From Methanothrix sp. (GTDB lineage Archaea; Halobacteriota; Methanosarcinia; Methanotrichales; Methanotrichaceae): a stretch of 64,000 bases of DNA. The stretch spans positions 1 to 64,000 of the forward strand of contig JAXGJB010000001.1 in NCBI GenBank assembly GCA_040770465.1, in the 5' to 3' direction. Position 1 is the stretch's first letter. Each line of letters opens with the position of its first letter. The position numbers and the translations under genes were made by a program. This document shows positions 1-64,000 of this stretch, piece by piece. The notes beneath the pieces are model-generated. The model was given only the letters and a program-made list of their open reading frames with translations, had not been told where the DNA came from and did not search any database.

Positions 1-283
1 AATAGCTTTTTAGTAATTGCCTACGTCCAGTTGGAGATCTTCGAACTTCAGCAAGCAAATCGCCGTAATTGGGTTTCTTGTCATATTTATTTATGTACCA
101 AGTCTCAGGATCTGGGTCACATTCTTCGTTCATTATGTGTGCCAATTTTTGTATAAGATCTTCGGTAATTCCCCAAGCAGTTTTTATTCCAGACGCTTGA
201 GATATCCCCGAACCAAGAAGTAGCGCATAGAGCCCTTCATTAGAGTGGACCGAAATTGCCAGCGATAGCATAGGATCTATCAT
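1..283 (-). CDS. SIR2-like (SIR2_2-type) domain protein, N-terminal part; runs off the window start
   Basis: Manual minus-strand translation from ATG 283 (alternative ATG 310) is open to base 1: MIDPMLSLAISVHSNEGLYALLLGSGISQASGIKTAWGITEDLIQKLAH...DPETWY...PNYGDLL. The LLLGSGIS..SGI motif is typical of SIR2-like NADase domains. AT-rich. Absent from the ORF track because there is no stop in the window. Confidence 0.75.
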   Translation of the reverse strand, partial: MIDPMLSLAISVHSNEGLYALLLGSGISQASGIKTAWGITEDLIQKLAHIMNEECDPDPETWYINKYDKKPNYGDLLAEVRRSPTGRRQLLKSY

Positions 284-453
284 GTATGTCACTTTGCATA
301 CACCACTCATAAATTAATCGGTATCTCTACCAAATCAATCTTTAACTCGACCGCAACACATAGTTCGTTGCTGTTTGGTGAAATGTTCGAGACACATATA
401 TTTTTACCATAAAAAGACCCAGTAACTAGATACGAATTCTTCGAGACGATCCC

Positions 454-3147
454 ATGACCGACCCCTGGCACAGCCTGACCGCCGACGAGACCCTTGAGAA
501 GCTGAAGTCCGGCAAGGAGGGGCTATCCTCCGAAGAGGCCGAGCGGAGGCTTTCGCAGTTTGGGCCAAACCAGCTCGAAGAGATCTACAAGCCCTCCAAG
601 GCCCGGATATTCCTCCGCCAGTTCGAGAACTACCTGATCATAGTCCTCCTCGCAGCCTCCGCCATCTCCTGGATCGCGGGGGAGACGACCAACGCCTACG
701 TCATAGTGGGGATCATCTTCTTCATATCCCTCATCGGCTTCGTCCAGGAGTACAAGGCGGAGCGGGCAATGGAGGCGCTCCAGGAGATGGTGGCGCCCGA
801 GGCGAACGTCCTTCGGGCCGGGGGGAGGATGAGCCGGATCCCCGTCCGGGATCTTGTGCCCGGGGATGTCGTCTATCTTGAGGCCGGAGACAAGGTCCCC
901 GCCGACTGTCGGGTGATCGAGGAGACGTCGCTTCAGGTCGTCGAGTCGTCTCTGACCGGCGAGTCGGTCCCCGAGAAGAAGGGGGTGGAGGCCGTGGCCG
1001 AGGAGACGCCGCTCGCCGACCGGACGAACATGGTCTACATGGGGACGATCGTCGTCTACGGCAACTGCAGGGCGGCGGTGACGGCGACGGGCACGGACAC
1101 CGAATTGGGGCGGATATCGGGGCTCGTCCAGAAACGGCCCGAGGACCCGCCGATAAAAATCAAGTTCCAACAGCTGGCAAAACAGCTCGCTCTGGTGGTC
1201 CTGGCCGCCTGCGCCATCATCTTCGCCGTCGAGGTCTACCGGGGCTCTCCGGTGCTGGAGACCCTGATCATCGCCGCCGCCCTGGCCGTCGCCGGAATTC
1301 CCGAGTCGCTCCCCTTCGTCACCACCATCACCCTCGCCTACGGAACCCAGATCATGGCGAAGAAGAACGCCATCATCCGCCGCCTTCCCGCCGTCGAGAC
1401 TTTGGGCTCGACGACGGTGATCTGCACCGACAAGACCGGCACCTTGACCCGGGGCGAGATGATGGTGAGGAGGATCTGGACGACCCGGGACGTGGAGGTG
1501 ACCGGGTCCGGCTACGACCCCGCCGGCTCCTTCATCCTGGACGGAAAAGAGGTGGACCCGAAAGAGGACAGACACCTCACAGCCCTCCTGGTCGCAGGAG
1601 CCCTCTGCAACAACTCGAAGCTCGAAGAGGGGCCGGAGGGAGGCCACCGGGTGATCGGCGACCCCACCGAGGGCGCCCTCATCGTCGCCGCCTCGAAGGG
1701 GGGACGCCTCGGACTGGTCATGGACGAGGTCGAGGGCTGGTACGTCTCCGAGGTGGTGGAGTTTCCCTTCGACTCGGAGATGAGGAGGATGACGACGGTC
1801 CATGAATCTCCAGAGGGGCTGACCGTCTCGATGAAAGGGGCGCCCGAGACAGTCCTCAACTTCTGCTCACGAATCATGCGGGACGGAACCGAGGAGCCGA
1901 TAACATCCGAGGACCGCCTTCAGGCCCTGGCCGCAGCCGACGATATGGCGGGGCGCGGCCTCCGGGTCCTGGCCCTGGCATGGAAAGAGACGGAGGCGGG
2001 AGCAAGCCTCGAACGGGACGGGGTGGAGTCCGGCCTGACATTTCTGGGGCTCGTCGGGATGATGGACCCTCCACGGGAGGAGGCGAAAGAGGCGATCAAG
2101 GTCTGCAAGGCCGCCGGGATCAGGCCCGTGATGATCACCGGCGATCACAAGCTCACCGCCTCGGCGGTCGGAAGAGAGCTCGGCATCCTCGCCGAGGGTG
2201 GCCGGGTCCTGGAGGGGACGGAGCTGGAGAATATGTCCAGCGAGGAGCTTTCTGCCGTAATCGAGGAGGTCTCGATCTTCGCTCGGACGACGGCCGAGCA
2301 CAAGGTCAGGATCGTCGAAGCCCTCCGCAATAAGGGGCACGTCGTCGCCATGACCGGCGACGGGGTCAACGACGCTCCGGCCCTCCGGACCGCCGACATC
2401 GGGGTCGCCATGGGAAAGACCGGGACGGAGGTCTCAAAAGAGGCCTCGGACATGGTCATCGCCGACGACAACTTCGCAACGATCGTCTCGGCCGTCGAGG
2501 AGGGGAGGCGGATCTACGCCAACATCAGAAAAGCTTCGTCGTACCTGTTATCCTGCAACTTCGCCGAGGTTATGACGATCTTCATCGGGGTGATGCTGGG
2601 CCTGCCCGTGCCGCTCCTCGCCCTCCAGATCCTCTGGATCAACATAGTCACCGACGAGTTTCCGGCCATCGGCCTTGCCGTCGAGCCCGCTCACTCCGAC
2701 CTGATGAAGAGAAAGCCCCGAAACCCCGCCGAGCCGATCCTGACCAGGGGCCTCTTCATCTACACCCTCGGCATATCGGCAGTGATCTTCGTCGGGACCC
2801 TCGGCCTCTACGCCCTCTCCCTGGAAGAAGGCGTTCCGATCGAAGGGGCCAGGACGACGGTCTTTGCGGCTCTTGTGATCTTCGAGATCTACAACGCCTA
2901 CAACAGCCGCTCTCTCCGAGACTCCGTCTTCACGATGGACCCGAGGACGAACAAGAAGCTGATCGCGGGGCTTGCCGCATCAACGGCAGGCCTTCTGGCG
3001 GCGATATACCTACCCTTCATGCAGAAGCTCTTTGATACCTCCCCTCTAGGCGCCGAGAGCTGGGCTGCCATAGTCCTCGCGGCATCGGTGGTGGTGGTGG
3101 TGGCTGAGATCTTCAAACGCCGGGAGCTTCCCGAGAGGAGGGCGTAA
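454..3147 (+). CDS. Cation-transporting P-type ATPase (P2A, Ca2+-type)
   Basis: LTGES, ICTDKTGTLT, KGAPE, MITGD and TGDGVND motifs; ~10 TM segments; LQILWINIVTD helix. Confidence 0.95.
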   Translation: MTDPWHSLTADETLEKLKSGKEGLSSEEAERRLSQFGPNQLEEIYKPSKARIFLRQFENYLIIVLLAASAISWIAGETTNAYVIVGIIFFISLIGFVQEYKAERAMEALQEMVAPEANVLRAGGRMSRIPVRDLVPGDVVYLEAGDKVPADCRVIEETSLQVVESSLTGESVPEKKGVEAVAEETPLADRTNMVYMGTIVVYGNCRAAVTATGTDTELGRISGLVQKRPEDPPIKIKFQQLAKQLALVVLAACAIIFAVEVYRGSPVLETLIIAAALAVAGIPESLPFVTTITLAYGTQIMAKKNAIIRRLPAVETLGSTTVICTDKTGTLTRGEMMVRRIWTTRDVEVTGSGYDPAGSFILDGKEVDPKEDRHLTALLVAGALCNNSKLEEGPEGGHRVIGDPTEGALIVAASKGGRLGLVMDEVEGWYVSEVVEFPFDSEMRRMTTVHESPEGLTVSMKGAPETVLNFCSRIMRDGTEEPITSEDRLQALAAADDMAGRGLRVLALAWKETEAGASLERDGVESGLTFLGLVGMMDPPREEAKEAIKVCKAAGIRPVMITGDHKLTASAVGRELGILAEGGRVLEGTELENMSSEELSAVIEEVSIFARTTAEHKVRIVEALRNKGHVVAMTGDGVNDAPALRTADIGVAMGKTGTEVSKEASDMVIADDNFATIVSAVEEGRRIYANIRKASSYLLSCNFAEVMTIFIGVMLGLPVPLLALQILWINIVTDEFPAIGLAVEPAHSDLMKRKPRNPAEPILTRGLFIYTLGISAVIFVGTLGLYALSLEEGVPIEGARTTVFAALVIFEIYNAYNSRSLRDSVFTMDPRTNKKLIAGLAASTAGLLAAIYLPFMQKLFDTSPLGAESWAAIVLAASVVVVVAEIFKRRELPERRA

Positions 3148-3559
3148 AAAGGTAGAAACGGGCCTCGCCGAAGTTGACGAGAGTTCGTGAATATCCAGGA
3201 ATTGAAGCGACCTCGTCTGCGAGAGGCCTCACGATCACGTCGGCCCCGATATCGAGGGCGATTCGTCCCATGGCGATCTGCATCTCCAGAGGCGGCCTTA
3301 TCGAGTAAAGCAGAGTTGCGCCCTGGTAAAGATCCATTTTCGGGGAGAATATGTCGTCCTCGATTACGGCAAGGCCGCCGACGGTCCGGGCCTCTCGATC
3401 GGTGGCCACGACCGTCATGTTGGGAGAGAGGAGGAGGGCGATCTCGGGTACCCTTCCTACCCCCACCTCAACGACCTTTCCCGAGTACCGGGAGAGGATG
3501 AACCGGGCGAGGTCCGGCCCGCCCCTGATCGATTGGACTATCATCTGATCCGACGACAA
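3113..3559 (-). CDS. UPF0146 family protein
   Basis: KVVEVGVG, DDIFSP and LYSIRPPLEMQ motifs typical of this archaeal family; exact start uncertain. Confidence 0.8.
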   Translation of the reverse strand: MSSDQMIVQSIRGGPDLARFILSRYSGKVVEVGVGRVPEIALLLSPNMTVVATDREARTVGGLAVIEDDIFSPKMDLYQGATLLYSIRPPLEMQIAMGRIALDIGADVIVRPLADEVASIPGYSRTLVNFGEARFYLFTPSSREAPGV

Positions 3560-3618
3560 ATGCGAATAACGAAGACCGCAACGGCGACTAATACGACCTC
3601 AACCGCAGCCTTGCGGTC

Positions 3619-4398
3619 CTAAAGCCCCAGCTTCTCCAGGGCCAGAGCCGCCGCCTTCTCTCCGGAGAGGAGCATCCCGCCGAAGATCGGCCCCATCCGA
3701 TGCCCGCCGGCGACGGCCGCCGCCGCCATCCCCGCGGCTATGAGGCCCGGATAGACCTCCTGGGTCACCTCGACGACGGTCTTCTCTCCGACGTCGGCCC
3801 ACATCGGCTTCTCTCCGACGACCCCGAGGGACCCCACCTTGGCACCGGGGATCTTCCTCTGGACAACCTCGCAGATGTCGGCGTCGTGGCCGGTCCCGTC
3901 GATGACGACCTTCGCCCTGATCGATAGGGGGTCGACGTGAAGCCTCGTCCTCTCCACAGCCTCCCAGTTGATGACGAGACCCGCGATCTTCTCGTCCTCC
4001 CGGATCATGACGTCCTCCACGGTGACGAGGTTTATGATCTCGGCTCCGGCTTCGATCACCCCCGCCGTCAGCTTCGCCACCGTCTCGATGGAGCTTGCGA
4101 TGTAGTAGCCTTCGGCGTACTCCCGGTACCAGACCCCGAACTCGTCGAGTATCCTGCACCCCTCCTTCTGGACGACGATCCTCGGGAACATCATCCCGCC
4201 GCCCCAGATCCCGCCGCCGACGGAGAGGTTCTTCTCGAAGACCACCGTCTTGGCGCCGGCCTCGGCGAGCTTCTTTGCCGCCACCAGGTTTGCGGGGCCC
4301 GCCCCCACCAGGGCCACGTCCACGTCGGTGTACTTGAGGAACGACTCCATGTAGGATTCGACTATCGCCTTTGTGATCGTAACTTCGTCAAGAGCCAT
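3619..4398 (-). CDS. thi4: Sulfide-dependent thiazole synthase Thi4
   Basis: MALDEVTITKAIVES start (ATG 4398), VGAGPANL, GGGIWGGGMMF, HVDPL (His rather than Cys), RMGPIFGGMLLSG. Confidence 0.93.
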   Translation of the reverse strand: MALDEVTITKAIVESYMESFLKYTDVDVALVGAGPANLVAAKKLAEAGAKTVVFEKNLSVGGGIWGGGMMFPRIVVQKEGCRILDEFGVWYREYAEGYYIASSIETVAKLTAGVIEAGAEIINLVTVEDVMIREDEKIAGLVINWEAVERTRLHVDPLSIRAKVVIDGTGHDADICEVVQRKIPGAKVGSLGVVGEKPMWADVGEKTVVEVTQEVYPGLIAAGMAAAAVAGGHRMGPIFGGMLLSGEKAAALALEKLGL

Positions 4399-4578
4399 GG
4401 GAAGGGCGTTGGCCCGATTCCTGATAAAGATATCCATTTTGGAAATTCTTATCTACCATCTTGCCGTCCTCCTCTCCCGCGGAGATTTCAGAGGGGCACG
4501 GGCTCAGATGCCGGCGAATGCTGGCTGGCTCATTTTGTTGGGGCCCGCGAGCCCCTCGCTCCGGCGGTGGTGGACGGG

Positions 4579-5637
4579 ATGAGGAGTGAGACGAAGGAGG
4601 CATTTCGGTCCGGGGAGCAGGCTTACTCGTCCGACGGCGAGGAGTTTGCAAACCCCCAGATCCTGGTGGTGGGATGCGGAGATGCCGGCTGCAAAATGGT
4701 GACGAGGCTTGCGAACCTTGAGGTCGACGGCGCCGAGACCCTGGCCGTCAACACCGACCGCCGCATGATGGAGAGGATCAGGGCCGACAGAAAGATGCTG
4801 ATAGGGAGGGGCTTCGTCGAGGGGGATGGAGCTGGAGGCGACCCCAAGATCGGGAGGATCGCCGCCGGGAGGTCCAGGCGGGCCCTCGAAGACGCCCTGG
4901 GAAATAGAGACCTCGTCTTCGTCGCCGCCGGCTTTGGGGGCGGGACGGGGACTGGCGCGGCCCCCGTTATATGCGAGATGGCAAAGGGTCTCGGCTCGAC
5001 GGTGGTCGGGATATTCACCATCCCCCCGGGAGCGGACCTTCGGCGAGGAGAAGGTGGGGATGGTGGAGGTGGGGATGGAGGTGGTGGAGTAGAGCCAGAG
5101 AGCCCTATAGAGATTGAAGAGCTGGCAAAAACCGCAAACACCCTCATTCTTCTGGATAACAGCAGAATTCTTGAGATGGCGCCGGGCCTCTCAGCTGATC
5201 AGGTATTCTCGGTGATGGACCAGGTGGTGGCCGAGATCATCAGGGGGATCGTCGAGACGATAACAGAGACGTCCCTTATCAACCTCGACTTCGCCGACGT
5301 GAAGACGATCATGTCCAGCGGCGGCCTCTCCGCAGTCCTGGTGGGCGAGTCCGATTCAAAGGACGAGGCCGGGAAGATCGTCTTTTCGGCTCTGAAGTTC
5401 CCGATGCTGAACGTCGATACGAAAGCGGCCACCGGATGCCTCCTCCACATAACGGGGGGCTCTGACCTCACCCTCAAGAAGGCGGCGACGATCGCCGCCG
5501 CCCTGACTGGAGAGCTGGATCCGGAGGCGAACGTCATCTGGGGGGCGAGGGTGAAGGAGGGGCACGAAGGAAAGATCGGCCTTCTGGCTATAATGACAGG
5601 GGTGGGATTCCCGCAGGTGGTCGGCGGCCGATCGTAG
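4579..5637 (+). CDS. ftsZ: Cell division protein FtsZ, divergent paralog
   Basis: AVNTD, GAGGDP, AGFGGGTGTGAAP tubulin signature, INLDFADVK T7 loop, VIWGA. Start set at ATG 4579; the longer ORF-track extension overlaps thi4 on the opposite strand. Confidence 0.88.
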   Translation: MRSETKEAFRSGEQAYSSDGEEFANPQILVVGCGDAGCKMVTRLANLEVDGAETLAVNTDRRMMERIRADRKMLIGRGFVEGDGAGGDPKIGRIAAGRSRRALEDALGNRDLVFVAAGFGGGTGTGAAPVICEMAKGLGSTVVGIFTIPPGADLRRGEGGDGGGGDGGGGVEPESPIEIEELAKTANTLILLDNSRILEMAPGLSADQVFSVMDQVVAEIIRGIVETITETSLINLDFADVKTIMSSGGLSAVLVGESDSKDEAGKIVFSALKFPMLNVDTKAATGCLLHITGGSDLTLKKAATIAAALTGELDPEANVIWGARVKEGHEGKIGLLAIMTGVGFPQVVGGRS

Positions 5638-5750
5638 TGCTGGCACCTGATGTATAGTCCCGAAACCTTTGACTTTATATACTCAACAATCCCCTATAAG
5701 CTCAATTGTTATAGCGCTGAGGCCCAAAATGACCATGCTTCTGAGAATCT

Positions 5751-7664
5751 TCACACCTCCCGAAACCTCATCTTCAGCTCGTAGACCCCTTCCTCCCTCC
5801 TCTTCTCGATGTCGAAGCCCATCTTCTCGAAGAGGCTTCTCATCGGTCTGTTGGTTGAAAGGACCTCGGCGGAGAAGCCGAGGAGCCCCTGCCTCTTCGC
5901 GAGGTAGGTGAGGCGGTGGAGAAGCTCGGTGCCCACGCCCTTTCCCTGGTAGTCGTCCCTCACCACCAATGCGACTTCGGCGGTGTGCATGTCCCGGTTG
6001 AGGCTGTACTGGCCGACGCCGACGACCGTCTCCTTCTCCGGCTCGTCTTCACCCTCGACGACGGCGAGGATCACCATGTCCCGCGAATAGTCGACGGCGA
6101 CGAGATCCTGCCTCATCTCGTGGGGGACGTTCTTTCTCGTCGAGATGAACCGGGTGTAGAGGCTCTCGTCGGAGAGGGAGTAGAAGAAGTCCTTGATCAG
6201 GGGCTCGTCGCTGATCTTGATGGGGCGGAGGAGGATCTCCTGGCCCGCGCCTGCGCGGGTGGTTCGGTGGATCGCAAGGCTCTCGGGGTACTCGCCGCCC
6301 TTTCCGGGGACGTAGGCCTGATCCAGGTAGATCAGCTTCAGCCTCTTCGCCTCCTCGATCAGCCAGGGGCGGAAGTCGGGGTGGGCGATTGATATCAGGT
6401 CCATCGCCCTCTCCCGGATGTTCTTTCCCTGGAGGTAGGCGATCCCCCGCTCGGTGACGACGTACTGGACGTCGCCCCTCGTCAGGGTGACCCCCGATCC
6501 GGGGAGGAGGGCGGGGACGATCCGCGAGACGGTTCCGCCGAGGGCCGTCGATGGGAGGGCGAGGATCGACTTTCCGCCCGGCGCAAGGAGCGAGCCCCTC
6601 ATGAAGTCCGCCTGCCCCCCGATCCCGCTGTAGAAGGTGCTGCCGAGGGACTCGGCCGTCGCCTGGCCGGTCAGGTCGATCTCCATGGCGCTGTTGATGG
6701 CGGTCATCCTCTTGATCTGGGATATGGTCAGGGGGTTATTCGTATAGTCGATCGTCTTGAACTCCACCGAGGGGTTGTCGTGGAGGTACTCGTAGGTCTC
6801 CGCCCGCCCCATGCAGAAGGCGGCGACGGTCTTTCCCCGGTCGATCGTCTTCTGGCTGTTGTCGACGACTCCAGACTTCATCAGCTCCACGATCCCGTCG
6901 GTGAGAAGCTCGGTGTGGATTCCCAGGTGCTTTTTCTTGGTGAGGTGGGATAAGAGGGCGTTGGGGGCGTAGCCGTACCCCACCTGGATCGTCGACCCGT
7001 CCTCGATGATCCGGGCGACGTAGGCCGCGATCCTCTTGGCGGTGTCGCTGATCACCTCCGGCCTGTACTCGAGAAGCGGCTCGTCGTGAGGGACGAGATA
7101 GTCCACCTCCTCGACGTTGATGAACCCGTCCCCGTGAATCCTCGGCATGGACCGGTTGACCTGGGCGATGACCAGGGGCGCCATCTCCACCGCGGCCTTG
7201 ACGATGTCGACCGAGACCCCCAGGCTCATGTACCCGTGATTGTCTGGGGGCGAAGTCTGGACCAGGGCGACGTCGATGGGGGTGATCTCTCTTCGGAACA
7301 AATCGGGGACCTGGGAGAGGAATATGGGGGTGTAGTCGGCCGCGCCCCGGTTGACGGCGTCTCTCGTGCTGTCGCCGACGAAGAAGGAGTCGAGCCTGAA
7401 GTTATCCGCCAGCTTCTCATCGGCGTAGGGGGCGATCCCCAGGCTCCAGACGTGGATCACCTCCGCCTCGAAGAAGGCCTTGGGGTTATTTTTGACGTAC
7501 TCGACGAGGGAGCTGAGAAGAAACTGGGGCTCGCCGCACCCGGTGCCTATGAATATCCGGTCTCCCGGGTGAATGTTCCTGAATATGGCGGCGAGGGAGG
7601 CGAACTTCTCGGGCCAGATCTCCCTCTCCCGCACATAATCTTGATCGGAAATCATCGGATTCAT
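5751..7664 (-). CDS. Acetyl-CoA hydrolase/CoA-transferase fused to a C-terminal GNAT domain
   Basis: IFIGTGCGEP, HLGIHTELLTDG, SGIGGQADFMRG, YVVTERG; C-terminal VRDDYQGKGVGT acetyl-CoA-binding motif. Confidence 0.9.
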   Translation of the reverse strand: MNPMISDQDYVREREIWPEKFASLAAIFRNIHPGDRIFIGTGCGEPQFLLSSLVEYVKNNPKAFFEAEVIHVWSLGIAPYADEKLADNFRLDSFFVGDSTRDAVNRGAADYTPIFLSQVPDLFRREITPIDVALVQTSPPDNHGYMSLGVSVDIVKAAVEMAPLVIAQVNRSMPRIHGDGFINVEEVDYLVPHDEPLLEYRPEVISDTAKRIAAYVARIIEDGSTIQVGYGYAPNALLSHLTKKKHLGIHTELLTDGIVELMKSGVVDNSQKTIDRGKTVAAFCMGRAETYEYLHDNPSVEFKTIDYTNNPLTISQIKRMTAINSAMEIDLTGQATAESLGSTFYSGIGGQADFMRGSLLAPGGKSILALPSTALGGTVSRIVPALLPGSGVTLTRGDVQYVVTERGIAYLQGKNIRERAMDLISIAHPDFRPWLIEEAKRLKLIYLDQAYVPGKGGEYPESLAIHRTTRAGAGQEILLRPIKISDEPLIKDFFYSLSDESLYTRFISTRKNVPHEMRQDLVAVDYSRDMVILAVVEGEDEPEKETVVGVGQYSLNRDMHTAEVALVVRDDYQGKGVGTELLHRLTYLAKRQGLLGFSAEVLSTNRPMRSLFEKMGFDIEKRREEGVYELKMRFREV

Positions 7665-7697
7665 CTAACGGACCTCATATTCCTTCAGCAGACTTTC

Positions 7698-7770
7698 TCG
7701 ATCCCGTCAATCGATCCCGTCAATCGATCCCATCAATCGATCCCATCAATCGATCCCATCAATCGATTCC
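7698..7770. repeat. Tandem repeat, 13-bp unit TCGATCCCRTCAA x5 plus a partial copy
   Basis: Units start at 7698, 7711, 7724, 7737 and 7750 with no spacers; intergenic. Confidence 0.95.
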
Positions 7771-7836
7771 CTTCCCCACCTCAATCCCCACAATCGATAC
7801 CATCGGAACTCCGCCGATCTCGAAGAGCCCGGCATG

Positions 7837-9498
7837 TCATGTCGAAGGACGTCTCCGCCTCAGACGGGACCTCCGTCCATAACGGCGGCTGAACTTCTCC
7901 AGCCCCTCGAAGCTTCCCAAAATCGCGAGGCGGTCCCCCCTCCTCAGTACCGTCTCGGGTCCGATGGCGAGGAGCCCCCCCCCGTCCCTCTCGATGGCCA
8001 CCACGGTGCAGCCGAGCTTCTCCGGAAGGTTCAGCTCCCCGAGGCTCCTGCCGTCGAGCCGCGACCTCCACCCGACCCGGAAACGAGTCATCTCCAGCTC
8101 CTCGTAGATCATGGTGAACTCCTCCTCCTGCTTCTGGGCGATCCTGGCGAGCATGGAGCTTGCAACGATGGGGACGGAGGCGACGTAGTCTGCGCCGGCC
8201 CGGTAGATCTTCTCCGCCGAGCTGAGGTGGTTTGCCCTCGCCACGATGAAGGCGTCGCCGTTGAGGTTTCTTGCGAGGAGGGTGGCGAAGACGACGTCGG
8301 AGTCGTCGTTCAGCATTATCAGAACCCCAACCGCCTCCTTCACCCCCGACTCCACCAGCACCTCTTCGGAGGTCCCGTCCCCGACGACGTGTCTGAAACA
8401 GGCATCGCAGAGCTCCCTTTTATCCACCACCGAGGGGGAGACGCCTCTATCTCCGAGGACCGATACGATCCGACGCCCGACGTCGCCGTAGCCGATCACG
8501 ATCAACGGCCCCTCTCGGGGAGGCCCCATGGTCAGATCCCTCAGCCGGTCCAAGGCCTCCCTCTCCCCCACCGCCATCAGCACCGAATGGGAGCTTATCA
8601 CCTCGTCCTTGGGGATCGAGACGAACCTGCCCCTCTGCCACATCCCCACCACCCTCGCCCCCGTCTCCAAAAGGTCCGGGTCGTGGACCTCCTTTCCCGC
8701 GAGGGAGCTGCCCGGATAGATGGGAAGCGGAACCATGGAGCTTCCGAAGAGCTTGAACGCACCCGGAAAGACCCCCTTTCGCGGGGGGGACGTGATCTGG
8801 GCGACGAAGGTTCCGAGGAGGGACTTGGGCGATATCACCCTCGCGGCTCCCGCGTAGCTGAGAAACCTCGCCTTGGCCAGGTCCTCGGCGAGGGCCACCA
8901 CCTCGACCTCGGAGATCTCCCGAGCCGTCAACGATATGTCGGCATTCCTCTCGTCCCTCTCGTTGGCGATGAGGAGCTTTGCGGACCGGACGTTGGAGCT
9001 TAAGAGGACATCTCTCTCGGCGGAATCGCCCCATACGACCTGATACTTCTTGCTGATCTTTCGGGCCGTCTCCTCCGACCTCTCGATCACCAGAAAGGGG
9101 ACCTTCTGTCTTCTGAAGTTCTCCGCCAGGGCCTCGACGATGGGGTTGTAGCCGCAGACTATGATGTGGTCTCTCATATTCGTGGGGGCTTTTGTTGGGG
9201 GATCGCGGTTCAGATTTTCAAGCCACGGTGTGACGATCAGGGGCAGGGCCACCGCGAATAGCATGAATATCCCGGAGAGGCCGACGATGGCGCTGAAGAC
9301 CCTTCCCGGAAGGCTCTCGAAGACAACGTCTCCGTACCCCACGGTCGTCATGGTGGTGACCACCCAGTAGACGGCGGTCACAGGATCCGTGTTATCGAGC
9401 TGCCCCTCGCGGCTCATCAGCTCCAGGAAGATCACGCCGTAGAGGGCGACCAGGAAGATCGTCGCCACGACGTAACATAGGACTCTGCGCAAAGCCAT
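7837..9498 (-). CDS. Potassium channel with two TrkA-N/TrkA-C (RCK) modules
   Basis: TMTTVGYGD selectivity filter between two TM helices; IVCGYN and VIGYGDVG Rossmann motifs. Confidence 0.92.
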   Translation of the reverse strand: MALRRVLCYVVATIFLVALYGVIFLELMSREGQLDNTDPVTAVYWVVTTMTTVGYGDVVFESLPGRVFSAIVGLSGIFMLFAVALPLIVTPWLENLNRDPPTKAPTNMRDHIIVCGYNPIVEALAENFRRQKVPFLVIERSEETARKISKKYQVVWGDSAERDVLLSSNVRSAKLLIANERDERNADISLTAREISEVEVVALAEDLAKARFLSYAGAARVISPKSLLGTFVAQITSPPRKGVFPGAFKLFGSSMVPLPIYPGSSLAGKEVHDPDLLETGARVVGMWQRGRFVSIPKDEVISSHSVLMAVGEREALDRLRDLTMGPPREGPLIVIGYGDVGRRIVSVLGDRGVSPSVVDKRELCDACFRHVVGDGTSEEVLVESGVKEAVGVLIMLNDDSDVVFATLLARNLNGDAFIVARANHLSSAEKIYRAGADYVASVPIVASSMLARIAQKQEEEFTMIYEELEMTRFRVGWRSRLDGRSLGELNLPEKLGCTVVAIERDGGGLLAIGPETVLRRGDRLAILGSFEGLEKFSRRYGRRSRLRRRRPST

Positions 9499-9527
9499 TA
9501 CCCCCTTACCCGTTTGATCGAGATACG

Positions 9528-10338
9528 TTAAAAAGATTCTGACATCAGCCAGGCGACCTCGCGGAGGTCCACCTCGATACCCTCAAGCCTCTCTCCGAGG
9601 GCGTCCAACGTTGGGATCGAGCAATACTCGCCGTCCGCGGCCATGATCATCGAGGCGCCCTCCAATGAGGCGCATCCGAGCCCCACCTCCTCGAAACGGA
9701 GTCTCAAACTCCCGATGGTCGCAGTCCGGATGCAGACGATGGACCAGGCCGGCCGGCTGCCATGAGAGGGTGACCCACCCGGCTTTCGCAGACCTCGATA
9801 TCAGATCTTCGACGAGGTGCACGTCACCATCTTCGATGTAGGGTGAGTCGATGAGGAGGAGCGCCGGCTCACTCAACCGGTCCAGAAGGCCTGAGACGCC
9901 CGAAAACCCGTCTCCGAGATGGAAATGCCGAGTCGAATTCGACGCCCCCTCGCCCTTCAACCGAGATCTCCACGCCCTCTCGACCTCGGGGCTTGTATCC
10001 CAAAGCTCTGCATCGAGGGCGACGCCGCGCGTATCGGCGAGATCGAGGACGATGGACGCGGACCCCGGATACCGCTCAAGGCCGCGGGGGTTTCTGTCGC
10101 CGACGATTTGAAAGTAGCGATATTTGTCAAGAGGTTCGCGGCAGGGCCAGATCCTCCCGATCCCCCCCTCCCACTCGCCGCCGGGACGGAGCCGGTACTC
10201 GGGTCGTCCGGCGTGGCTCTCGACGTAGATCCGGACTCCGGCCCCGGCCCCCAGGAGGTGGTCGGCCACCTCGGCCAGTACAAGGTGTTTCCAGACGTCG
10301 CCGGCATTTCCGGCGTGGCGGCGGTGGTCGTAGCCCAT
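9528..10338 (-). pseudogene. RlmJ-like (23S rRNA m6A) methyltransferase, apparently frameshifted near 9700
   Basis: The N-terminus MGYDHRRHAGNAGDVWKH, ESHAG, YPGS and LLIDSPY follow the RlmJ pattern (HAGN.ADV.KH / THAG / YPGS / DPPY). The frame from ATG 10338 stops at 9583 after an implausible tail. A shifted frame gives LRFEEVGLGCASLEGASMIMAADG...SESF* ending at 9528. Confidence 0.6.
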
Positions 10339-10407
10339 GAGTTCTCCATTTCCTCTATCGATGATAAATTTGACCTGGATATTGAATGATGGAGAAGAGA
10401 CGAGATG

Positions 10408-10474
10408 AAGAGAGGGAGTTGAGAGAGGGAGTTGAGAGAGGGAGTTGAGAGGGGGAGTTGAGAGGCTGGGAGTT
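10408..10474. repeat. Purine-rich tandem repeat, ~13-bp unit GAGAGAGGGAGTT x~5, degenerating
   Basis: Read directly; lies in the divergent intergenic region between the rlmJ-like gene and feoB. Confidence 0.9.
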
Positions 10475-10642
10475 ATGAGGCCGAGGGGCAGATGAGCGTT
10501 CAGGGGTGAAGAATGAGGAAGGGGAAAAGCGATATAGGAGATCGCCTCGACTGATCGAGGGAGATCTCTTGCGAAGGAGACCTCTGAAACTCCGATCGGA
10601 CCCGGTCCAGCCGGTCCTAAAATTAGATGGGAGCCTCCGGTT

Positions 10643-12343
10643 TTGAAGATAATACTGATGGGAAACCCCAACGTCGGAAAGAGCGTCGTATTCTCCAGGC
10701 TCACGGGGATCGAGGTGATATCCTCAAACTACCCGGGAACCACCGTCGAGTACACCCTGGGCAAGACCACCATCGGAAAGGAGAGCTCCGAGGTTATCGA
10801 CCCACCAGGGGTCTACTCCATCGAGCCCTCCTGCAGGGCCGAGGAGGTGACGAGGGAGATCTTCGAGGAGGGGGCGGACGTCGTGGTCAATGTGGTCGAC
10901 GCCACAAACCTCGAACGGAACCTGAACCTCACCCTCCAGATCCTGGAGCGGGGCCTCCCGACGGTCGTCGTCCTCAACCTCTGGGACGTGGCCACCCGGA
11001 CGGGGATAAATATAGACGTCGAGGCGCTGGAGCGGGAGCTTGGCGTCCCCGTTTTGCCGGCGGTGGCCGTCAGCGGCCAGGGGATAAGAGAGCTGGTGGA
11101 GGCGATACCTACGGCAAGGGTGCCTCCAACCGTCCGGTTCGAGTCCGCAGACCAGAGGTGGGCGAGGGTCGGCGAGATCGTCGAGAGGAGTCAGCGGGTC
11201 GTCCACAAGCATCCCACCATCCTCGAGAAGCTGGAGGAGGCGACGATAAAGCCCCTCTTCGGAGTCCCATTCGGCCTTTTCGTGCTATACCTATCCTTCA
11301 CCGGTGTCATCAGGCTGGGAGAATTTCTCATCGACACCATCCTCGATCCGGCCTTCGCCGTTTATGGATCTTGGATCACCGGGGTCGTCGGCCAGCACGC
11401 CAGCGGCCTCCTCCGCGACATCCTCATCGGGACTTCGCCGGAGATCGAGACCTCCTTCGGCCTTCTCACCACAGGCCTTTACGTCCCTCTGGGGATGGTG
11501 ATGCCTTTCGTCATCCCCTTCTACATCGTTTTGGGGGTCCTCGAAGATGTCGGCTACCTTCCGCGGATCAGCGTCCTCGTCGACGCCCTGATGCATCGGG
11601 TCGGCCTCCACGGAGCTGCCATCGTACCCTGCATCCTCGGCCTCGGCTGCAACGTCCCCGGCGTCATGGCCACGAGGGTCCTCGAGTCTCCGAAGCAGAG
11701 GTACCTCGCCGCCACCCTGATGGCGGTCTCGGTCCCCTGCGCCGCCCAGAACGCCATGATCTGGGGGCTCCTCGGCCCCTTCGGCCTCCGGTACATCGCC
11801 ATCGTCTACGGGACCCTCGCCCTCGTCTTCATCACCGCCGGCTTCATACTCTCCCGGATCATCGGCGGCGAGTCGCCGGAGATATTCCTGGAGATCCCCC
11901 CTTATCGAGTCCCCGATGGCCGGGCTCTCTTCAAGAAGACCTGGATGAGGTCGAAGCATTTTCTGAAGGAGGCGGTACCCTACGTCCTTTTGGGGGTATT
12001 TCTGATGAACGTCCTCTTCATCATCGGGGTCGTCGATGCAGTCGGGAGCCTGGCGGAGCCGGTCGTCACCGGCCTATTCGGCCTTCCGAAGGACGCCGCA
12101 GCGACTATGATAGTCGGGTTTCTGAGAAAGGACGTGGCCGTCGGGATGCTCGCCCCCCTGGGTATGACGGCGGGCCAGCTCGTCGTCGCCTCGGTGGTGC
12201 TGGCGATGTACTTCCCGTGCGTCGCCACCTTCGCCGTCTTCATGAAGGAGCTGGGGCTGAAAAATACCGCACGGTCGGCGGTGATCATGGTATTTTCGGC
12301 GACGATCGTGGGGACGATCCTCAACGCCATCTTGACGATCTGA
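10643..12343 (+). CDS. feoB: Ferrous iron transporter FeoB
   Basis: GNPNVGKS, NYPGTTV, DPPG, VDATNLERNL, LEDVGYLPR, GLGCNVP, YFPCVAT; TTG start. Confidence 0.93.
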   Translation: MKIILMGNPNVGKSVVFSRLTGIEVISSNYPGTTVEYTLGKTTIGKESSEVIDPPGVYSIEPSCRAEEVTREIFEEGADVVVNVVDATNLERNLNLTLQILERGLPTVVVLNLWDVATRTGINIDVEALERELGVPVLPAVAVSGQGIRELVEAIPTARVPPTVRFESADQRWARVGEIVERSQRVVHKHPTILEKLEEATIKPLFGVPFGLFVLYLSFTGVIRLGEFLIDTILDPAFAVYGSWITGVVGQHASGLLRDILIGTSPEIETSFGLLTTGLYVPLGMVMPFVIPFYIVLGVLEDVGYLPRISVLVDALMHRVGLHGAAIVPCILGLGCNVPGVMATRVLESPKQRYLAATLMAVSVPCAAQNAMIWGLLGPFGLRYIAIVYGTLALVFITAGFILSRIIGGESPEIFLEIPPYRVPDGRALFKKTWMRSKHFLKEAVPYVLLGVFLMNVLFIIGVVDAVGSLAEPVVTGLFGLPKDAAATMIVGFLRKDVAVGMLAPLGMTAGQLVVASVVLAMYFPCVATFAVFMKELGLKNTARSAVIMVFSATIVGTILNAILTI

Positions 12344-12398
12344 ATGCCGGATTCTGTAGAAGCGGGGTCGTGAGGGTTTCAGTTCCTCGGCCGCGACT

Positions 12399-13097
12399 TC
12401 ATGGTCCCCCTCTGATCGCATCGACGGGGATCTTTCCGTCGTGGACCGCCGTGGCGACGAGGGCGCCGGCGAGGCCCAGCTCCTCCAGCCGGTCGAGGTC
12501 CGATCCGTCTTTCACCCCGCCTCCCAGGAGGAGGGGATGATCGGAGATATCCGCGGCTCTTCGGAGAAAACCCTCATCCAGGCCAGCCGAAGTTCCCACC
12601 CGGTCCAGGGAGAGGAGGATGATCTCTCCAATGGGGAGAGGGTTCAGCTTCCGGATCAGATCGAGAGGCGAGACCTTGAGAGATGGGTCGCGAGCCAAGA
12701 CCTCGCCCCTGAAGAGATCCACGCTGACAACGATGTCTCTTCTGGCTGACGCCTCCTCGATGAGAGAGAGAGAACCGGTCTCCGTCCCCAGGACGGGTTT
12801 GCAGCTGATCGGTAGGAGGTCGAGATCTTTGAGAGACGATATCCCGATGTCTGCCATCGTATCGGCCTTGCCGGCGATCTCGCCGATCAGATCGAGGTTA
12901 TCGCCGGAGCCTGTGATCCTGTCGAGGTCGGCGACGTAGACCTCTTTTGGCCGGAGGAGTTCGAGGATCGAGATTGGGTCGGAGGTCCCGACGACCTTGC
13001 TCGACATCGCGATCTGCTGATATTTCTCCCGCTCTCCCCGAACGGCGTGGACCGCCGAACCGTTAAATAGGTCGAGAACAAAGACGCAGCGCGTCAT
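12399..13097 (-). CDS. HisA/HisF-related TIM-barrel protein (C1-cofactor-associated family)
   Basis: From ATG 13097: FVLDLFNGSAVHAVRGER, YVADLDRI, LGTET, LDRVGT, GGGV, ALVATAVH; divergent from mfnB. Confidence 0.85.
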   Translation of the reverse strand: MTRCVFVLDLFNGSAVHAVRGEREKYQQIAMSSKVVGTSDPISILELLRPKEVYVADLDRITGSGDNLDLIGEIAGKADTMADIGISSLKDLDLLPISCKPVLGTETGSLSLIEEASARRDIVVSVDLFRGEVLARDPSLKVSPLDLIRKLNPLPIGEIILLSLDRVGTSAGLDEGFLRRAADISDHPLLLGGGVKDGSDLDRLEELGLAGALVATAVHDGKIPVDAIRGGP

Positions 13098-13124
13098 GAT
13101 TTTACAAAACGAGGATGAGATGAT

Positions 13125-13826
13125 ATGAGGTTGTTGGTCAGTCCGATTAATATCAAAGAGGCAGAGGCGGCGATGGCTGGAGGCGCGGACATTTTGGATG
13201 TCAAAAACCCCAAAGAGGGGTCTCTCGGTGCAAACTTCCCCTGGGTGATAAGGTCCGTCGCAGAGGTTGCCGGTGGCAAAATGCCCGTCAGCGCCACCAT
13301 CGGCGACTTCGACTACAAGCCCGGGACCGCCAGCCTCGCGGCCCTGGGAGCCGCCTTCTCCGGAGCCGACTACATCAAGGTGGGCCTCCTCAAGATCCAA
13401 ACCCAGGACGAGGCCGGTGATATGCTCGGAAATATCGCACGGTCTGTCAAGGAGTTCGACGCCGAGAAGAAGCTGGTGGCAGCTGCCTACTCCGACTTTT
13501 CCAGGGTAGGGTCGATCTCCCCGATGGACCTGCCCGAGGTCGCCGCCGAGTGCGGGGCCGACGTGGTGATGGTGGATACCGCCGTCAAGGACGGCAAGTC
13601 GACCTTCGAGTTCATGACCGAATCCCAGATCGCAGATTTCATCGATCTCGGCCACGACTTCGGCTTGGATGTGGCGATCGCGGGGACGATAAAGTTCGAG
13701 GACCTTGATCTCTTGAAGAGGGTCGCTCCGGAGATCGTCGGGGTCCGGGGAGCGGTCTGTGGCGGTGACCGGAGCGGCCAAATAAAGGAGGAGCTGGTCA
13801 GACGGATGAAGGCCGACCTCTCCTGA
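13125..13826 (+). CDS. mfnB: (5-formylfuran-3-yl)methyl phosphate synthase (methanofuran biosynthesis)
   Basis: MRLLVSP, GADILDVKNPKEGSLGANFPW, VSATIGD, DYIKVGL, MVDTAVKDG, GVRGAVC. Confidence 0.93.
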   Translation: MRLLVSPINIKEAEAAMAGGADILDVKNPKEGSLGANFPWVIRSVAEVAGGKMPVSATIGDFDYKPGTASLAALGAAFSGADYIKVGLLKIQTQDEAGDMLGNIARSVKEFDAEKKLVAAAYSDFSRVGSISPMDLPEVAAECGADVVMVDTAVKDGKSTFEFMTESQIADFIDLGHDFGLDVAIAGTIKFEDLDLLKRVAPEIVGVRGAVCGGDRSGQIKEELVRRMKADLS

Positions 13827-13834
13827 AGCTCGTT

Positions 13835-15406
13835 TTATAGCTTTATCAGCTTCGCCTTGATGACCCCCGAGACCTCGGTCAGCCTCTTGAGGGTATCGTC
13901 GGAGACGGGGTGGTCGACGTTCAGGACCATGATCTGCTCCCCGCCCGAGGGCTTTCGGCCGACGTGCATACCGCCGATGTTGATCTGATCCTCGCCCAAG
14001 ACGACGCAGCAGGGTCCGATGATATTCGGCCGGTCCTCGTGGGTGGCCATGACCATGTAACCCTCGGTGGGGACCTGAACCCTATACTCGTTGATCTGGA
14101 CGATCCTCCCCTCCTTCTTGCCGTAGACGGTCCCAAAGATCGAGACCGAGCCCTTGGGGCCCGAGAGGGTCAGGGTGACCAGGTTGCTGTAGCCGTTCGT
14201 CGAATCGGTCTTGCTCTCGGTGAGGGCGATCCCGCACTCCTTCAGCTTGACCAGAGAGTTTACGAAGTTGGCGCTGTGGCCCGCCGCCTCCAGAAAGCCC
14301 TTCACCGCCGAGATGGTGACCGGCTTTGAATCCTTCTCGGCGACGGTCCCGCCGTAGACGATCTCCAGCTTCTCATATCCGTCCTCGCCGAGCTGGGCTG
14401 CGAGCCGTCCCATCTTCTCCATAAGGTCCATGTAGGGGCTCATCACCGCCATAGTCTCGGAGGATATGGCCGGCATGTTCAGGGCGTTGGGTGGAAGCTC
14501 TCCTCTCATCACCGCCAGGATCTGCTCGGCAACAGCCACCGCCACGTTCACCTGGGCCTCGGCGGTGGAGGCTCCGAGGTGGGGGGTCACAACGATCCCG
14601 TTCTGCTCGATGAGGGGGTTACCGGTCGGCGGCTCCTTGGTGAAGACGTCGACGGCGGCTCCTGCGACCCTTCCTTCGGCGACGGCCTTGGCGAGGGCCT
14701 CCTCGTTGATGATACCGCCTCGGGCGCAGTTGATCAGCCGGACTCCCGGCTTCATGATATTGAACTGGTCCTCATCGATGAGGTTTCGGGTCTCCTTGGT
14801 GAGGGGGGTGTGGACGGTGATGAAGTCAGATTCCCTGAAGATCTCGTCGAGGGGCGCGAGCTTGATTCCCAGGTCTGCGGCCTTCTCCTCGGTGACGAAG
14901 GGGTCGTAGGCGAGGATGTGCATCCCAAACGACTTCATCCGAGATGCGATCTCGGCTCCGATCCTGCCCAGGCCGACGATCCCCAGGGTCTTGTTGTAGA
15001 CCTCGACCCCGGTGTACTTCTTCCGGTTCCACTCGCCGGCCTTGATGGAGTTGTTCGCCTGGGGGATGTTTCTTGCAAGAGAGAGCATCATGGCGATGGT
15101 GTGCTCTGCCGCGGAGATGGTGTTTCCACCGGGGGTGTTGACGACGATGATCCCCTTCTTGGTGGCGGCATCTATGTCGATGTTGTCGACCCCGACCCCG
15201 GCCCTTCCGACGACCTTCAGCTTATCGGCGGCGGCGATCACCTCGGCGGTCACCTTCGTCCCGCTCCGGATGGCCAGGGCGTCGTAATCTTTGATTCTCT
15301 CAATCAGCTCTTCGGGGGAGAGGTTGGTGATGACGTCAACCTCGGCCTCCGTCTCCAGCTTCCTTACGCCCTCTTCTGATAGAGGGTCGCTGACAAGGAC
15401 TTTCAT
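13835..15406 (-). CDS. serA: D-3-phosphoglycerate dehydrogenase
   Basis: MKVLVSDPL start (ATG 15406), RAGVGVDNID, GLGRIG, INCARGG, TPHLGAST; C-terminal ACT domain (HEDRP). Confidence 0.95.
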   Translation of the reverse strand: MKVLVSDPLSEEGVRKLETEAEVDVITNLSPEELIERIKDYDALAIRSGTKVTAEVIAAADKLKVVGRAGVGVDNIDIDAATKKGIIVVNTPGGNTISAAEHTIAMMLSLARNIPQANNSIKAGEWNRKKYTGVEVYNKTLGIVGLGRIGAEIASRMKSFGMHILAYDPFVTEEKAADLGIKLAPLDEIFRESDFITVHTPLTKETRNLIDEDQFNIMKPGVRLINCARGGIINEEALAKAVAEGRVAGAAVDVFTKEPPTGNPLIEQNGIVVTPHLGASTAEAQVNVAVAVAEQILAVMRGELPPNALNMPAISSETMAVMSPYMDLMEKMGRLAAQLGEDGYEKLEIVYGGTVAEKDSKPVTISAVKGFLEAAGHSANFVNSLVKLKECGIALTESKTDSTNGYSNLVTLTLSGPKGSVSIFGTVYGKKEGRIVQINEYRVQVPTEGYMVMATHEDRPNIIGPCCVVLGEDQINIGGMHVGRKPSGGEQIMVLNVDHPVSDDTLKRLTEVSGVIKAKLIKL

Positions 15407-15576
15407 GACATTCTCCTCCATTGACGTGCAGAGATGTACAGGCATTTTACCTTTTCGACGTAATGGGCGGAATTGTCCGAAATAAGTGGAAGTCCAACTC
15501 CCCCGAGACTTTTTCTCGTGGGTCCAGGAGCCGGAGGAGAAGAGAGGATCATCCGGCGGATTCGTCTCCCATTTTC

Positions 15577-18500
15577 CTACAGCTGATTCGTTGGCAGGTC
15601 TGTAACCCAATCAAGTGGCAGGCTCAGATTTGAGAGTCGAAGGAGCGGCATAGACTGAACCGTTAGATTGGAGAGGAGGGTCAGGTCGAACTTCAAGATA
15701 CCCTTCTTTCCCTCATACGGCGAATTCTCCTCGAACCATCGCAAGATCTCCTGGGATAGTTCGCTGACGAAGGATCCGGATGTATCTTGGTCACTGGAGC
15801 GTCCCCTCCGCGGGACCGACGGGTCGAAGGAAGAGGACGGAACGAAGAGGACCGGCAGGGTCACCCATGGAAGCTCGGAGTTCACCCGATACTCGTAGCT
15901 GCACTCCAGTTGGAGGGAGAATGAATCCTTCGATCCAGCCGTTTGGTTCTTAAAGAGGTTCTCGAATAACGAAGAGAGATGCTCGGCCAGCCTCCGACTA
16001 ACGGGCTCTCCGTCAGGAGAGCCGACGAGCGAGATGTCTATCAGATCGTCCGATCTCAGCTTCGGTCGGTGCGGGTTTGCGAACTGGATCTCCGAGGTCC
16101 TGTATACGAAGGGACTCGCGGTCTTCCTCTCAGGGACTAGCGTTTCGTTCCGGCTGAGCCAGGAGGTTGACCGAGCGCTCTGCTCTTCCATCACGTTGAT
16201 CTGCGGCAAAGTGACTGTACGGCCCGGAATGGCCCGTCCCAAAGAAGCGGTAAGATACTTCCCATCATCATGGGATCTGAATACATAATCGATCTCTGAA
16301 TCGTTACTTGGAAGTTGGACTGTATCGTATTCTCCGATGGCCACCTTCGGCAAATCAATTCCAGATGGCCAATTTCCGTTAAGATTGACTCTGACCATCA
16401 AAGCCTCCACCGCCGTTCCGTCGGGATCGCTCATCGACTTAGACATCTCTTTTATGGAGAATTCGCACGCGTCTACAAAATCCCGCACATTATCGAAGTC
16501 GCCGGCAAACTTTGTGATATCGTTCAGTGGTGCCCACGCTTTGGCCACGCGGCCAACGAGGTTCACGAAAGATTCGAGAGCTTTCAATGCCGTGGATCGT
16601 TCTCCGTCCTTGGCCGATTTGTCGATCTCGCGCAAAACCCCGTCAAGATCCTTCGCCACAGCAGGGTAGACAGTAACAAACTCTGCAAGAGCGGGGAAGA
16701 CGTCGTCCATCGACTGAGACAGAGCTCTAGACGCCGGCTTAAGGTTGAAGACCACTCTGAACGAAATATCGTCCTGAGGCTCGTGGTAACTCTGACTGTA
16801 AACGAAGGAGTAATCCCACATCACAGCCTTGTCGATATTAGATGCGTTGATATCGTCGGAGCTGGGCAATCCGGTCTGGCCGATCATAGATGGCGGCGTT
16901 GGAATGGCACGGAGCACCAGCGGCACGTCGAACTTGCCCAGATACCTCTCCAGCGAGAAGTCGCCGTCACCTTCCGGCAGGTTCACAAAGGAGAGCCACG
17001 ACGATGCCTCGTAATTGTATATCCCAGGCAGCTCGCCGATTTCATGTTCGATGTTCAGCCCCCGGAACGAGAGGTCCAACGGCACGTAGCTCTGCATCGG
17101 GCTCGAAGGATCGTCTCCCTGTTTTGTGTCTTTCGTCTGCATCAAGAACGTCAGGTTTTCCGTTCTGTTCTCGAGCACGAGTTTCGCCGTCGTCAGAGAT
17201 ACGTCTCCGTTTTGGGATTCGGTGTCATCTTCTGGAACTGGCGCGCCGTAGATGCGAGGTGGATTGGGGTCGTCGGGTTGAGGAACTCCGGTGTTGACGT
17301 CGGCCTCGAACTGGATGACGGCGTTTGTGGAATAGGCGTTCGAAAGACGGACCAGAAGCTGCTGTCTGAACGCCTCCCTTGCCTCTTCATCCTGGCCGTC
17401 GCACAGCTCGTCATCAAAGACCGGAATCAACAGATCGCTTATAGACTCTGCCAGTGATTTCTTGTATTCTAGCAGCGTTCCGATCAGATCCTGCTCACCG
17501 TCGACCATCAAAAGACGTGCTGGCGAGATGTACTCCGGCATGAGGAACTTGTCGACCGCCGCCAGGAACTCCCGGACCCAAACGTCCATATCGATTCCAA
17601 CAAAATCAAGAGTCCGTGTCGGATCGCTGAAATCTATCTCGTTGCCTGAAATGTAGTCGTAGATGGGCACACCCAACCGCGACTCTGGCTTGTTTGAGAT
17701 CGGCTTTGGTGCAAATATCTTCGGGGAGCCGGGGTTTTTCACGGAGTAAGAGATGCCGTTTGCGCCCAACCTCACAGCCCAGATCGATTTCGAACTCGAG
17801 GACGTTCCAACCCGTTTTCTGTCGGTGCCTGTGGCGACTTTGAGCTGATACGATCCGGGCAGGTTCAGAGCCTCCTCAAAATTCAAGGCGAAGACCCTCA
17901 TCGAATACGGATCGACAGCAGCGTCGGTCTTTTTAACGGCCGGGTGGATCGGAGTCGCGACGGAATAGACCGATTCGGCATCTTTGAGGTCAGACTGCAC
18001 CTTTGCCACAGGCCGCTCCATCTTCATCGCGACGGTCAGCTCGAATATCTGGACAGTGTTCAAGGCGAACCCGTTCTCGGTCACAGACGCGCCTTTGGCG
18101 ATCGGAAACACTATATCGAGATCCCCCGGAGTCACTTCAGAAGAGTCTACCAGAACTATATCGGAGAGGAACTGATATATCGTTTCGATCCAGTCCATCA
18201 GATCCTGCGACTGTCCCGCCGACAGCTCGATGGAGCTTGGCTCTAGCAAGCTCGTCTCCACGGATATCTTGACCGGCTCGGGCTCGGGGTCGGAGCCGGC
18301 GGTTTGTAGCAGCTGATAGTATAGCTGTTTGTATACTCGCAGGTCTTGCTCAGCTTTACTCTGTTTCGGATTTTCGCCGCTTTCGGTCTGAACATCAACG
18401 TCTTCTGATGATGAATAAACAGTCGGATCAAAAGCTAGGGTGATGGTCAGATTCGCGCTGTCACCACCATTGAGGACCTTGTAAGAGCTGGAGACGTTCG

Positions 18501-21500
18501 GCCATCTGCCGAGGCCGATCAGCTGATCGGTGTAGCCCACCAGAATGGGCTGGTTGTTTGCCGGTGCGCCTTCGTCCAGCGACGGGTCCGAGAGAGGCGT
18601 TCGAGCTACGTTGCCGAAGATGTCCTGCCAGCCGAAGTTCACCTGCAACAGGTCGCCTATTCCGAGATACGGGCTATCTTTGGGGTCGGGCATATCGGCG
18701 TTTGCTTCGAGACCCTCATCCTCCGCAAAGCGGGGGTAGGGGAGTGCCTGGTGGTACTTCCAGAGCCCGTCATCTGTTTTTGGTGGCACGGGCTCGCGAA
18801 TCTTCCGTCCTGAAACCGCATCGACCGGCGTTTCCACGGGACCCATCGGCAATCCCCAGTCGCTCTTGCCGAAATCAAGGTTCTCGAAGACGCGGTACCC
18901 GAGCATCGAGAAGGTCTGTTGGAGATACAGCTGGCCGAAATCCTCGTCGGCTCTCGGATCATCCGGCGCTTCAGCAGAGACTATCCGTTTTGCTCCGATC
19001 GGTGTCGCGCCGGCAGGTACAGTGGCAGTTTTCATATTTGGCCCGCCACTGATAGAAAGCTGACTCTCGGCGCTCATCAGGCCCTTCGTCGACTTGTTAT
19101 CTTCTGCCAGGTCAGAGATCGAGCAGCCGTAGAAGGATGCGAGGCTGGCATAGGTTCTGCCGCCCTGGCCGACTCCAACTGTAGCTTGGATCTGCGGGAG
19201 ATGAATCGCATCGTAGGCGACCAACAAGCTCAGCGGGCTCGTCACGCTCATGAGCCCTTTCGTCGACTTGTTATCTTCTGCCAGATCACTGACCGAGCAG
19301 CCGTAGTAGGTGCCGAGCTCTGCTAAAGTTTTGTCTCCTGGCCCCACTCCGACATTCACGTTAATGGTTGGAAGGTTGATCAACTCGCCAATTGTAAGCT
19401 CTTCAGGCCACGGATCTATATTGGGGTTTGCCGCTTTGATATTCTCTTCTGTGGTTTTGAAATAGGCTGCGATATCTGGCAGTTTGCAGCCGGGCGATTT
19501 GGACCTCACCTTGTAGGTGCCCCTCAAAATATCGACAGTCTTCCCCTCGGTCAGGAGATGGTCTTTGTTGGCCTGGGCCAGTTCGGCGAGAGGGATTTGA
19601 TAATAATCGGCGATGCTGGCCAGCGAATCATCGGGGCCAAGTTTGCATTCAAAAACCCTTCGGGGGTTAGCTTCCCTGATCGCCTCTTCTGTTGTTTTGA
19701 AGTAGGCTGCTATATCCGAAAGTCTGCCGCCAGGGCTTGTCCCGATGGGGCTGACCATGTAAGTTCCAGAAGAGACGATCACAGCCTTCCCATCTACGAG
19801 CGGATGGTCCGGATTGTCCTCGACCAGCTCGATCGGAGTCATGAAGTATCTTTGGGCGATATCGGCCAGGGATTCGTCAGACGTGGGCGCACATTCGAGA
19901 TTCAACGGTTCCGCCATTGCGAAGACCACCGACCTCGATGGGTCGATAGAATCTCCGGTCACGGCACAGTTCATGTAGCTTGCAACTCCATTCTCCTCGG
20001 TGCCGTCGGGCTTTGCATAGATAACCAGCAAGGAGATGGTAGCGTCGCCCTTGTCGTTGAAGATGCTCTCAGGGAAACCCGATTCGCCGTCGTAGTTGTA
20101 GTAGAGATAGTATCCTCCAGAACGGGTAATGCTGTTCTCCCACAACATCCTGATGAAATCGTAGGCTGTGTCCAGGCACCCCTCCGTTTTGTGCCGTTGT
20201 TCGTCTGCCTCAGCCAAAGCCCGCAGGGCCCGCTGTAGAGTCTCAGGCGGGCGGGTCTCCGTGGTCAGGTTCACCTGGCTGATGAACATGATGATATCTC
20301 CACCTTTGTCCGACTGGAGAGATGGAGTGACGCTTCCGACGGGGCTATGCCGATAGAGCAGCTTCAGGTCGAGGATAGTTTTGTCGCTATCATGAATCTC
20401 CTGGAGTAGCCGCTCCAAAAGCAGTATTCCTCGCTCGTTTGCGCCAGCCAGTTCATAAGTGGTCCGAGTCGATGGGCTCTCAGAAACCTGCTCGATCTTC
20501 TTAATGCCGACCTCTATGAGGGTTCCCCAGCCGTACGAATTCACCTGGATTTTATCCATCTCGGACGTCGCTTCGTTGTAGGTTCCGACCTGGATGGACA
20601 TCTTCGGCAGGACGTCTCCTGTCCTCGAATCGGATAGGTCCATCAGGCTCGCCGGAAGTGACCAGATCCGCAGGGATTGCTTTTCGCCCGATTGATCGGA
20701 GTAGGGCAGGTCCACATCATCCGGGCTGTGCCAGAGGGTGACTGAGGTGAATGGGTAGGTCATGGGCTGTGAGCTGTAGACCTGTTCAGATCCAAGCTCT
20801 TCCAGCTTGGGAACGATGCCGGCCTCTACCGCCTTTTGGACCGAACTCGCCCGAGATGCATCGTCTCCTTTCACTGTGACCTTCAGCTCGTTTTCGCTCT
20901 CCCCGGCCTGAAACTCTATCCAGCTCGAGTCATCCCCTTTAACGAGGGAGAAACAGAAGTTATCGTCGGTGAGGGTCGGGATCGGGAACTGCTGGCCTGT
21001 GAGGGCGTAAAGACCCGCCTCTTCAGGCCATCCGGAACTATCGTCTTTGAAGTCGATGCCCGCCGTCGGAAGCCTCATTCCGTGCAAGAGGTATCTTGAA
21101 GCCATGCCAGAAAGGTGCTGTAGCCCCTTTGTCCTCTGGATCTCATCGATAAGCTCGCAGACCCGGAACCGTTCCAGGTGGGGGACGTTCAGGCACTGGG
21201 CTTCAGATGACGTCGAGAATAGGTCCTCTACACCCAGGTTGCCTGTGGCCGCTGCCAGCTGCTTTACGGGGATGTCGTACACGGCTGCTATGCTCGCCAA
21301 GGTGTCGCCCTCGTTGGTGGTACGGGTTATCGTCGGAAGAGACAGCAGACTCGAAGTGACCAAGACCCCTGGTTTATCTTTGAGGTCTGAGTTTGTGATT
21401 AGTTCCTTCAGCGAACAGCCAAAAATATCATCTGAGATCGATTGTAATGTATCCCCGTTCTGGATGACATATTCCGGCTTTTCTCCGTAGGTCACAGTCA

Positions 21501-24500
21501 TCCCCGGTGTCAGGATGTTCTCGGCGGAGGCGTTGGCTGATGCTAGCGTCTCGGTCGTGGAGTGCTCGTCCCTTGCGATGGAGGATAGGGTATCACCACC
21601 CTGCACCTGATATGTCAACCCTTGGATCTGAATATTCTTGTCGGGGTTTAGAGGGTGCTGGCCGTTGGCCTCGAAGAGATCCTCCGCTTTGAAGTCGTCG
21701 GAACCTGGTGCCATCTGGTTGTTGACCCAGTCGACGATGCCCTGGACCGTCTCATGTTTTGCGGGGTCAACTACGGAGGTTCCTATGAGGTACTGGAAGT
21801 TGCGGAGGCCGTCCCGGGCGTTCTGGACCATCTGGCGGGCCAGGAGGAGGAAGTAATCTGCAAAGACGAACGAGGCCATCGACCGGCCGGGAGATTCGAG
21901 TTCGCCGCGTGCAAGAAGGCGGCGGTCCGACCCCTTCTCCATCTCCTCTTCCACCTGGACCGCAAGTCTGTCAAAACGCGTTCGTAAGTCATCTCGATAT
22001 TGGTCTCCCAGGGAGTTGAACTCGGAGAACTTCCATTCCAGATCTCCGGAGCCGTTGTACGATGGGACCTTCAGGGTGAGATCTGGCGGCATCGGGAATA
22101 CTGCAGCGTTCGCGTCTCCATCATCATCTTCGTACGTCACCTCCAGACTGAAATGGGCTTTCATGAACTCGATCGCATCGGAGTCTTCGATCGGAGTCGA
22201 GTTCTTCGAATCGGAGAGATAATCCATCATCGAGAGAAGCTCGTCGTCGGATACGACGTAGGCGTTGATCTCATCCTCGTCCATCCCATGATCTTGGGCC
22301 GCTGCGACGGTCCAGCGTAAGACATGTTTGCAGAGCTTCTCAAAGGAGGTATCTTTGTCCAGCTCATCTTCAGCAGAAGGTGATGTCGACTCGATCAACA
22401 GCATTGGGACATAACACGCGTGGGGACCTGTAACGCCATGGATCTCGTCGGCCGAGGCGGACAAGACTGGAACGAAGTACGCATTCAGGCCCTCGGTCGT
22501 TGTGGCCTTGTAATTGTTCCAGTTCATCTCGGATATGTCCAACCCGAGACAGGCCAGCGGCAGTGGGGCCCTCAGCCTGAGATCGCGCTTCGCCTGCTGT
22601 TCCATCTCGGATCTGTCTGCCAAAGTCCAGGGTGGGGTGCCGGAGTTTTTGATGGTGAAGGTCTCTTTGATCCGGGCGGAGAAGCTGAAGTGTATCGTGA
22701 TCTTGAAGAGGCCGCAGTTGATCTTTATCGACAAAGATACGTCGACAGAGGCGATGACGGAGATGGGTATGTCCTTATAGCATTCGTAAGTGATCTGGGC
22801 TACGAGGGATACGGTGACGTTGACGTCGGCCTTGACGATCCCAAAGTCAATGCCGCCGAAGAGCTTTCCGATGATTCCCAGGGTCCCCTGGAGCCAATAG
22901 TAGTACTCTCCGTTGTCAGGTCCCTCGTAAGGGTTCCAGCGGGCGATGACGCCCTCGACGATCCCCACCATGGTGATGCTGAAGCCGGCTCGCAGTATCC
23001 CCTTCTCGATGTACTTTCCGACCCCAAGCTGCAACCCCAGGCCGAAGATGATGACGGGGTTGAAGGTCCCGTTGGTGACGGCAGGCACCTGGTTTGAGGT
23101 TGCGCTGCTGAGCTTGCCGAAGTAGATCCCGCCGGAGCCGATGACGGGCACAAAAGAGATCTGGGCCTGGATCGTGAAGGACCGGGAGAAGTCAAGTTTC
23201 CATGGGAAGCCGACGTCCACCTTGAAGTCGCCGTTGGTGTAGAGCTCTATGGCGAAGACTGGGAGGGTGATGTTGAAGGCCCCCATCTGGAAATTGCGCA
23301 TCTTGTCGGGGAGCTGGATCTGTGCCGAGTAGACCCCCACGGTCTCGCTGATCCGGCGGTACATTATCTCGAAGTCGAGGCCAGCCAGGATCTTCGCCGC
23401 AGGTCCCGCAAGGGCGACCCGGAGGGCGTAGATGTTGGGATCGTTGAAGATGGTCTGGAGAGTCAGGAAGTAATTTGAAGTATCTCCCACCCTCAGAATC
23501 CCGAAGTCGGTGGCCACCATCCACGAGTTCTCGGGGCTGAAGGTGACGGCCGGAAGCTGAGCGGGCGAGGGGACCGGGAGCGTCTCGATCTTCTTGATCG
23601 CGTCTCCCACCGACTTGCAGTCCGTGATCCCTTTCACCTCCACGTGCTGGCCTAAGGCGAGGAGGCGGAGGTCGAAGTACTTGCTCCCGGCGCCGGGGGC
23701 CTCGGGCGGCTTCTCGTTGAGGAGGTCCCAGCCACCATCGTACTTCTTCCCCAGGAAGCTGCCGACGATCTTGATGTCGACGGTATCTTCGCCGTCCCTC
23801 TTGACGTAGGTGAGGCCGATGGAGGTGATCTTTATGAAGTTCAGGTCTGCGTTTATTATGCAATCGAAGCCGACGGTATTCTTGGTGAGGTTGATCCTCA
23901 AGACCAGGTTCTTGAGGTCGATCTGGTTGAGGACGTTCCAGGGGGGGTCGAGCTCGAAGTCGAGGTTCGGGTCCACCAGGTGGACGAGGAATTCCAGTAT
24001 CTCGCCGAAGGTGACGCCCCCCAGGCTGACGGTGAGGACGGTATCATTATCTTTGTTCTTGCTGACGGCACAGACGAGTTGGAAGCCCTTATATTCGATC
24101 TGGAATGTGACGGCCTTCTCGGCGGCGTCGAAACTATATTTAGCTAACACGTTCAACTCATTCACTTTTATGTTACCGCTGAGATAGCCGGAATAAGTAG
24201 GGGCAGTGTCTGGGGTCTTCCGGTGGGACTGGACGGAAAATTCCGCATCAAGAACCCATGTAAATTCTTCCAATGATAAGGTCCAGCCCACTATAGTGTC
24301 GAAAGAGAACTCTTTTGTCTTCGTGTCGAAGGAAGCCGAAAGCGATTCCATTCCTATGTTGCCGATCGATCCGGGCATATTCGGCCATTGGCCTGGGAGG
24401 AGCTTATCCACTAAATTTTGCAGAGTTAGGTTCAGATTCTCCGTCTTGCCCTCAAGCTTTAACCCCCCGCCCGCGCCATCGTATTTTGCTCTGAGCAGTA

Positions 24501-25647
24501 TTATTATATCTTCTATCTCGAAGGTTGCGGAGAAGTCGGCGTCCACCTTCCCACGGGCTACACACACGTCGGCGGAGAGGTCTGATATCTTCAGGGCGGT
24601 TTTGGTGTCGATCTCCATCCCTATATTAAAATTATAAGAATTATCAGATATATTCGCCAAAAGTCCGAACCGGTATACATCTATCTCAGGGAAGCCGGCG
24701 GGGAGAGCGATATTGAAGTATTCGAAGATGCTCTTGATGTTGACGACGGAGCCTTCAGGAAGGCTCGCCCATACGATGAAGTTATCTTTTGCAAAGTGCG
24801 CGCCAAGACTTAAGGGAACTGTCGCAACCTCAAAAGTCGCGACAAGCTCGATATAGCTTCTGTTGAAGTTGTTGAAGTCGACCGCAAAGTTGAGCCTGGT
24901 ATCCCCCTTTTTGACTTTAATTATATTGAATATGCTCCACGCGTCGCTGTATTCGATGACGAAGTAGGTGCGGGAAAGGGCCCCCTTCGAGGGATCAAAT
25001 GCCAGATCGATCCTACTTAATCCGAACTTGGTGAGGGCGTTCAGGGGCGACGGCAGGAAGGTCGTCAGGTCCATCCCATTGGAGAGGGCCGAGAAGGTCT
25101 CCGGGGTCAGCGGCCTCGAATCGAAGTCGCCAATGAGGATCCAGTCCGTCTTTTGGCTTGGGATCTGCAGCCTGATTGGCAGGCTGAGCTGTCCCCGCTT
25201 TCCGATCAAAAGGTCGCAGCCGATGGACGCGTGATAGATCTTCAGATCAGAATCAGGCTCGAAGACCATCACCATATTCTCCATGGAAAAACCGCTCAAT
25301 AACTCCCACTGCGTCCCTTCCGGGGGGCTCAGATCGATCGTCACCAGAAAAGGACCCGAAAGGTTGTCTGGGTCCTCCGGCTTGAACGTCATGGTGACGG
25401 CCATGCCAGCGATATCGAAGAAGACTGCATTGCCTGTAACCGTGGCGGTCTTCTTTTCGTCGTCAACGGTGCCGCTTTCTGTTATGACGGTGAGGGGAGA
25501 TAGGCCCAACTCATCGAGAGAATCGATCAGGTCGGGCGAGACGGTGTCGCGGCTGACAGTGAAGGTTTCGCCCTTCTTTAAGCCCTTGACCAGGGCTGAA
25601 AGGTCGTCGTAACTGGCAACTTTTTCTGTGGTCAACATATCTCTCAC
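15577..25647 (-). CDS. Giant (~3350 aa) multi-LysM protein with a long beta-strand-rich N-terminal region
   Basis: Uninterrupted 10-kb ORF. Likely start is ATG 25638 after a GGGGTGA SD. LysM-like motifs include YQVQGGDTLSSIA, YVIQNGDTLQSIS, GDTLASIAAVYDI, DESLADIAQRYF, DSLASIADYYQI and DIAAYFKTTEENIKAANP. No obvious signal peptide. Confidence 0.9.
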   Translation of the reverse strand: MRDMLTTEKVASYDDLSALVKGLKKGETFTVSRDTVSPDLIDSLDELGLSPLTVITESGTVDDEKKTATVTGNAVFFDIAGMAVTMTFKPEDPDNLSGPFLVTIDLSPPEGTQWELLSGFSMENMVMVFEPDSDLKIYHASIGCDLLIGKRGQLSLPIRLQIPSQKTDWILIGDFDSRPLTPETFSALSNGMDLTTFLPSPLNALTKFGLSRIDLAFDPSKGALSRTYFVIEYSDAWSIFNIIKVKKGDTRLNFAVDFNNFNRSYIELVATFEVATVPLSLGAHFAKDNFIVWASLPEGSVVNIKSIFEYFNIALPAGFPEIDVYRFGLLANISDNSYNFNIGMEIDTKTALKISDLSADVCVARGKVDADFSATFEIEDIIILLRAKYDGAGGGLKLEGKTENLNLTLQNLVDKLLPGQWPNMPGSIGNIGMESLSASFDTKTKEFSFDTIVGWTLSLEEFTWVLDAEFSVQSHRKTPDTAPTYSGYLSGNIKVNELNVLAKYSFDAAEKAVTFQIEYKGFQLVCAVSKNKDNDTVLTVSLGGVTFGEILEFLVHLVDPNLDFELDPPWNVLNQIDLKNLVLRINLTKNTVGFDCIINADLNFIKITSIGLTYVKRDGEDTVDIKIVGSFLGKKYDGGWDLLNEKPPEAPGAGSKYFDLRLLALGQHVEVKGITDCKSVGDAIKKIETLPVPSPAQLPAVTFSPENSWMVATDFGILRVGDTSNYFLTLQTIFNDPNIYALRVALAGPAAKILAGLDFEIMYRRISETVGVYSAQIQLPDKMRNFQMGAFNITLPVFAIELYTNGDFKVDVGFPWKLDFSRSFTIQAQISFVPVIGSGGIYFGKLSSATSNQVPAVTNGTFNPVIIFGLGLQLGVGKYIEKGILRAGFSITMVGIVEGVIARWNPYEGPDNGEYYYWLQGTLGIIGKLFGGIDFGIVKADVNVTVSLVAQITYECYKDIPISVIASVDVSLSIKINCGLFKITIHFSFSARIKETFTIKNSGTPPWTLADRSEMEQQAKRDLRLRAPLPLACLGLDISEMNWNNYKATTTEGLNAYFVPVLSASADEIHGVTGPHACYVPMLLIESTSPSAEDELDKDTSFEKLCKHVLRWTVAAAQDHGMDEDEINAYVVSDDELLSMMDYLSDSKNSTPIEDSDAIEFMKAHFSLEVTYEDDDGDANAAVFPMPPDLTLKVPSYNGSGDLEWKFSEFNSLGDQYRDDLRTRFDRLAVQVEEEMEKGSDRRLLARGELESPGRSMASFVFADYFLLLARQMVQNARDGLRNFQYLIGTSVVDPAKHETVQGIVDWVNNQMAPGSDDFKAEDLFEANGQHPLNPDKNIQIQGLTYQVQGGDTLSSIARDEHSTTETLASANASAENILTPGMTVTYGEKPEYVIQNGDTLQSISDDIFGCSLKELITNSDLKDKPGVLVTSSLLSLPTITRTTNEGDTLASIAAVYDIPVKQLAAATGNLGVEDLFSTSSEAQCLNVPHLERFRVCELIDEIQRTKGLQHLSGMASRYLLHGMRLPTAGIDFKDDSSGWPEEAGLYALTGQQFPIPTLTDDNFCFSLVKGDDSSWIEFQAGESENELKVTVKGDDASRASSVQKAVEAGIVPKLEELGSEQVYSSQPMTYPFTSVTLWHSPDDVDLPYSDQSGEKQSLRIWSLPASLMDLSDSRTGDVLPKMSIQVGTYNEATSEMDKIQVNSYGWGTLIEVGIKKIEQVSESPSTRTTYELAGANERGILLLERLLQEIHDSDKTILDLKLLYRHSPVGSVTPSLQSDKGGDIIMFISQVNLTTETRPPETLQRALRALAEADEQRHKTEGCLDTAYDFIRMLWENSITRSGGYYLYYNYDGESGFPESIFNDKGDATISLLVIYAKPDGTEENGVASYMNCAVTGDSIDPSRSVVFAMAEPLNLECAPTSDESLADIAQRYFMTPIELVEDNPDHPLVDGKAVIVSSGTYMVSPIGTSPGGRLSDIAAYFKTTEEAIREANPRRVFECKLGPDDSLASIADYYQIPLAELAQANKDHLLTEGKTVDILRGTYKVRSKSPGCKLPDIAAYFKTTEENIKAANPNIDPWPEELTIGELINLPTINVNVGVGPGDKTLAELGTYYGCSVSDLAEDNKSTKGLMSVTSPLSLLVAYDAIHLPQIQATVGVGQGGRTYASLASFYGCSISDLAEDNKSTKGLMSAESQLSISGGPNMKTATVPAGATPIGAKRIVSAEAPDDPRADEDFGQLYLQQTFSMLGYRVFENLDFGKSDWGLPMGPVETPVDAVSGRKIREPVPPKTDDGLWKYHQALPYPRFAEDEGLEANADMPDPKDSPYLGIGDLLQVNFGWQDIFGNVARTPLSDPSLDEGAPANNQPILVGYTDQLIGLGRWPNVSSSYKVLNGGDSANLTITLAFDPTVYSSSEDVDVQTESGENPKQSKAEQDLRVYKQLYYQLLQTAGSDPEPEPVKISVETSLLEPSSIELSAGQSQDLMDWIETIYQFLSDIVLVDSSEVTPGDLDIVFPIAKGASVTENGFALNTVQIFELTVAMKMERPVAKVQSDLKDAESVYSVATPIHPAVKKTDAAVDPYSMRVFALNFEEALNLPGSYQLKVATGTDRKRVGTSSSSKSIWAVRLGANGISYSVKNPGSPKIFAPKPISNKPESRLGVPIYDYISGNEIDFSDPTRTLDFVGIDMDVWVREFLAAVDKFLMPEYISPARLLMVDGEQDLIGTLLEYKKSLAESISDLLIPVFDDELCDGQDEEAREAFRQQLLVRLSNAYSTNAVIQFEADVNTGVPQPDDPNPPRIYGAPVPEDDTESQNGDVSLTTAKLVLENRTENLTFLMQTKDTKQGDDPSSPMQSYVPLDLSFRGLNIEHEIGELPGIYNYEASSWLSFVNLPEGDGDFSLERYLGKFDVPLVLRAIPTPPSMIGQTGLPSSDDINASNIDKAVMWDYSFVYSQSYHEPQDDISFRVVFNLKPASRALSQSMDDVFPALAEFVTVYPAVAKDLDGVLREIDKSAKDGERSTALKALESFVNLVGRVAKAWAPLNDITKFAGDFDNVRDFVDACEFSIKEMSKSMSDPDGTAVEALMVRVNLNGNWPSGIDLPKVAIGEYDTVQLPSNDSEIDYVFRSHDDGKYLTASLGRAIPGRTVTLPQINVMEEQSARSTSWLSRNETLVPERKTASPFVYRTSEIQFANPHRPKLRSDDLIDISLVGSPDGEPVSRRLAEHLSSLFENLFKNQTAGSKDSFSLQLECSYEYRVNSELPWVTLPVLFVPSSSFDPSVPRRGRSSDQDTSGSFVSELSQEILRWFEENSPYEGKKGILKFDLTLLSNLTVQSMPLLRLSNLSLPLDWVTDLPTNQL

Positions 25648-25652
25648 CCCAA

Positions 25653-27107
25653 TTATATGAGATACACCTTAAAATTATGGAATGGGCAATTTTGACGGCC
25701 ACAAGCCGCAGGCGTGGTGTTGTTGCACATCATTATATTGCCCCTGACCCGCGGGTTTTCCCCGGATCTTGGACCACTCTCTGCGGTGGCACTCACTTGA
25801 TTTTGAACCGGCCCCCACCCTTTGGATGTATACTTCTGTATGGCATTTTGGCTCGGATGATTGTAACAATGGGTCACATTATCTGGCATTATGCCGTAAG
25901 AATATGCTATGCGGCCCAGGTTAGTCGCTCTTGGTCGTGGTATACGATTTGTATCCAATTTACTGTTCGAGCCGTGATGAGGAGCCGTGATCCAGTCATA
26001 AGCTACATCATCCACACCGCGAATAAATTGGAAAGTAGCGTCTCCTGGTAGCAAAACCCATCTCTCATCACCATCTTGCCCAGTATTTACCGCAACGGCC
26101 AGCCCAGAATCATTCATAGTATTGCCGTTGCATTTTATAATTTTAATTCTATTATTTGTACTTTGAAGTGGGTTAATTCTATTAGCTGGCCATACGTGAA
26201 CGTTTTGCAATCTTGATAATACATTATTCCCAGCAGCGCCAATTCGTTGACGAGGCACCACCCAAAAAAGGTCACACAATGTGGCTGTATTAAGGGAATA
26301 TTCGACCATAAGGCAATGGTCCAAATCCCAATGCGAAAGTACCACGAAGGGATTGTTTACCAAACAAGGCCCGGGGTTTATTAATCCATAATTTTGGACG
26401 CTAGGCTGGTATCGACTAGTCGGAAGACCTACATCTGAATAAAATATAGGATTTCCATCTATATCGTAAACCAGATTGCACGCCGCCTGGCCGACGTCCA
26501 TCACCCCTATAGCATGGGGAATTTGAGCTCCCATTTTATCTAATATTTTATTTTCGAAAAACGAACCCTCAGACAGAAATTTTTTCTTGAGTCTCACTTC
26601 ATTTTCCCAAGTTACTGGTTCCCCTTTAACGCCAGTATCTACAGGATTACCTTCATATTCTACGCGACTCCGTTTGGCACTCATCCCCCTCCCGTTAGAG
26701 ACCCTCTCCGCGGGCTTTGGGCTCCCCTCCTCCAAGGGCTCGATATCTTCGAGGATGTACCACTCCCCCTCATCGATTTCGCCTACTTTGATGTTGAGGG
26801 CCTGAGCAAAATCTCTCGCCTTTGTTTCGTCGGTCTCGATCAGGGAGGCGGGTGAGATGGGCAGCGGCGACTTGGAATCCCAGATCTCTGATGGAAGACT
26901 CTCGATCCACTCATAGGGAACTATCTCGAATAATGCGGTCCAAGTCTGGTCTTCGATCGGCATGTCCTTGGGAGATACGTCCTCAACCTTCGAGAGGAAC
27001 GCGTAATACCTGCACTTCGGAGAGTCCAATACGTTGAATTTCTCTCCCTGATCCGAGATCATTCCAAACAGTTTGCCGATATTTTCCGGCATATTTGACA
27101 TATTCAA
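25653..27107 (-). CDS. Metallo-beta-lactamase-fold hydrolase (ComEC/Rec2-like) with an unknown N-terminal domain
   Basis: DVGQA, SDVG, VLSHWDLDH, NDSG, LLPGDA, APHHGS, SYG and YNHP occur in the canonical ComEC-MBL order; likely start ATG 27101 after GAGGTTGA. Confidence 0.85.
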   Translation of the reverse strand: MNMSNMPENIGKLFGMISDQGEKFNVLDSPKCRYYAFLSKVEDVSPKDMPIEDQTWTALFEIVPYEWIESLPSEIWDSKSPLPISPASLIETDETKARDFAQALNIKVGEIDEGEWYILEDIEPLEEGSPKPAERVSNGRGMSAKRSRVEYEGNPVDTGVKGEPVTWENEVRLKKKFLSEGSFFENKILDKMGAQIPHAIGVMDVGQAACNLVYDIDGNPIFYSDVGLPTSRYQPSVQNYGLINPGPCLVNNPFVVLSHWDLDHCLMVEYSLNTATLCDLFWVVPRQRIGAAGNNVLSRLQNVHVWPANRINPLQSTNNRIKIIKCNGNTMNDSGLAVAVNTGQDGDERWVLLPGDATFQFIRGVDDVAYDWITAPHHGSNSKLDTNRIPRPRATNLGRIAYSYGIMPDNVTHCYNHPSQNAIQKYTSKGWGPVQNQVSATAESGPRSGENPRVRGNIMMCNNTTPAACGRQNCPFHNFKVYLI

Positions 27108-27122
27108 TCAACCTCGAACGCA

Positions 27123-30100
27123 TCAAATTGTACGAACTCCCTCGCCGATCGCTTGAGGAGACGTGCCTTCGTTCATCATGCTATCCTTTGACTTTTTGTA
27201 CATCGCATACCACCCAAGGCCGCACCCTCGGGCCTTGGCAGCTGAGTCTCCGAAGAGGTAGAAGCTGGTGGAGCCGCCTGGCGGAATCTTTGCGATCCCC
27301 AGGAACTTGAGGGCGATATCGGTGAGGGTGAGGATGAACGCCTCTTTCTCTCCCGTATCGTCCTTCACATACGCCAGCCTGATGTCCCCGATGGAGAGCT
27401 TGAGGACCCCCTGGAGGTCGAGGAGCTTTGCGCCGCCGCCGGTTCCGGGAAGCTTGATCCCGATGAAGACGTTGTAAGAATCCGAGTCGCTTTGGCTTCC
27501 TGCGCTCCAGGCGAGGAGGAGGCTGGAGGTGAGGCTCACCTTCCCAGCCAGCTCGCCGGGGGTCCCCATGTTAAGCCGGAACTTGAACCCCTGCCAGGAG
27601 CCGGATGGCCCCGCCTGTTTGAGGGCCGTTCCCACCTGCAAAAACCCTCCATCGGCGGGTTTTGTCTCAGAGGTTCCGTTCACAAACCCCTCAAATACGA
27701 GGGCGAAGTCCTCGAAGAGGGAGGCCTTTCTGGGGGTGCTCTTCTCCAGGCTGAAGGCGATCTTCGAAGGGTCGAAGGTGAACTCTTTCTTCGAGGGTTC
27801 ATCCTCGGGATATGTCATGTTCAGGCCCAGCCCAGAGAAGCTGAGCCCTTTTCGAGGATCGTCCTTCCCATCGTCGTTTCCGAAGGAGAAGAGATCAAAA
27901 TTCCTCAATTCCTCGCCCTTCTTCTCCTTGAGGATTTTGAAGTCGATATACCCGGTGAACTCGAACCGCGTGGAGACCTCCATCCTGTCGTCATTCTCGC
28001 CGCCTTCGCCACCGTTTATCTTGTTCTTTCCCATGGTGTTGAACTGGGCTTTGGTGATCTCGACCTTATGGAGGACGTTGCTGTCGAAGTAGAAGGAGTT
28101 GTCATCGACGGTGTCGAGGACGTAGACCGTCTCATCGCCGTGCTGCTGGCAGGAGCCGTTGAGCAGGATGGCGTTGTAGAGCTTCTTCGGATCACCCGTG
28201 GAGGTCACCTGATGGTCGAAGATCTTGTTTATCGTCAGCTGGGCCAGGCTCTCGAAGTCCTTGATCGCAGAGTTCTCGAAGAGCACCTTGAGCGTCAGAA
28301 CCCTGAAATCGTAATCTGCCCCAGGCGTGGGCGGGATCTGACTGCCTGATCCGTCGTAGTTGGGGTCCGCATAGTAGATCAGCCCGAACATGGAGCTGGT
28401 CTCTTTGATTTCAATCGCTTCTCCATCAATCTTGTTACCCTCGATTCCTATATGGTGGACGTTGAAACGGTCGAGATCAATCCCGCTCAAAAGCCCCTCC
28501 AACTGTGATGGAAACTGGTCGAGGTCGATGTCCACCTTCAGGGCGAGAATACCTTTCCAGTCCTCATTATTTATTATATCTATAAAGTTTGTGAAATAAC
28601 CGCCATCTTGGCGTTCTGCGTCGGCGATGTAGTCCTGGAGCCACTGCGAGACGGCCTCCGGTCCTCCGATGCTCGCGTCGTTGAACTTATCAGCATCAGT
28701 CCATTTTTTCGGGTTCTTCACCCTGTCTGCGAGCTTGCCCTCGCAGAACTTGAATATCAGGACGTTGTGATAATCGTTGAAGCTATTCTTCTCTCCCGCG
28801 TTGATCTCGAAGGTCCAGTCCCCTATGGAGATCGTGTTATCAAAAGTCACCTGGTCGGTATCTGGATCAGCCCCAATTTTGGACTTCAGATTCCACTTGG
28901 CGACGGGATCGGTGACCACCAGGAACAGCTGATTAGTCTGAAATGCCTTTTGCAATGTGGGGTCGAGATCTTCAAACTGCAAAGACTCTTTTTTCTCCAG
29001 ATTCTTGGCGAGCAGAAGTGAGCTCCAACTTCCATCCGACCTCACGTATGATATTAACCCCTGGGGAGTGGTCGCAGGCGTGGGCTCAGATGGATCCTCT
29101 CCAGCCGTGGTCCGATAGCCAGCCTTTTCCGCCTCGTCGTTGAAAAGGATCTGGCCTCTGCGGAACGGACTTATTATATGGAATTCGAAATTGGGGATAT
29201 CGTCCTTCGAAAAGCCGTCCTCATCGTCGGGATGGGGCGCCGTGGATGCGTAAGGCACGATCGGATAGGCCGTATCCTCGCCTAGCTGGGCTGACGGTGT
29301 TTGATGGTGGCCGAGAAAACTCTGCGGACTATCGGCGCCATCGTTCTTGGCATAAAGGGGCGCTCCTTGTGGCTGGGAGAAATAAACGTTCATTTCGTCT
29401 TTCGAAGGAGAAGTGACCTTCATCCAGGAGGTGGTGTAAGTTTTATCTAAGAGCGGCTTGGACTCGGAGGGGTCCGGATCGTCGAGAGTGGCCTCTTTGA
29501 TGGGAAAGGCCGGAGCGTACGCCTCCCGATCAGGGCAGAAGGTTACAATGTCGTTCAAGTGGAAACTGATGGACTCGAGCCCTGAGAGGCCACAGAGCAG
29601 CTGGGGAAAAGGACGATCGGCGGTCGGGTGAAACTTCGACGGGTCTTCCAGGCCGATGACGTAATCGCCAGACGGCGTCAGATAGAGGGTATCGTCCTGC
29701 GGTTTGGGGGGGTCTTGAAGTCTGGTCTTGTCGGCTGAGAATACCAGACTCGATTCGTTCGGTTTCGGGGTGAGGGTGACCACGTGACCCAGATCGAGCC
29801 GGAACCATGTGGTAAAAGTTGGCGGCAAGATTCCGCCATAACCGACGAAGGTGAAATTAGATCTCACATGATCGAGAGGATGCATAGGATCCAGGCTGAC
29901 CCTGAAGAGGATGGGATTGGTTGTGGGCAAGCCAAAGACGGGATATAGCTGAGAGCATATATCTTCATCCTCGTTTTTGTAGAAATATTTCAGGCCGACG
30001 CTGACGGTCTCAAATTCGTTGTTTTGCGCGTCCACCCTCAGGCTGGCATCAAATTTCAGGGTTCCTGGCGCAGTTCCCGTCAAGGGTATACAGACATAAG

Positions 30101-30713
30101 GTGTATCATCATTTGGCGCCACTTCTCCGAAATATATGGACCCAATCGCGTTATAGAGCTTGACATATACACCAGGAAGCTGTTGCAACAGAAATTGCAC
30201 ATTCTCCGAATCGAGGGATATTTTGACCCCCCCATCTAATCGAATCTGTATATTTTTTAATTTAATCCAGCCCTGTCCTTTGATGTCTACGACCTGTCCA
30301 CTATCAACAGAATTCGGTTTTTTTTCGATAGGTATGTATTGCCCTTTTAGGTCGTCAGAATTCGGATTTTCAAACCAGAAGATATAGCGATAATAATCTC
30401 CGTAAGTCCCATTCAGCCGAACTAAAAAAGCCTTGAGTTTCTCCATGAAATTGCCGTTAAGTTCCGGTTCTTCACCACAAAAGAGGTAACATCCCCCATT
30501 CCTATAATTGGGTCTGCTGCGCGCTCGTGATGTCCCCCGCCTCGGTAAACCCCAATAATCTGTCCACGACTTCTCAAGGCTCAAATTTGGCCCACCATCT
30601 TCGGAGAGGAGATAGCCCAACCAGACGTCCCCCTCCAAGCCGTGGCCATAAAGATAGGCACCAGAGTACTCAGCCAATTTTTGAAAAAATTCAGGATCAT
30701 TCATGCAAGACAC
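27123..30713 (-). CDS. Large hypothetical protein (1196 aa), beta-rich, first gene of the LysM operon
   Basis: Long uninterrupted ORF with a 15-bp gap to the next gene; ends GVLKLSIGDI...LGWYAMY; no recognised catalytic motif or signal peptide. Confidence 0.85.
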   Translation of the reverse strand: MSCMNDPEFFQKLAEYSGAYLYGHGLEGDVWLGYLLSEDGGPNLSLEKSWTDYWGLPRRGTSRARSRPNYRNGGCYLFCGEEPELNGNFMEKLKAFLVRLNGTYGDYYRYIFWFENPNSDDLKGQYIPIEKKPNSVDSGQVVDIKGQGWIKLKNIQIRLDGGVKISLDSENVQFLLQQLPGVYVKLYNAIGSIYFGEVAPNDDTPYVCIPLTGTAPGTLKFDASLRVDAQNNEFETVSVGLKYFYKNEDEDICSQLYPVFGLPTTNPILFRVSLDPMHPLDHVRSNFTFVGYGGILPPTFTTWFRLDLGHVVTLTPKPNESSLVFSADKTRLQDPPKPQDDTLYLTPSGDYVIGLEDPSKFHPTADRPFPQLLCGLSGLESISFHLNDIVTFCPDREAYAPAFPIKEATLDDPDPSESKPLLDKTYTTSWMKVTSPSKDEMNVYFSQPQGAPLYAKNDGADSPQSFLGHHQTPSAQLGEDTAYPIVPYASTAPHPDDEDGFSKDDIPNFEFHIISPFRRGQILFNDEAEKAGYRTTAGEDPSEPTPATTPQGLISYVRSDGSWSSLLLAKNLEKKESLQFEDLDPTLQKAFQTNQLFLVVTDPVAKWNLKSKIGADPDTDQVTFDNTISIGDWTFEINAGEKNSFNDYHNVLIFKFCEGKLADRVKNPKKWTDADKFNDASIGGPEAVSQWLQDYIADAERQDGGYFTNFIDIINNEDWKGILALKVDIDLDQFPSQLEGLLSGIDLDRFNVHHIGIEGNKIDGEAIEIKETSSMFGLIYYADPNYDGSGSQIPPTPGADYDFRVLTLKVLFENSAIKDFESLAQLTINKIFDHQVTSTGDPKKLYNAILLNGSCQQHGDETVYVLDTVDDNSFYFDSNVLHKVEITKAQFNTMGKNKINGGEGGENDDRMEVSTRFEFTGYIDFKILKEKKGEELRNFDLFSFGNDDGKDDPRKGLSFSGLGLNMTYPEDEPSKKEFTFDPSKIAFSLEKSTPRKASLFEDFALVFEGFVNGTSETKPADGGFLQVGTALKQAGPSGSWQGFKFRLNMGTPGELAGKVSLTSSLLLAWSAGSQSDSDSYNVFIGIKLPGTGGGAKLLDLQGVLKLSIGDIRLAYVKDDTGEKEAFILTLTDIALKFLGIAKIPPGGSTSFYLFGDSAAKARGCGLGWYAMYKKSKDSMMNEGTSPQAIGEGVRTI

Positions 30714-30787
30714 GTCCTTCTAATATTATTCTGATTGATACAAAATGCTGATTGAGACGATGGCGTGCTATGGGTAACTCGTCCCGG

Positions 30788-30800
30788 TTGTTTATAACGA
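30788..30800 (-). promoter_or_regulatory. Candidate archaeal TATA box for the three-gene operon
   Basis: The minus strand reads TCGTTATAAACAA about 80-90 nt upstream of the 1196-aa gene start. Confidence 0.4.
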
Positions 30801-30836
30801 GATCGAGGGCTTGGCTAAAGACCGATTTGAGAGATC

Positions 30837-31100
30837 TCAACAGCAGACGCAATCGAAGACCTCCGATTCGACCCAGGTTTGGTCGTATGCCAGCTCAACA
30901 TCTGAGTATCCACCGATACAACAGTCGAGCCAGTTCATCTTATTTACTTTCTTCGAATAGTTAGACTCCATCCCTATCTTTCTGGTTATGTCGTAAGTCC
31001 CGAGATACCTCTCCTCACCGTAGTTGACCTCGGCTCCGTCGGTCCCAGGTCTGCAGATATCTGAAATCGGCGATGTCTGTGGAATGGGATTGGACCTCAT
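30837..31100 (-). pseudogene. Probable C-terminal fragment of a Cys-tailed secreted-protein family gene
   Basis: 87 aa, no signal peptide; EERYLGTYDITRKI...WLDCCIGGY...VFDCVCC recalls C-termini of Methanothrix secreted proteins (from memory, unverified). Confidence 0.4.
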
Positions 31101-32284
31101 AACCCGGCAACGTGTATGAATGCATCTGCATAATCGTCATCTGTCTCAGCTCTCATCTGTATCTTGAACTTGCCGTCATCGTTATCGTCAGGAGTTTTAT
31201 CGTCGTTTGCGTTTGCTTCGCAGCTAAATTCGCCATCGAGGACCCCATCTAGGTTAGCCTCAGTGGAGCTTCCCATTGAGGCGGTTGTCATGCCCTGGAA
31301 TTCCGTTTTTGTGTTACCTGTTGCGGGATTGGCATATAACGATACACTGCTATGTTCTTCGTCGCGAACGAATCCGGGAACGCCGGGATGAAATTCCTTC
31401 GACTCGCTCTGTATATCAACCACGCCTCCTTCGGCTACCAAATTCTGCCAAGTGGCGGACCCATCGCCATCAGTTCTGACACAGGATTCGGAATTCAGAT
31501 ATCCATCAGACACATGGCTATAGGCCTGGATGTAATCATCACCTGGCTGCCAATCCGTTCTGGGATCATAATAAAATCCATCAGTCTCGCTCCCCACATC
31601 GCTACCCTGAGCGTAAGACTTTTGGCATGCTTCTGCGCCCTCTCCATCTGCATGTCCTTTCCCAGAGAACAGAATTTCACCATCGAAAACCCAGTTGTAA
31701 GTAGTGGCTGAATATCCCACCGGGTTGTATGTCAAAGTCTCCAAGTAAGTTTCGGAGCCTGCCGACTCTGTATCCTGGGTTACTTCTGCGCTGTTCCTCG
31801 TACTGGCAATCATACGGCTCTCGGTTCTGCCGTCGAACGCCTCCACTTCAGTTGAGGCCCAGTTTCCATCTGGATCGGTAGCCTCAATGTTGAGAAGGCC
31901 ATATTCACCTTCAAAAATCGCGTTCTGAGATGCTTGGAAGCTATCGGAATTTAAGTTTGCATTGCTGGTCATTTGGATCGAGGCATTGTCCGTCTCAAAA
32001 CAGCTCCGACCAATATAACCGCCGCTCCCCGTATATCTCTGGACTGCGGTGACTCCTCCATGACCTGTTATGATCCTGGAGTCTTTCATACCAAGATCAT
32101 TGAAGCTCGCTGAAGCTTTTCCGCTTACTTCGACACTGTCATCAACCTGGTAGGAGTCCCAGATGCTGACGGAGTTTCCTCCACCATCGCTCGCTGAAAA
32201 GCATATATCAATAGCATTGGCACTATGGGCCATGAGAATGAACGCTATTAACGCTATTAATACTAATCCAGATTTATACTTCAT
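31097..32284 (-). CDS. Secreted hypothetical protein, acidic and beta-rich
   Basis: Signal peptide MKYKSGLVLIALIAFILMAHSANA; GAGAGGA SD; BRE/TATA-like AAAAGATTTATTAA upstream; loose internal repeats. Confidence 0.8.
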   Translation of the reverse strand: MKYKSGLVLIALIAFILMAHSANAIDICFSASDGGGNSVSIWDSYQVDDSVEVSGKASASFNDLGMKDSRIITGHGGVTAVQRYTGSGGYIGRSCFETDNASIQMTSNANLNSDSFQASQNAIFEGEYGLLNIEATDPDGNWASTEVEAFDGRTESRMIASTRNSAEVTQDTESAGSETYLETLTYNPVGYSATTYNWVFDGEILFSGKGHADGEGAEACQKSYAQGSDVGSETDGFYYDPRTDWQPGDDYIQAYSHVSDGYLNSESCVRTDGDGSATWQNLVAEGGVVDIQSESKEFHPGVPGFVRDEEHSSVSLYANPATGNTKTEFQGMTTASMGSSTEANLDGVLDGEFSCEANANDDKTPDDNDDGKFKIQMRAETDDDYADAFIHVAGL

Positions 32285-32355
32285 TGATCATCCTCTCATA
32301 TCTGAAGTTTGTTGGAGAATGATCATTAATAAATCTTTTGGATATCGGCTAAACA

Positions 32356-32470
32356 TGTAGAGTCCTGACACTTATCTCGCACCCCATCTAAGCCTGGAAT
32401 CATATTCCGGGATATGAAACTGAACAAGACGAAGATTCGTTGGATCATTCGTCAGAACCGCAATGAGGCA
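32356..32470 (+). mobile_element. IS481-family-like left end and truncated transposase start
   Basis: TGTAGAGTCCTGACACTTATCTCGCACCC (5'-TGT end), then ATG 32414 encoding MKLNKTKIRWIIRQNR, resembling N-termini of methanogen IS481-type transposases. Similarity ends after ~16 codons; no right end seen. Confidence 0.55.
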
Positions 32471-32975
32471 GCGATCTCGGTAGCAAGTCCGGTGAGATTG
32501 GCTTGGTCAAAGAGGCTATAGTAAGTCAATCTTGATATCTGATCAGATCTAGGTAATGCGCGATTTGTGTGAAAAATGGTGAGATTATGTAGCTTAAGCT
32601 CCTTAGCCGATGACCGATGGAATCTCTTGGAAAAATACGATATTAGACCGATATTAGACCGATTTTAGCCAGAGTTAAGCATCTATATCTTCTATTTTTA
32701 TTTTATATTTACTGTGGCGACAAAATAAAGAAAAAGCTAGCAAGCCAATAATTCAAGGGGATCGGACGAGAGCCTCTAAACTTTTCGCCTCAATTCGCGT
32801 AAGGCGAGATTCCGCTCTCGGGCTTACATTTTGGCCACCATCCTTAGAGAGTGCACGCCACGTCTTTCCGTCCAGCATCTCGCAGACGACGACGGCCGGG
32901 GCGACCTTTGCGACCCGCCACCGGTCCTCCTTCGGTCCTCCTTCGGTTCATTCGCCCTTCTGTCATCCGTTCCCG

Positions 32976-33410
32976 TCATTCCAACGCCGCCTCCACCTCG
33001 TAGCCGTCCGATAGGCCCAGGGCCTCCCGCAGGTTGACGGGCGCGATCAGCTCCAGAAGGGTCGCAGGGTAGCTCGTCCGCTCGGGCCTGATTATGGCCC
33101 CCCGTATCCCGCAGATTCTGACGGGGCGGCAGATGCAGGCGCCGAAGGCTCTCCCCTCGGCAATGAAGCCCTCGATCCTGATCGAATCGGGGTCGGAGTC
33201 GTCGAGGGCGAAGGGCTCGTCCAACAGCAGGTTCAAGGTTCCTGGGAAGGGGAGAAAGCCGAGCTTCTCGGAGAACTGGCTCGAGTAGCCCTTCATGGAC
33301 GTGTAGTTCCGACCCTCTCCAAGGCCAGACGCGACCTTGCCGGTGATCCTCGCCGACTTTGGATCCTCGAAGGTCTGCTGGCAGTCTACCGGCTCAGCAT
33401 CCTGCCTCAT
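32976..33410 (-). CDS. ribK: CTP-dependent riboflavin kinase (DUF120)
   Basis: GKVASGLGEG, LGFLPFPGTLN, IIRPERT, LELIAPVNLRE; start ATG 33410 or further upstream. Confidence 0.9.
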   Translation of the reverse strand: MRQDAEPVDCQQTFEDPKSARITGKVASGLGEGRNYTSMKGYSSQFSEKLGFLPFPGTLNLLLDEPFALDDSDPDSIRIEGFIAEGRAFGACICRPVRICGIRGAIIRPERTSYPATLLELIAPVNLREALGLSDGYEVEAALE

Positions 33411-33778
33411 AACCCCATCCTCAGCGATCCTCGCCCTCTTTCCCTCGTTGGAGACCAAAAAACCCCTCCTCAAATTTTAGATGATGGCCTGATAGTGCGG
33501 GAGTTTATATAACGTTTCTTGCCTCGAAGCAAGGCCTTGGAGGAGCCAGAATCGACATGGAATGAAGAAAATTAAGCTTATGAGAGATGGAATCAAAACT
33601 TCAGTCCTCTGGCATTGAGCAGCCCAGCGGAAGAGCTACGAGGGTTCGACATCTGAAGCTGTGAAATATATACAGAAACTATGATCGTTCTAGGCCAAGC
33701 CCGATCATGTCTGGACTCCCGGAGCATAGAAACATTTTTCGTGGATGGTGACAGTATCTTTCCCGAGAGGGTGAGGAG

Positions 33779-35887
33779 ATGAGACTGATTTTATGCGTGA
33801 TGGCGCTGGCGATGCTGGTGATGCCCGCATGTGGGCAGGAGACAGCAGAGGAGTGGGTGGAAGAAGGCATTGCTCTTGGGAAGGGGGGCAATTACACCGA
33901 GGCTATCCAGGCGTTTGACGAAGCCATCAGGCTCGACCCGGCGAATGCTGAGGCCTGGTTTGGCAAAGGCACCGCTCTTGGATCTCAAGGCAATTACACC
34001 GAGGCCATCCAGTGCTATGATGAAGCCATACGCCTAGATCCTGAATATGCCGAAGCCTGGTATAACAAAGGCCTGTCTCTCTATTATCAGGGCAATCACA
34101 CCGAGGCGATCCAGGCCTTTGATGAAGCTATCAGGCTCAATCCTAAGGATGCCGAGGCGTGGAATGGCAAAGGCCTTGCTCTCGATGGTCTGGGCAACTA
34201 CACCAAGGCGATTCAGACATACGATGAAGCTATCAGGCTCGATCCTGAATATGCCGAGGCCTGGAATAACAAAGGCGTGGCTCTCTATAATCAAGACAAG
34301 TACGAAGAAGCGATCCGGGCCTATGACGAAGCCATCAGGCTCGATCCGGAATGTGCCGAGGCCTGGAATAACAAAGGCAATGCTCTCAGTAAGCAGGGTA
34401 ACCACACTGAGGTCATCCAGTGCTATGATGAAGCCATACGCCTAGATCCTGAATATGCCGAAGCCTGGTATAACAAAGGCCTGTCTCTCTATTATCAGGG
34501 CAATCACACCGAGGCGATCCAGGCCTTTGATGAAGCTATCAGGCTCAATCCTAAGGATGCCGAGGCGTGGAATGGCAAAGGCCTTGCTCTCGATGATCTA
34601 GGCAAGTACGACGAGGCTATCCAGGCTTACGACGAAGCCATCAGGCTCGATCCTGAGTTTGCCATGGCCTGGAATAACAAAGGCGTGGCTCTCTATAATC
34701 AAGACAAGTACGAAGAAGCGATCCGGGCCTATGACGAAGCAATTCGTCTCGATCCTGAGTTTGCATGGCCCTGGAATAATAAAGGCACAGCTCTAGGAAT
34801 GATGGGTAAGTACGACGAGGCGATCCAGGCCTTTGATGAAGCTATCAGGCTCAATCCTAAGGATGCCGAGGCGTGGAATGGCAAAGGCCTTGCTCTCGAT
34901 GATCTAGGCAAGTATGACGAGGCTATCCAGGCTTACGACGAAGCCATCAGGCTCGATCCTGAGTTTGCCATGGCCTGGAATAACAAAGGCGTGGCTCTCT
35001 ACAACCAGGGCAATTACACCGAGGCCATCCAGTGCTATGACGAGGCCATCCGTCTCGATCCTGAATATGCCCTAGCCTGGAATAACAAAGGCCTTGCTCT
35101 TGGATCTCAAGGCAATTACAGCGATGCTATCCAGGCGTTTGACGAAGCCATCCGTCTCGATCCCGAGGATGCCATGGCCTGGTATGGCAAAGGCGAGGCT
35201 CTCGATGACCTAGGCAATTACACCGAGGCCATCCAGTGCTATGATGAAGCCATCCGTCTCGATCCTGAGTTTGCATGGTCCTGGAATAACAAAGGCTGGG
35301 CTCTCTACAACCAGGGCAATTACACCGAGGCCATCCAGTGCTATGACGAGGCCATCCGTCTCGATCCCGAGGATGCCATGCCCTGGTACGGCAAAGGCAT
35401 TGCTCTCGATGACCTAGGCAATTACACCGAGGCCATCCAGTGCTATGATGAAGCCATCCGTCTCGATCCTGAGTTTGCATGGTACTGGAATAACAAAGGC
35501 TGGGCTCTCTACAACCAGGGCAATTACACCGAGGCCATCCAGTGCTATGACGAGGCCATCCGTCTCGATCCCGAGGATGCCATGGCCTGGAATAACAAAG
35601 GCTTGGCTCTCTACAACCAGGGCAACTACACCGAGGCGATCCACTGCTATGACGAAGCCATCCGTCTCGATCCTGAGTTTGCATGGCCCTGGAATAACAA
35701 AGGCCTTGCTCTTGGATCTCAAGGCAATTACAGCGATGCTATCCAGGCGTTTGACGAAGCCATCCGTCTCGATCCCGAAGATGCCATGGCCTGGTATAGC
35801 AAAGGCCTTGCTCTCGAATATCTTGGCAAGACATCCGAGGCAAACGAAGCTTACACCAAGGCTGAAGAACTTGGATTCGCGGTATAA
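33779..35887 (+). CDS. Secreted tetratricopeptide repeat protein, 20 TPR units
   Basis: Signal peptide followed by 20 consecutive 34-aa repeats A.AW.NKG.AL...G.Y.EAIQ.YDEAIRLDP; GAGGGTGAGGAG SD. Confidence 0.95.
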   Translation: MRLILCVMALAMLVMPACGQETAEEWVEEGIALGKGGNYTEAIQAFDEAIRLDPANAEAWFGKGTALGSQGNYTEAIQCYDEAIRLDPEYAEAWYNKGLSLYYQGNHTEAIQAFDEAIRLNPKDAEAWNGKGLALDGLGNYTKAIQTYDEAIRLDPEYAEAWNNKGVALYNQDKYEEAIRAYDEAIRLDPECAEAWNNKGNALSKQGNHTEVIQCYDEAIRLDPEYAEAWYNKGLSLYYQGNHTEAIQAFDEAIRLNPKDAEAWNGKGLALDDLGKYDEAIQAYDEAIRLDPEFAMAWNNKGVALYNQDKYEEAIRAYDEAIRLDPEFAWPWNNKGTALGMMGKYDEAIQAFDEAIRLNPKDAEAWNGKGLALDDLGKYDEAIQAYDEAIRLDPEFAMAWNNKGVALYNQGNYTEAIQCYDEAIRLDPEYALAWNNKGLALGSQGNYSDAIQAFDEAIRLDPEDAMAWYGKGEALDDLGNYTEAIQCYDEAIRLDPEFAWSWNNKGWALYNQGNYTEAIQCYDEAIRLDPEDAMPWYGKGIALDDLGNYTEAIQCYDEAIRLDPEFAWYWNNKGWALYNQGNYTEAIQCYDEAIRLDPEDAMAWNNKGLALYNQGNYTEAIHCYDEAIRLDPEFAWPWNNKGLALGSQGNYSDAIQAFDEAIRLDPEDAMAWYSKGLALEYLGKTSEANEAYTKAEELGFAV
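33850..35850. repeat. Intragenic 102-bp tandem repeat array (TPR coding)
   Basis: Near-identical DNA blocks recur, e.g. ~34005-34185 and ~34413-34593, and ~34510-34695 and ~34816-35000. Confidence 0.9.
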
Positions 35888-36092
35888 AGGATGTATACAG
35901 CCAGGTGCGGGGGTGAGTTCCCCCACACCAAAGGTTACCGGTATCTGCCGCAGAAGAATCTGGCAAACGACGAGGTGGGGGCTGGCAGATAGATGAAGCG
36001 AATCGGATTTCGCGTATGGGGGGGCTCTGGGCCTTCGCGGCCAGCCCGGCGAAAAAAATTGATGGTTTTTAGGAGCACTCTTCCGCGGCTCT

Positions 36093-37313
36093 TCAGGCGT
36101 ACTGCCCGAAGGCCACCTCTGAGACCTCTTTCGTCGTCTCGGAGTGAGATCCGGCGATCTTGACCCGAGCCTGCTCGAAGTCCCGGTGGAAGACGACGTC
36201 CCTCTCTTCGCGGATCGCGAACATCCCAGCCTCCGTCGCCAGGGCCTTCAGGTCTGCGCCGCTGGCGCCCTCGGCGGCGTCGGCGATCTGCTTCAGGTTC
36301 ACGTCGGGATGGAGGTTCATGCATCCCGTATGAATCGACAGAATCGAATACCTGCTCTCCCTGTTCGGAAGCGGGACGTATATCAGCCGGTCGAACCGCC
36401 CTGGCCGCAGGAGGGCGGGATCGAGCATGTCGAGCCTGTTGGTGGCGGCGATCAGCTTCACCTCGCCCCGGGGGTCGAAGCCGTCCATCTCCGCCAGAAG
36501 CTGCATCAGAGTCCTCTGAACCTCGCGGTCGCCGCTTGTCGCCCCGTCCATCCTCCGAGACCCGATGGCGTCCAGCTCGTCGACGAATATGATCGCTGGC
36601 GCCTTGTTCTGGGCGAGCTCGAATAGCTCCCTCACCATCCTCGCCCCCTCGCCGATGTACTTCTGGACGAGCTCGCTTCCCACCACCCTTAGGAACGTCG
36701 CCTCGGTGCTGCAGGCGACGGCCTTCGCGAGGAGGGTCTTTCCCGTCCCTGGAGGCCCGTAGAGGAGGACCCCCTTCGGCGGCTCGATGCCGACCTTGAC
36801 GAAGAGGTCGGGCCTCTTCATCGGCAGCTCCACGATCTCCCTGATCTCCGAGATCTGGTCGTCAAGCCCCCCGATCATGCCGAATTCGACGTCGGGAGCG
36901 TCCTCGATCTCCATCCCGAAGACGGCGGGGTCGTGGGAAGATGGGAGGACGAACATCACCGAGAAGGACTGCTGGTTGAGGGCGACCCTGGTTCCGGGCC
37001 GCAGATCGCCCTCGATGAACTGGGATACGTTGACGACGAACCTCGGCCCTGTGCTGCTCTTGACCACCACCCGATTGTCGTCGAGGACGTCCTGGATGGT
37101 GCCCACTATCAGGGGACCGGTCCTGAGCCGCTCAAGCTCGCTCCGAAGCTTTCTCACCTCGCGTTCGAACTTGAGCTTCTGGTTCTCCATGACCCGCCTT
37201 TCACCCTCGGCCCGATCCTTCTGCTCTCGAAGGGCGAGGTTTCTCTCTTCGAGCTGTCGCATCCTGTCCATCAGGTAGCGCGAAAAATCAGCGCCGACTC
37301 GCGATTCGTCCAT
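36093..37313 (-). CDS. pan: Proteasome-activating nucleotidase
   Basis: N-terminal coiled coil, [41 protein letters not shown]; C-terminal HbYX-like QYA. Confidence 0.96.
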
Positions 37314-37372
37314 GGGATCTCCAAAGCGTATTTAACGTTGACTGATATTAAACTTTTCCGAGTTGAGCGAAT

Positions 37373-37858
37373 ATGCAGTGTGAGATATGCGGTGCAGAGC
37401 TCTCCGGCAAGCCAAGAAAAGTGGTGATCGACGGATCTGAACTGCAGGTCTGCAACAACTGCGCCCGGTTTGGCGAGGTCGCAGACAAGTTTTCACCAGT
37501 GCCGAGGAAGGTCATTCCCCAGGAGCGGGCCTTCAGGGCGCCGCCGAGGCCCCGGCCCCGTCGCGACGAGTTCAGGGAGATGCCGGAGATCGTCCCCGAA
37601 TACGGCAGGATCGTCAAAGAGGCCCGGGAGGCGATGGACCTCACCCCCGAGGAGCTGGGGGTGAAGATAAAGGAGAAGGCCTCCCTCATCAGGAAGATTG
37701 AACGGCACGAGATCGTCCCCGAGGACTCGGTGAGGATCAAGCTCGAGCGGGAGCTGAACGTCAAGCTCACCGATAAACTGAGCGACGAGGAATGGAAATC
37801 GGGGAGAGGCGGCAGGGGCCTGACCCTCGGCGACATCGCCTCCATCAAGAAGAGATGA
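37373..37858 (+). CDS. Multiprotein bridging factor aMBF1
   Basis: CEICG...CNNC zinc ribbon, HTH, TLGDIASIK terminus; divergent from pan. Confidence 0.92.
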   Translation: MQCEICGAELSGKPRKVVIDGSELQVCNNCARFGEVADKFSPVPRKVIPQERAFRAPPRPRPRRDEFREMPEIVPEYGRIVKEAREAMDLTPEELGVKIKEKASLIRKIERHEIVPEDSVRIKLERELNVKLTDKLSDEEWKSGRGGRGLTLGDIASIKKR

Positions 37859-38439
37859 CGCCAAAAACCGCGGCCGAGGCGGCGAAGGTCCTGGCAGCTG
37901 GAGGGACGGTCGTCTACCCGACGGAGACCGTCTACGGGATCGGGGCCTCGGCGTTCATCCCCGAGGCGGTGGAGCGGGTCTTCGAGATCAAAGGCAGAAG
38001 CCGCGAGATGCCCCTCTCGGTGGCCGTCGCGAGCTTTGAGATGATCGGGCTCGTAGCCTCTGTCGGCGAAGAGGAGATTCGCCTTCTTCGGAAGGTGCTT
38101 CCCGGACCGGTGACGGTCCTCGTCAAAAAGAGCCCGGACCTCCCCGACCTCGTAACGGCGGGGTCGCCTCTTGTGGGGATCAGGTTTCCGGATCACCCCA
38201 TGGCCCTGGAGCTGATCGGGATGGCCGGTCCCATCACCTCGACCTCCGCGAACCTGTCGGGACGGCCGCCGCCGGCGAGCATTGATGAGCTGGACCCGAA
38301 GATCGCCGGCATGGTCGACCTCGTCCTAGACGGGGGACGATCCCGGTTCGCTAGCCCCTCGACCCTCATCGACCTGGGCGGAAGAAAGGTGATCAGGGAG
38401 GGGGCGGGAATCGACAGTGTTCGGGAGGTTTTAGGATGA
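37855..38439 (+). CDS. L-threonylcarbamoyladenylate synthase (Sua5/YrdC)
   Basis: YPTETVYG, IKGR, PGPVT, VGIRFP, TSTSANLSG; ATG 37855 overlaps the upstream stop (ATGA). Confidence 0.92.
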   Translation: MTPKTAAEAAKVLAAGGTVVYPTETVYGIGASAFIPEAVERVFEIKGRSREMPLSVAVASFEMIGLVASVGEEEIRLLRKVLPGPVTVLVKKSPDLPDLVTAGSPLVGIRFPDHPMALELIGMAGPITSTSANLSGRPPPASIDELDPKIAGMVDLVLDGGRSRFASPSTLIDLGGRKVIREGAGIDSVREVLG

Positions 38440-39374
38440 ACACCAGGATCAGAGACTTCTTTCAGACCGTCGACGGCTGGATATTTGCCGTCGTCGACTA
38501 CCACCACCCCCAGGGGATCAGATCGATGCTCCGCTACGTCCCCGACCCGAAAGGAGAGCGGGTGGCCGATGGCGTCCGATATCGAAAGCTCGACTTCGAG
38601 GCGGCCTACGATTTTCTCCGAAAAGAGAGGCCCGACTACGTCCAGGACGTCCACGTCGTCCCCGAGGAGGACGTTCTCCGGCTCTTCAAGCCCGAGAGGG
38701 AGCTTCCAAAGGTCGCGGATAAGGACGAGAGGGTAGCAAAGATCGTCTCGGCCCTGAAAGAAGGGGGGATTTCCCAGGAGAGCATGGGGATCACGGGCTC
38801 GATCCTGGTGGGGCTTGACGGGCCCGGCTCTGACATAGACTTTCTCGTCTACGGGAGAGACTGGTGGCGGGCAAGAGACGTCATAGCCTCGGCCAAAAAC
38901 GAAGGCGGCCCCATCCGCGAGCTGGACGAGGCCACATGGGATAAGATATACAAAAAGAGGGTCCCGGAGATCAGCCGCGACGAGTTCGTCCTCCACGAGA
39001 GGAGGAAAGGAAACCGGGGGCTTGTGGACGGGACCTACTTCGACCTCCTCTTCACCAGGGACTGGGACCAGATCAGGCCGCCTTTCCCTCCAGGAAAGAA
39101 GGCGGGACGACGAAAGATCGATGCCATCGTCCTCGACGCGGAGTTCGCCTTCGACAACCCCGCCGTCTTCGAGATCGACCACCCCGAGATCCCCGAGATC
39201 CTCTGCTACACTCACACCTACGCGGGCCAGGCCCTGCCGGGGGAGAGGATCGAGGCCTGCGGCGTCGTCGAGGAGACGGAGGAGGGGCCAAGGCTCGTGG
39301 TGGGAACATCGAGAGAGGCAAAGGGAGAGTGGATCCGATCTCTGACCCTTCTGGAGAGGGGCTCTCGAAAATAG
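38436..39374 (+). CDS. Predicted nucleotidyltransferase (archaeal, Pol-beta-like motif)
   Basis: GITGSILVG...SDIDFLVYG; LRYVPD; YTHTYAGQALPGE. Confidence 0.85.
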   Translation: MNTRIRDFFQTVDGWIFAVVDYHHPQGIRSMLRYVPDPKGERVADGVRYRKLDFEAAYDFLRKERPDYVQDVHVVPEEDVLRLFKPERELPKVADKDERVAKIVSALKEGGISQESMGITGSILVGLDGPGSDIDFLVYGRDWWRARDVIASAKNEGGPIRELDEATWDKIYKKRVPEISRDEFVLHERRKGNRGLVDGTYFDLLFTRDWDQIRPPFPPGKKAGRRKIDAIVLDAEFAFDNPAVFEIDHPEIPEILCYTHTYAGQALPGERIEACGVVEETEEGPRLVVGTSREAKGEWIRSLTLLERGSRK

Positions 39375-40132
39375 TCGAAGGGCTGAAGCGGGCCTGGAGG
39401 ATCGAGGCCGACGTGGCGGTCGAGATCTCAGAAGAGCCCTTCGTCCTCGGAAGGACGGTCCACCAAGGTGACGGCTACATAATATACCTCTCAGAGCCCG
39501 AGCCCTACCCCCTCCTCCACGAGTTCTACCACGTCCTCTTCGAGGAGAAGGTGATGAAGCGGCACATCGGCTCGGCTTGCGAGTTCTGCTCGAAGATCAC
39601 CCTTGAGATGATGAACGTCCTCGTCGATCTCTCGATAGAGAGGATAATCCTCAAAACCGGACCCGAGATCTTTCCAGCCTACTTCGCGACGATCCGAGAT
39701 AACCTGGACAGAATCGGAAGGTGCGGCGTCCTCCCCTTCGACCCCGCTAGGACCACAGCCTACAACCTCTACATCGAGACGGCGATAAGAGAGCTCTACC
39801 CGGATCTGAGGGAGGGCTACGACTTCTGGGAGAGGATCGAACTATCCGACGAGATGAGACGAGGCGTCGAATCGACCCTGAAGATCGCGGGCGAGTTCGT
39901 GCGGGAGAAGCCCTCGACGTGGCGGGATATCTCCAGCACCGCTGTGGACCTATCCTGGCCGATCTTCGGGGCGGACGTCATGGTCATCGAGTCGAGAGAG
40001 GAGTTTCGGATAGTCTGCAGCACCGACCACATCGAGGCGAAAAGAAAGGTCTCGGAGATGATAGACCGGCTCAAGGACCTATCCCGGGACTGGAGCAGAA
40101 AGGGCGACACCGCAGGATCGAGAAAGAGATAA
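39329..40132 (+). CDS. Hypothetical protein with HExxH motif (possible zinc metallopeptidase)
   Basis: LLHEFYHVL followed by a NVLVD helix; host-like codon usage; start uncertain. Confidence 0.6.
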   Translation: MDPISDPSGEGLSKIVEGLKRAWRIEADVAVEISEEPFVLGRTVHQGDGYIIYLSEPEPYPLLHEFYHVLFEEKVMKRHIGSACEFCSKITLEMMNVLVDLSIERIILKTGPEIFPAYFATIRDNLDRIGRCGVLPFDPARTTAYNLYIETAIRELYPDLREGYDFWERIELSDEMRRGVESTLKIAGEFVREKPSTWRDISSTAVDLSWPIFGADVMVIESREEFRIVCSTDHIEAKRKVSEMIDRLKDLSRDWSRKGDTAGSRKR

Positions 40133-40229
40133 CCCGCGCAGGACGGAGAATTAGTTAAGGCCTGAGATCAGATATACGAACGTTCGATGGCCGCAGGGCA
40201 TCTTATCAAAAAGCTAAAAGAGGTTCGAC

Positions 40230-41765
40230 ATGTTATTCGAGGTCAATCCCTTCGACATAGAGATCGGGCAGTACAAGGTGATGCTGAACCTGGCCGACGC
40301 AAGAGAGCTGGGCATGAACGCCGGGGATCGGGTGCGGGTGAAGGCGAAAGGGGCCTCGTTCACCGCGATCCTGGACGTCACCACCCAGATGGTGGAGCCC
40401 GGAAAGGTCGGGATCTTCACCGAGGCCCACCAGAAGGTGGGGGAGGCGAAGGAGGTGGACGTCGCCCCGGCGGCAAAACCCCTATCTATCAGCTACATCA
40501 AGAGGATCATGGACGAGGAGAAGCTCACCGAGGACCAGATCAGGACCATCGTCCAGGACATCGTCGACAACAATCTGAGCGACGTCGAGATCTCCGCCTA
40601 CCTCACCACCCTCTACATAAGAAACTTCGACTCTCAGGAGACGGAGTGGCTGACGAGGGCTATGATCGACACCGGCGAGCGGATCCACTTCGACACCCAC
40701 CCCGTGGTGGACAAGCATTCCATCGGAGGAGTTCCCGGAAACAAGGTATCCCTTCTGGTGGTGCCGATCGTGGCGGCGGCGGGGCTTCTCATCCCCAAGA
40801 CCAGCTCAAGGGCCATCACAGGCGCCGGGGGGACCTCCGACCTGATGGAGATTCTCGCCCCCGTAGAGTTCTCCGCCAGCGAGATAAAGGAGATCGCGGA
40901 GAGCGTGGGCGGGATCCTCGCCTGGGGCGGCGCGACGAACATCGCGCCAGCCGACGACAAGCTGATCAGGGCGGAGTACGCCCTCACCATCGACCCCTAC
41001 AGCCAGATGCTGGCATCGATCATGGCCAAGAAGGGGGCGGTCGGCGCAGACTCGGTGGTGATGGACATGCCCGTGGGCCCCGGAACGAAGCTCGCGACGG
41101 TCGACGACGGCAGGTCCATGGCCAAAGACCTCATCGACCTCGGCGACCGGCTCGGGATCAGGGTCGAGTGCGCCATGACCTTCGGCGGCTCGCCGGTGGG
41201 AAGGACGGTGGGGCCTGCCCTGGAGGTGAAGGAGGCCCTCACAATGCTTGAGAGCGGCCAGGGTCCCAACAGCCTCAGGGAGAAGAGCCTCTCTCTCGCC
41301 GGGGTCCTGCTGGAGATCGGATGCACCGCCGGGATGGGTTGCGTCGCCGCCCGGGGGGAGGGGAAGGCGATGGCCGAACGGATCCTCACCAGCGGCAAGG
41401 CCCACCAGAAGATGATGGAGATCATCGAGGCTCAGGGAGGCGACCCCACCGTCAAGAGCGAAGATATCGAGATCGGAGAGTATGTCCAGGATATCCTCGC
41501 CCCGACGACCGGCTACGTCATCTCCTTCGACAACAAGAGGATCGTCGAGATCGCGAGGAGCGCCGGGGCTCCCGCCGACAAGAAGGCCGGGGTCCGGATC
41601 CACAAGAAGATGGGTGAGGTCGTCAAGAAGGGCGAACCGCTCTTCACCATATACTCGAGCAAAGACTGGGAGGTCCAGAGGGCCGCCAACGACGCCCTGC
41701 GGGACATGCCCATCGTCGTCGAGGGGATGCTCCTGGAGAGGTATCCGAGGTACTCCCAGATCTAG
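40230..41765 (+). CDS. AMP phosphorylase (thymidine phosphorylase family)
   Basis: N-terminal double-psi barrel, VDKHSIGGVPGNK, PKTSSRAIT, MLASIMAKK, AGAPADK. Confidence 0.93.
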   Translation: MLFEVNPFDIEIGQYKVMLNLADARELGMNAGDRVRVKAKGASFTAILDVTTQMVEPGKVGIFTEAHQKVGEAKEVDVAPAAKPLSISYIKRIMDEEKLTEDQIRTIVQDIVDNNLSDVEISAYLTTLYIRNFDSQETEWLTRAMIDTGERIHFDTHPVVDKHSIGGVPGNKVSLLVVPIVAAAGLLIPKTSSRAITGAGGTSDLMEILAPVEFSASEIKEIAESVGGILAWGGATNIAPADDKLIRAEYALTIDPYSQMLASIMAKKGAVGADSVVMDMPVGPGTKLATVDDGRSMAKDLIDLGDRLGIRVECAMTFGGSPVGRTVGPALEVKEALTMLESGQGPNSLREKSLSLAGVLLEIGCTAGMGCVAARGEGKAMAERILTSGKAHQKMMEIIEAQGGDPTVKSEDIEIGEYVQDILAPTTGYVISFDNKRIVEIARSAGAPADKKAGVRIHKKMGEVVKKGEPLFTIYSSKDWEVQRAANDALRDMPIVVEGMLLERYPRYSQI

Positions 41766-41786
41766 ATCCGAGGTACTCCCAGATCT
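41743..41786. repeat. Direct repeat ATCCGAGGTACTCCCAGATCT x2 (21 bp, 23-bp period) across the stop codon
   Basis: Copies at 41743-41763 and 41766-41786; partial third copy CTCCCAGATC near 41800. Confidence 0.9.
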
Positions 41787-41859
41787 GGACCCATGATGCT
41801 CCCAGATCCGGAGTGTCGGTCGGAACGTTTTATAAGGTCGGTCTGGAGACGTAGGGGCC

Positions 41860-42708
41860 ATGTTGGTTGCCGTCATCTATCACCAGGATTTCGGGTCGAA
41901 GGGGCACAGCGTCCTCAAGCACCGGATCAAGCCCTCCTTTGAGGCGCTGGAGAGGTCAGGCCTCCTCGAAGGCGAAGAGGTTCAGGTCTTCAAACCCGAA
42001 CCTGCGCCCCTCGCCCTCGTCGAGAGGGCCCATACCCCAGAGCACATGGAGAGCATGAGGACCGAGTCTTACAACAAGATGTACTACGACGTCGCCCTCC
42101 TCTCGGCTGGAAGCGTCCTAAAAGCCTCCGAGATGGTGGCGAAGGGCGAGGCCGAGAACGCCTTCGCCTACACCGGCACCGCGGGCCACCACGCAAGCCC
42201 CGGAAGCTGCTGGGGGTTCTGCTACTTCAACGACGTCGCAATATCGATCTTGAGGCTGAGAGAGATGGGCCTAGCGAGGTTTCTGATCGTCGACGTCGAT
42301 CCCCACTTCGGCGACGGGACGAGAAACTTCTTCGGAGGCGACCCCGACGTCTACCACATAAACTTCAACCACCAGCAGAGCTCCAACTTCGACGGGAAGC
42401 TGAACAACTACGACATCGGTATCGGCTTCGACGCCGAAGACGAACAGTTCCTGAAAGAGCTTGAGAGCGCCATGGAGATGGCAAAAGACTTCGACTTTCA
42501 GATCTGTTTTGTGGTATTCGGCCACGACTCTCACGCCGACGACTACGGCGGCTTTGAGCTCACCTCGGCCGTCTATCCCAGGATGGCGAGGATCATAAAG
42601 GAGGCCGCGGGCGACAGGGGTATCGTCTTCGTCCTCAGCGGAGGGTCGGTCCCCGAGGTGGCGTCGAAGGCCATCCCCGAGGTGATAGCGGTCCTGGCGG
42701 GGAGGTGA
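41860..42708 (+). CDS. Histone deacetylase family (Zn-dependent deacetylase)
   Basis: AGHHA, GFCYFND, VDVDPHFGDGT, GHDSHADD, LSGG. Confidence 0.9.
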   Translation: MLVAVIYHQDFGSKGHSVLKHRIKPSFEALERSGLLEGEEVQVFKPEPAPLALVERAHTPEHMESMRTESYNKMYYDVALLSAGSVLKASEMVAKGEAENAFAYTGTAGHHASPGSCWGFCYFNDVAISILRLREMGLARFLIVDVDPHFGDGTRNFFGGDPDVYHINFNHQQSSNFDGKLNNYDIGIGFDAEDEQFLKELESAMEMAKDFDFQICFVVFGHDSHADDYGGFELTSAVYPRMARIIKEAAGDRGIVFVLSGGSVPEVASKAIPEVIAVLAGR

Positions 42709-42712
42709 CGCC

Positions 42713-43570
42713 GTGAAGATGGCCTCCAACTGCTACAGCTGCATCCTCGACCGGGCCAAGTTCGAGTGCGACCTGCTATTCTCCGACGATGTCGAGAAGA
42801 TAGAGGCGATGGAGGAGCTCCTCGACTTCATGGTCTCTCACAAAAGAGAGGTCCCCTCGGTGGTGGGGACCGAGAGGGAGAGGATCATGAAGAGGAGGAG
42901 CAAAAACCCCGATCCATACCGGGAGATGAAGGCCGAGAGCAACCTCGTTGCCTCAAAGCTTCTGCCTCTTACAGAACGGTTTTATCGGGAGTCCGAGGAC
43001 AAGCTTGAGGCCCTGATCAGGATCGCCGCCGCAGCAAACTCCATGGAGTGGGGGGTCAAAGGCCACGACTTCGACAACAACTCTTTTGAGGGGGTCTTCC
43101 TCGACACCCTGAACGAGAACCTCGACGGCGACCTGGAAGAGGCCCGCCGTCGTATAGACCGGTTCGAGACGATCCTTTACCTCACCGACAACGCCGGGGA
43201 GGTGGTCTTCGACCTCTTCGTCATCGATAAGCTGGAAGAGATGAATAAGTCCGTCGTCATCGGTCCAAAGACCGCGCCCATATTAAACGACGTCACCGCC
43301 GCTGAGCTTCGGCCGATGACCGACCTTGCCATCGAGCCGACGGGTCCGGTCATCGGCCTATCCCTGGAGAACGTGCGCCCCGAGCTACTCGACATTCTCA
43401 AAGACGAGAGCGTCCTCGTCATCGCCAAGGGGATGGGCAACTTCGAGACGATGACCGAGTTCGACGATATGCTGAAGGGAAGGCTCATCTACGTCATGAG
43501 GGCCAAGTGCGAGCCCGTCTCCATGAGGGTGGGGGCGCCCCGGGGAAGCCTGGTGGTGAGGGCGGTCTAG
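42713..43570 (+). CDS. Damage-control phosphatase (DUF89/ARMT1 family)
   Basis: CYSC, DPY...K..SN, AANSME, TDNAGE, ILNDVT, AKGMGNFE, RAKC. Confidence 0.9.
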   Translation: MKMASNCYSCILDRAKFECDLLFSDDVEKIEAMEELLDFMVSHKREVPSVVGTERERIMKRRSKNPDPYREMKAESNLVASKLLPLTERFYRESEDKLEALIRIAAAANSMEWGVKGHDFDNNSFEGVFLDTLNENLDGDLEEARRRIDRFETILYLTDNAGEVVFDLFVIDKLEEMNKSVVIGPKTAPILNDVTAAELRPMTDLAIEPTGPVIGLSLENVRPELLDILKDESVLVIAKGMGNFETMTEFDDMLKGRLIYVMRAKCEPVSMRVGAPRGSLVVRAV

Positions 43571-43625
43571 CCTTTCATGGAGGGCTATTAGGACTATTGA
43601 AGTTCATCCTGGCCCGAGGGCCGTC

Positions 43626-44315
43626 TCATCCGTAGCCGGCGTTGCGGTCCTCCTCACGCGGACGGCCCCTCTTGGGCGGAGCTTCCTCCTCCCGCTTCCT
43701 CCAGCCAAGGATCTCCGTGGGCACGTTCAGCTCCAGAAGATCGCTTGCGGCCTCGATCAGATGCTCGGCGGCCGCGAGGTCCACTCCCTTCTTCCCGTCG
43801 GTCTTCCCCATGAGACAGACGCCCCTAATCCCATAGAAGGGGCAGAGGCCGACGAGGATCCCGTTGAGCCCGCCCACGATCCCGTTCCGGAGAAGGGCGA
43901 TGCCGCCCTCTTCAAGGGCAATAGCCAGCTCGGAGTCCGTGGCCACGCCGAAGATCCTCTCCTCGGAGCTTCCTACGTAGGCTGCAAGGGTGACCAGGTC
44001 GGTCACATCGTAAGACCGCAAGGCCTTCAGGATCTCTCCGGCCAGGTTGTACATGAAGGGCGGCTTCAGGGGTTGGGCGTCCCCGCAGAGGATTATGAGG
44101 TCGTCTCTTCCCTCCGGGGCTTTCAGCTCCACCTGGAGGGCCCTTGCGATCCCTCCTTCGACGGACACTTCGGGCGGAAACCCGGTGGAGACCATAAGCT
44201 GGAAGGTCGCGCACTCCAGGGCCGCGGCTATGTAGTCGGCGGCCACCTTCCCGACGCTTCCGATGCCGGGCATCCCGCCGATGCAGACGCAGTCGCCGAA
44301 GATTTTTTTGGACAT
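43626..44315 (-). CDS. Proteasome assembly chaperone (PAC2) family protein
   Basis: GMPGIGSVGK, FPP, GDAQP, GIVGGLNG, CLMGKT. Confidence 0.85.
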   Translation of the reverse strand: MSKKIFGDCVCIGGMPGIGSVGKVAADYIAAALECATFQLMVSTGFPPEVSVEGGIARALQVELKAPEGRDDLIILCGDAQPLKPPFMYNLAGEILKALRSYDVTDLVTLAAYVGSSEERIFGVATDSELAIALEEGGIALLRNGIVGGLNGILVGLCPFYGIRGVCLMGKTDGKKGVDLAAAEHLIEAASDLLELNVPTEILGWRKREEEAPPKRGRPREEDRNAGYG

Positions 44316-44334
44316 GGTAGTATGGGAGGCGTCT

Positions 44335-44928
44335 TCAGTGGCCGACCGCCCTTATGATCCAGTTCACGGGCACAAGCTCCTCAGAACCGTTGATCTCGAT
44401 CTCCGCGGAGAAGAGCTCACCAGTCCGCATATCATAGAAGTACGAGTTGTTCTCAACCTCGTTTGGGTCCACTCCTACCCAAACGGCTCCCCGATCGTAG
44501 AAGCATACATAGAAATCGCCATTTATGGGTATGGAGGGAACTTCAATTACGCCGACCATCGGCTGTCCCTGATTGGCGAAATATGGGAGGTAATAATCTG
44601 CGAACCTGTAGAGGAGTTTCAGGCTCTCGTCCCTGATCTCCATTGATATGATCCGCTCTTCAGGTAGCGTATCGTTCGAATCATAAGGGACAAGGCTCAG
44701 GATGTGAACGGCATCGAGGGTCCAGCTCGGCCTCGAAGGCGTGAACTTCACCGCTTCTGCAACATTCAGAAATCCCGGGCTACGATAGGTGGCAACGTTG
44801 ACTACGGTTTCATTCCCGCTGTCCTGGATCAACAACTCCTGACCGATCTCTTGGGCAGCAGATGAGCCGACCATTAAGATGATAGCCAGACAATATAGAC
44901 CCGCCAAAAGCGAGATCGTCTTCTTCAA
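44335..44928 (-). CDS. Secreted hypothetical protein
   Basis: TTG 44928 after a GGTGA SD gives signal peptide (M)KKTISLLAGLYCLAIILMVGSSAA; ends NWIIRAVG. Confidence 0.7.
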   Translation of the reverse strand: MKKTISLLAGLYCLAIILMVGSSAAQEIGQELLIQDSGNETVVNVATYRSPGFLNVAEAVKFTPSRPSWTLDAVHILSLVPYDSNDTLPEERIISMEIRDESLKLLYRFADYYLPYFANQGQPMVGVIEVPSIPINGDFYVCFYDRGAVWVGVDPNEVENNSYFYDMRTGELFSAEIEINGSEELVPVNWIIRAVGH

Positions 44929-45018
44929 AGGATCACCATGCCCATTTGGACCGTCGAATATATAGATGATGGCAGCTAAAGAGCCCATTATATTTCTCAT
45001 GAAAAATGTAATAATTGA

Positions 45019-45056
45019 GGGGGTGAAGACCGCACTGTGGTGGGTCTTCCACCCCC
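45019..45056. terminator. Inverted repeat downstream of the FG-GAP gene
   Basis: GGGGTGAAGACC ... GGTCTTCCACCCC imperfect hairpin just past the 45072 stop. Confidence 0.4.
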
Positions 45057-45071
45057 TTCCCTCTCTCTCCT

Positions 45072-46871
45072 TTAAAGCGGCACCGTCCCGGTGTGGCAGA
45101 GGTTCTGCCTGATCATGGGCCACTCGAGATCTCCGAAGGCGTCGGAGATCTCCCAGATGTAGATCCGGGCGTCGTCGGATCCTGCCACCATCTCCAGGGT
45201 GCCGTCACCGTCGAGGTCTCCGAAGGCCGGCGTGGTATCGACGTTCCCGAGGGTCGCCTTGGGGAAATCCGGAACCTCGGTCCCGTCCAGCTTCCAGGCG
45301 TGAACCCTGTTGTCCCTGGATGCTCCCATTATCTCCTGCTGACCGTCGCCGTCGATGTCGCCGAGGGCGACGTGCTTGACGTATCCACCCGTCTGGATGG
45401 GAAAGCCCGGATAATCGGAGCCGTCGCTCTTCCAGAGGTAGAGCCTGCCATCGGTGGCGCCTGCCGCCATCTCGACGGTTCCGTCACCGTCCACGTCTCC
45501 TGCGGCCATGAGGCTGTCCTGGAGCGAGCCGCTCGTCTTTCGCGGAAACTGCCTTTTATCTTCCCCTTCCTGGGTCAGGGCGTAGAGGCCGTCCGCCGCT
45601 CCGATGATGATCTCGAGGCTGCCGTCACCATCGAGGTCTGCCAGAATCGGAGAGGAGTATCCTACGGCGCTCCCCGTAAAGTCGGTGAGGCTGGGGCTGT
45701 TAAGGTCGACGGGAAATTCCAGAAGGGGATATCCATCGCATTTCACGGCGTAAACCTGGCCGGTGTACGAGCCCATAAGGCTCACCAACATGCTTATGAT
45801 GTCCTCCCCTGTCTTCTTGGAGCCTACGACGATCTCGAGGCTGCCGTCGCCGTCGAGATCGGCGATGGCCGGTGACGACCAGACCGAGTTTGCGGTGATC
45901 ACCGGAAAGCCACAGACGGGCGATCCGTCGGCGTTGAAGGCGTATATCCCCCTGTCGTTCGACCCCACCACGACCTCGAGGCTGCCGTCGCCGTCGAGGT
46001 CGCCTGCTGCCGGCGAAGACGCGATGTCGTTGGAGGTCAGCTTGGGGAAGCCGGCGAGAGGCTCACCCTGACCGTTCCAGGCGTAGAGCTTGCCGTCGTC
46101 GGAGCCGACGACGATATCCAGGGAACCGTCACCGTCCAGGTCTGCAACGGCTGGCGAGGAGCGGATGTGGTCTTCCGCCGCCGTCGGGAACCCGGCCACC
46201 CTGGTGGCGTCCTCGTTGAAGACGTAGAGCATCCCCTCGTTCGTCCCCACGATGATCTCAAGCTCGCCGTCACCGTCGACGTCGGCAAGAGCCGGCGAGG
46301 ACCAGATCGGCTTTGCGGTCTGAATCCAGTCTCCGGTGACGGTTTCATCTATGGGAAGAACGACAAAAGAGTCAATGAAGCTGCTGAAGTAGAGGAGGTC
46401 GGCTCTCCTGTACTCCGACTGGTCTGCACTGCAGGATATGTGGTAGATCAGCTCGTCGCCCATCAAGAAGACGTCTTTTCTGATTTTGGAGCTATCATCG
46501 TCTTCAAGGAGGTACTCCCTCTCCAGGGACGAGGCGCCGTTTATCTCCCTGGATACGGTGCTCATCACCTCGAAATGATCGCAGGATTCTTCGTAGTCCG
46601 ATTCGGTCCTGGAGGCAAACCTCTCCAGCGATAGTCCTCTCTGCTCCGAGGCCCCGACTATGATCGTCATTATGCCGACGGCTGAGAACGTGGCCACCGG
46701 ATCTTCGACTCCAGTGGTGCTCGTTGGAACAACGTCGATATCCAGCTCTCTTGGGTACTCCACGGAGAAGCCGTACTCAAGGCTGTTGAACTCCTCTGTC
46801 TGGGCGCTTGCTGGTACGAGAACAAACGCCGAAAAGGCCAACACCAATGCTATATCTTTAAAATTCTTCAT
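45072..46871 (-). CDS. Secreted FG-GAP/VCBS-repeat beta-propeller protein with a PsbP-like N-terminal domain
   Basis: Signal peptide; about eight SSPA.ADLDGDG.LEIVVGS repeats; YGFSVEYP start of the N-terminal domain; W-P-M...N...TG tail. Confidence 0.88.
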   Translation of the reverse strand: MKNFKDIALVLAFSAFVLVPASAQTEEFNSLEYGFSVEYPRELDIDVVPTSTTGVEDPVATFSAVGIMTIIVGASEQRGLSLERFASRTESDYEESCDHFEVMSTVSREINGASSLEREYLLEDDDSSKIRKDVFLMGDELIYHISCSADQSEYRRADLLYFSSFIDSFVVLPIDETVTGDWIQTAKPIWSSPALADVDGDGELEIIVGTNEGMLYVFNEDATRVAGFPTAAEDHIRSSPAVADLDGDGSLDIVVGSDDGKLYAWNGQGEPLAGFPKLTSNDIASSPAAGDLDGDGSLEVVVGSNDRGIYAFNADGSPVCGFPVITANSVWSSPAIADLDGDGSLEIVVGSKKTGEDIISMLVSLMGSYTGQVYAVKCDGYPLLEFPVDLNSPSLTDFTGSAVGYSSPILADLDGDGSLEIIIGAADGLYALTQEGEDKRQFPRKTSGSLQDSLMAAGDVDGDGTVEMAAGATDGRLYLWKSDGSDYPGFPIQTGGYVKHVALGDIDGDGQQEIMGASRDNRVHAWKLDGTEVPDFPKATLGNVDTTPAFGDLDGDGTLEMVAGSDDARIYIWEISDAFGDLEWPMIRQNLCHTGTVPL

Positions 46872-48367
46872 AGACTCACTTCCAGGTTGCTGAGGTTCAC
46901 AAGACCGTAGCCGTATATGTCGTCGGGACCCAGTGGTCCCAGGTCTGTGGCGCTATCCATCAGGACCTTTTCGACGTCCAGATCCGGATCGTCCTTGAAC
47001 GCCTCCATGATCAGGGCGGCGCATCCCGCCACGTACGGTGCGGATGCCGAGGTTCCTGCAAAGCCGTTGGAAATGTAAGAGTATGTCGTGACGTTGTCTG
47101 GGGCCACCAGATCCGGTTTTTGTCGACCGTCCACAGTAGGACCCCTGGAGCTGTAGGGCTCGATCTCCATCGTCGAGATGTTGATCGCCCCCACCGTTAT
47201 CACGTTTCGGCAGCAGCCCATGACCCCTATGCTGGAGTTTTGAATCTGGTGCTCATCCAGGTCCTGAGTGGTGAAGAGGTGGAGACGAATCGGAGATTTC
47301 TGATCGCCGGCATCGTCGTATCTCCTTATCTTTATCTGATAGGTCCCATCCTCCGGAGCCACGAGGTATATCGTCTCCAGTGGCCTCTGGTCCCGGTAGC
47401 CTTTCTGGAGGTTGTTTGAGGTCGAGTGACCACGGACCGGATGGTCTAGGCGCAGATCGTAGTCCAGGGCAGCAGCATCCCAGTCATCGTCCCAGCTCAG
47501 CCAGATCCTGGCGATGTTCCCTTCCTCCAGGGTCAGATTTATGCTCTCATCTTCAGGCGAGAAGTTGTTAAAACCGTTCCCATCGGGGTCATTGAACTCT
47601 CCGGACCAGTGGCATCTCGCCTGATTTCCCGCGGAGTTGATCCATAAGGTCCCGTTGGCTGTCATCTTCGCGATCTCTTCGCATATGTCGTCCTCCCCGT
47701 CGAACCTGCCGAAGGGAAAGTCCGATGAGCAGGATACGATGTCGATATGCTCGTCCAGCTCCAGCAGCCTCTCTATCGCGTCGGTGACACCTTCTTCGTC
47801 ATCTCCCGCGTCCACCAGGTAGAGTTTGACCTCGGGGGCTATCTCGGAGATCAGCTCCGCACATGCGATCCCATGGACCTCATATTTGCGGTAGCTGTCA
47901 TTGTAGAAGGGGACTATATCGCGGGTGAGCTTCTCTGCGGTCTCGTTGTCGTAGTAGAACTGGCTGTCCAGGATGGCGATCGTCACCCCTTTCCCCGTTA
48001 TGTTCCTATCGTGAAGGGCGGATATCCCCGTGAGATCCATCATCAGGCTGACAGAATGATAGTCGAGCATCGCCTCCGCCTCTTCTTCGTCGCCAGATCC
48101 GTCCTCGTCCAACAATTCGCCTTCGTCAACAGGTCCAGCTTCGTCAACAGATTCTGACCCGTCGGGATCCAGGACTTCGAAGCTCGGGAGGAGGTAAGGC
48201 AAACTGCCGGAGACGATCTCCATACATCCTGACTGGTCGCTGATATCGGTGGTGATGGGGTCATCGAGCCTGATGGGCGAATCGTCATCGCAGATCACAG
48301 ATGTCGATAAGGCTGCGAGGATCGCCAGGGCCGAAATGCAGATGGCTATAAGCGATGTATCTCTCAT
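46868..48367 (-). CDS. Secreted S8 (subtilisin-like) serine peptidase
   Basis: Catalytic D (AILDS), H (HGIAC), oxyanion N (SAGN) and S (GTSASAP); YSSRGP, KPDLVAP, YGYG; signal peptide from ATG 48367. Confidence 0.9.
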   Translation of the reverse strand: MRDTSLIAICISALAILAALSTSVICDDDSPIRLDDPITTDISDQSGCMEIVSGSLPYLLPSFEVLDPDGSESVDEAGPVDEGELLDEDGSGDEEEAEAMLDYHSVSLMMDLTGISALHDRNITGKGVTIAILDSQFYYDNETAEKLTRDIVPFYNDSYRKYEVHGIACAELISEIAPEVKLYLVDAGDDEEGVTDAIERLLELDEHIDIVSCSSDFPFGRFDGEDDICEEIAKMTANGTLWINSAGNQARCHWSGEFNDPDGNGFNNFSPEDESINLTLEEGNIARIWLSWDDDWDAAALDYDLRLDHPVRGHSTSNNLQKGYRDQRPLETIYLVAPEDGTYQIKIRRYDDAGDQKSPIRLHLFTTQDLDEHQIQNSSIGVMGCCRNVITVGAINISTMEIEPYSSRGPTVDGRQKPDLVAPDNVTTYSYISNGFAGTSASAPYVAGCAALIMEAFKDDPDLDVEKVLMDSATDLGPLGPDDIYGYGLVNLSNLEVSL

Positions 48368-48627
48368 GGGAACCGTCACGTCCGTCTTAATTTCCAGCTG
48401 ATGATTGGCATGTATTCTATATAAGCATATCTCTGGGAAGCCGTGTATCAAACTTCATTCTTTTTAAAGGCAAACAAAGCATGCTCGGGTTTATTTGATT
48501 TGAGACCAAAAGAAGGTGGGTTTATTGTCAAGCCGGCGAGATTCTATATTTTTGAGGTTTCGCCCTGGGCAGATCTCGAAATATCTGACGCGAAAAGGGG
48601 ATCTACTCGTCTCTCCATCCACAGTCC

Positions 48628-49215
48628 ATGCGAAGCTTCGTAGTGGTGGGAAACCTCGCGACCACATCCCCAGACTTCTCCCTCGAGGACATACCCGGCA
48701 CCTCAGGAAGGATCGACATCCTCTGCAGGTGCATCAACTCCGCCTTCGTCCTCTCCCACGGGATCAGGAGGGACGTTGCGGTCTACCTAATCTTTCGCGG
48801 AGGTCCCGTCCCCAAGACGGTCCACCTCCGGGGCAGCGATCTCCGCCACCTCAACCCCGACGAGAGGACGACGGCGGCCCTGCTGAAGAAGGCCCTCGCC
48901 CTGGAGGCGGACTCCAATTGGACGAAGTCGACGCCGGGGATCTTCGTCCGGGCGGGGGACCTCGCGGACCTCGAGATCTATGAAGAGGGGAATACCTACT
49001 ATTTGAGAGAGGACGGATCCGACCATCGAGGCATGAGCTGGCCTGAGGACGGAACCTTCATCCTTGGAGACCATCTGGGCCTATCGGAGGAGGACGAGGC
49101 CTTCATCGCGGGGCTCGGGGCGGAGGTCGTCTCCGTAGGTCCGAAGAGCCTGCACGCAGACCACTGTATAGTGCTGATAAATAACGAGCTTGATAGAAGA
49201 GACGCATCAACATGA
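48628..49215 (+). CDS. trmY: tRNA (pseudouridine54-N1)-methyltransferase
   Basis: [43 protein letters not shown]; adjacent to pus10. Confidence 0.93.
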
Positions 49216-50582
49216 TCACCGATGATATTGAAAATGACGAAATGAAGAACGGCGTCGCCAACCTATCAGAGGTCGCGAGGAGAATCCTCCTCCTCGGCCC
49301 CATATGCGACAGCTGTCTTGGGCGGCAGTTCGCGATGCTCTCGACGGGTTTGACGAACGCTGAAAGGGGGGGCGCCATCAAGACCTTCCTCTCCATGGCC
49401 GGGTCTCTGGACGAATCGGGCCGCGAGATTCTGGAGGAGCTTGCTTTAAGCTCCAGGAACGCGAGGCTGAAGCTGGGCCTCGAGGATGAGCAGGAGCGGT
49501 GCTGGGTCTGTCTCGGAGAGATGGAGCCGGAGAGGCTGGACCGATGGGCCGAGCTCGCGGAGAGGGAGCTTCGCCACATCGAGCACGATACCTTCCTCGT
49601 CGGGACGAAGATGAGCGGCCTTCTCGCCGAGAACGAGGAGCTGGTCCTGGCGGACGGCGGATCTCTTCATGCTGAGCCGATGAAGTCGGAGCTGAACCGC
49701 GAGGTGGGAAAGAGGATCGCTGAGAGGACGAAGAAGAGCACAAGCTTCGGCTCTCCGGACGTCCTGGTGGTTCTGAACCTGGTGGATGGGGAGGTGATTG
49801 TCCAGGTCTCATCCCTCTACATCCTGGGCAGGTACCGAAAGCTGGTCCGGGGATTTCCCCAGACCAGGTGGCCCTGCCGCGAATGCAGAGGGAGCGGTTG
49901 CGAAGCTTGTGGCTTCACCGGCAAAAGGTACCCCGAGTCGGTGGACGAGCTGATCCGAGACCCCATCATCGAGGCCGCCAGGTGCGAGGACACCGTATTC
50001 CACGGCTCGGGAAGAGAGGACATCGACGCCCGGATGCTGGGGACGGGCAGGCCCTTCGTGGTGGAGGCGGTCTCCCCCCGGATCAGGACCCTGGACCTCG
50101 TCCGCCTCAAAGAGGAGATCAACCGTCGCGCAGCGGGTAAAGTGGAAGTCAGCGACCTCGAATTCACCGAGAAGGCGACTGTCGAGCACCTCAAGACCGC
50201 CCTATTCAATAAGAGCTACTCGATGCTGGTGGAATTCGCTGAAGATGTACCAGAAGAAAAGCTTAAATCAGTTCTGGACAAACTGGTCGGCCTGGTTGAA
50301 CAGCGCACGCCAACCCGAGTATCTCACCGGAGGGCCGACAAGGTCCGAAAGAGGGAGGTACTCGACCTCCGGCTCGACCAGCTCGCCGGAAAGACCGCCA
50401 GGATGACCCTCAGAGGGACGAGCGGCCTTTACGTAAAGGAGCTGGTATCCGGAGACGACGGCCGAACCGAGCCGAGCCTCGCGGGGCTTCTCGGAACCGC
50501 TGCGCGGGTGGCGGAGCTGGACGTAATAAACGTAGGTGGAGAGGCAGATGCCCAAGTCACACGGAGTACGAAAACGGACTAG
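49212..50582 (+). CDS. pus10: tRNA pseudouridine(54/55) synthase Pus10
   Basis: [49 protein letters not shown]. Confidence 0.95.
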
Positions 50583-50838
50583 AGACAGGCTGAGCAAATC
50601 GGTCAGAGCGCGGGGGATCTCCCCCGTAAGCAGGGCGATCCAGGACTTCGACGACGGCGATATGGTCCACATCGTTCTGGACCCAAGCATTCACAGGGGA
50701 ATGCCCAACCCCAAGTTCCACGGAAAGACCGGCAAAGTATTGGGCCGGAGGGGCAGGGCTTATGTGCTGGAAGTCAGCGATGGTAACGCCAAAAAGACGG
50801 TAATATCCCTGCCGGAACATCTGAAACCCCAGAATTGA
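50548..50838 (+). CDS. rpl21e: 50S ribosomal protein L21e
   Basis: [29 protein letters not shown]. Confidence 0.96.
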
Positions 50839-50839
50839 G

Positions 50840-51187
50840 ATGATAGTCAAAAAAATTTTGAGCGAGGATCTTATGACCCTCGCCGAGGTGAAGGAGGCTC
50901 TGGAGGAGATCAGGCTCAGAAGGGCTGAAGAGCCCGAAGAGCTCGGCTACGAGCTCAGAAGGGCGATAAAGCACGCAGAGATCTTCTCTCAGAGCGGAGC
51001 CGAAGAGAGCCGGAAGATCGCCAGAGAGCTGTTGGGGCTTGAGAAGATCACCCCGGAGATCGCGACCAAGATCGCAGACATCCGGCCGAAGACCAAAGAC
51101 GAGATCAGGGCTCTCTACGCCAAAGAGCGGTTCACCCTCGAAGACGAGGATCTCGAAGCGATCCTCGACGTAGTGGTGAGAGGATAA
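50840..51187 (+). CDS. rpoF: RNA polymerase subunit F (Rpo4)
   Basis: TLAEVKE, LGYELRRA, KIADIRP...EIR; conserved synteny. Confidence 0.93.
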   Translation: MIVKKILSEDLMTLAEVKEALEEIRLRRAEEPEELGYELRRAIKHAEIFSQSGAEESRKIARELLGLEKITPEIATKIADIRPKTKDEIRALYAKERFTLEDEDLEAILDVVVRG

Positions 51188-51209
51188 ACATCCGATTGAG
51201 AGGATAAGC

Positions 51210-51794
51210 ATGACCTCGGGCAGATCTCCACGGCGCGAAGAGATAGCTTGGGTTCTCGACTACCTCCCCTACGGCCACGTCTCGGACTCGATGGGCAGGT
51301 TCCAGAAGAGGCCCATCGTCCAGGGGGTGGGAGAAAGGGACTTTGTGCTGATGGAGATGACCCCCAAAGAGGGCGCTGTCCCGGAGATCGGCGTCAGGGT
51401 CGTGCTGGTTGGAAAAGACCGGCCGGTCATAGATCGGGTCAACCGCAGGATCGGCTACGAGGAGCTATCCCAGGGGGCTCGAGTCGAGCTTCCTTACGCT
51501 CTGCAGAAGATCGTCCTGGGGAAGGAGACGTTTTACCTCCGGTTCTTCAACGAGGCGGGACCCCTGACCACCAGGATGCACGCCCTGGAGCTGCTCCCCG
51601 GCATCGGCAAAAAGCTGATGTGGGCGGTCCTCAACGAGCGGAAGAAGGGCCCCTTCAAGAGCTTTGAAGACCTCTCGGAGCGGGTGAAGGGGATCTACAA
51701 CCCCGAGAAGCTTCTGGCTAAAAGGATCGAGGACGAGATCGCCGACGACCGGATCAAGTACCGGATCTTCACCGCAGACCCGCGCCGACGATGA
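51210..51794 (+). CDS. DUF655 family putative RNA-binding protein
   Basis: VLDYLPYG, FFNEAGPLTTRMHALELLPGIGKK; synteny between rpoF and rsmA. Confidence 0.92.
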   Translation: MTSGRSPRREEIAWVLDYLPYGHVSDSMGRFQKRPIVQGVGERDFVLMEMTPKEGAVPEIGVRVVLVGKDRPVIDRVNRRIGYEELSQGARVELPYALQKIVLGKETFYLRFFNEAGPLTTRMHALELLPGIGKKLMWAVLNERKKGPFKSFEDLSERVKGIYNPEKLLAKRIEDEIADDRIKYRIFTADPRRR

Positions 51795-51852
51795 GAAGAA
51801 TGGGGTTGACCACGCCAGAAGGCCCCGAACTTTTGATACCCGATTTTTCGAG

Positions 51853-52605
51853 GTGGCCACAGCTGTGAAGAAGCTTGGTCAGCATTTTCTCGTCGACCGG
51901 AGGGTTCTTTCAAGGATAGGCGATTACGCCTCCCTCGACCTGGGGGACAGGGTGCTGGAGATCGGGCCTGGGACCGGAAACCTCACCGAGGTTCTATCGG
52001 CCCGGGCGGGAACCGTCTTCGCCATCGAGGTCGACCCCTCCCTGGCGGCATCCCTGGAAGGGCGATTCGATAACGTCGTCGTCTTGAGAGGCGACGCTCT
52101 GCGGGTATCCCTTCCCGGCTACAACAAGATCGTGTCGAACCTCCCCTACCAGATCTCCTCCAAGATCACCTTCAGGCTTCTGGAGAGGCCTTTCGATCTC
52201 GCCGTCTTGATGTACCAGAGGGAGTTTGCCGAGAGGATGGTGGCAAAGCCTGGGACAAAGGAGTACGGCAGGCTCACCCTCAACGTCTCCCTCCGGGCCG
52301 AGGCCGAGATCCTGGAACGGGTGGCTCGGGGCGCATTTCGGCCGATGCCGCAGGTCGAGTCGGCTATAGTCCGCCTCCGCCCTCGCGAAGAGCGGATCGC
52401 CGTCGACGAGAGGATCTTCGACGATCTGACCCGGACCATCTTCTCCATGAGGAGAAAGAAGGTGAAGAGATCCCTCGCCGCCATGAAGGTATCATCCGAG
52501 GCCCTCTCGCGGATCGATCCCGACCTTCTGGAGAAGAGGCCTCAGGAACTCTCTCTGGAGGAGGTCGTCGATATGGCGGAAGCGATCTCGGCAAGTGAAC
52601 TCTGA
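51853..52605 (+). CDS. rsmA: 16S rRNA dimethyladenosine transferase
   Basis: LGQHFL, LEIGPGTG, VSNLPYQIS, QREFAERM, YGRL. Confidence 0.95.
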   Translation: MATAVKKLGQHFLVDRRVLSRIGDYASLDLGDRVLEIGPGTGNLTEVLSARAGTVFAIEVDPSLAASLEGRFDNVVVLRGDALRVSLPGYNKIVSNLPYQISSKITFRLLERPFDLAVLMYQREFAERMVAKPGTKEYGRLTLNVSLRAEAEILERVARGAFRPMPQVESAIVRLRPREERIAVDERIFDDLTRTIFSMRRKKVKRSLAAMKVSSEALSRIDPDLLEKRPQELSLEEVVDMAEAISASEL

Positions 52606-52667
52606 AGGTATCCGCCGTTGGGCAAGGGCCTCGAATTTTTATACTCAGCTGCCATCTTTAACCTCCG

Positions 52668-53933
52668 ATGATAGCATCTGTTGAGCGTTCGCAGGTATCG
52701 GGCGCGATCTCTGTCCCGCCCTCCAAGAGCTACACCCATCGGGCGATCGCCATCAGCGCCCTGGGGCCCGGCGGCTCGGTGAAACGGCCGCTCTTATCCG
52801 CCGACACCAGGGCCACCATCAACGCCTCCGAGGCCTTCGGGGCCCAGATTGAAGGGCAGGAGGAGGAGCTGGCGGTGATCGGGGTCGGTGGAAGGCCGAC
52901 GACCCCCGAGAACGTGATCGACGTCGAAAACTCGGGAACCACGCTGCGGATCATGGCCGCGGTGGCGGCCCTCACCGAAGGCGCGGTCCTCACCGGGGAC
53001 GCCTCCATCCGGCGAAGGCCCAACGGCCCCCTCCTAAACTCCCTTCGCGACCTGGGGGCTGATGCCTTCTCCATAAGGAAGAACGACTGCGCACCCCTGG
53101 TGGTCCGGGGGAGGATTCGCGGCGGAAGGACCGTCCTCGACGGGAGCGTCAGCTCCCAGTTCCTCTCGGCCCTCCTCATATCATGCCCTCTTGCCGATGG
53201 AAATTCCGAGATCGAGATAAAAGGCGATCTCAAGAGCCGTCCCTACGCCGAGATCACCCTGGAGATGCTGGAGGATGCCGGGGCGAAGATAGAGACCGAT
53301 TTTCGCAGGTTCTTCGTCGAGGGCGGCCAGAGCTACGACCTGGACGGCTACACCGTCCCCGGCGACTTCTCCTCCGCCTCTTACCTTCTCGCGGCGGCGG
53401 CGGTGACCGGCTCCCGCCTCACCGTCCGTGGGCTCTTCCCCTCGAAGCAGGGGGACTCGGCGATCGTCTCCATCCTCCAGGATATGGGGGCGAAGATCTC
53501 CTGGGACCGGGAAGATGGCAACCTCGAGATCGAAGGGGGCGACCTCGAAGGGGTCGAGGTGGACGCGAGCCTCACCCCCGACCTCGTCCCCACCATAGCG
53601 GTCCTGGGAGCCGTTGCAAAAGGAAGGACCGTCGTCAAGAACGCGGAACACGTCCGCCACAAGGAGACCGACCGGCTCCGTGCCATGGCAGTCGAGCTCT
53701 CCAAGATGGGGGCGAATATAGAGGAGAGGCCCGACGGGCTGGTGATAGAGGGCGGAAAGCTTGAAGGCGCGAGGGTGAGCGGTCATCACGATCACAGGAT
53801 CGTCATGGCCCTGACGGTGGCGGGGCTTGTCGCCGGAGATACCAGAATAGATACCGCAGAGTCCGTCTCCATATCCTACCCGGGCTTCTTCGAGGAGATG
53901 GCAAAGATCGGCTGTCGCGTGGAGGTACGCTGA
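52668..53933 (+). CDS. aroA: 3-phosphoshikimate 1-carboxyvinyltransferase
   Basis: PPSKSYTHR, NSGTT, SSQF, GDFSS, KETDR, DHRIVM. Confidence 0.96.
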   Translation: MIASVERSQVSGAISVPPSKSYTHRAIAISALGPGGSVKRPLLSADTRATINASEAFGAQIEGQEEELAVIGVGGRPTTPENVIDVENSGTTLRIMAAVAALTEGAVLTGDASIRRRPNGPLLNSLRDLGADAFSIRKNDCAPLVVRGRIRGGRTVLDGSVSSQFLSALLISCPLADGNSEIEIKGDLKSRPYAEITLEMLEDAGAKIETDFRRFFVEGGQSYDLDGYTVPGDFSSASYLLAAAAVTGSRLTVRGLFPSKQGDSAIVSILQDMGAKISWDREDGNLEIEGGDLEGVEVDASLTPDLVPTIAVLGAVAKGRTVVKNAEHVRHKETDRLRAMAVELSKMGANIEERPDGLVIEGGKLEGARVSGHHDHRIVMALTVAGLVAGDTRIDTAESVSISYPGFFEEMAKIGCRVEVR

Positions 53934-54030
53934 GGGCGGGCTTGAACGCCGCCCCTCGCCCTCACCCCCTCCATAAGTCTTATGTACCAGTAGCGAATCT
54001 CACGCTTGGATTACCGTTTGCGATTGAATT

Positions 54031-54132
54031 CGCCCCATCGGCTCAGGCCGATGCACGGGCGGCGTCGGACTATGATCCGGGGCTGCTCCAGAGGGGCTAG
54101 AGAAAGCTCGAAGCCCTCAGATTTCTGGAGGA
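54031..54132 (+). promoter_or_regulatory. Structured 5' leader of the rps13 operon
   Basis: Three consecutive hairpins; the last pairs CTCCAGA (54086-92) with TCTGGAG (54124-30), covering the SD. Confidence 0.5.
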
Positions 54133-54137
54133 ATAAT

Positions 54138-54593
54138 TTGCCAGAAGAGAATGAAGAGCTGAAACATATAGTGCGCATCCTGAACACCGACCTCAACGGT
54201 CACAAGCCCGTTCAGATGGCGCTCACCGGCATCAAGGGGATGGGCAGGCGGAACGCCCGGCTGCTCACCCAGAAGGCAGAGATCGAGCCCACCGAGACCC
54301 TCGGCATGCTCTCGGACGAGGCGATATCCAGGCTCCGAGATATCGTCGAGTCGGCCCAGGACCACCTCCCCGTCTGGATGAAGAACAGGAGGAAGGACCT
54401 CCTCACCGGCGAGGACAGGCACGTCATGGGAACCGATCTCGTCCTCACCCAGAGGGAAGAGATGGACATCATCAGAAAGACCCGTAGCTACAGGGGGATC
54501 AGGCACGAGCGCGGCCTCCGTGTCCGGGGCCAGAAGACCAGATCCACCGGTCGAAGGGGAGCTACTGTGGGCGTCAGCAGGAAGAAGAAGTGA
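54138..54593 (+). CDS. rps13: 30S ribosomal protein S13
   Basis: TTG 54138 after GGAGGA; HIVRILNTDL, ALTGIKG, WMKNRRKD, YRGIRH, VRGQKT. Confidence 0.96.
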   Translation: MPEENEELKHIVRILNTDLNGHKPVQMALTGIKGMGRRNARLLTQKAEIEPTETLGMLSDEAISRLRDIVESAQDHLPVWMKNRRKDLLTGEDRHVMGTDLVLTQREEMDIIRKTRSYRGIRHERGLRVRGQKTRSTGRRGATVGVSRKKK

Positions 54594-54608
54594 GCGAGGC
54601 GGGCTTTT

Positions 54609-55151
54609 ATGGGATATCCTGGTAAGTGTAGGAAGATTTACGATACTCCGCGCCACCCCTGGGAAGCCGATCGGATGGCTCAGGAGGTGGAGCTGGTCAA
54701 GGGTTACGGGCTCCGCAACAAGAGAGAGGTCTGGAAGGCCCAGAGCCTCATCAGAAAGTACAGGCGCGTAAGCCGTCAGCTTCTGGCAGCCACAACCCGC
54801 GGTGAGGCGGAGCTTGAGGCTCAGGCAGAGGACGTGCTGGAGCACCTCAAAAAGTTCGGGATGCTCAAGGAAGATGGAGATCTCGACGCCGTCCTGTCCA
54901 TAAAGGTGGAAGACCTTCTCGAACGGAGGCTTCAGACTCAGGTCTACCGTCAGGGGCTCGCCAAGTCCCTCAGGCAGGCCCGACAGTTCATAACTCACGG
55001 TCACATTCAGATCACGGGAAGGAAAGTTACAGTTCCCGGATATTACGTCAGGCGTGGCGAAGAGATGACCATCGATTACTACCCTGGTTCGCCCATGGCT
55101 CAGGAGGCCCATCCTGAGAGGGCCACCAGAATACCCAAGGTGGAAGGATAA
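54609..55151 (+). CDS. rps4: 30S ribosomal protein S4
   Basis: [32 protein letters not shown]. Confidence 0.97.
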
Positions 55152-55153
55152 AC

Positions 55154-55543
55154 ATGGCAGAAGGAAAATGGGGCGTGGCCCACATATACGCCTCCTTCAA
55201 CAACACGATCATCACCATAACCGACCTCACCGGCGCGGAGACGATCGCCAAGGTATCGGGCGGAATGGTGGTCAAGGCCGCAAGGGACGAGAGTTCGCCC
55301 TATACGGCCATGCAGATGGCGGGCCAGATCGCCGAGCAGGCCATGACCAACGGGATCATAGGAGTCCACGTCAAGGTCAGGGCTCCCGGCGGGAACCGTC
55401 AGAGGTCTCCAGGGCCCGGTGCTCAGGCTGCGATCAGGGCTCTTGCGAGAGCCGGGCTGAAGATCGGCAGGATCGAGGACGTGACCCCGATTCCCCACGA
55501 CGGCACCAAACCCTCCGGAGGTCGGAGGGGCAGACGGGTGTGA
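55154..55543 (+). CDS. rps11: 30S ribosomal protein S11
   Basis: [37 protein letters not shown]. Confidence 0.97.
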
Positions 55544-55546
55544 GCT

Positions 55547-56344
55547 TTGCAGTTGGAACTGATAGAGCTGAGAGAGGGCCGGGCGAGGTTCCTCCTGAAG
55601 GGCGTGAAGCCAGCCTTCGCCAACGCCATAAGAAGGGCGTGCCTTGCGGAGGTACCGTCCCTCGCCATCGATGAGATAAGTATTTATGACAATACATCGG
55701 TCCTCTTCGACGAGCAGCTCTCTCTGAGGCTTGGGCTGGTTCCGATCAAGGCCGACGACCTCAGCATCTTCAGAGTCCCTGAAGAGTGTGAATGCGAAGG
55801 TGCGGGCTGTCCTGCCTGCCAGGTGGGGATGACCCTCTCGGCCGAGGGTCCATGCACCGTTCACTCCGGAGATCTGAGGTTCTCGGATCCCGGAGTCGAT
55901 GTCGTATTCGAGAATATCCCGATCGCGATCCTGGGCGAAGGCGAAAAGCTGATGCTGGAAGGGATTGTAACCCTCAACCGAGGGACGGTCCACGCCAAGT
56001 GGCAGGCCGGAACCCAGTGCGGCTACAAGAACCTGCCGGAGATCCGGATCAGCGATTCGTGTGAAGGCTGCGGAAAGTGCGTCGATGTCTGTCCGCGAAA
56101 GATCCTCGTGATCGAAGAGGGAGGAAAGCTGAAGGTCACCGACCCCGTCAGCTGCTCCATCTGCAAGCTCTGCGTCGTCGAGTGTGAGATCGGAGCGATC
56201 GAGGTCGTCCCGATCGAGGACGTCTTCGTGATGAAGATAGACACCGATGGATCGATGCCTGCAAAGGACCTGGTGTCCGGTGCTGCAGGCGAGATCAAGA
56301 GGCGCGCGTCGCTCCTCAGCCAGCAGTTGAGCGAGCTGGCGTAA
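55547..56344 (+). CDS. rpoD: RNA polymerase subunit D (Rpo3) with ferredoxin-like Fe-S domain
   Basis: FANAIRR, NTSVLFDE, RLGLVP, HAKW; CEGCGKCVDVCP and CSICKLC clusters. Confidence 0.95.
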   Translation: MQLELIELREGRARFLLKGVKPAFANAIRRACLAEVPSLAIDEISIYDNTSVLFDEQLSLRLGLVPIKADDLSIFRVPEECECEGAGCPACQVGMTLSAEGPCTVHSGDLRFSDPGVDVVFENIPIAILGEGEKLMLEGIVTLNRGTVHAKWQAGTQCGYKNLPEIRISDSCEGCGKCVDVCPRKILVIEEGGKLKVTDPVSCSICKLCVVECEIGAIEVVPIEDVFVMKIDTDGSMPAKDLVSGAAGEIKRRASLLSQQLSELA

Positions 56345-56368
56345 GGGCGCGATCCTGATAAACCCTGG

Positions 56369-56456
56369 GCGGGGGTTGCCAAGCCAGGTCAAAGGCGCAA
56401 GGTTGAGGGCCTTGTCTCGCAGGAGTTCGTGGGTTCGAATCCCATCCCCCGCACCA
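56369..56456 (+). tRNA. tRNA-Leu(GAG)
   Basis: GCGGGGG/CCCCCGC acceptor stem; CAAGG-TTGAGGG-CCTTG anticodon arm; variable arm; GGTTCGAATCC; encoded CCA. Confidence 0.96.
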
Positions 56457-56573
56457 ATTTACCTTTTCTGATCTGCGACCTTTTATTCTTCGTAGGACTA
56501 TTTGACCTCGGTGAGCACCACCAGATTTCTGGCGTCAAAACCTATTATAACCCCAAGCGCCCTGGCGGGGCTC

Positions 56574-58412
56574 ATGCGCAGAAGCTCAAGTTCTGTCCGC
56601 GATAGGAGGGAAGATGGCCTGGGCAGTGCCCGCCATCCCTGCCGCCTCAATCTTTGGACGATCGCGATTTTTATCTCCTTCTCCCTTCTCATCATCGGAT
56701 CCGCCGCCGGTGCCACCCTGACCGTAGCGCCGGGCGAGAAGATCCAGGCGGCCATCGGCGCGGCGGGAGAGGGCGACACGGTGCTGGTGGAATCGGGAGT
56801 TTACAGGGAGAACCTGGTCCTTAACCAGGGGATAGTCCTCTCGGGGATCGGACGGCCTCTGATCGACGCCGGAGGCTCCGGCTCTGCCATCACCCTCCGG
56901 TCGGAGGAAGCTGGAGTTGTGGGCTTCGAGGTCTCGGGCTCCGGGCCGGAGGAGATGGACGCCGGTATCTGGGTCCTCGCCGCCAACTGCACCATCGCGG
57001 ATAACCACATCTTTGGAAACAGCGCAGGCATCCTCCTCCAGGACGTTCGGGGAGCTGTGATAACAAACAACACCGTCGAGGGGAACGGGGTGGGGGTATA
57101 TCTTGAGACCTCCTGGGAGAACGAGATCAGCTTCAACCGGATCGTCGAGAACGATGAGGGGGTCCGCCTGATCAAAAACAACGTCTCTGAGAGCATAACG
57201 GAGTCGGACGCCGGAGGCGTATCGATCAAATATACGCCCAAAAACGCGGCCGACACGGAGACATCGGCCGTCGAGGTCAGCGATATAGGCTTCGCCGGGG
57301 CCAAGAGAGAGAACAGGATCTTCGGAAACGAGCTTCTGAATAACGGCCAGAACGCCCGCGACGACGGCGATAACCTCTGGAGCTACGGCGATACGGGAAA
57401 CCACTACGACGACTTCGATTCGATCGAGGAGGGTTGCAGAGATAGAGATAGAGACGGAGTCTGCGACTCGCTCCGGACGATCCCCGGCGGGTCCAGCGTC
57501 GACGAGCATCCCGTCGCCTCCGACGATGCGATCCTGAAGTACAGGGCAACGTCCGGCGACTTCGAGCTCTTCCTCTATCGATCGACCTTCTCCCCTGGCA
57601 CAGAGATCGACCTCGGATTCCAGGCACCCCAGAACTTCAGCGGCAGGGTGGAGCTGGTCGCATCGCCACCCCTCTCAGCCGAAGAAGGGGGAGCAGAGGC
57701 GGGATCCGCAGGGGCGGTTCCGGAAAGCCAGTCCCTGCCGAGCTCAAGCGGCACCGTCAGATTCACCGCCCCCTCAGAAGAGGGATCTTACGCTTTCAGG
57801 ATGTACGACGGCTCTGACTCCGGCCCCGAGATCGTCGCCCTCCCGTTCAATGTAGCGACTGCGGAGCTTTTCGTCTACAATACGACTGCCGGGACCTGCG
57901 ACAGGCTGAACGTCGGCTACAGCGGCGCTCCCGGATTCGAGAACGATTGGATCGGCCTCTTCAGGGTCGGCTCCGGGGACGAGAGCCCCCTCTCCCGAAA
58001 GTACCTGGATGGGACGAACAACGGGACTCTGACCTTCAACATGCCCTCCTCGGCCGGAAGCTACGAGTTCAGGATGTTCGAGGACGACGGATTAGCGAGG
58101 ATCGCTGCGAGCAGTCCTGTCGAGGTGGAGGTCTCCCAAGGGGTGAGGGTGGAGGCGTCGCCCGCGAGAGTCCGTCCCGGCGAGGCGATCACCGTCTCCT
58201 TCTGGGGGGCGAAGCCCGCCTCCGCCATCGGGATGTACGAGATGACCCGACCCGACAAGTACATGATCGGCATGCAGTGGACAAACGGGAGGACCTGTGG
58301 GACCATGACCTTCGGGGCTCCCCGAACCCCGGGCAGGTATGACTTCAGGCTCTTCGAGGACAACGTCCACAGAAAGCTGATGGGGGCGAGCAACGTCGTC
58401 ATCGTCGGATGA
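56574..58412 (+). CDS. Secreted NosD-like parallel beta-helix protein with C-terminal Ig-like repeats
   Basis: Hydrophobic signal, KIQAAIGAA, G.YREN, N..GI.L beta-helix rungs, GNHYDD..DRDGVCD; three (AP..)GSY.FRM-type domains; start uncertain (56502-56574 or later). Confidence 0.8.
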   Translation: MRRSSSSVRDRREDGLGSARHPCRLNLWTIAIFISFSLLIIGSAAGATLTVAPGEKIQAAIGAAGEGDTVLVESGVYRENLVLNQGIVLSGIGRPLIDAGGSGSAITLRSEEAGVVGFEVSGSGPEEMDAGIWVLAANCTIADNHIFGNSAGILLQDVRGAVITNNTVEGNGVGVYLETSWENEISFNRIVENDEGVRLIKNNVSESITESDAGGVSIKYTPKNAADTETSAVEVSDIGFAGAKRENRIFGNELLNNGQNARDDGDNLWSYGDTGNHYDDFDSIEEGCRDRDRDGVCDSLRTIPGGSSVDEHPVASDDAILKYRATSGDFELFLYRSTFSPGTEIDLGFQAPQNFSGRVELVASPPLSAEEGGAEAGSAGAVPESQSLPSSSGTVRFTAPSEEGSYAFRMYDGSDSGPEIVALPFNVATAELFVYNTTAGTCDRLNVGYSGAPGFENDWIGLFRVGSGDESPLSRKYLDGTNNGTLTFNMPSSAGSYEFRMFEDDGLARIAASSPVEVEVSQGVRVEASPARVRPGEAITVSFWGAKPASAIGMYEMTRPDKYMIGMQWTNGRTCGTMTFGAPRTPGRYDFRLFEDNVHRKLMGASNVVIVG

Positions 58413-58442
58413 AAGGGGAGAGAGGATGGCAGCGAAGATTTA

Positions 58443-58479
58443 GAAGGTCCGATCCGGGACCTTCCATCCTACTTTTTTT
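58443..58479 (+). terminator. Hairpin plus T-tract after the NosD-like gene
   Basis: GAAGGTCC/GGACCTTC stem followed by TTTTTTT. Confidence 0.55.
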
Positions 58480-58551
58480 CGCATTGAAGCTGATGCTTCA
58501 AGGGACTAAATGAGATTGAGATCCTTATGAAAGTCAGCTCAAAATTGTATT

Positions 58552-58629
58552 TGGTAGCGGGGAGTAGATTTGAACTACTGATCTACGGGTTATGAGCCCG
58601 TCGGGATTTCCTGACTACCCCACCCCGCT
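58552..58629 (-). tRNA. Initiator tRNA-Met(CAT)
   Basis: Minus strand AGCGGGG...ACGGG CTCATAA CCCGT...TTCAAAT...CCCCGCT A CCA; A1-U72 pair and three consecutive G-C pairs in the anticodon stem. Confidence 0.96.
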
Positions 58630-58932
58630 TCGTCGGGTTGAGAACGACAGTTCCCAAACCCGCTCCGATCATATAAAGGTTGTGCATCGCCACCATCCAT
58701 CCTTCGGCGGCAAAGGTCGCCTGATCGACGGCCGGCGGCCTTTGCGATCGTCAGATCCAAAATCCGCGCGAGGAGGCATTCTGCGGCGAGACGGGGGACG
58801 GATAAGAAGGCGCCGCTGCGCCTCCTCGGTCTTGCGGCGTCTCTTCCGTCCATCCTGGGGGAAAAGAGGAGGAGATCCGATTTTGGAGCGGCTCGGAACT
58901 TGCGTATTCGGCCGGACCCGGCCGCCTCCTTC

Positions 58933-59730
58933 TCACCTCAGATTCTCCATCGCCTCCTCCACAGGCCTGTCGTGGTGGACGATTGAAGCGATGGCCCTGG
59001 TCATCTTGATCGGGTTCTCGTGCTGGAAGACGTTTCTTCCTATGGCGACCCCCCGGCCCCCGGCGTCTATGGCGCCCCGGATCATCTCCAGAAACTCCTC
59101 GTCCGTCTCGGTCTTTGGGCCGCCGGCTATCACCACCGGGACCGGGCAGCCCGCCACAACCTCCCTGAAGGTATCGGGGTCACCGGTGTAGTTCGTCTTG
59201 ATTATGTCGGCCCCCAGCTCCGCCCCGGCCCGGGCGGCCAGGGAGACGACGTCGACGCCGTTGGGGTCGGTTATCTTGTCCCCCCTCGGGTACATCATGG
59301 CGATGAGGGGCATCCCCCAGAAGTCGCACCTCTCGGCGACGCTTCCCAGTTTCTTGAGCTGATCAGCCTCGGTCTCAGAGCCGATGTTGATGTGGACGGA
59401 GACGGCGTCAGCCCCCACCTTCAGGGCCTCCTCCACCATGCAGACCTGGACTTTGTTGTTGGGGTCGGGACCGAGGGAGGTGCTGGCGGACATGTGGACG
59501 ATCAGGCCGATGTCGCTTCCGTAGCCGCGATGGCCGTGTTTCACCATCCCCTTCTGCTGGAGGACGGCGTTCGCGCCCCCCTCGGCCACCTTGTCCACCA
59601 TCTCCGAGAGGTCCACCAGACCCTTGACAGGACCCACGGATATCCCATGATCCATGGGGATGACGACGGTATTTCCGCTGTTCCGATCGATGATCCTCTC
59701 CATCCGCACCCTTTTGCCAATCTCGCTCAA
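58933..59730 (-). CDS. 2-amino-3,7-dideoxy-D-threo-hept-6-ulosonate synthase (AroA', class I aldolase)
   Basis: [57 protein letters not shown]. Confidence 0.88.
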
Positions 59731-59852
59731 TTCCGAATCTCCTTCGTGTTAACATGGCACACGATAGCATATGCCATATATAAGCCTGACGATAGGCCTG
59801 ACGCCGTGATATTTATAGGGTTGCAAGACCGATACCCATCGGAGCTGATACT

Positions 59853-60077
59853 TTGGAGCAGGAGTTCGGCAGAATCAGAAAGAGCGAGACGACGGAGCTT
59901 GTGATCAGGCGGACCGAGTTTCGCGGCTCTGCGGGGATCGACATCAGAGAGTATGTCACGAGCGACAGGTACACCGGCTGGTCGAAGAACGGCATCAGGA
60001 TACCGGTAGACCAGTGGCGGTCCTTCAAGGAGATCCTGGAGAGGATCGAGGTCCCTGAGGGAGGAGAAGGCGATTAA
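59853..60077 (+). CDS. PC4/YdbC-like ssDNA-binding protein
   Basis: EFRG...IDIREY...GWSKNGIRIP..QW pattern of the PC4 fold; TATA-like TTTATA upstream. Confidence 0.75.
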   Translation: MEQEFGRIRKSETTELVIRRTEFRGSAGIDIREYVTSDRYTGWSKNGIRIPVDQWRSFKEILERIEVPEGGEGD

Positions 60078-60879
60078 CCGGGACGGCTTCGAGCGGGAGT
60101 ACCGGGGATGGCTCGTATCGGTGGCGAAGGATATCGCCCGCCGGCTGGCAGGATTCGACCCAAAAGAGCGGGATCGGATCCTCACGAGGTCCCGGGAGAT
60201 GGAGGACCCAAAGCGGGTATTTCGCCCCCTAAGAGACCCGGATCGGATCGCCCGCCTGGGGGGCGAGGAGGCCGAGGGGTACATCCTGGTGGAGACGGAC
60301 GCCGTCACCTTCTTTCCCTCCATCGACTCGTCGAACCCCGGCGCCCTCGACTTCGCCGTTGCCATGAACCGGCGCTACTACTTCCGGGGGCTCTGGTTTT
60401 CCATCATATCCCTCAACACCGAGTACCTGAGCCGGGTCTCTGACAGGGTTCTGGCCTACGCCCTCGAGCACGAGTTCGAGATGGGGAGGCTCTATCAGCA
60501 GGCTTTCGAAGAGATGAGGAAGCTCTCCCCCGGAGAGAAGCTTGAGATCAGCAGGCTCGCCCACCAGACCTCGGTTAAGAAGACGAAGATCTCCCTTGAG
60601 GATCTGATCGACGAGGAGAGGCTGATGGTATCCCTATCCGAATCTCAGCCGGCCGTCCCCAAGCCCTACGCCGAGACTGCCCTTCTGACGTATCTTGATG
60701 AGAACTTCTCGGATCTCGAAAAGTTCGGCGTCAGAAGCGACGGCGAGGAAGAGGACGCCTTCGGAGCCGAGCTCTACGACGAGTTCGAGGGATGGTCGGA
60801 GTTCTCCATCACGTCGTACCGCCTCTTCGTTCGGGAGGCGGCCCAGGGCGTGAGGGAGGCGTACCAGGGGTACGTCTAA
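60073..60879 (+). CDS. Conserved hypothetical protein (probable ATT start at 60073; first canonical start GTG 60121)
   Basis: Host-like codon usage; ETDAVTFFPS, LDFAVAMNRR, ALEHEFEM. Confidence 0.7.
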   Translation: MNRDGFEREYRGWLVSVAKDIARRLAGFDPKERDRILTRSREMEDPKRVFRPLRDPDRIARLGGEEAEGYILVETDAVTFFPSIDSSNPGALDFAVAMNRRYYFRGLWFSIISLNTEYLSRVSDRVLAYALEHEFEMGRLYQQAFEEMRKLSPGEKLEISRLAHQTSVKKTKISLEDLIDEERLMVSLSESQPAVPKPYAETALLTYLDENFSDLEKFGVRSDGEEEDAFGAELYDEFEGWSEFSITSYRLFVREAAQGVREAYQGYV

Positions 60880-61127
60880 ATGCGCTTCATTCAGATCGTC
60901 TTTCTCATCTCATCCAATCCGTTCGACCCCTTGCGACCATCATCCATCTAGCCTGCTTCTTCATCTCCAACCGGGCTCTGGCCGACCATCTCTTGTCAAA
61001 GCGTCGGAAGCCGGCGGGTAATATCCTCAAAAATCGAGGAGAAAAGGTACGCGGCATCGAGTCCTGAGCATTTATATAGTAGTCTCTCCCTGTAAGTTGC
61101 CATCAAGATCATCAGAGGAGACCCGAT

Positions 61128-62378
61128 TTGTCCAGTCAATCCAACTTGCACAAAAAACCGGCCGTGAACATAGGCATGGTGGGCCATGTCGACCACGGCA
61201 AAACGACCCTGGTAAGAGCCCTTTCAGGGGTGTGGACCGACCAGCACAGCGAGGAGATAAAGAGGGGGATCTCCATCAGGCTCGGCTACGCCGACGCTAC
61301 ATTCAGAAGATGTCCAAACTGCCCCGAGCCTGAAGCCTTCACCGTGGAGGAGACCTGCCCTGCTTGCGGCTCTCCGAGTGAGGTCCTCAGGACTGTATCT
61401 TTCGTCGACTCTCCCGGCCACGAGACTCTGATGGCGACGATGCTCTCGGGCGCTGCCATCATGGACGGCGCGGTCCTGATCATCGCCGCCAGTGAGCCCT
61501 GCCCCCAGCCCCAGACCAAAGAGCATCTCATGGCCCTGGACATAACCGGCATCGACAAGATCGTCATCGTCCAGAACAAGATCGATCTCGTCTCCAGGGA
61601 GAGGCTGATCGAGCACTACAACGAGATCAAGAAGTTCGTAAAGGGTACCGTCGCCGAGAACGCCCCGATCGTCCCCATATCGGCCCAGCAGAACGTGAAC
61701 ATCGACATGGTGATCCAGGCGATAGAAGAGACGATCCCGACGCCTGAGAGGGACGTGGAAAAGCCGGCCCTCCTCAAGATCGCTCGATCCTTCGACGTCA
61801 ACCGCCCCGGAACCTTGCCAGATAAGATCGTCGGCGGGGTCATCGGAGGCACCCTCACCCAGGGTTTGCTCAAGCCCGACGATCCCCTCGAGATCAAGCC
61901 TGGCAGGTCGGTGGAGTCGGAGGGTAGGAAGGCGTGGGTTCCCATCGAGACGAAGGTGACGGCGCTTATGGCGGGAGGCGGCCCCCAGGATGAGGTCACC
62001 CCCGGCGGCCTGATCGGTGTCGGGACCCAGCTGGACCCCGCCCTCACCAAGAGCGACCTTCTGGTGGGCCAGGTGGCGGGATTTCCGGGAACGCTCCCCC
62101 CCGTCTGGAACAGCTTCACCATGAAGATAAGGCTCCTGGAGAGGGTTGTGGGGGCCATGGACGAGGCCGACGTCGAGCCGATTCACACGAGCGAGCCGTT
62201 GATGCTGAACGTCGGCACCGCCACCACCGTCGGTGTAGTCTCCAGCGCCAGAGAAGGCGGTATGGTGGAGGTCCAGCTGAGAAGGCCGGTCTCTGCCGCC
62301 CTGGGCGACAGGGTCGCCGTGAGCAGGCGGATAGGCGCAAGATGGCGGCTGATCGGCGTCGGCACCATAAACAAATAG
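61128..62378 (+). CDS. eif2g: Translation initiation factor 2 gamma subunit
   Basis: [47 protein letters not shown]. Confidence 0.97.
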
Positions 62379-62426
62379 ATGTATGGGGTCTCTCGAGCTC
62401 TTAATTGACGGGGTGCTGAAAGCCGC

Positions 62427-62825
62427 ATGAAGGTGCTCCTCGACACCAACGCCCTCATGGTTCCAGGTCAGTTCCGGATCGATATCTTCGACGAGCTGGA
62501 AGGTCTCGGATATCGGAGTTTCCTCGTGCCGCGCCCCGTCCTCTTCGAGCTTGAGGCTCTCGCCAGCCTCGCCGACACCCGGCGGGATCGGACCGCCGCA
62601 CGGATCGGCCTTGAGCTGGCAGGCCGGTGTGAGGTTGTCGAGGCGACCGGGGTGGCGGACGAGGTCCTCGTCGACCTCGCTCTGAAAGCAGGCGCAGCGG
62701 TCTTCACCAACGATAAAGAACTGAAGAAAAAGTTATCTAGTAGATGTGTTACCGTTATACACCTGCGCCAGAGACGACGCCTGGAGATCGCAAACAGAAA
62801 GGAGTTCCGATGTATAAGAAGATGA
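62427..62825 (+). CDS. PIN domain protein (Fcf1/VapC-like)
   Basis: VLLDTNAL, V..EL, AD, TNDKEL; conserved position after eif2g. Confidence 0.88.
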   Translation: MKVLLDTNALMVPGQFRIDIFDELEGLGYRSFLVPRPVLFELEALASLADTRRDRTAARIGLELAGRCEVVEATGVADEVLVDLALKAGAAVFTNDKELKKKLSSRCVTVIHLRQRRRLEIANRKEFRCIRR

Positions 62826-63382
62826 AGCTGGAGGGGATAGTCAGGATACCTCCTGGCCAGATGGGCGACCCCCTCGAAGAAGCGGTGGAGATGGCGCTCA
62901 GAAACAAGTACGAGGCGAGGGTGGACAAGACCCTGGGCACCGTCGTCGCGGTGCTGGGGGTAGACGACATAGGCGAAGGGAGGATCCTGGCAGGAGATGG
63001 GGCGGTCTATTACGATGCGACCTTCGATGCTATAGTCTTCAAGCCCGAGATGCAGGAGATCGTCGAGGGCGAGGTGGTGGAGATCGTCAAGTTCGGCGCC
63101 TTCATAGGGATGGGACCTTTTGACGGGCTTCTTCACGTGAGCCAGATAACCAACGAGTATATATCGTACGATGAGAAGAATGCGCGGCTCGCGAGCAAAG
63201 ATTCGAACAAATCTCTCGACGAGGGGGATCGGGTCCGCGCCCGGATCATCGCCATCAGCCTCAACGAGAAAGAGCCCCGCGAGAGCAAGATCGGTCTCAC
63301 CATGAGGCAGACGGGCCTGGGAAAGATCGAGTGGCTGGAGGCTGCTCGGCGAAGGGAAGAGGCAGAGGTTGAATCGAGATGA
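62810..63382 (+). CDS. rpoE1: RNA polymerase subunit E' (Rpo7)
   Basis: From ATG 62810: VRIPP, GDGAVYY, FGAFIGMGPFDGLLHVSQI, KIGLTMRQ.GLGK.EW. Confidence 0.96.
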   Translation: MYKKMKLEGIVRIPPGQMGDPLEEAVEMALRNKYEARVDKTLGTVVAVLGVDDIGEGRILAGDGAVYYDATFDAIVFKPEMQEIVEGEVVEIVKFGAFIGMGPFDGLLHVSQITNEYISYDEKNARLASKDSNKSLDEGDRVRARIIAISLNEKEPRESKIGLTMRQTGLGKIEWLEAARRREEAEVESR

Positions 63383-63564
63383 CCGAACAGGCTTGCAGGG
63401 AGTGCCACAGGATCGTCGAGGGTCTGGTCTGTCCCATCTGCGGCTCCTCGTCCCTGAGCAAGGACTGGACCGGGTACGTCGTGATAATCGACCCCAAAGA
63501 GTCTGAGGTTGCAAAGAAGCTGGGGATAACCCTTCCAGGAAGGTACGCCCTGAAGGTGCGATAG
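63379..63564 (+). CDS. spt4: Transcription elongation factor Spt4 (RpoE'')
   Basis: ACRECH, CPICG, W.GYVVIIDP, PGRYALKVR. Confidence 0.95.
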   Translation: MTEQACRECHRIVEGLVCPICGSSSLSKDWTGYVVIIDPKESEVAKKLGITLPGRYALKVR

Positions 63565-63566
63565 AT

Positions 63567-64000
63567 TTGAAGATATTGCGTCTTCCCGAGGAGCTCCGTT
63601 CCGAGCTGAAGCCCCCCCTGGGCAAGCTATTCAGAGGACGGGGACAGGAGTGCATAGCTCCCATGCAGGACCTCCTCCGGCCCGCGCCGAAGGTGATCGC
63701 CGTCGGCGACGTCACAACCTTCTGCCTGTTGTCCTCATCAGGCAGAAAGCCCGACATCTGCATCGTGGACAACAAGACGAAGAGGATGCCCGTGCCCGAT
63801 CACGTTCAGCAGGGTATCGGCGACCTCGACAGCTACGAGATCGTCGAGGTGGCCAACCCCGCGGCGACCCTCAGCCAGGAGCTGATCGACGTGATAAAGG
63901 ACCGGCTAGCCTCCGACGGACGGGTCAAGATCGTCGTCGACGGCGAGGAGGATCTCGCCACCCTCCCCGCCATCGTCTACGCGCCCCTCGGCTCGACGGT
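63567..64000 (+). CDS. GTP-dependent dephospho-CoA kinase (DUF359), cut by the window end
   Basis: Manual translation from TTG 63567: (M)KILRLPEELRSELKPPLG...AVGDVT...IVDNKTKR...NPAATL...VDGEEDLATLP; conserved position after spt4. Confidence 0.88.
   Translation, partial: MKILRLPEELRSELKPPLGKLFRGRGQECIAPMQDLLRPAPKVIAVGDVTTFCLLSSSGRKPDICIVDNKTKRMPVPDHVQQGIGDLDSYEIVEVANPAATLSQELIDVIKDRLASDGRVKIVVDGEEDLATLPAIVYAPLGST

Follow-up and report, generated by a model that had tools for sequence, protein, structure and literature searches.

The window analysed here, a stretch of 64,000 nt from Methanothrix sp., carries an island inserted between serA and the riboflavin kinase gene rfk, two genes that are adjacent, 120-245 bp apart, in the congeners G006, G008, and G012. 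Within the island, a gene coding for a two-domain protein with a metallo-β-lactamase (MBL) fold lies directly ahead of the gene of a giant protein. The features discussed below are the following, G001 being a related genome that bears a homologous island:

15611..32975, no strand: the inserted island as a whole, with serA (13835-15610) on one side and the CTP-dependent riboflavin kinase gene rfk (32976-33473) on the other
31097..32284, minus strand: g395, an island gene with an N-terminal signal peptide, 54% identical to its G001 homologue
27123..30713, minus strand: g1196, a conserved island gene upstream of the enzyme slot, 61% identical to its G001 homologue and without a family match
25653..27107, minus strand: gene of the two-domain protein (putative docking N-domain and ComEC-type MBL-fold hydrolase), 484 aa, or 482 aa from the ATG at 27101
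26736..27107, minus strand: N-domain, aa 1-124, GC3 ~0.69
26508..26735, minus strand: linker region, aa 125-200, which holds the GC3 change point (codon 142, ~nt 26682)
25656..26507, minus strand: MBL-fold catalytic domain, aa 201-484 (fold match 194-482), GC3 ~0.39-0.45
15577..25647, minus strand: giant gene, 3356 aa, with one LysM domain (aa 1346-1385) and additional partial matches to LysM
24088..25632, minus strand: all-β N-module (aa 6-520) of the giant protein, with homology to the N-terminal end of bacterial DUF6603 proteins of ~1450 aa
23706..27196, minus strand: candidate head cassette, i.e., the MBL gene and the first ~640 giant codons, without nucleotide homology to the otherwise homologous G001 island

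The 484-aa open reading frame (ORF) lies where a sequence-only reading of this DNA had placed it, and its likelier start is the ATG at 27101, with GAGGT 9 nt ahead. The g1196 stop is located 15 nt ahead of the MBL ORF, and the giant gene starts 5-14 nt past the MBL stop with no ORF between, so that, as that reading had noted, no immunity ORF follows the enzyme. The MBL protein contains no hydrophobic 19-mer with a KD of at least 1.6, no signal peptide, and no membrane segment; g1196 and the giant have no signal peptide and only borderline hydrophobic stretches in each. Searches of the enzyme, g1196, and g395 against Pfam, NCBIfam, PADLOC, and PHROGs returned nothing usable, PADLOC gave no match in eight proteins, and no island protein matched a characterised family.

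Fold and motifs of the catalytic domain

The metal-binding motifs of the MBL superfamily are D; HxHxDH; H; D; H. All the motifs quoted in the sequence-only reading were recovered from the MBL protein, namely DVGQ (aa 204-207), SHWDLDH (258-264), NDSG (332-335), GDA (355-357), PHHGS (376-380), and YNHP (415-418), together with the C-terminal CxxxxCxxH (CGRQNCPFH, aa 469-477) and a low-complexity linker. The set DxGQ / HxxxDH / NxSG / GD / HHGS is one that we take to be ComEC-like. Residues H259, D263, H264, D356, H377, and H378 do not vary among 27 homologues, and position 261 is Asp in the clade of the window protein (HxDxDH, hence SHWDLDH) and His (HxHxDH) in most bacterial homologues. Since the second His of HxHxDH is replaced by Asp in this clade, the putative activity is unproven.

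The AF2 model of the MBL protein (pLDDT 86.2, pTM 0.87) was matched best by the ComEC β-lactamase-like domain of PDB entry 9ic4, both in Foldseek (E 5.3e-6), where 19 PDB chains lie at E ≤ 0.001 and all matches listed are MBL-fold, and in VIA-align (Z 15.7, rmsd 3.6 Å, 234 of 266 residues, 19% identity; next best Z 12.9), where 102 chains reach a Z of at least 8. The identity as an MBL, proposed from motifs, is thus borne out by the predicted fold, but not by sequence searches: a Pfam scan found 0 families even at E 10, Lactamase_B models included, and a phmmer search of PDB sequences found 0 matches. With a profile of the 27 homologues, the PDB matches were limited to Integrator 11 (E 0.0012) and ComEC (E 0.9), and one weak homologue, P0057, carries the source name ComEC/Rec2 family. 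The modelled structure, rather than any sequence profile, therefore confirms the C-terminal part as a ComEC-type MBL fold.

Codon composition and allele mosaicism within the gene

The sliding-window check of GC3 corroborated the abrupt step that had been reported within the MBL gene: values range from 0.57 to 0.83 in codons 1-150 and from 0.20 to 0.50 in codons 141-430 and return to ~0.6 at the 3′ end, and the best single change point, at codon 142, separates 0.69 from 0.39 (z 6.04, reached by 0 of 2000 shuffles). The reported rise at the start of the giant gene was found as well (0.66-0.74 over its first 150 codons). The 5′ part had also been called host-like; its GC3 of 0.69 fits the island and not the 11 flanking genes scored, which span 0.68-0.89 and reach at least 0.77 in nine cases. 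A second intragenic step is found in g1196 at codon 222 (0.45 before, 0.70 after), and the slot enzymes of three archaeal islands are all AT-rich whatever their family (GC3 0.39, 0.38, and 0.26). Bacterial homologues have a flat GC3 along the gene. L002, a relative 64% identical overall and 59% identical in the core, has the same step as the window gene. For this reason the step dates no recent swap, against the earlier view that the enzymatic domain was recently exchanged, and with a shared step in spite of so divergent a core, composition gives neither the date nor the direction of an exchange.

The linker includes the low-complexity stretch EEGSPKPAERVSNGRG at aa 126-141, which is overlapped by an insertion (aa ~121-135) missing from bacterial homologues, and falls into three sequence types among close alleles. 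Contigs of four public runs, of patchy cover, show single-contig loose ends at 27192/27196 and 26741/26776, at both borders, but these are too weak to be taken as evidence.

Between the window and L002, dS amounts to 0.335 at the end of g1196 and to 0.276 for the N-domain; it rises to 0.854 for the linker and 0.997 for the core, and drops again to 0.717 for the tail and 0.095 at the start of the giant gene. This step is derived from the one pair, L002 being the only relative compared as DNA and the other alleles having been compared as proteins. The corresponding dN/dS is ~0.3 throughout and 0.5 in the linker, and selection on synonymous sites could account for part of the lower dS of the N-domain. 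The N-domain is 92-98% identical among five of the seven close alleles compared with the window (P0003-P0005, P0007-P0009), the N-domains of the window and P0006 being 82-87% identical to the remaining ones. Identity tables of nine close alleles are mosaic along the gene, as exemplified by P0008, in which the N-domain is 98% identical to P0004, the core 57% identical to P0004, and the tail 95% identical to P0005 and P0009. In AU tests on clades chosen after these tables had been seen, both the tail grouping and the linker grouping were rejected by the core (p 9e-46 and p 8e-4, respectively); the linker rejected the core grouping (p 0.034), and the 44-residue tail did not (p 0.21). Judged from these comparisons, the GC3 step evidently falls on a recombination border (dS 0.28 against 0.85-1.0, incongruent segment trees). 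The incongruent halves anticipated by the sequence-only reading are hence found among close alleles, but at deep scale the identities of the N- and C-terminal parts co-vary (Spearman 0.86, 210 pairs). For genome scanning, it follows that an intragenic GC3 step can mark a border of allelic recombination rather than a domain fusion.

The enzyme slot, the giant protein and their relatives

The G001 island is syntenic with that of the window, and homology between the two is interrupted sharply, with borders at 27196 and 23706. Up to aa ~620 the giants share ~20% identity, and in the 40-aa bins that follow (aa ~640-1160) they share 52-100%, with 59% identity over the whole blastp alignment. The slot gene of G001 is of the EEP family and comes with a different module (PF03372 is present in 5 of the 120 homologues listed; a PDB sequence search with the protein gave chance matches only, at E values of at least 0.1), and a third island, G119, bears a DUF4135 enzyme (E 3.4e-25). 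No extra ORF lies between enzyme and giant in the G001 and G119 slots, and an HMM search detected no N-domain in either enzyme. A search of 60 related genomes, 15 of them from the same genus, did not recover the MBL gene of the window. The enzyme position is indeed swappable, with an MBL, EEP-family, or DUF4135 enzyme at the same slot; the unit exchanged, formerly taken to be the C-terminal two-thirds of the MBL gene, is instead the whole gene with the first ~640 giant codons. On these alignments, the MBL gene and the front end of the giant clearly appear to be an exchangeable cassette that is replaced by different enzymes in related genomes. Such a comparison of congeners is rare direct evidence that a cassette was replaced at an orthologous site, and it maps the borders of the replacement.

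A profile of the N-domain matched 63 representatives among 1.84 billion representative proteins. Every match of at least 250 aa (24 of 24) carries the MBL domain and the other 39 are stand-alone proteins of 93-231 aa; the search for fusions to other enzymes, which the sequence-only reading had recommended, thus found none in this set. Among 64 fetched MBL loci, 15 have the N-domain, fused to the enzyme in nine and encoded by an ORF directly upstream in six, which upholds the idea that the first ~124 aa are a separate module. An ESM Atlas search with residues 1-170 reached a best score of 0.84, below the level counted as a lead.

The N-module of the giant links the island to bacterial operons. 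An operon HMM aligned aa 6-520 with the N-terminus of bacterial DUF6603 proteins (E 9.3e-90), and the N-terminal part is 38% identical to the protein of the bacterial locus L032. This homologue matches DUF6603 (E 3.8e-141); the domain is absent from the window giant, searched as a whole protein and in seven segments at E 1. The giant was also considered as a fusion of four bacterial operon proteins (1450 + 506 + 288 + 1063 = 3307 aa), a candidate that was rejected as the HMMs match aa 6-520 only. The model of the N-module (pLDDT 81.9) found generic β-barrel or β-sheet matches only in Foldseek and VIA-align (TM ≤ 0.27; top-ranked Z ≤ 11.9, rmsd 17-20 Å), so that no fold is assigned to it. A complex of the N-domain with the N-module was predicted at an ipSAE of 0.71, a level attained in 116 of 157 solved complexes and in 2 of 215 mismatched pairs, against 0.00 for the best of three controls. 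At least 85% of the contacts are common to the runs and the pLDDT of the partner is at least 79, on alignments built by the analysts, the score being that of a model and not a measurement. The predicted contacts involve residues 4-25 and 66-83 of the N-domain, which is accordingly predicted to dock on the giant N-module.

The term "loading" domain, used in the sequence-only reading, suits both this prediction and the co-occurrence of the N-domain with a downstream N-module. A DUF6603-type gene follows the enzyme in 12 of 15 loci with the N-domain against 1 of 49 without it, several contigs being too short to judge. The enzyme/N-module pair is found in L002 besides 12 bacterial or metagenomic loci from several phyla, and ranges from Alphaproteobacteria, Bacteroidota, Acidobacteriota, and Actinomycetota to a methanogen-type archaeon. 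The slot of the bacterial DUF6603 operon is also variable, with an MBL or a DUF4135 enzyme (E 3.9e-25 in the bacterial G448), and the modules group by enzyme and not by host: the window and L032 align at 323 bits against 59 for the window and G001, and G119 aligns with G448 at 335 bits. Enzyme and module thus seem to travel together across bacteria and archaea. Family scans of six operon proteins of L032 gave nothing usable except DUF6603, and none of the bacterial operon proteins matched a characterised family. A full-text literature search on DUF6603 (PF20248) returned no paper, and the abstracts of publications on 6A-MBL, archaeal polymorphic toxins with MBL or LysM, and DUF4135 giants hold nothing on this system.

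Interpretation and known systems

The explanation that we consider probable, if with some reserve, is that the docking-domain enzyme and the module of the giant form a head cassette exchanged as a unit, and that alleles recombine inside MBL heads. The enzyme would consist of a docking domain of ~124 aa, a variable linker, and a ComEC-type MBL-fold phosphodiesterase or nuclease domain, and its gene would be co-transcribed with the giant gene. The N-domain would clamp the enzyme onto the all-β giant module, most likely at aa ~40-260, a physical docking that we infer from the modelled complex. Enzyme gene and module would be inherited and exchanged as one unit, the head cassette, with other enzymes (EEP family, DUF4135) having their own module variants in homologous islands and bacterial DUF6603 operons. 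Inside MBL heads, homologous recombination among alleles would shuffle linker, core, and tail against a near-constant N-domain, the GC3 step at codon 142 marking the inner border.

The sequence-only reading saw instead a constant N-terminal loading domain with unrelated, recombined tips, as in polymorphic toxins, the MBL tip being recent. The GC3 step at the linker, the higher dS of the core, and the near-constant N-domain of close alleles whose cores diverge would fit it, but the relative of 64% identity has the same step, no immunity ORF is present, the N-domain is joined to the same MBL in all 24 fused proteins found, full-length two-domain homologues of 28-40% identity are spread over bacterial phyla, and the two halves co-diverge, all of which renders it very improbable. 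A history free of intragenic exchange, in which the step reflects differing constraints (codon selection or a nucleotide element at the 5′ end, AT-drift in a slowly translated toxic domain), has in its favour that two alleles with 59%-identical cores have the step in common, that dN/dS is alike in both parts, and that AT-rich slot enzymes of any family are compatible with selection for low-GC codons. A 3.5-fold difference in dS within one gene, the conflict between segment trees (the P0008 mosaic and the rejection of the tail grouping by the core), and the flat GC3 of bacterial homologues nevertheless make this history unlikely.

It could also be that the MBL protein serves as a hydrolase in housekeeping or metabolism and that its neighbourhood with the giant gene is incidental, in keeping with the lack of a defence or toxin family match and of a secretion signal. 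This is scarcely credible for a gene that was not found in the 60 related genomes searched, sits inside an inserted island 5-14 nt from the giant gene, is paired with an N-module gene in 12 loci from several phyla and in L002, was replaced together with its partner as a unit in G001, and encodes a protein predicted to bind that partner. For the head cassette, the nature of the enzyme suggests that it hydrolyses nucleic acid or a phosphodiester, and it may act as an exchangeable effector of a conflict system, in toxin delivery or defence; the signs sought for such a role, i.e., a PADLOC match, an immunity gene, and a signal peptide or membrane segment in the enzyme, were all negative. More broadly, and only tentatively, at slightly less than even chances, the cassette may be the "plug-in head" of undescribed giant-protein machines, in which each enzyme family (MBL nuclease via the docking domain, EEP, kinase-like DUF4135, and others) has its own β-sheet socket, and socket and enzyme move between domains of life and swap at the same site within a genus.

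If this last reading is true, it describes a new form of polymorphic effector system, with its variable part at the front and lacking an immunity gene. Should the enzymes be effectors, they would represent an architecture new to the repertoire of polymorphic toxins and defence systems, and a new instance of conflict modules being transferred between domains of life. The docking prediction is a concrete, testable hypothesis for the attachment of unrelated enzymes to one scaffold.

Among known systems, the best structural match of window residues 194-482 is the MBL nuclease domain of ComEC/Rec2 (9ic4, Moorella glycerini). Unlike ComEC/Rec2, the window protein has no membrane channel, Pfam competence domain, or hydrophobic segment; it is 484 aa long against 799 and 837 aa for two ComEC chains, and it differs by its unrelated N-terminal docking domain, its C-terminal CxxxxCxxH, and the Asp in place of the second motif-2 His. 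The order of [N-domain]-MBL followed by a protein with matching first ~520 aa is that of bacterial DUF6603 (PF20248) operons. In contrast to these, the window giant lacks DUF6603, no counterpart was detected for the three bacterial companions (~506, ~288, and ~1063 aa), and the module forms one protein with a LysM-bearing backbone of 2800 aa, g1196 and g395 being the accompanying genes.

As in modular anti-phage systems, a conserved large partner is combined with alternative effectors (nuclease-like MBL, EEP family, kinase-like DUF4135). To our knowledge, LysM repeats are not typical of such systems. The 6A-MBL anti-phage system in particular is set apart by NCBIfam NF058524 ("6A-MBL system MBL-fold protein"), for which the MBL protein scores 12.6 bits (E 0.055), below the cut-off of 220, and by the absence of PADLOC matches in the eight proteins.

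Polymorphic toxin systems (Rhs, CdiA, MuF, and others; Zhang et al. 2012, PMC3482391) differ in that their variable part is a C-terminal tip, whereas here it comprises the N-terminus of the giant and an enzyme gene that lies separately upstream. At the window locus there is no immunity gene, nor was a trafficking domain or signal recognised, and the N-domain is tied to one enzyme family rather than to many tips. What the locus shares with polymorphic toxins is a large conserved backbone and a strain-variable enzymatic module exchanged by recombination at conserved flanks.

The compositional step and its origin

The MBL gene is part of a 17.4-kb island that extends from serA to the archaeal CTP-dependent riboflavin kinase gene (rfk), and its stop codon is followed only 5-14 nt further on by the start of the gene for a giant protein.

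25653-27107, (-) strand, MBL gene, ORF of 484 aa

The likelier start of this ORF is the ATG at 27101, which lies 9 nt after GAGGT and at which the relatives on record start. In 30-codon windows, GC3 is 0.57-0.83 over codons 1-150 and 0.20-0.50 over codons 141-430, and is back to about 0.6 at the 3′ end. The single best change point is codon 142 (0.69 to 0.39, z 6.04), a step equalled by none of 2000 codon-order shuffles, and the compositional step reported in the sequence-only reading is thereby borne out. The junction was also rightly placed in a low-complexity linker, as the stretch concerned (aa 126-141) immediately precedes the change point; all the catalytic and C-terminal motifs quoted were found in the protein; and the short gap before the giant gene leaves no space for an immunity ORF, in agreement with the absence noted earlier. 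On the other hand, the 5′ part described as host-like is rather island-like, the 11 scored flanking genes having a GC3 of 0.68-0.89 (at least 0.77 in nine). The upstream gene g1196 (27123-30713) has a comparable step at its codon 222, where GC3 goes from 0.45 to 0.70 (z -7.1). For the giant gene, ATG 25638, with GGGGTGA 5 nt upstream, is a more probable start than GTG 25647. The serA ORF (13835-15610) overlaps the end of the giant gene with its initial 82 codons, whose GC3 is 0.51 vs. 0.86 for the remainder, and the true serA start probably lies further inside.

The exchange of the enzymatic domain had been thought recent. L002, the sole close relative with DNA for comparison, codes for a protein 64% identical and already has the step, with the same profile as the window (N-domain 0.68, linker 0.26, C-part 0.43), and GC3 is flat along the gene in four bacterial full-length homologues (0.81-0.93). 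These profiles argue against a recent exchange and point to a trait inherited in the archaeal lineage of the gene. By segment, dS between the window and L002 is highest in the linker, core and tail, with a dN/dS of about 0.3 in every segment and 0.5 in the linker.

dS (Nei-Gojobori) between the window and L002, by segment (one pair)
g1196, last 125 codons: 0.335
N-domain: 0.276
Linker: 0.854
Catalytic core: 0.997
Tail: 0.717
Giant gene, first 33 codons: 0.095

Protein identity tables by segment present nine close alleles (P0001-P0009) as mosaics. N-domains are 92-98% identical among P0003-P0005 and P0007-P0009, and 84-87% between these and P0006, while the linker falls into three types, the core into three groups (about 60% identity) and the tail into two groups that cut across those of the core. 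For instance, P0008 and P0004 share 98% identity in the N-domain and 57% in the core, and the P0008 tail is 95% identical to those of P0005 and P0009. In AU tests of groups named after these tables had been seen, and with P0002 omitted as near-identical to P0001, core sequences rejected the groupings of the tail (p 9e-46) and of the linker (p 8e-4), and the core grouping was rejected by the linker (p 0.034) and not by the short tail (p 0.21). Together, the dS contrast, the mosaic alleles and the AU conflicts indicate that the GC3 step marks a recombination border and that the gene is pieced together from homologous alleles, one border lying at the linker. The term compositional chimera is thus right in the sense of an allelic patchwork, and wrong in so far as it implied recent exchange or alternative tips. 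One contig of the public sequencing run X12 departs from the window at 27192-27196, the cassette border, and one at 26741-26776, the N-domain/linker border, at most a hint of other cassettes in nature.

Fold of the enzyme and partnership of its two domains

No match to the enzyme was found in a Pfam scan, even at E 10, or in searches of PADLOC, PHROGs and PDB sequences, and the NCBIfam scan gave 12.6 bits vs. a cut-off of 220. An AlphaFold model built with 27 homologues (pLDDT 86.2, pTM 0.87) has an alpha/beta domain of its own at residues 1-124, and its residues 194-482 resemble MBL-fold hydrolases in structure searches. The ComEC beta-lactamase-like domain (PDB 9ic4; Foldseek E 5.3e-6; Z 15.7, rmsd 3.6 Å over 234 residues) ranks first, followed by phosphorylcholine esterase (Z 12.9) and by RNase J, RNase Z and CPSF-type nucleases (Z 10-12). 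H259, D263, H264, D356, H377 and H378 are invariant across the family, and the second His of the HxHxDH motif is replaced by Asp in the window's clade. Residues ~121-135, which overlap the low-complexity stretch, are an insertion absent from bacterial homologues.

A word-indexed search returned 57 homologues, of which about 30 are full-length two-domain proteins from many bacteria (28-40% identity) and the remainder align to the MBL part alone, from residue ~199. When a profile of the N-domain (alignment A3, 15 sequences) was scored against 1.84 billion representative proteins, it matched 63: the 24 of at least 250 aa all have the MBL domain as well, and the remaining 39, of 93-231 aa, stand alone. 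The N-domain is present in 15 of the 64 fetched MBL loci, fused in nine and encoded directly upstream of the MBL gene in six (L036, at 9974-10402 and 10604-11737, L023, L035, L038, L042 and L043); two arrangements thus exist, and the window has the fused one. Identities of the N- and C-terminal halves co-vary among 21 distant full-length homologues (Spearman 0.86, 210 non-independent pairs) and do not within the close clade (-0.10, 15 pairs). The suggestion that the N-domain is also joined to other enzymes failed, and with it the idea that a single loading domain serves a variety of tips. The N-domain is a distinct module tied to a single enzyme family, and the two halves of the protein go together at every distance testable.

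A replaceable head cassette at the front of the giant gene

The serA-rfk gap is an insertion hot spot, empty in three congeners (G006, G008 and G012, spacing 120-245 bp) and occupied by a 16-17 kb island in the window (15611-32975) and in the congener G001 (G001:C1, L076). A search of 60 other related genomes, including 15 from the same genus, did not find the enzyme, and the C-part of g1196 was found in four of 105 genomes from the family, that of the window counted. The G001 island is homologous and lies at the same site (protein identity 54% for g395, 61% for g1196 and 59% for the giant protein). Nucleotide homology ends at 27196 and restarts at 23706; it is also missing over about 30501-31203, which covers the g1196 5′ end and an 87-aa ORF (30837-31100). 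Within the 23706-27196 gap, the G001 slot holds a 298-aa ORF (277 aa as on record); this protein and some of its homologues are named endonuclease/exonuclease/phosphatase (EEP) in the sources, and PF03372 is found in five of its 120 listed homologues. The two giant proteins are ~20% identical to aa ~620, then 52-100% over the following ~500 aa. In G119, an archaeon of another genus, a 625-aa DUF4135 protein (E 3.4e-25) occupies the slot.

L076, 6029-6925, EEP-family slot enzyme, GC3 0.38
L082, 5775-7652, DUF4135 slot enzyme, GC3 0.26

With the MBL core (0.39), the slot enzymes of three archaeal islands are thus AT-rich vs. flanks of 0.65-1.0. This contrast could stem from a shared gene pool that is AT-rich, from selection of poorly translated codons where the enzyme is dangerous, or from GC-biased conversion in flanks that recombine often.

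Downstream of the MBL gene, 12 bacterial or metagenomic loci have a gene for a protein of ~1450 aa. Over its first ~520 aa this protein matches aa 6-520 of the giant protein (HMM E 9.3e-90; 38% identity to the bacterial L032), its remainder is Pfam DUF6603 (E 3.8e-141), and conserved genes for proteins of about 506, 288 and 1063 aa come next. No counterpart of g1196, g395 or the rest of the giant protein was detected in these operons. A DUF6603-type gene lies downstream in 12 of 15 N-domain loci vs. one of 49 without the N-domain, some contigs being too short to judge. The N-terminal module was found in three of 401 sampled genomes of one bacterial order, once behind a DUF4135 protein (35% identity to its archaeal counterpart) and once behind a 1064-aa protein of no known kind; in the latter operon (L093 8604-14000, G150:C488), the slot gene is preceded by one coding for a 722-aa protein that has a phage tail collar domain (PF07484, E 1.9e-18). 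Modules cluster by enzyme type, not host: the window's scores 323 bits against L032, also MBL-type, vs. 59 against its congener G001, and that of G119 scores 335 bits against the bacterial G448, both DUF4135-type. Enzyme and module thus form a single co-inherited head.

Predicted docking and comparison with known systems

When aa 1-520 of the giant protein (alignment A2) were co-folded with aa 1-170 of the enzyme (A1), three controls gave an ipSAE of 0.00 at best and three runs gave 0.71, a mark attained by 116 of 157 solved complexes and two of 215 mismatched pairs, counts that are only rough because our own alignments were used. The runs have at least 85% of contacts in common and a partner pLDDT of at least 79, and the predicted interface consists of residues 4-25 and 66-83 of the enzyme and of residues in the range 43-255 of the giant protein. 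The models support binding of the N-domain to the giant N-terminal module; of the conserved loading domain proposed earlier, a distinct module with predicted docking stands, restricted to one enzyme family. The N-domain would anchor a metal-dependent phosphodiesterase or nuclease to a socket with which the giant protein begins, and this head, of enzyme plus socket, would be the exchangeable, probably effector, part of the system.

The giant protein has LysM repeats, with a LysM domain at aa 1346-1385 (21493-21612) and partial matches near aa 1976-2028 (about 19650-19720). Of the island proteins, g395 (31097-32284) alone begins with a signal peptide, a clear one whose hydrophobic stretch falls in aa 1-30; g1196 and the giant protein have none, with borderline hydrophobic stretches only, and the enzyme has no hydrophobic segment. 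The host's archaeal group is not expected to have murein. The system may act outward, e.g., on murein-walled neighbours, or inward as a defence.

The predicted catalytic domain resembles a ComEC-type MBL nuclease, although the enzyme, which lacks a membrane domain, is not itself a ComEC. With the DUF6603 operons (no mention of DUF6603 or PF20248 was found in the searched literature) the locus shares the head, whereas its giant protein lacks DUF6603. As in polymorphic toxin loci, a conserved giant backbone is combined with a strain-specific enzymatic module; however, two defining features of such loci are missing, as there are neither alternative tips on one N-terminal region nor an immunity gene. 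The original observation is thus confirmed and its interpretation supported in part: the locus is a new form of modular, polymorphic system with a probable effector.
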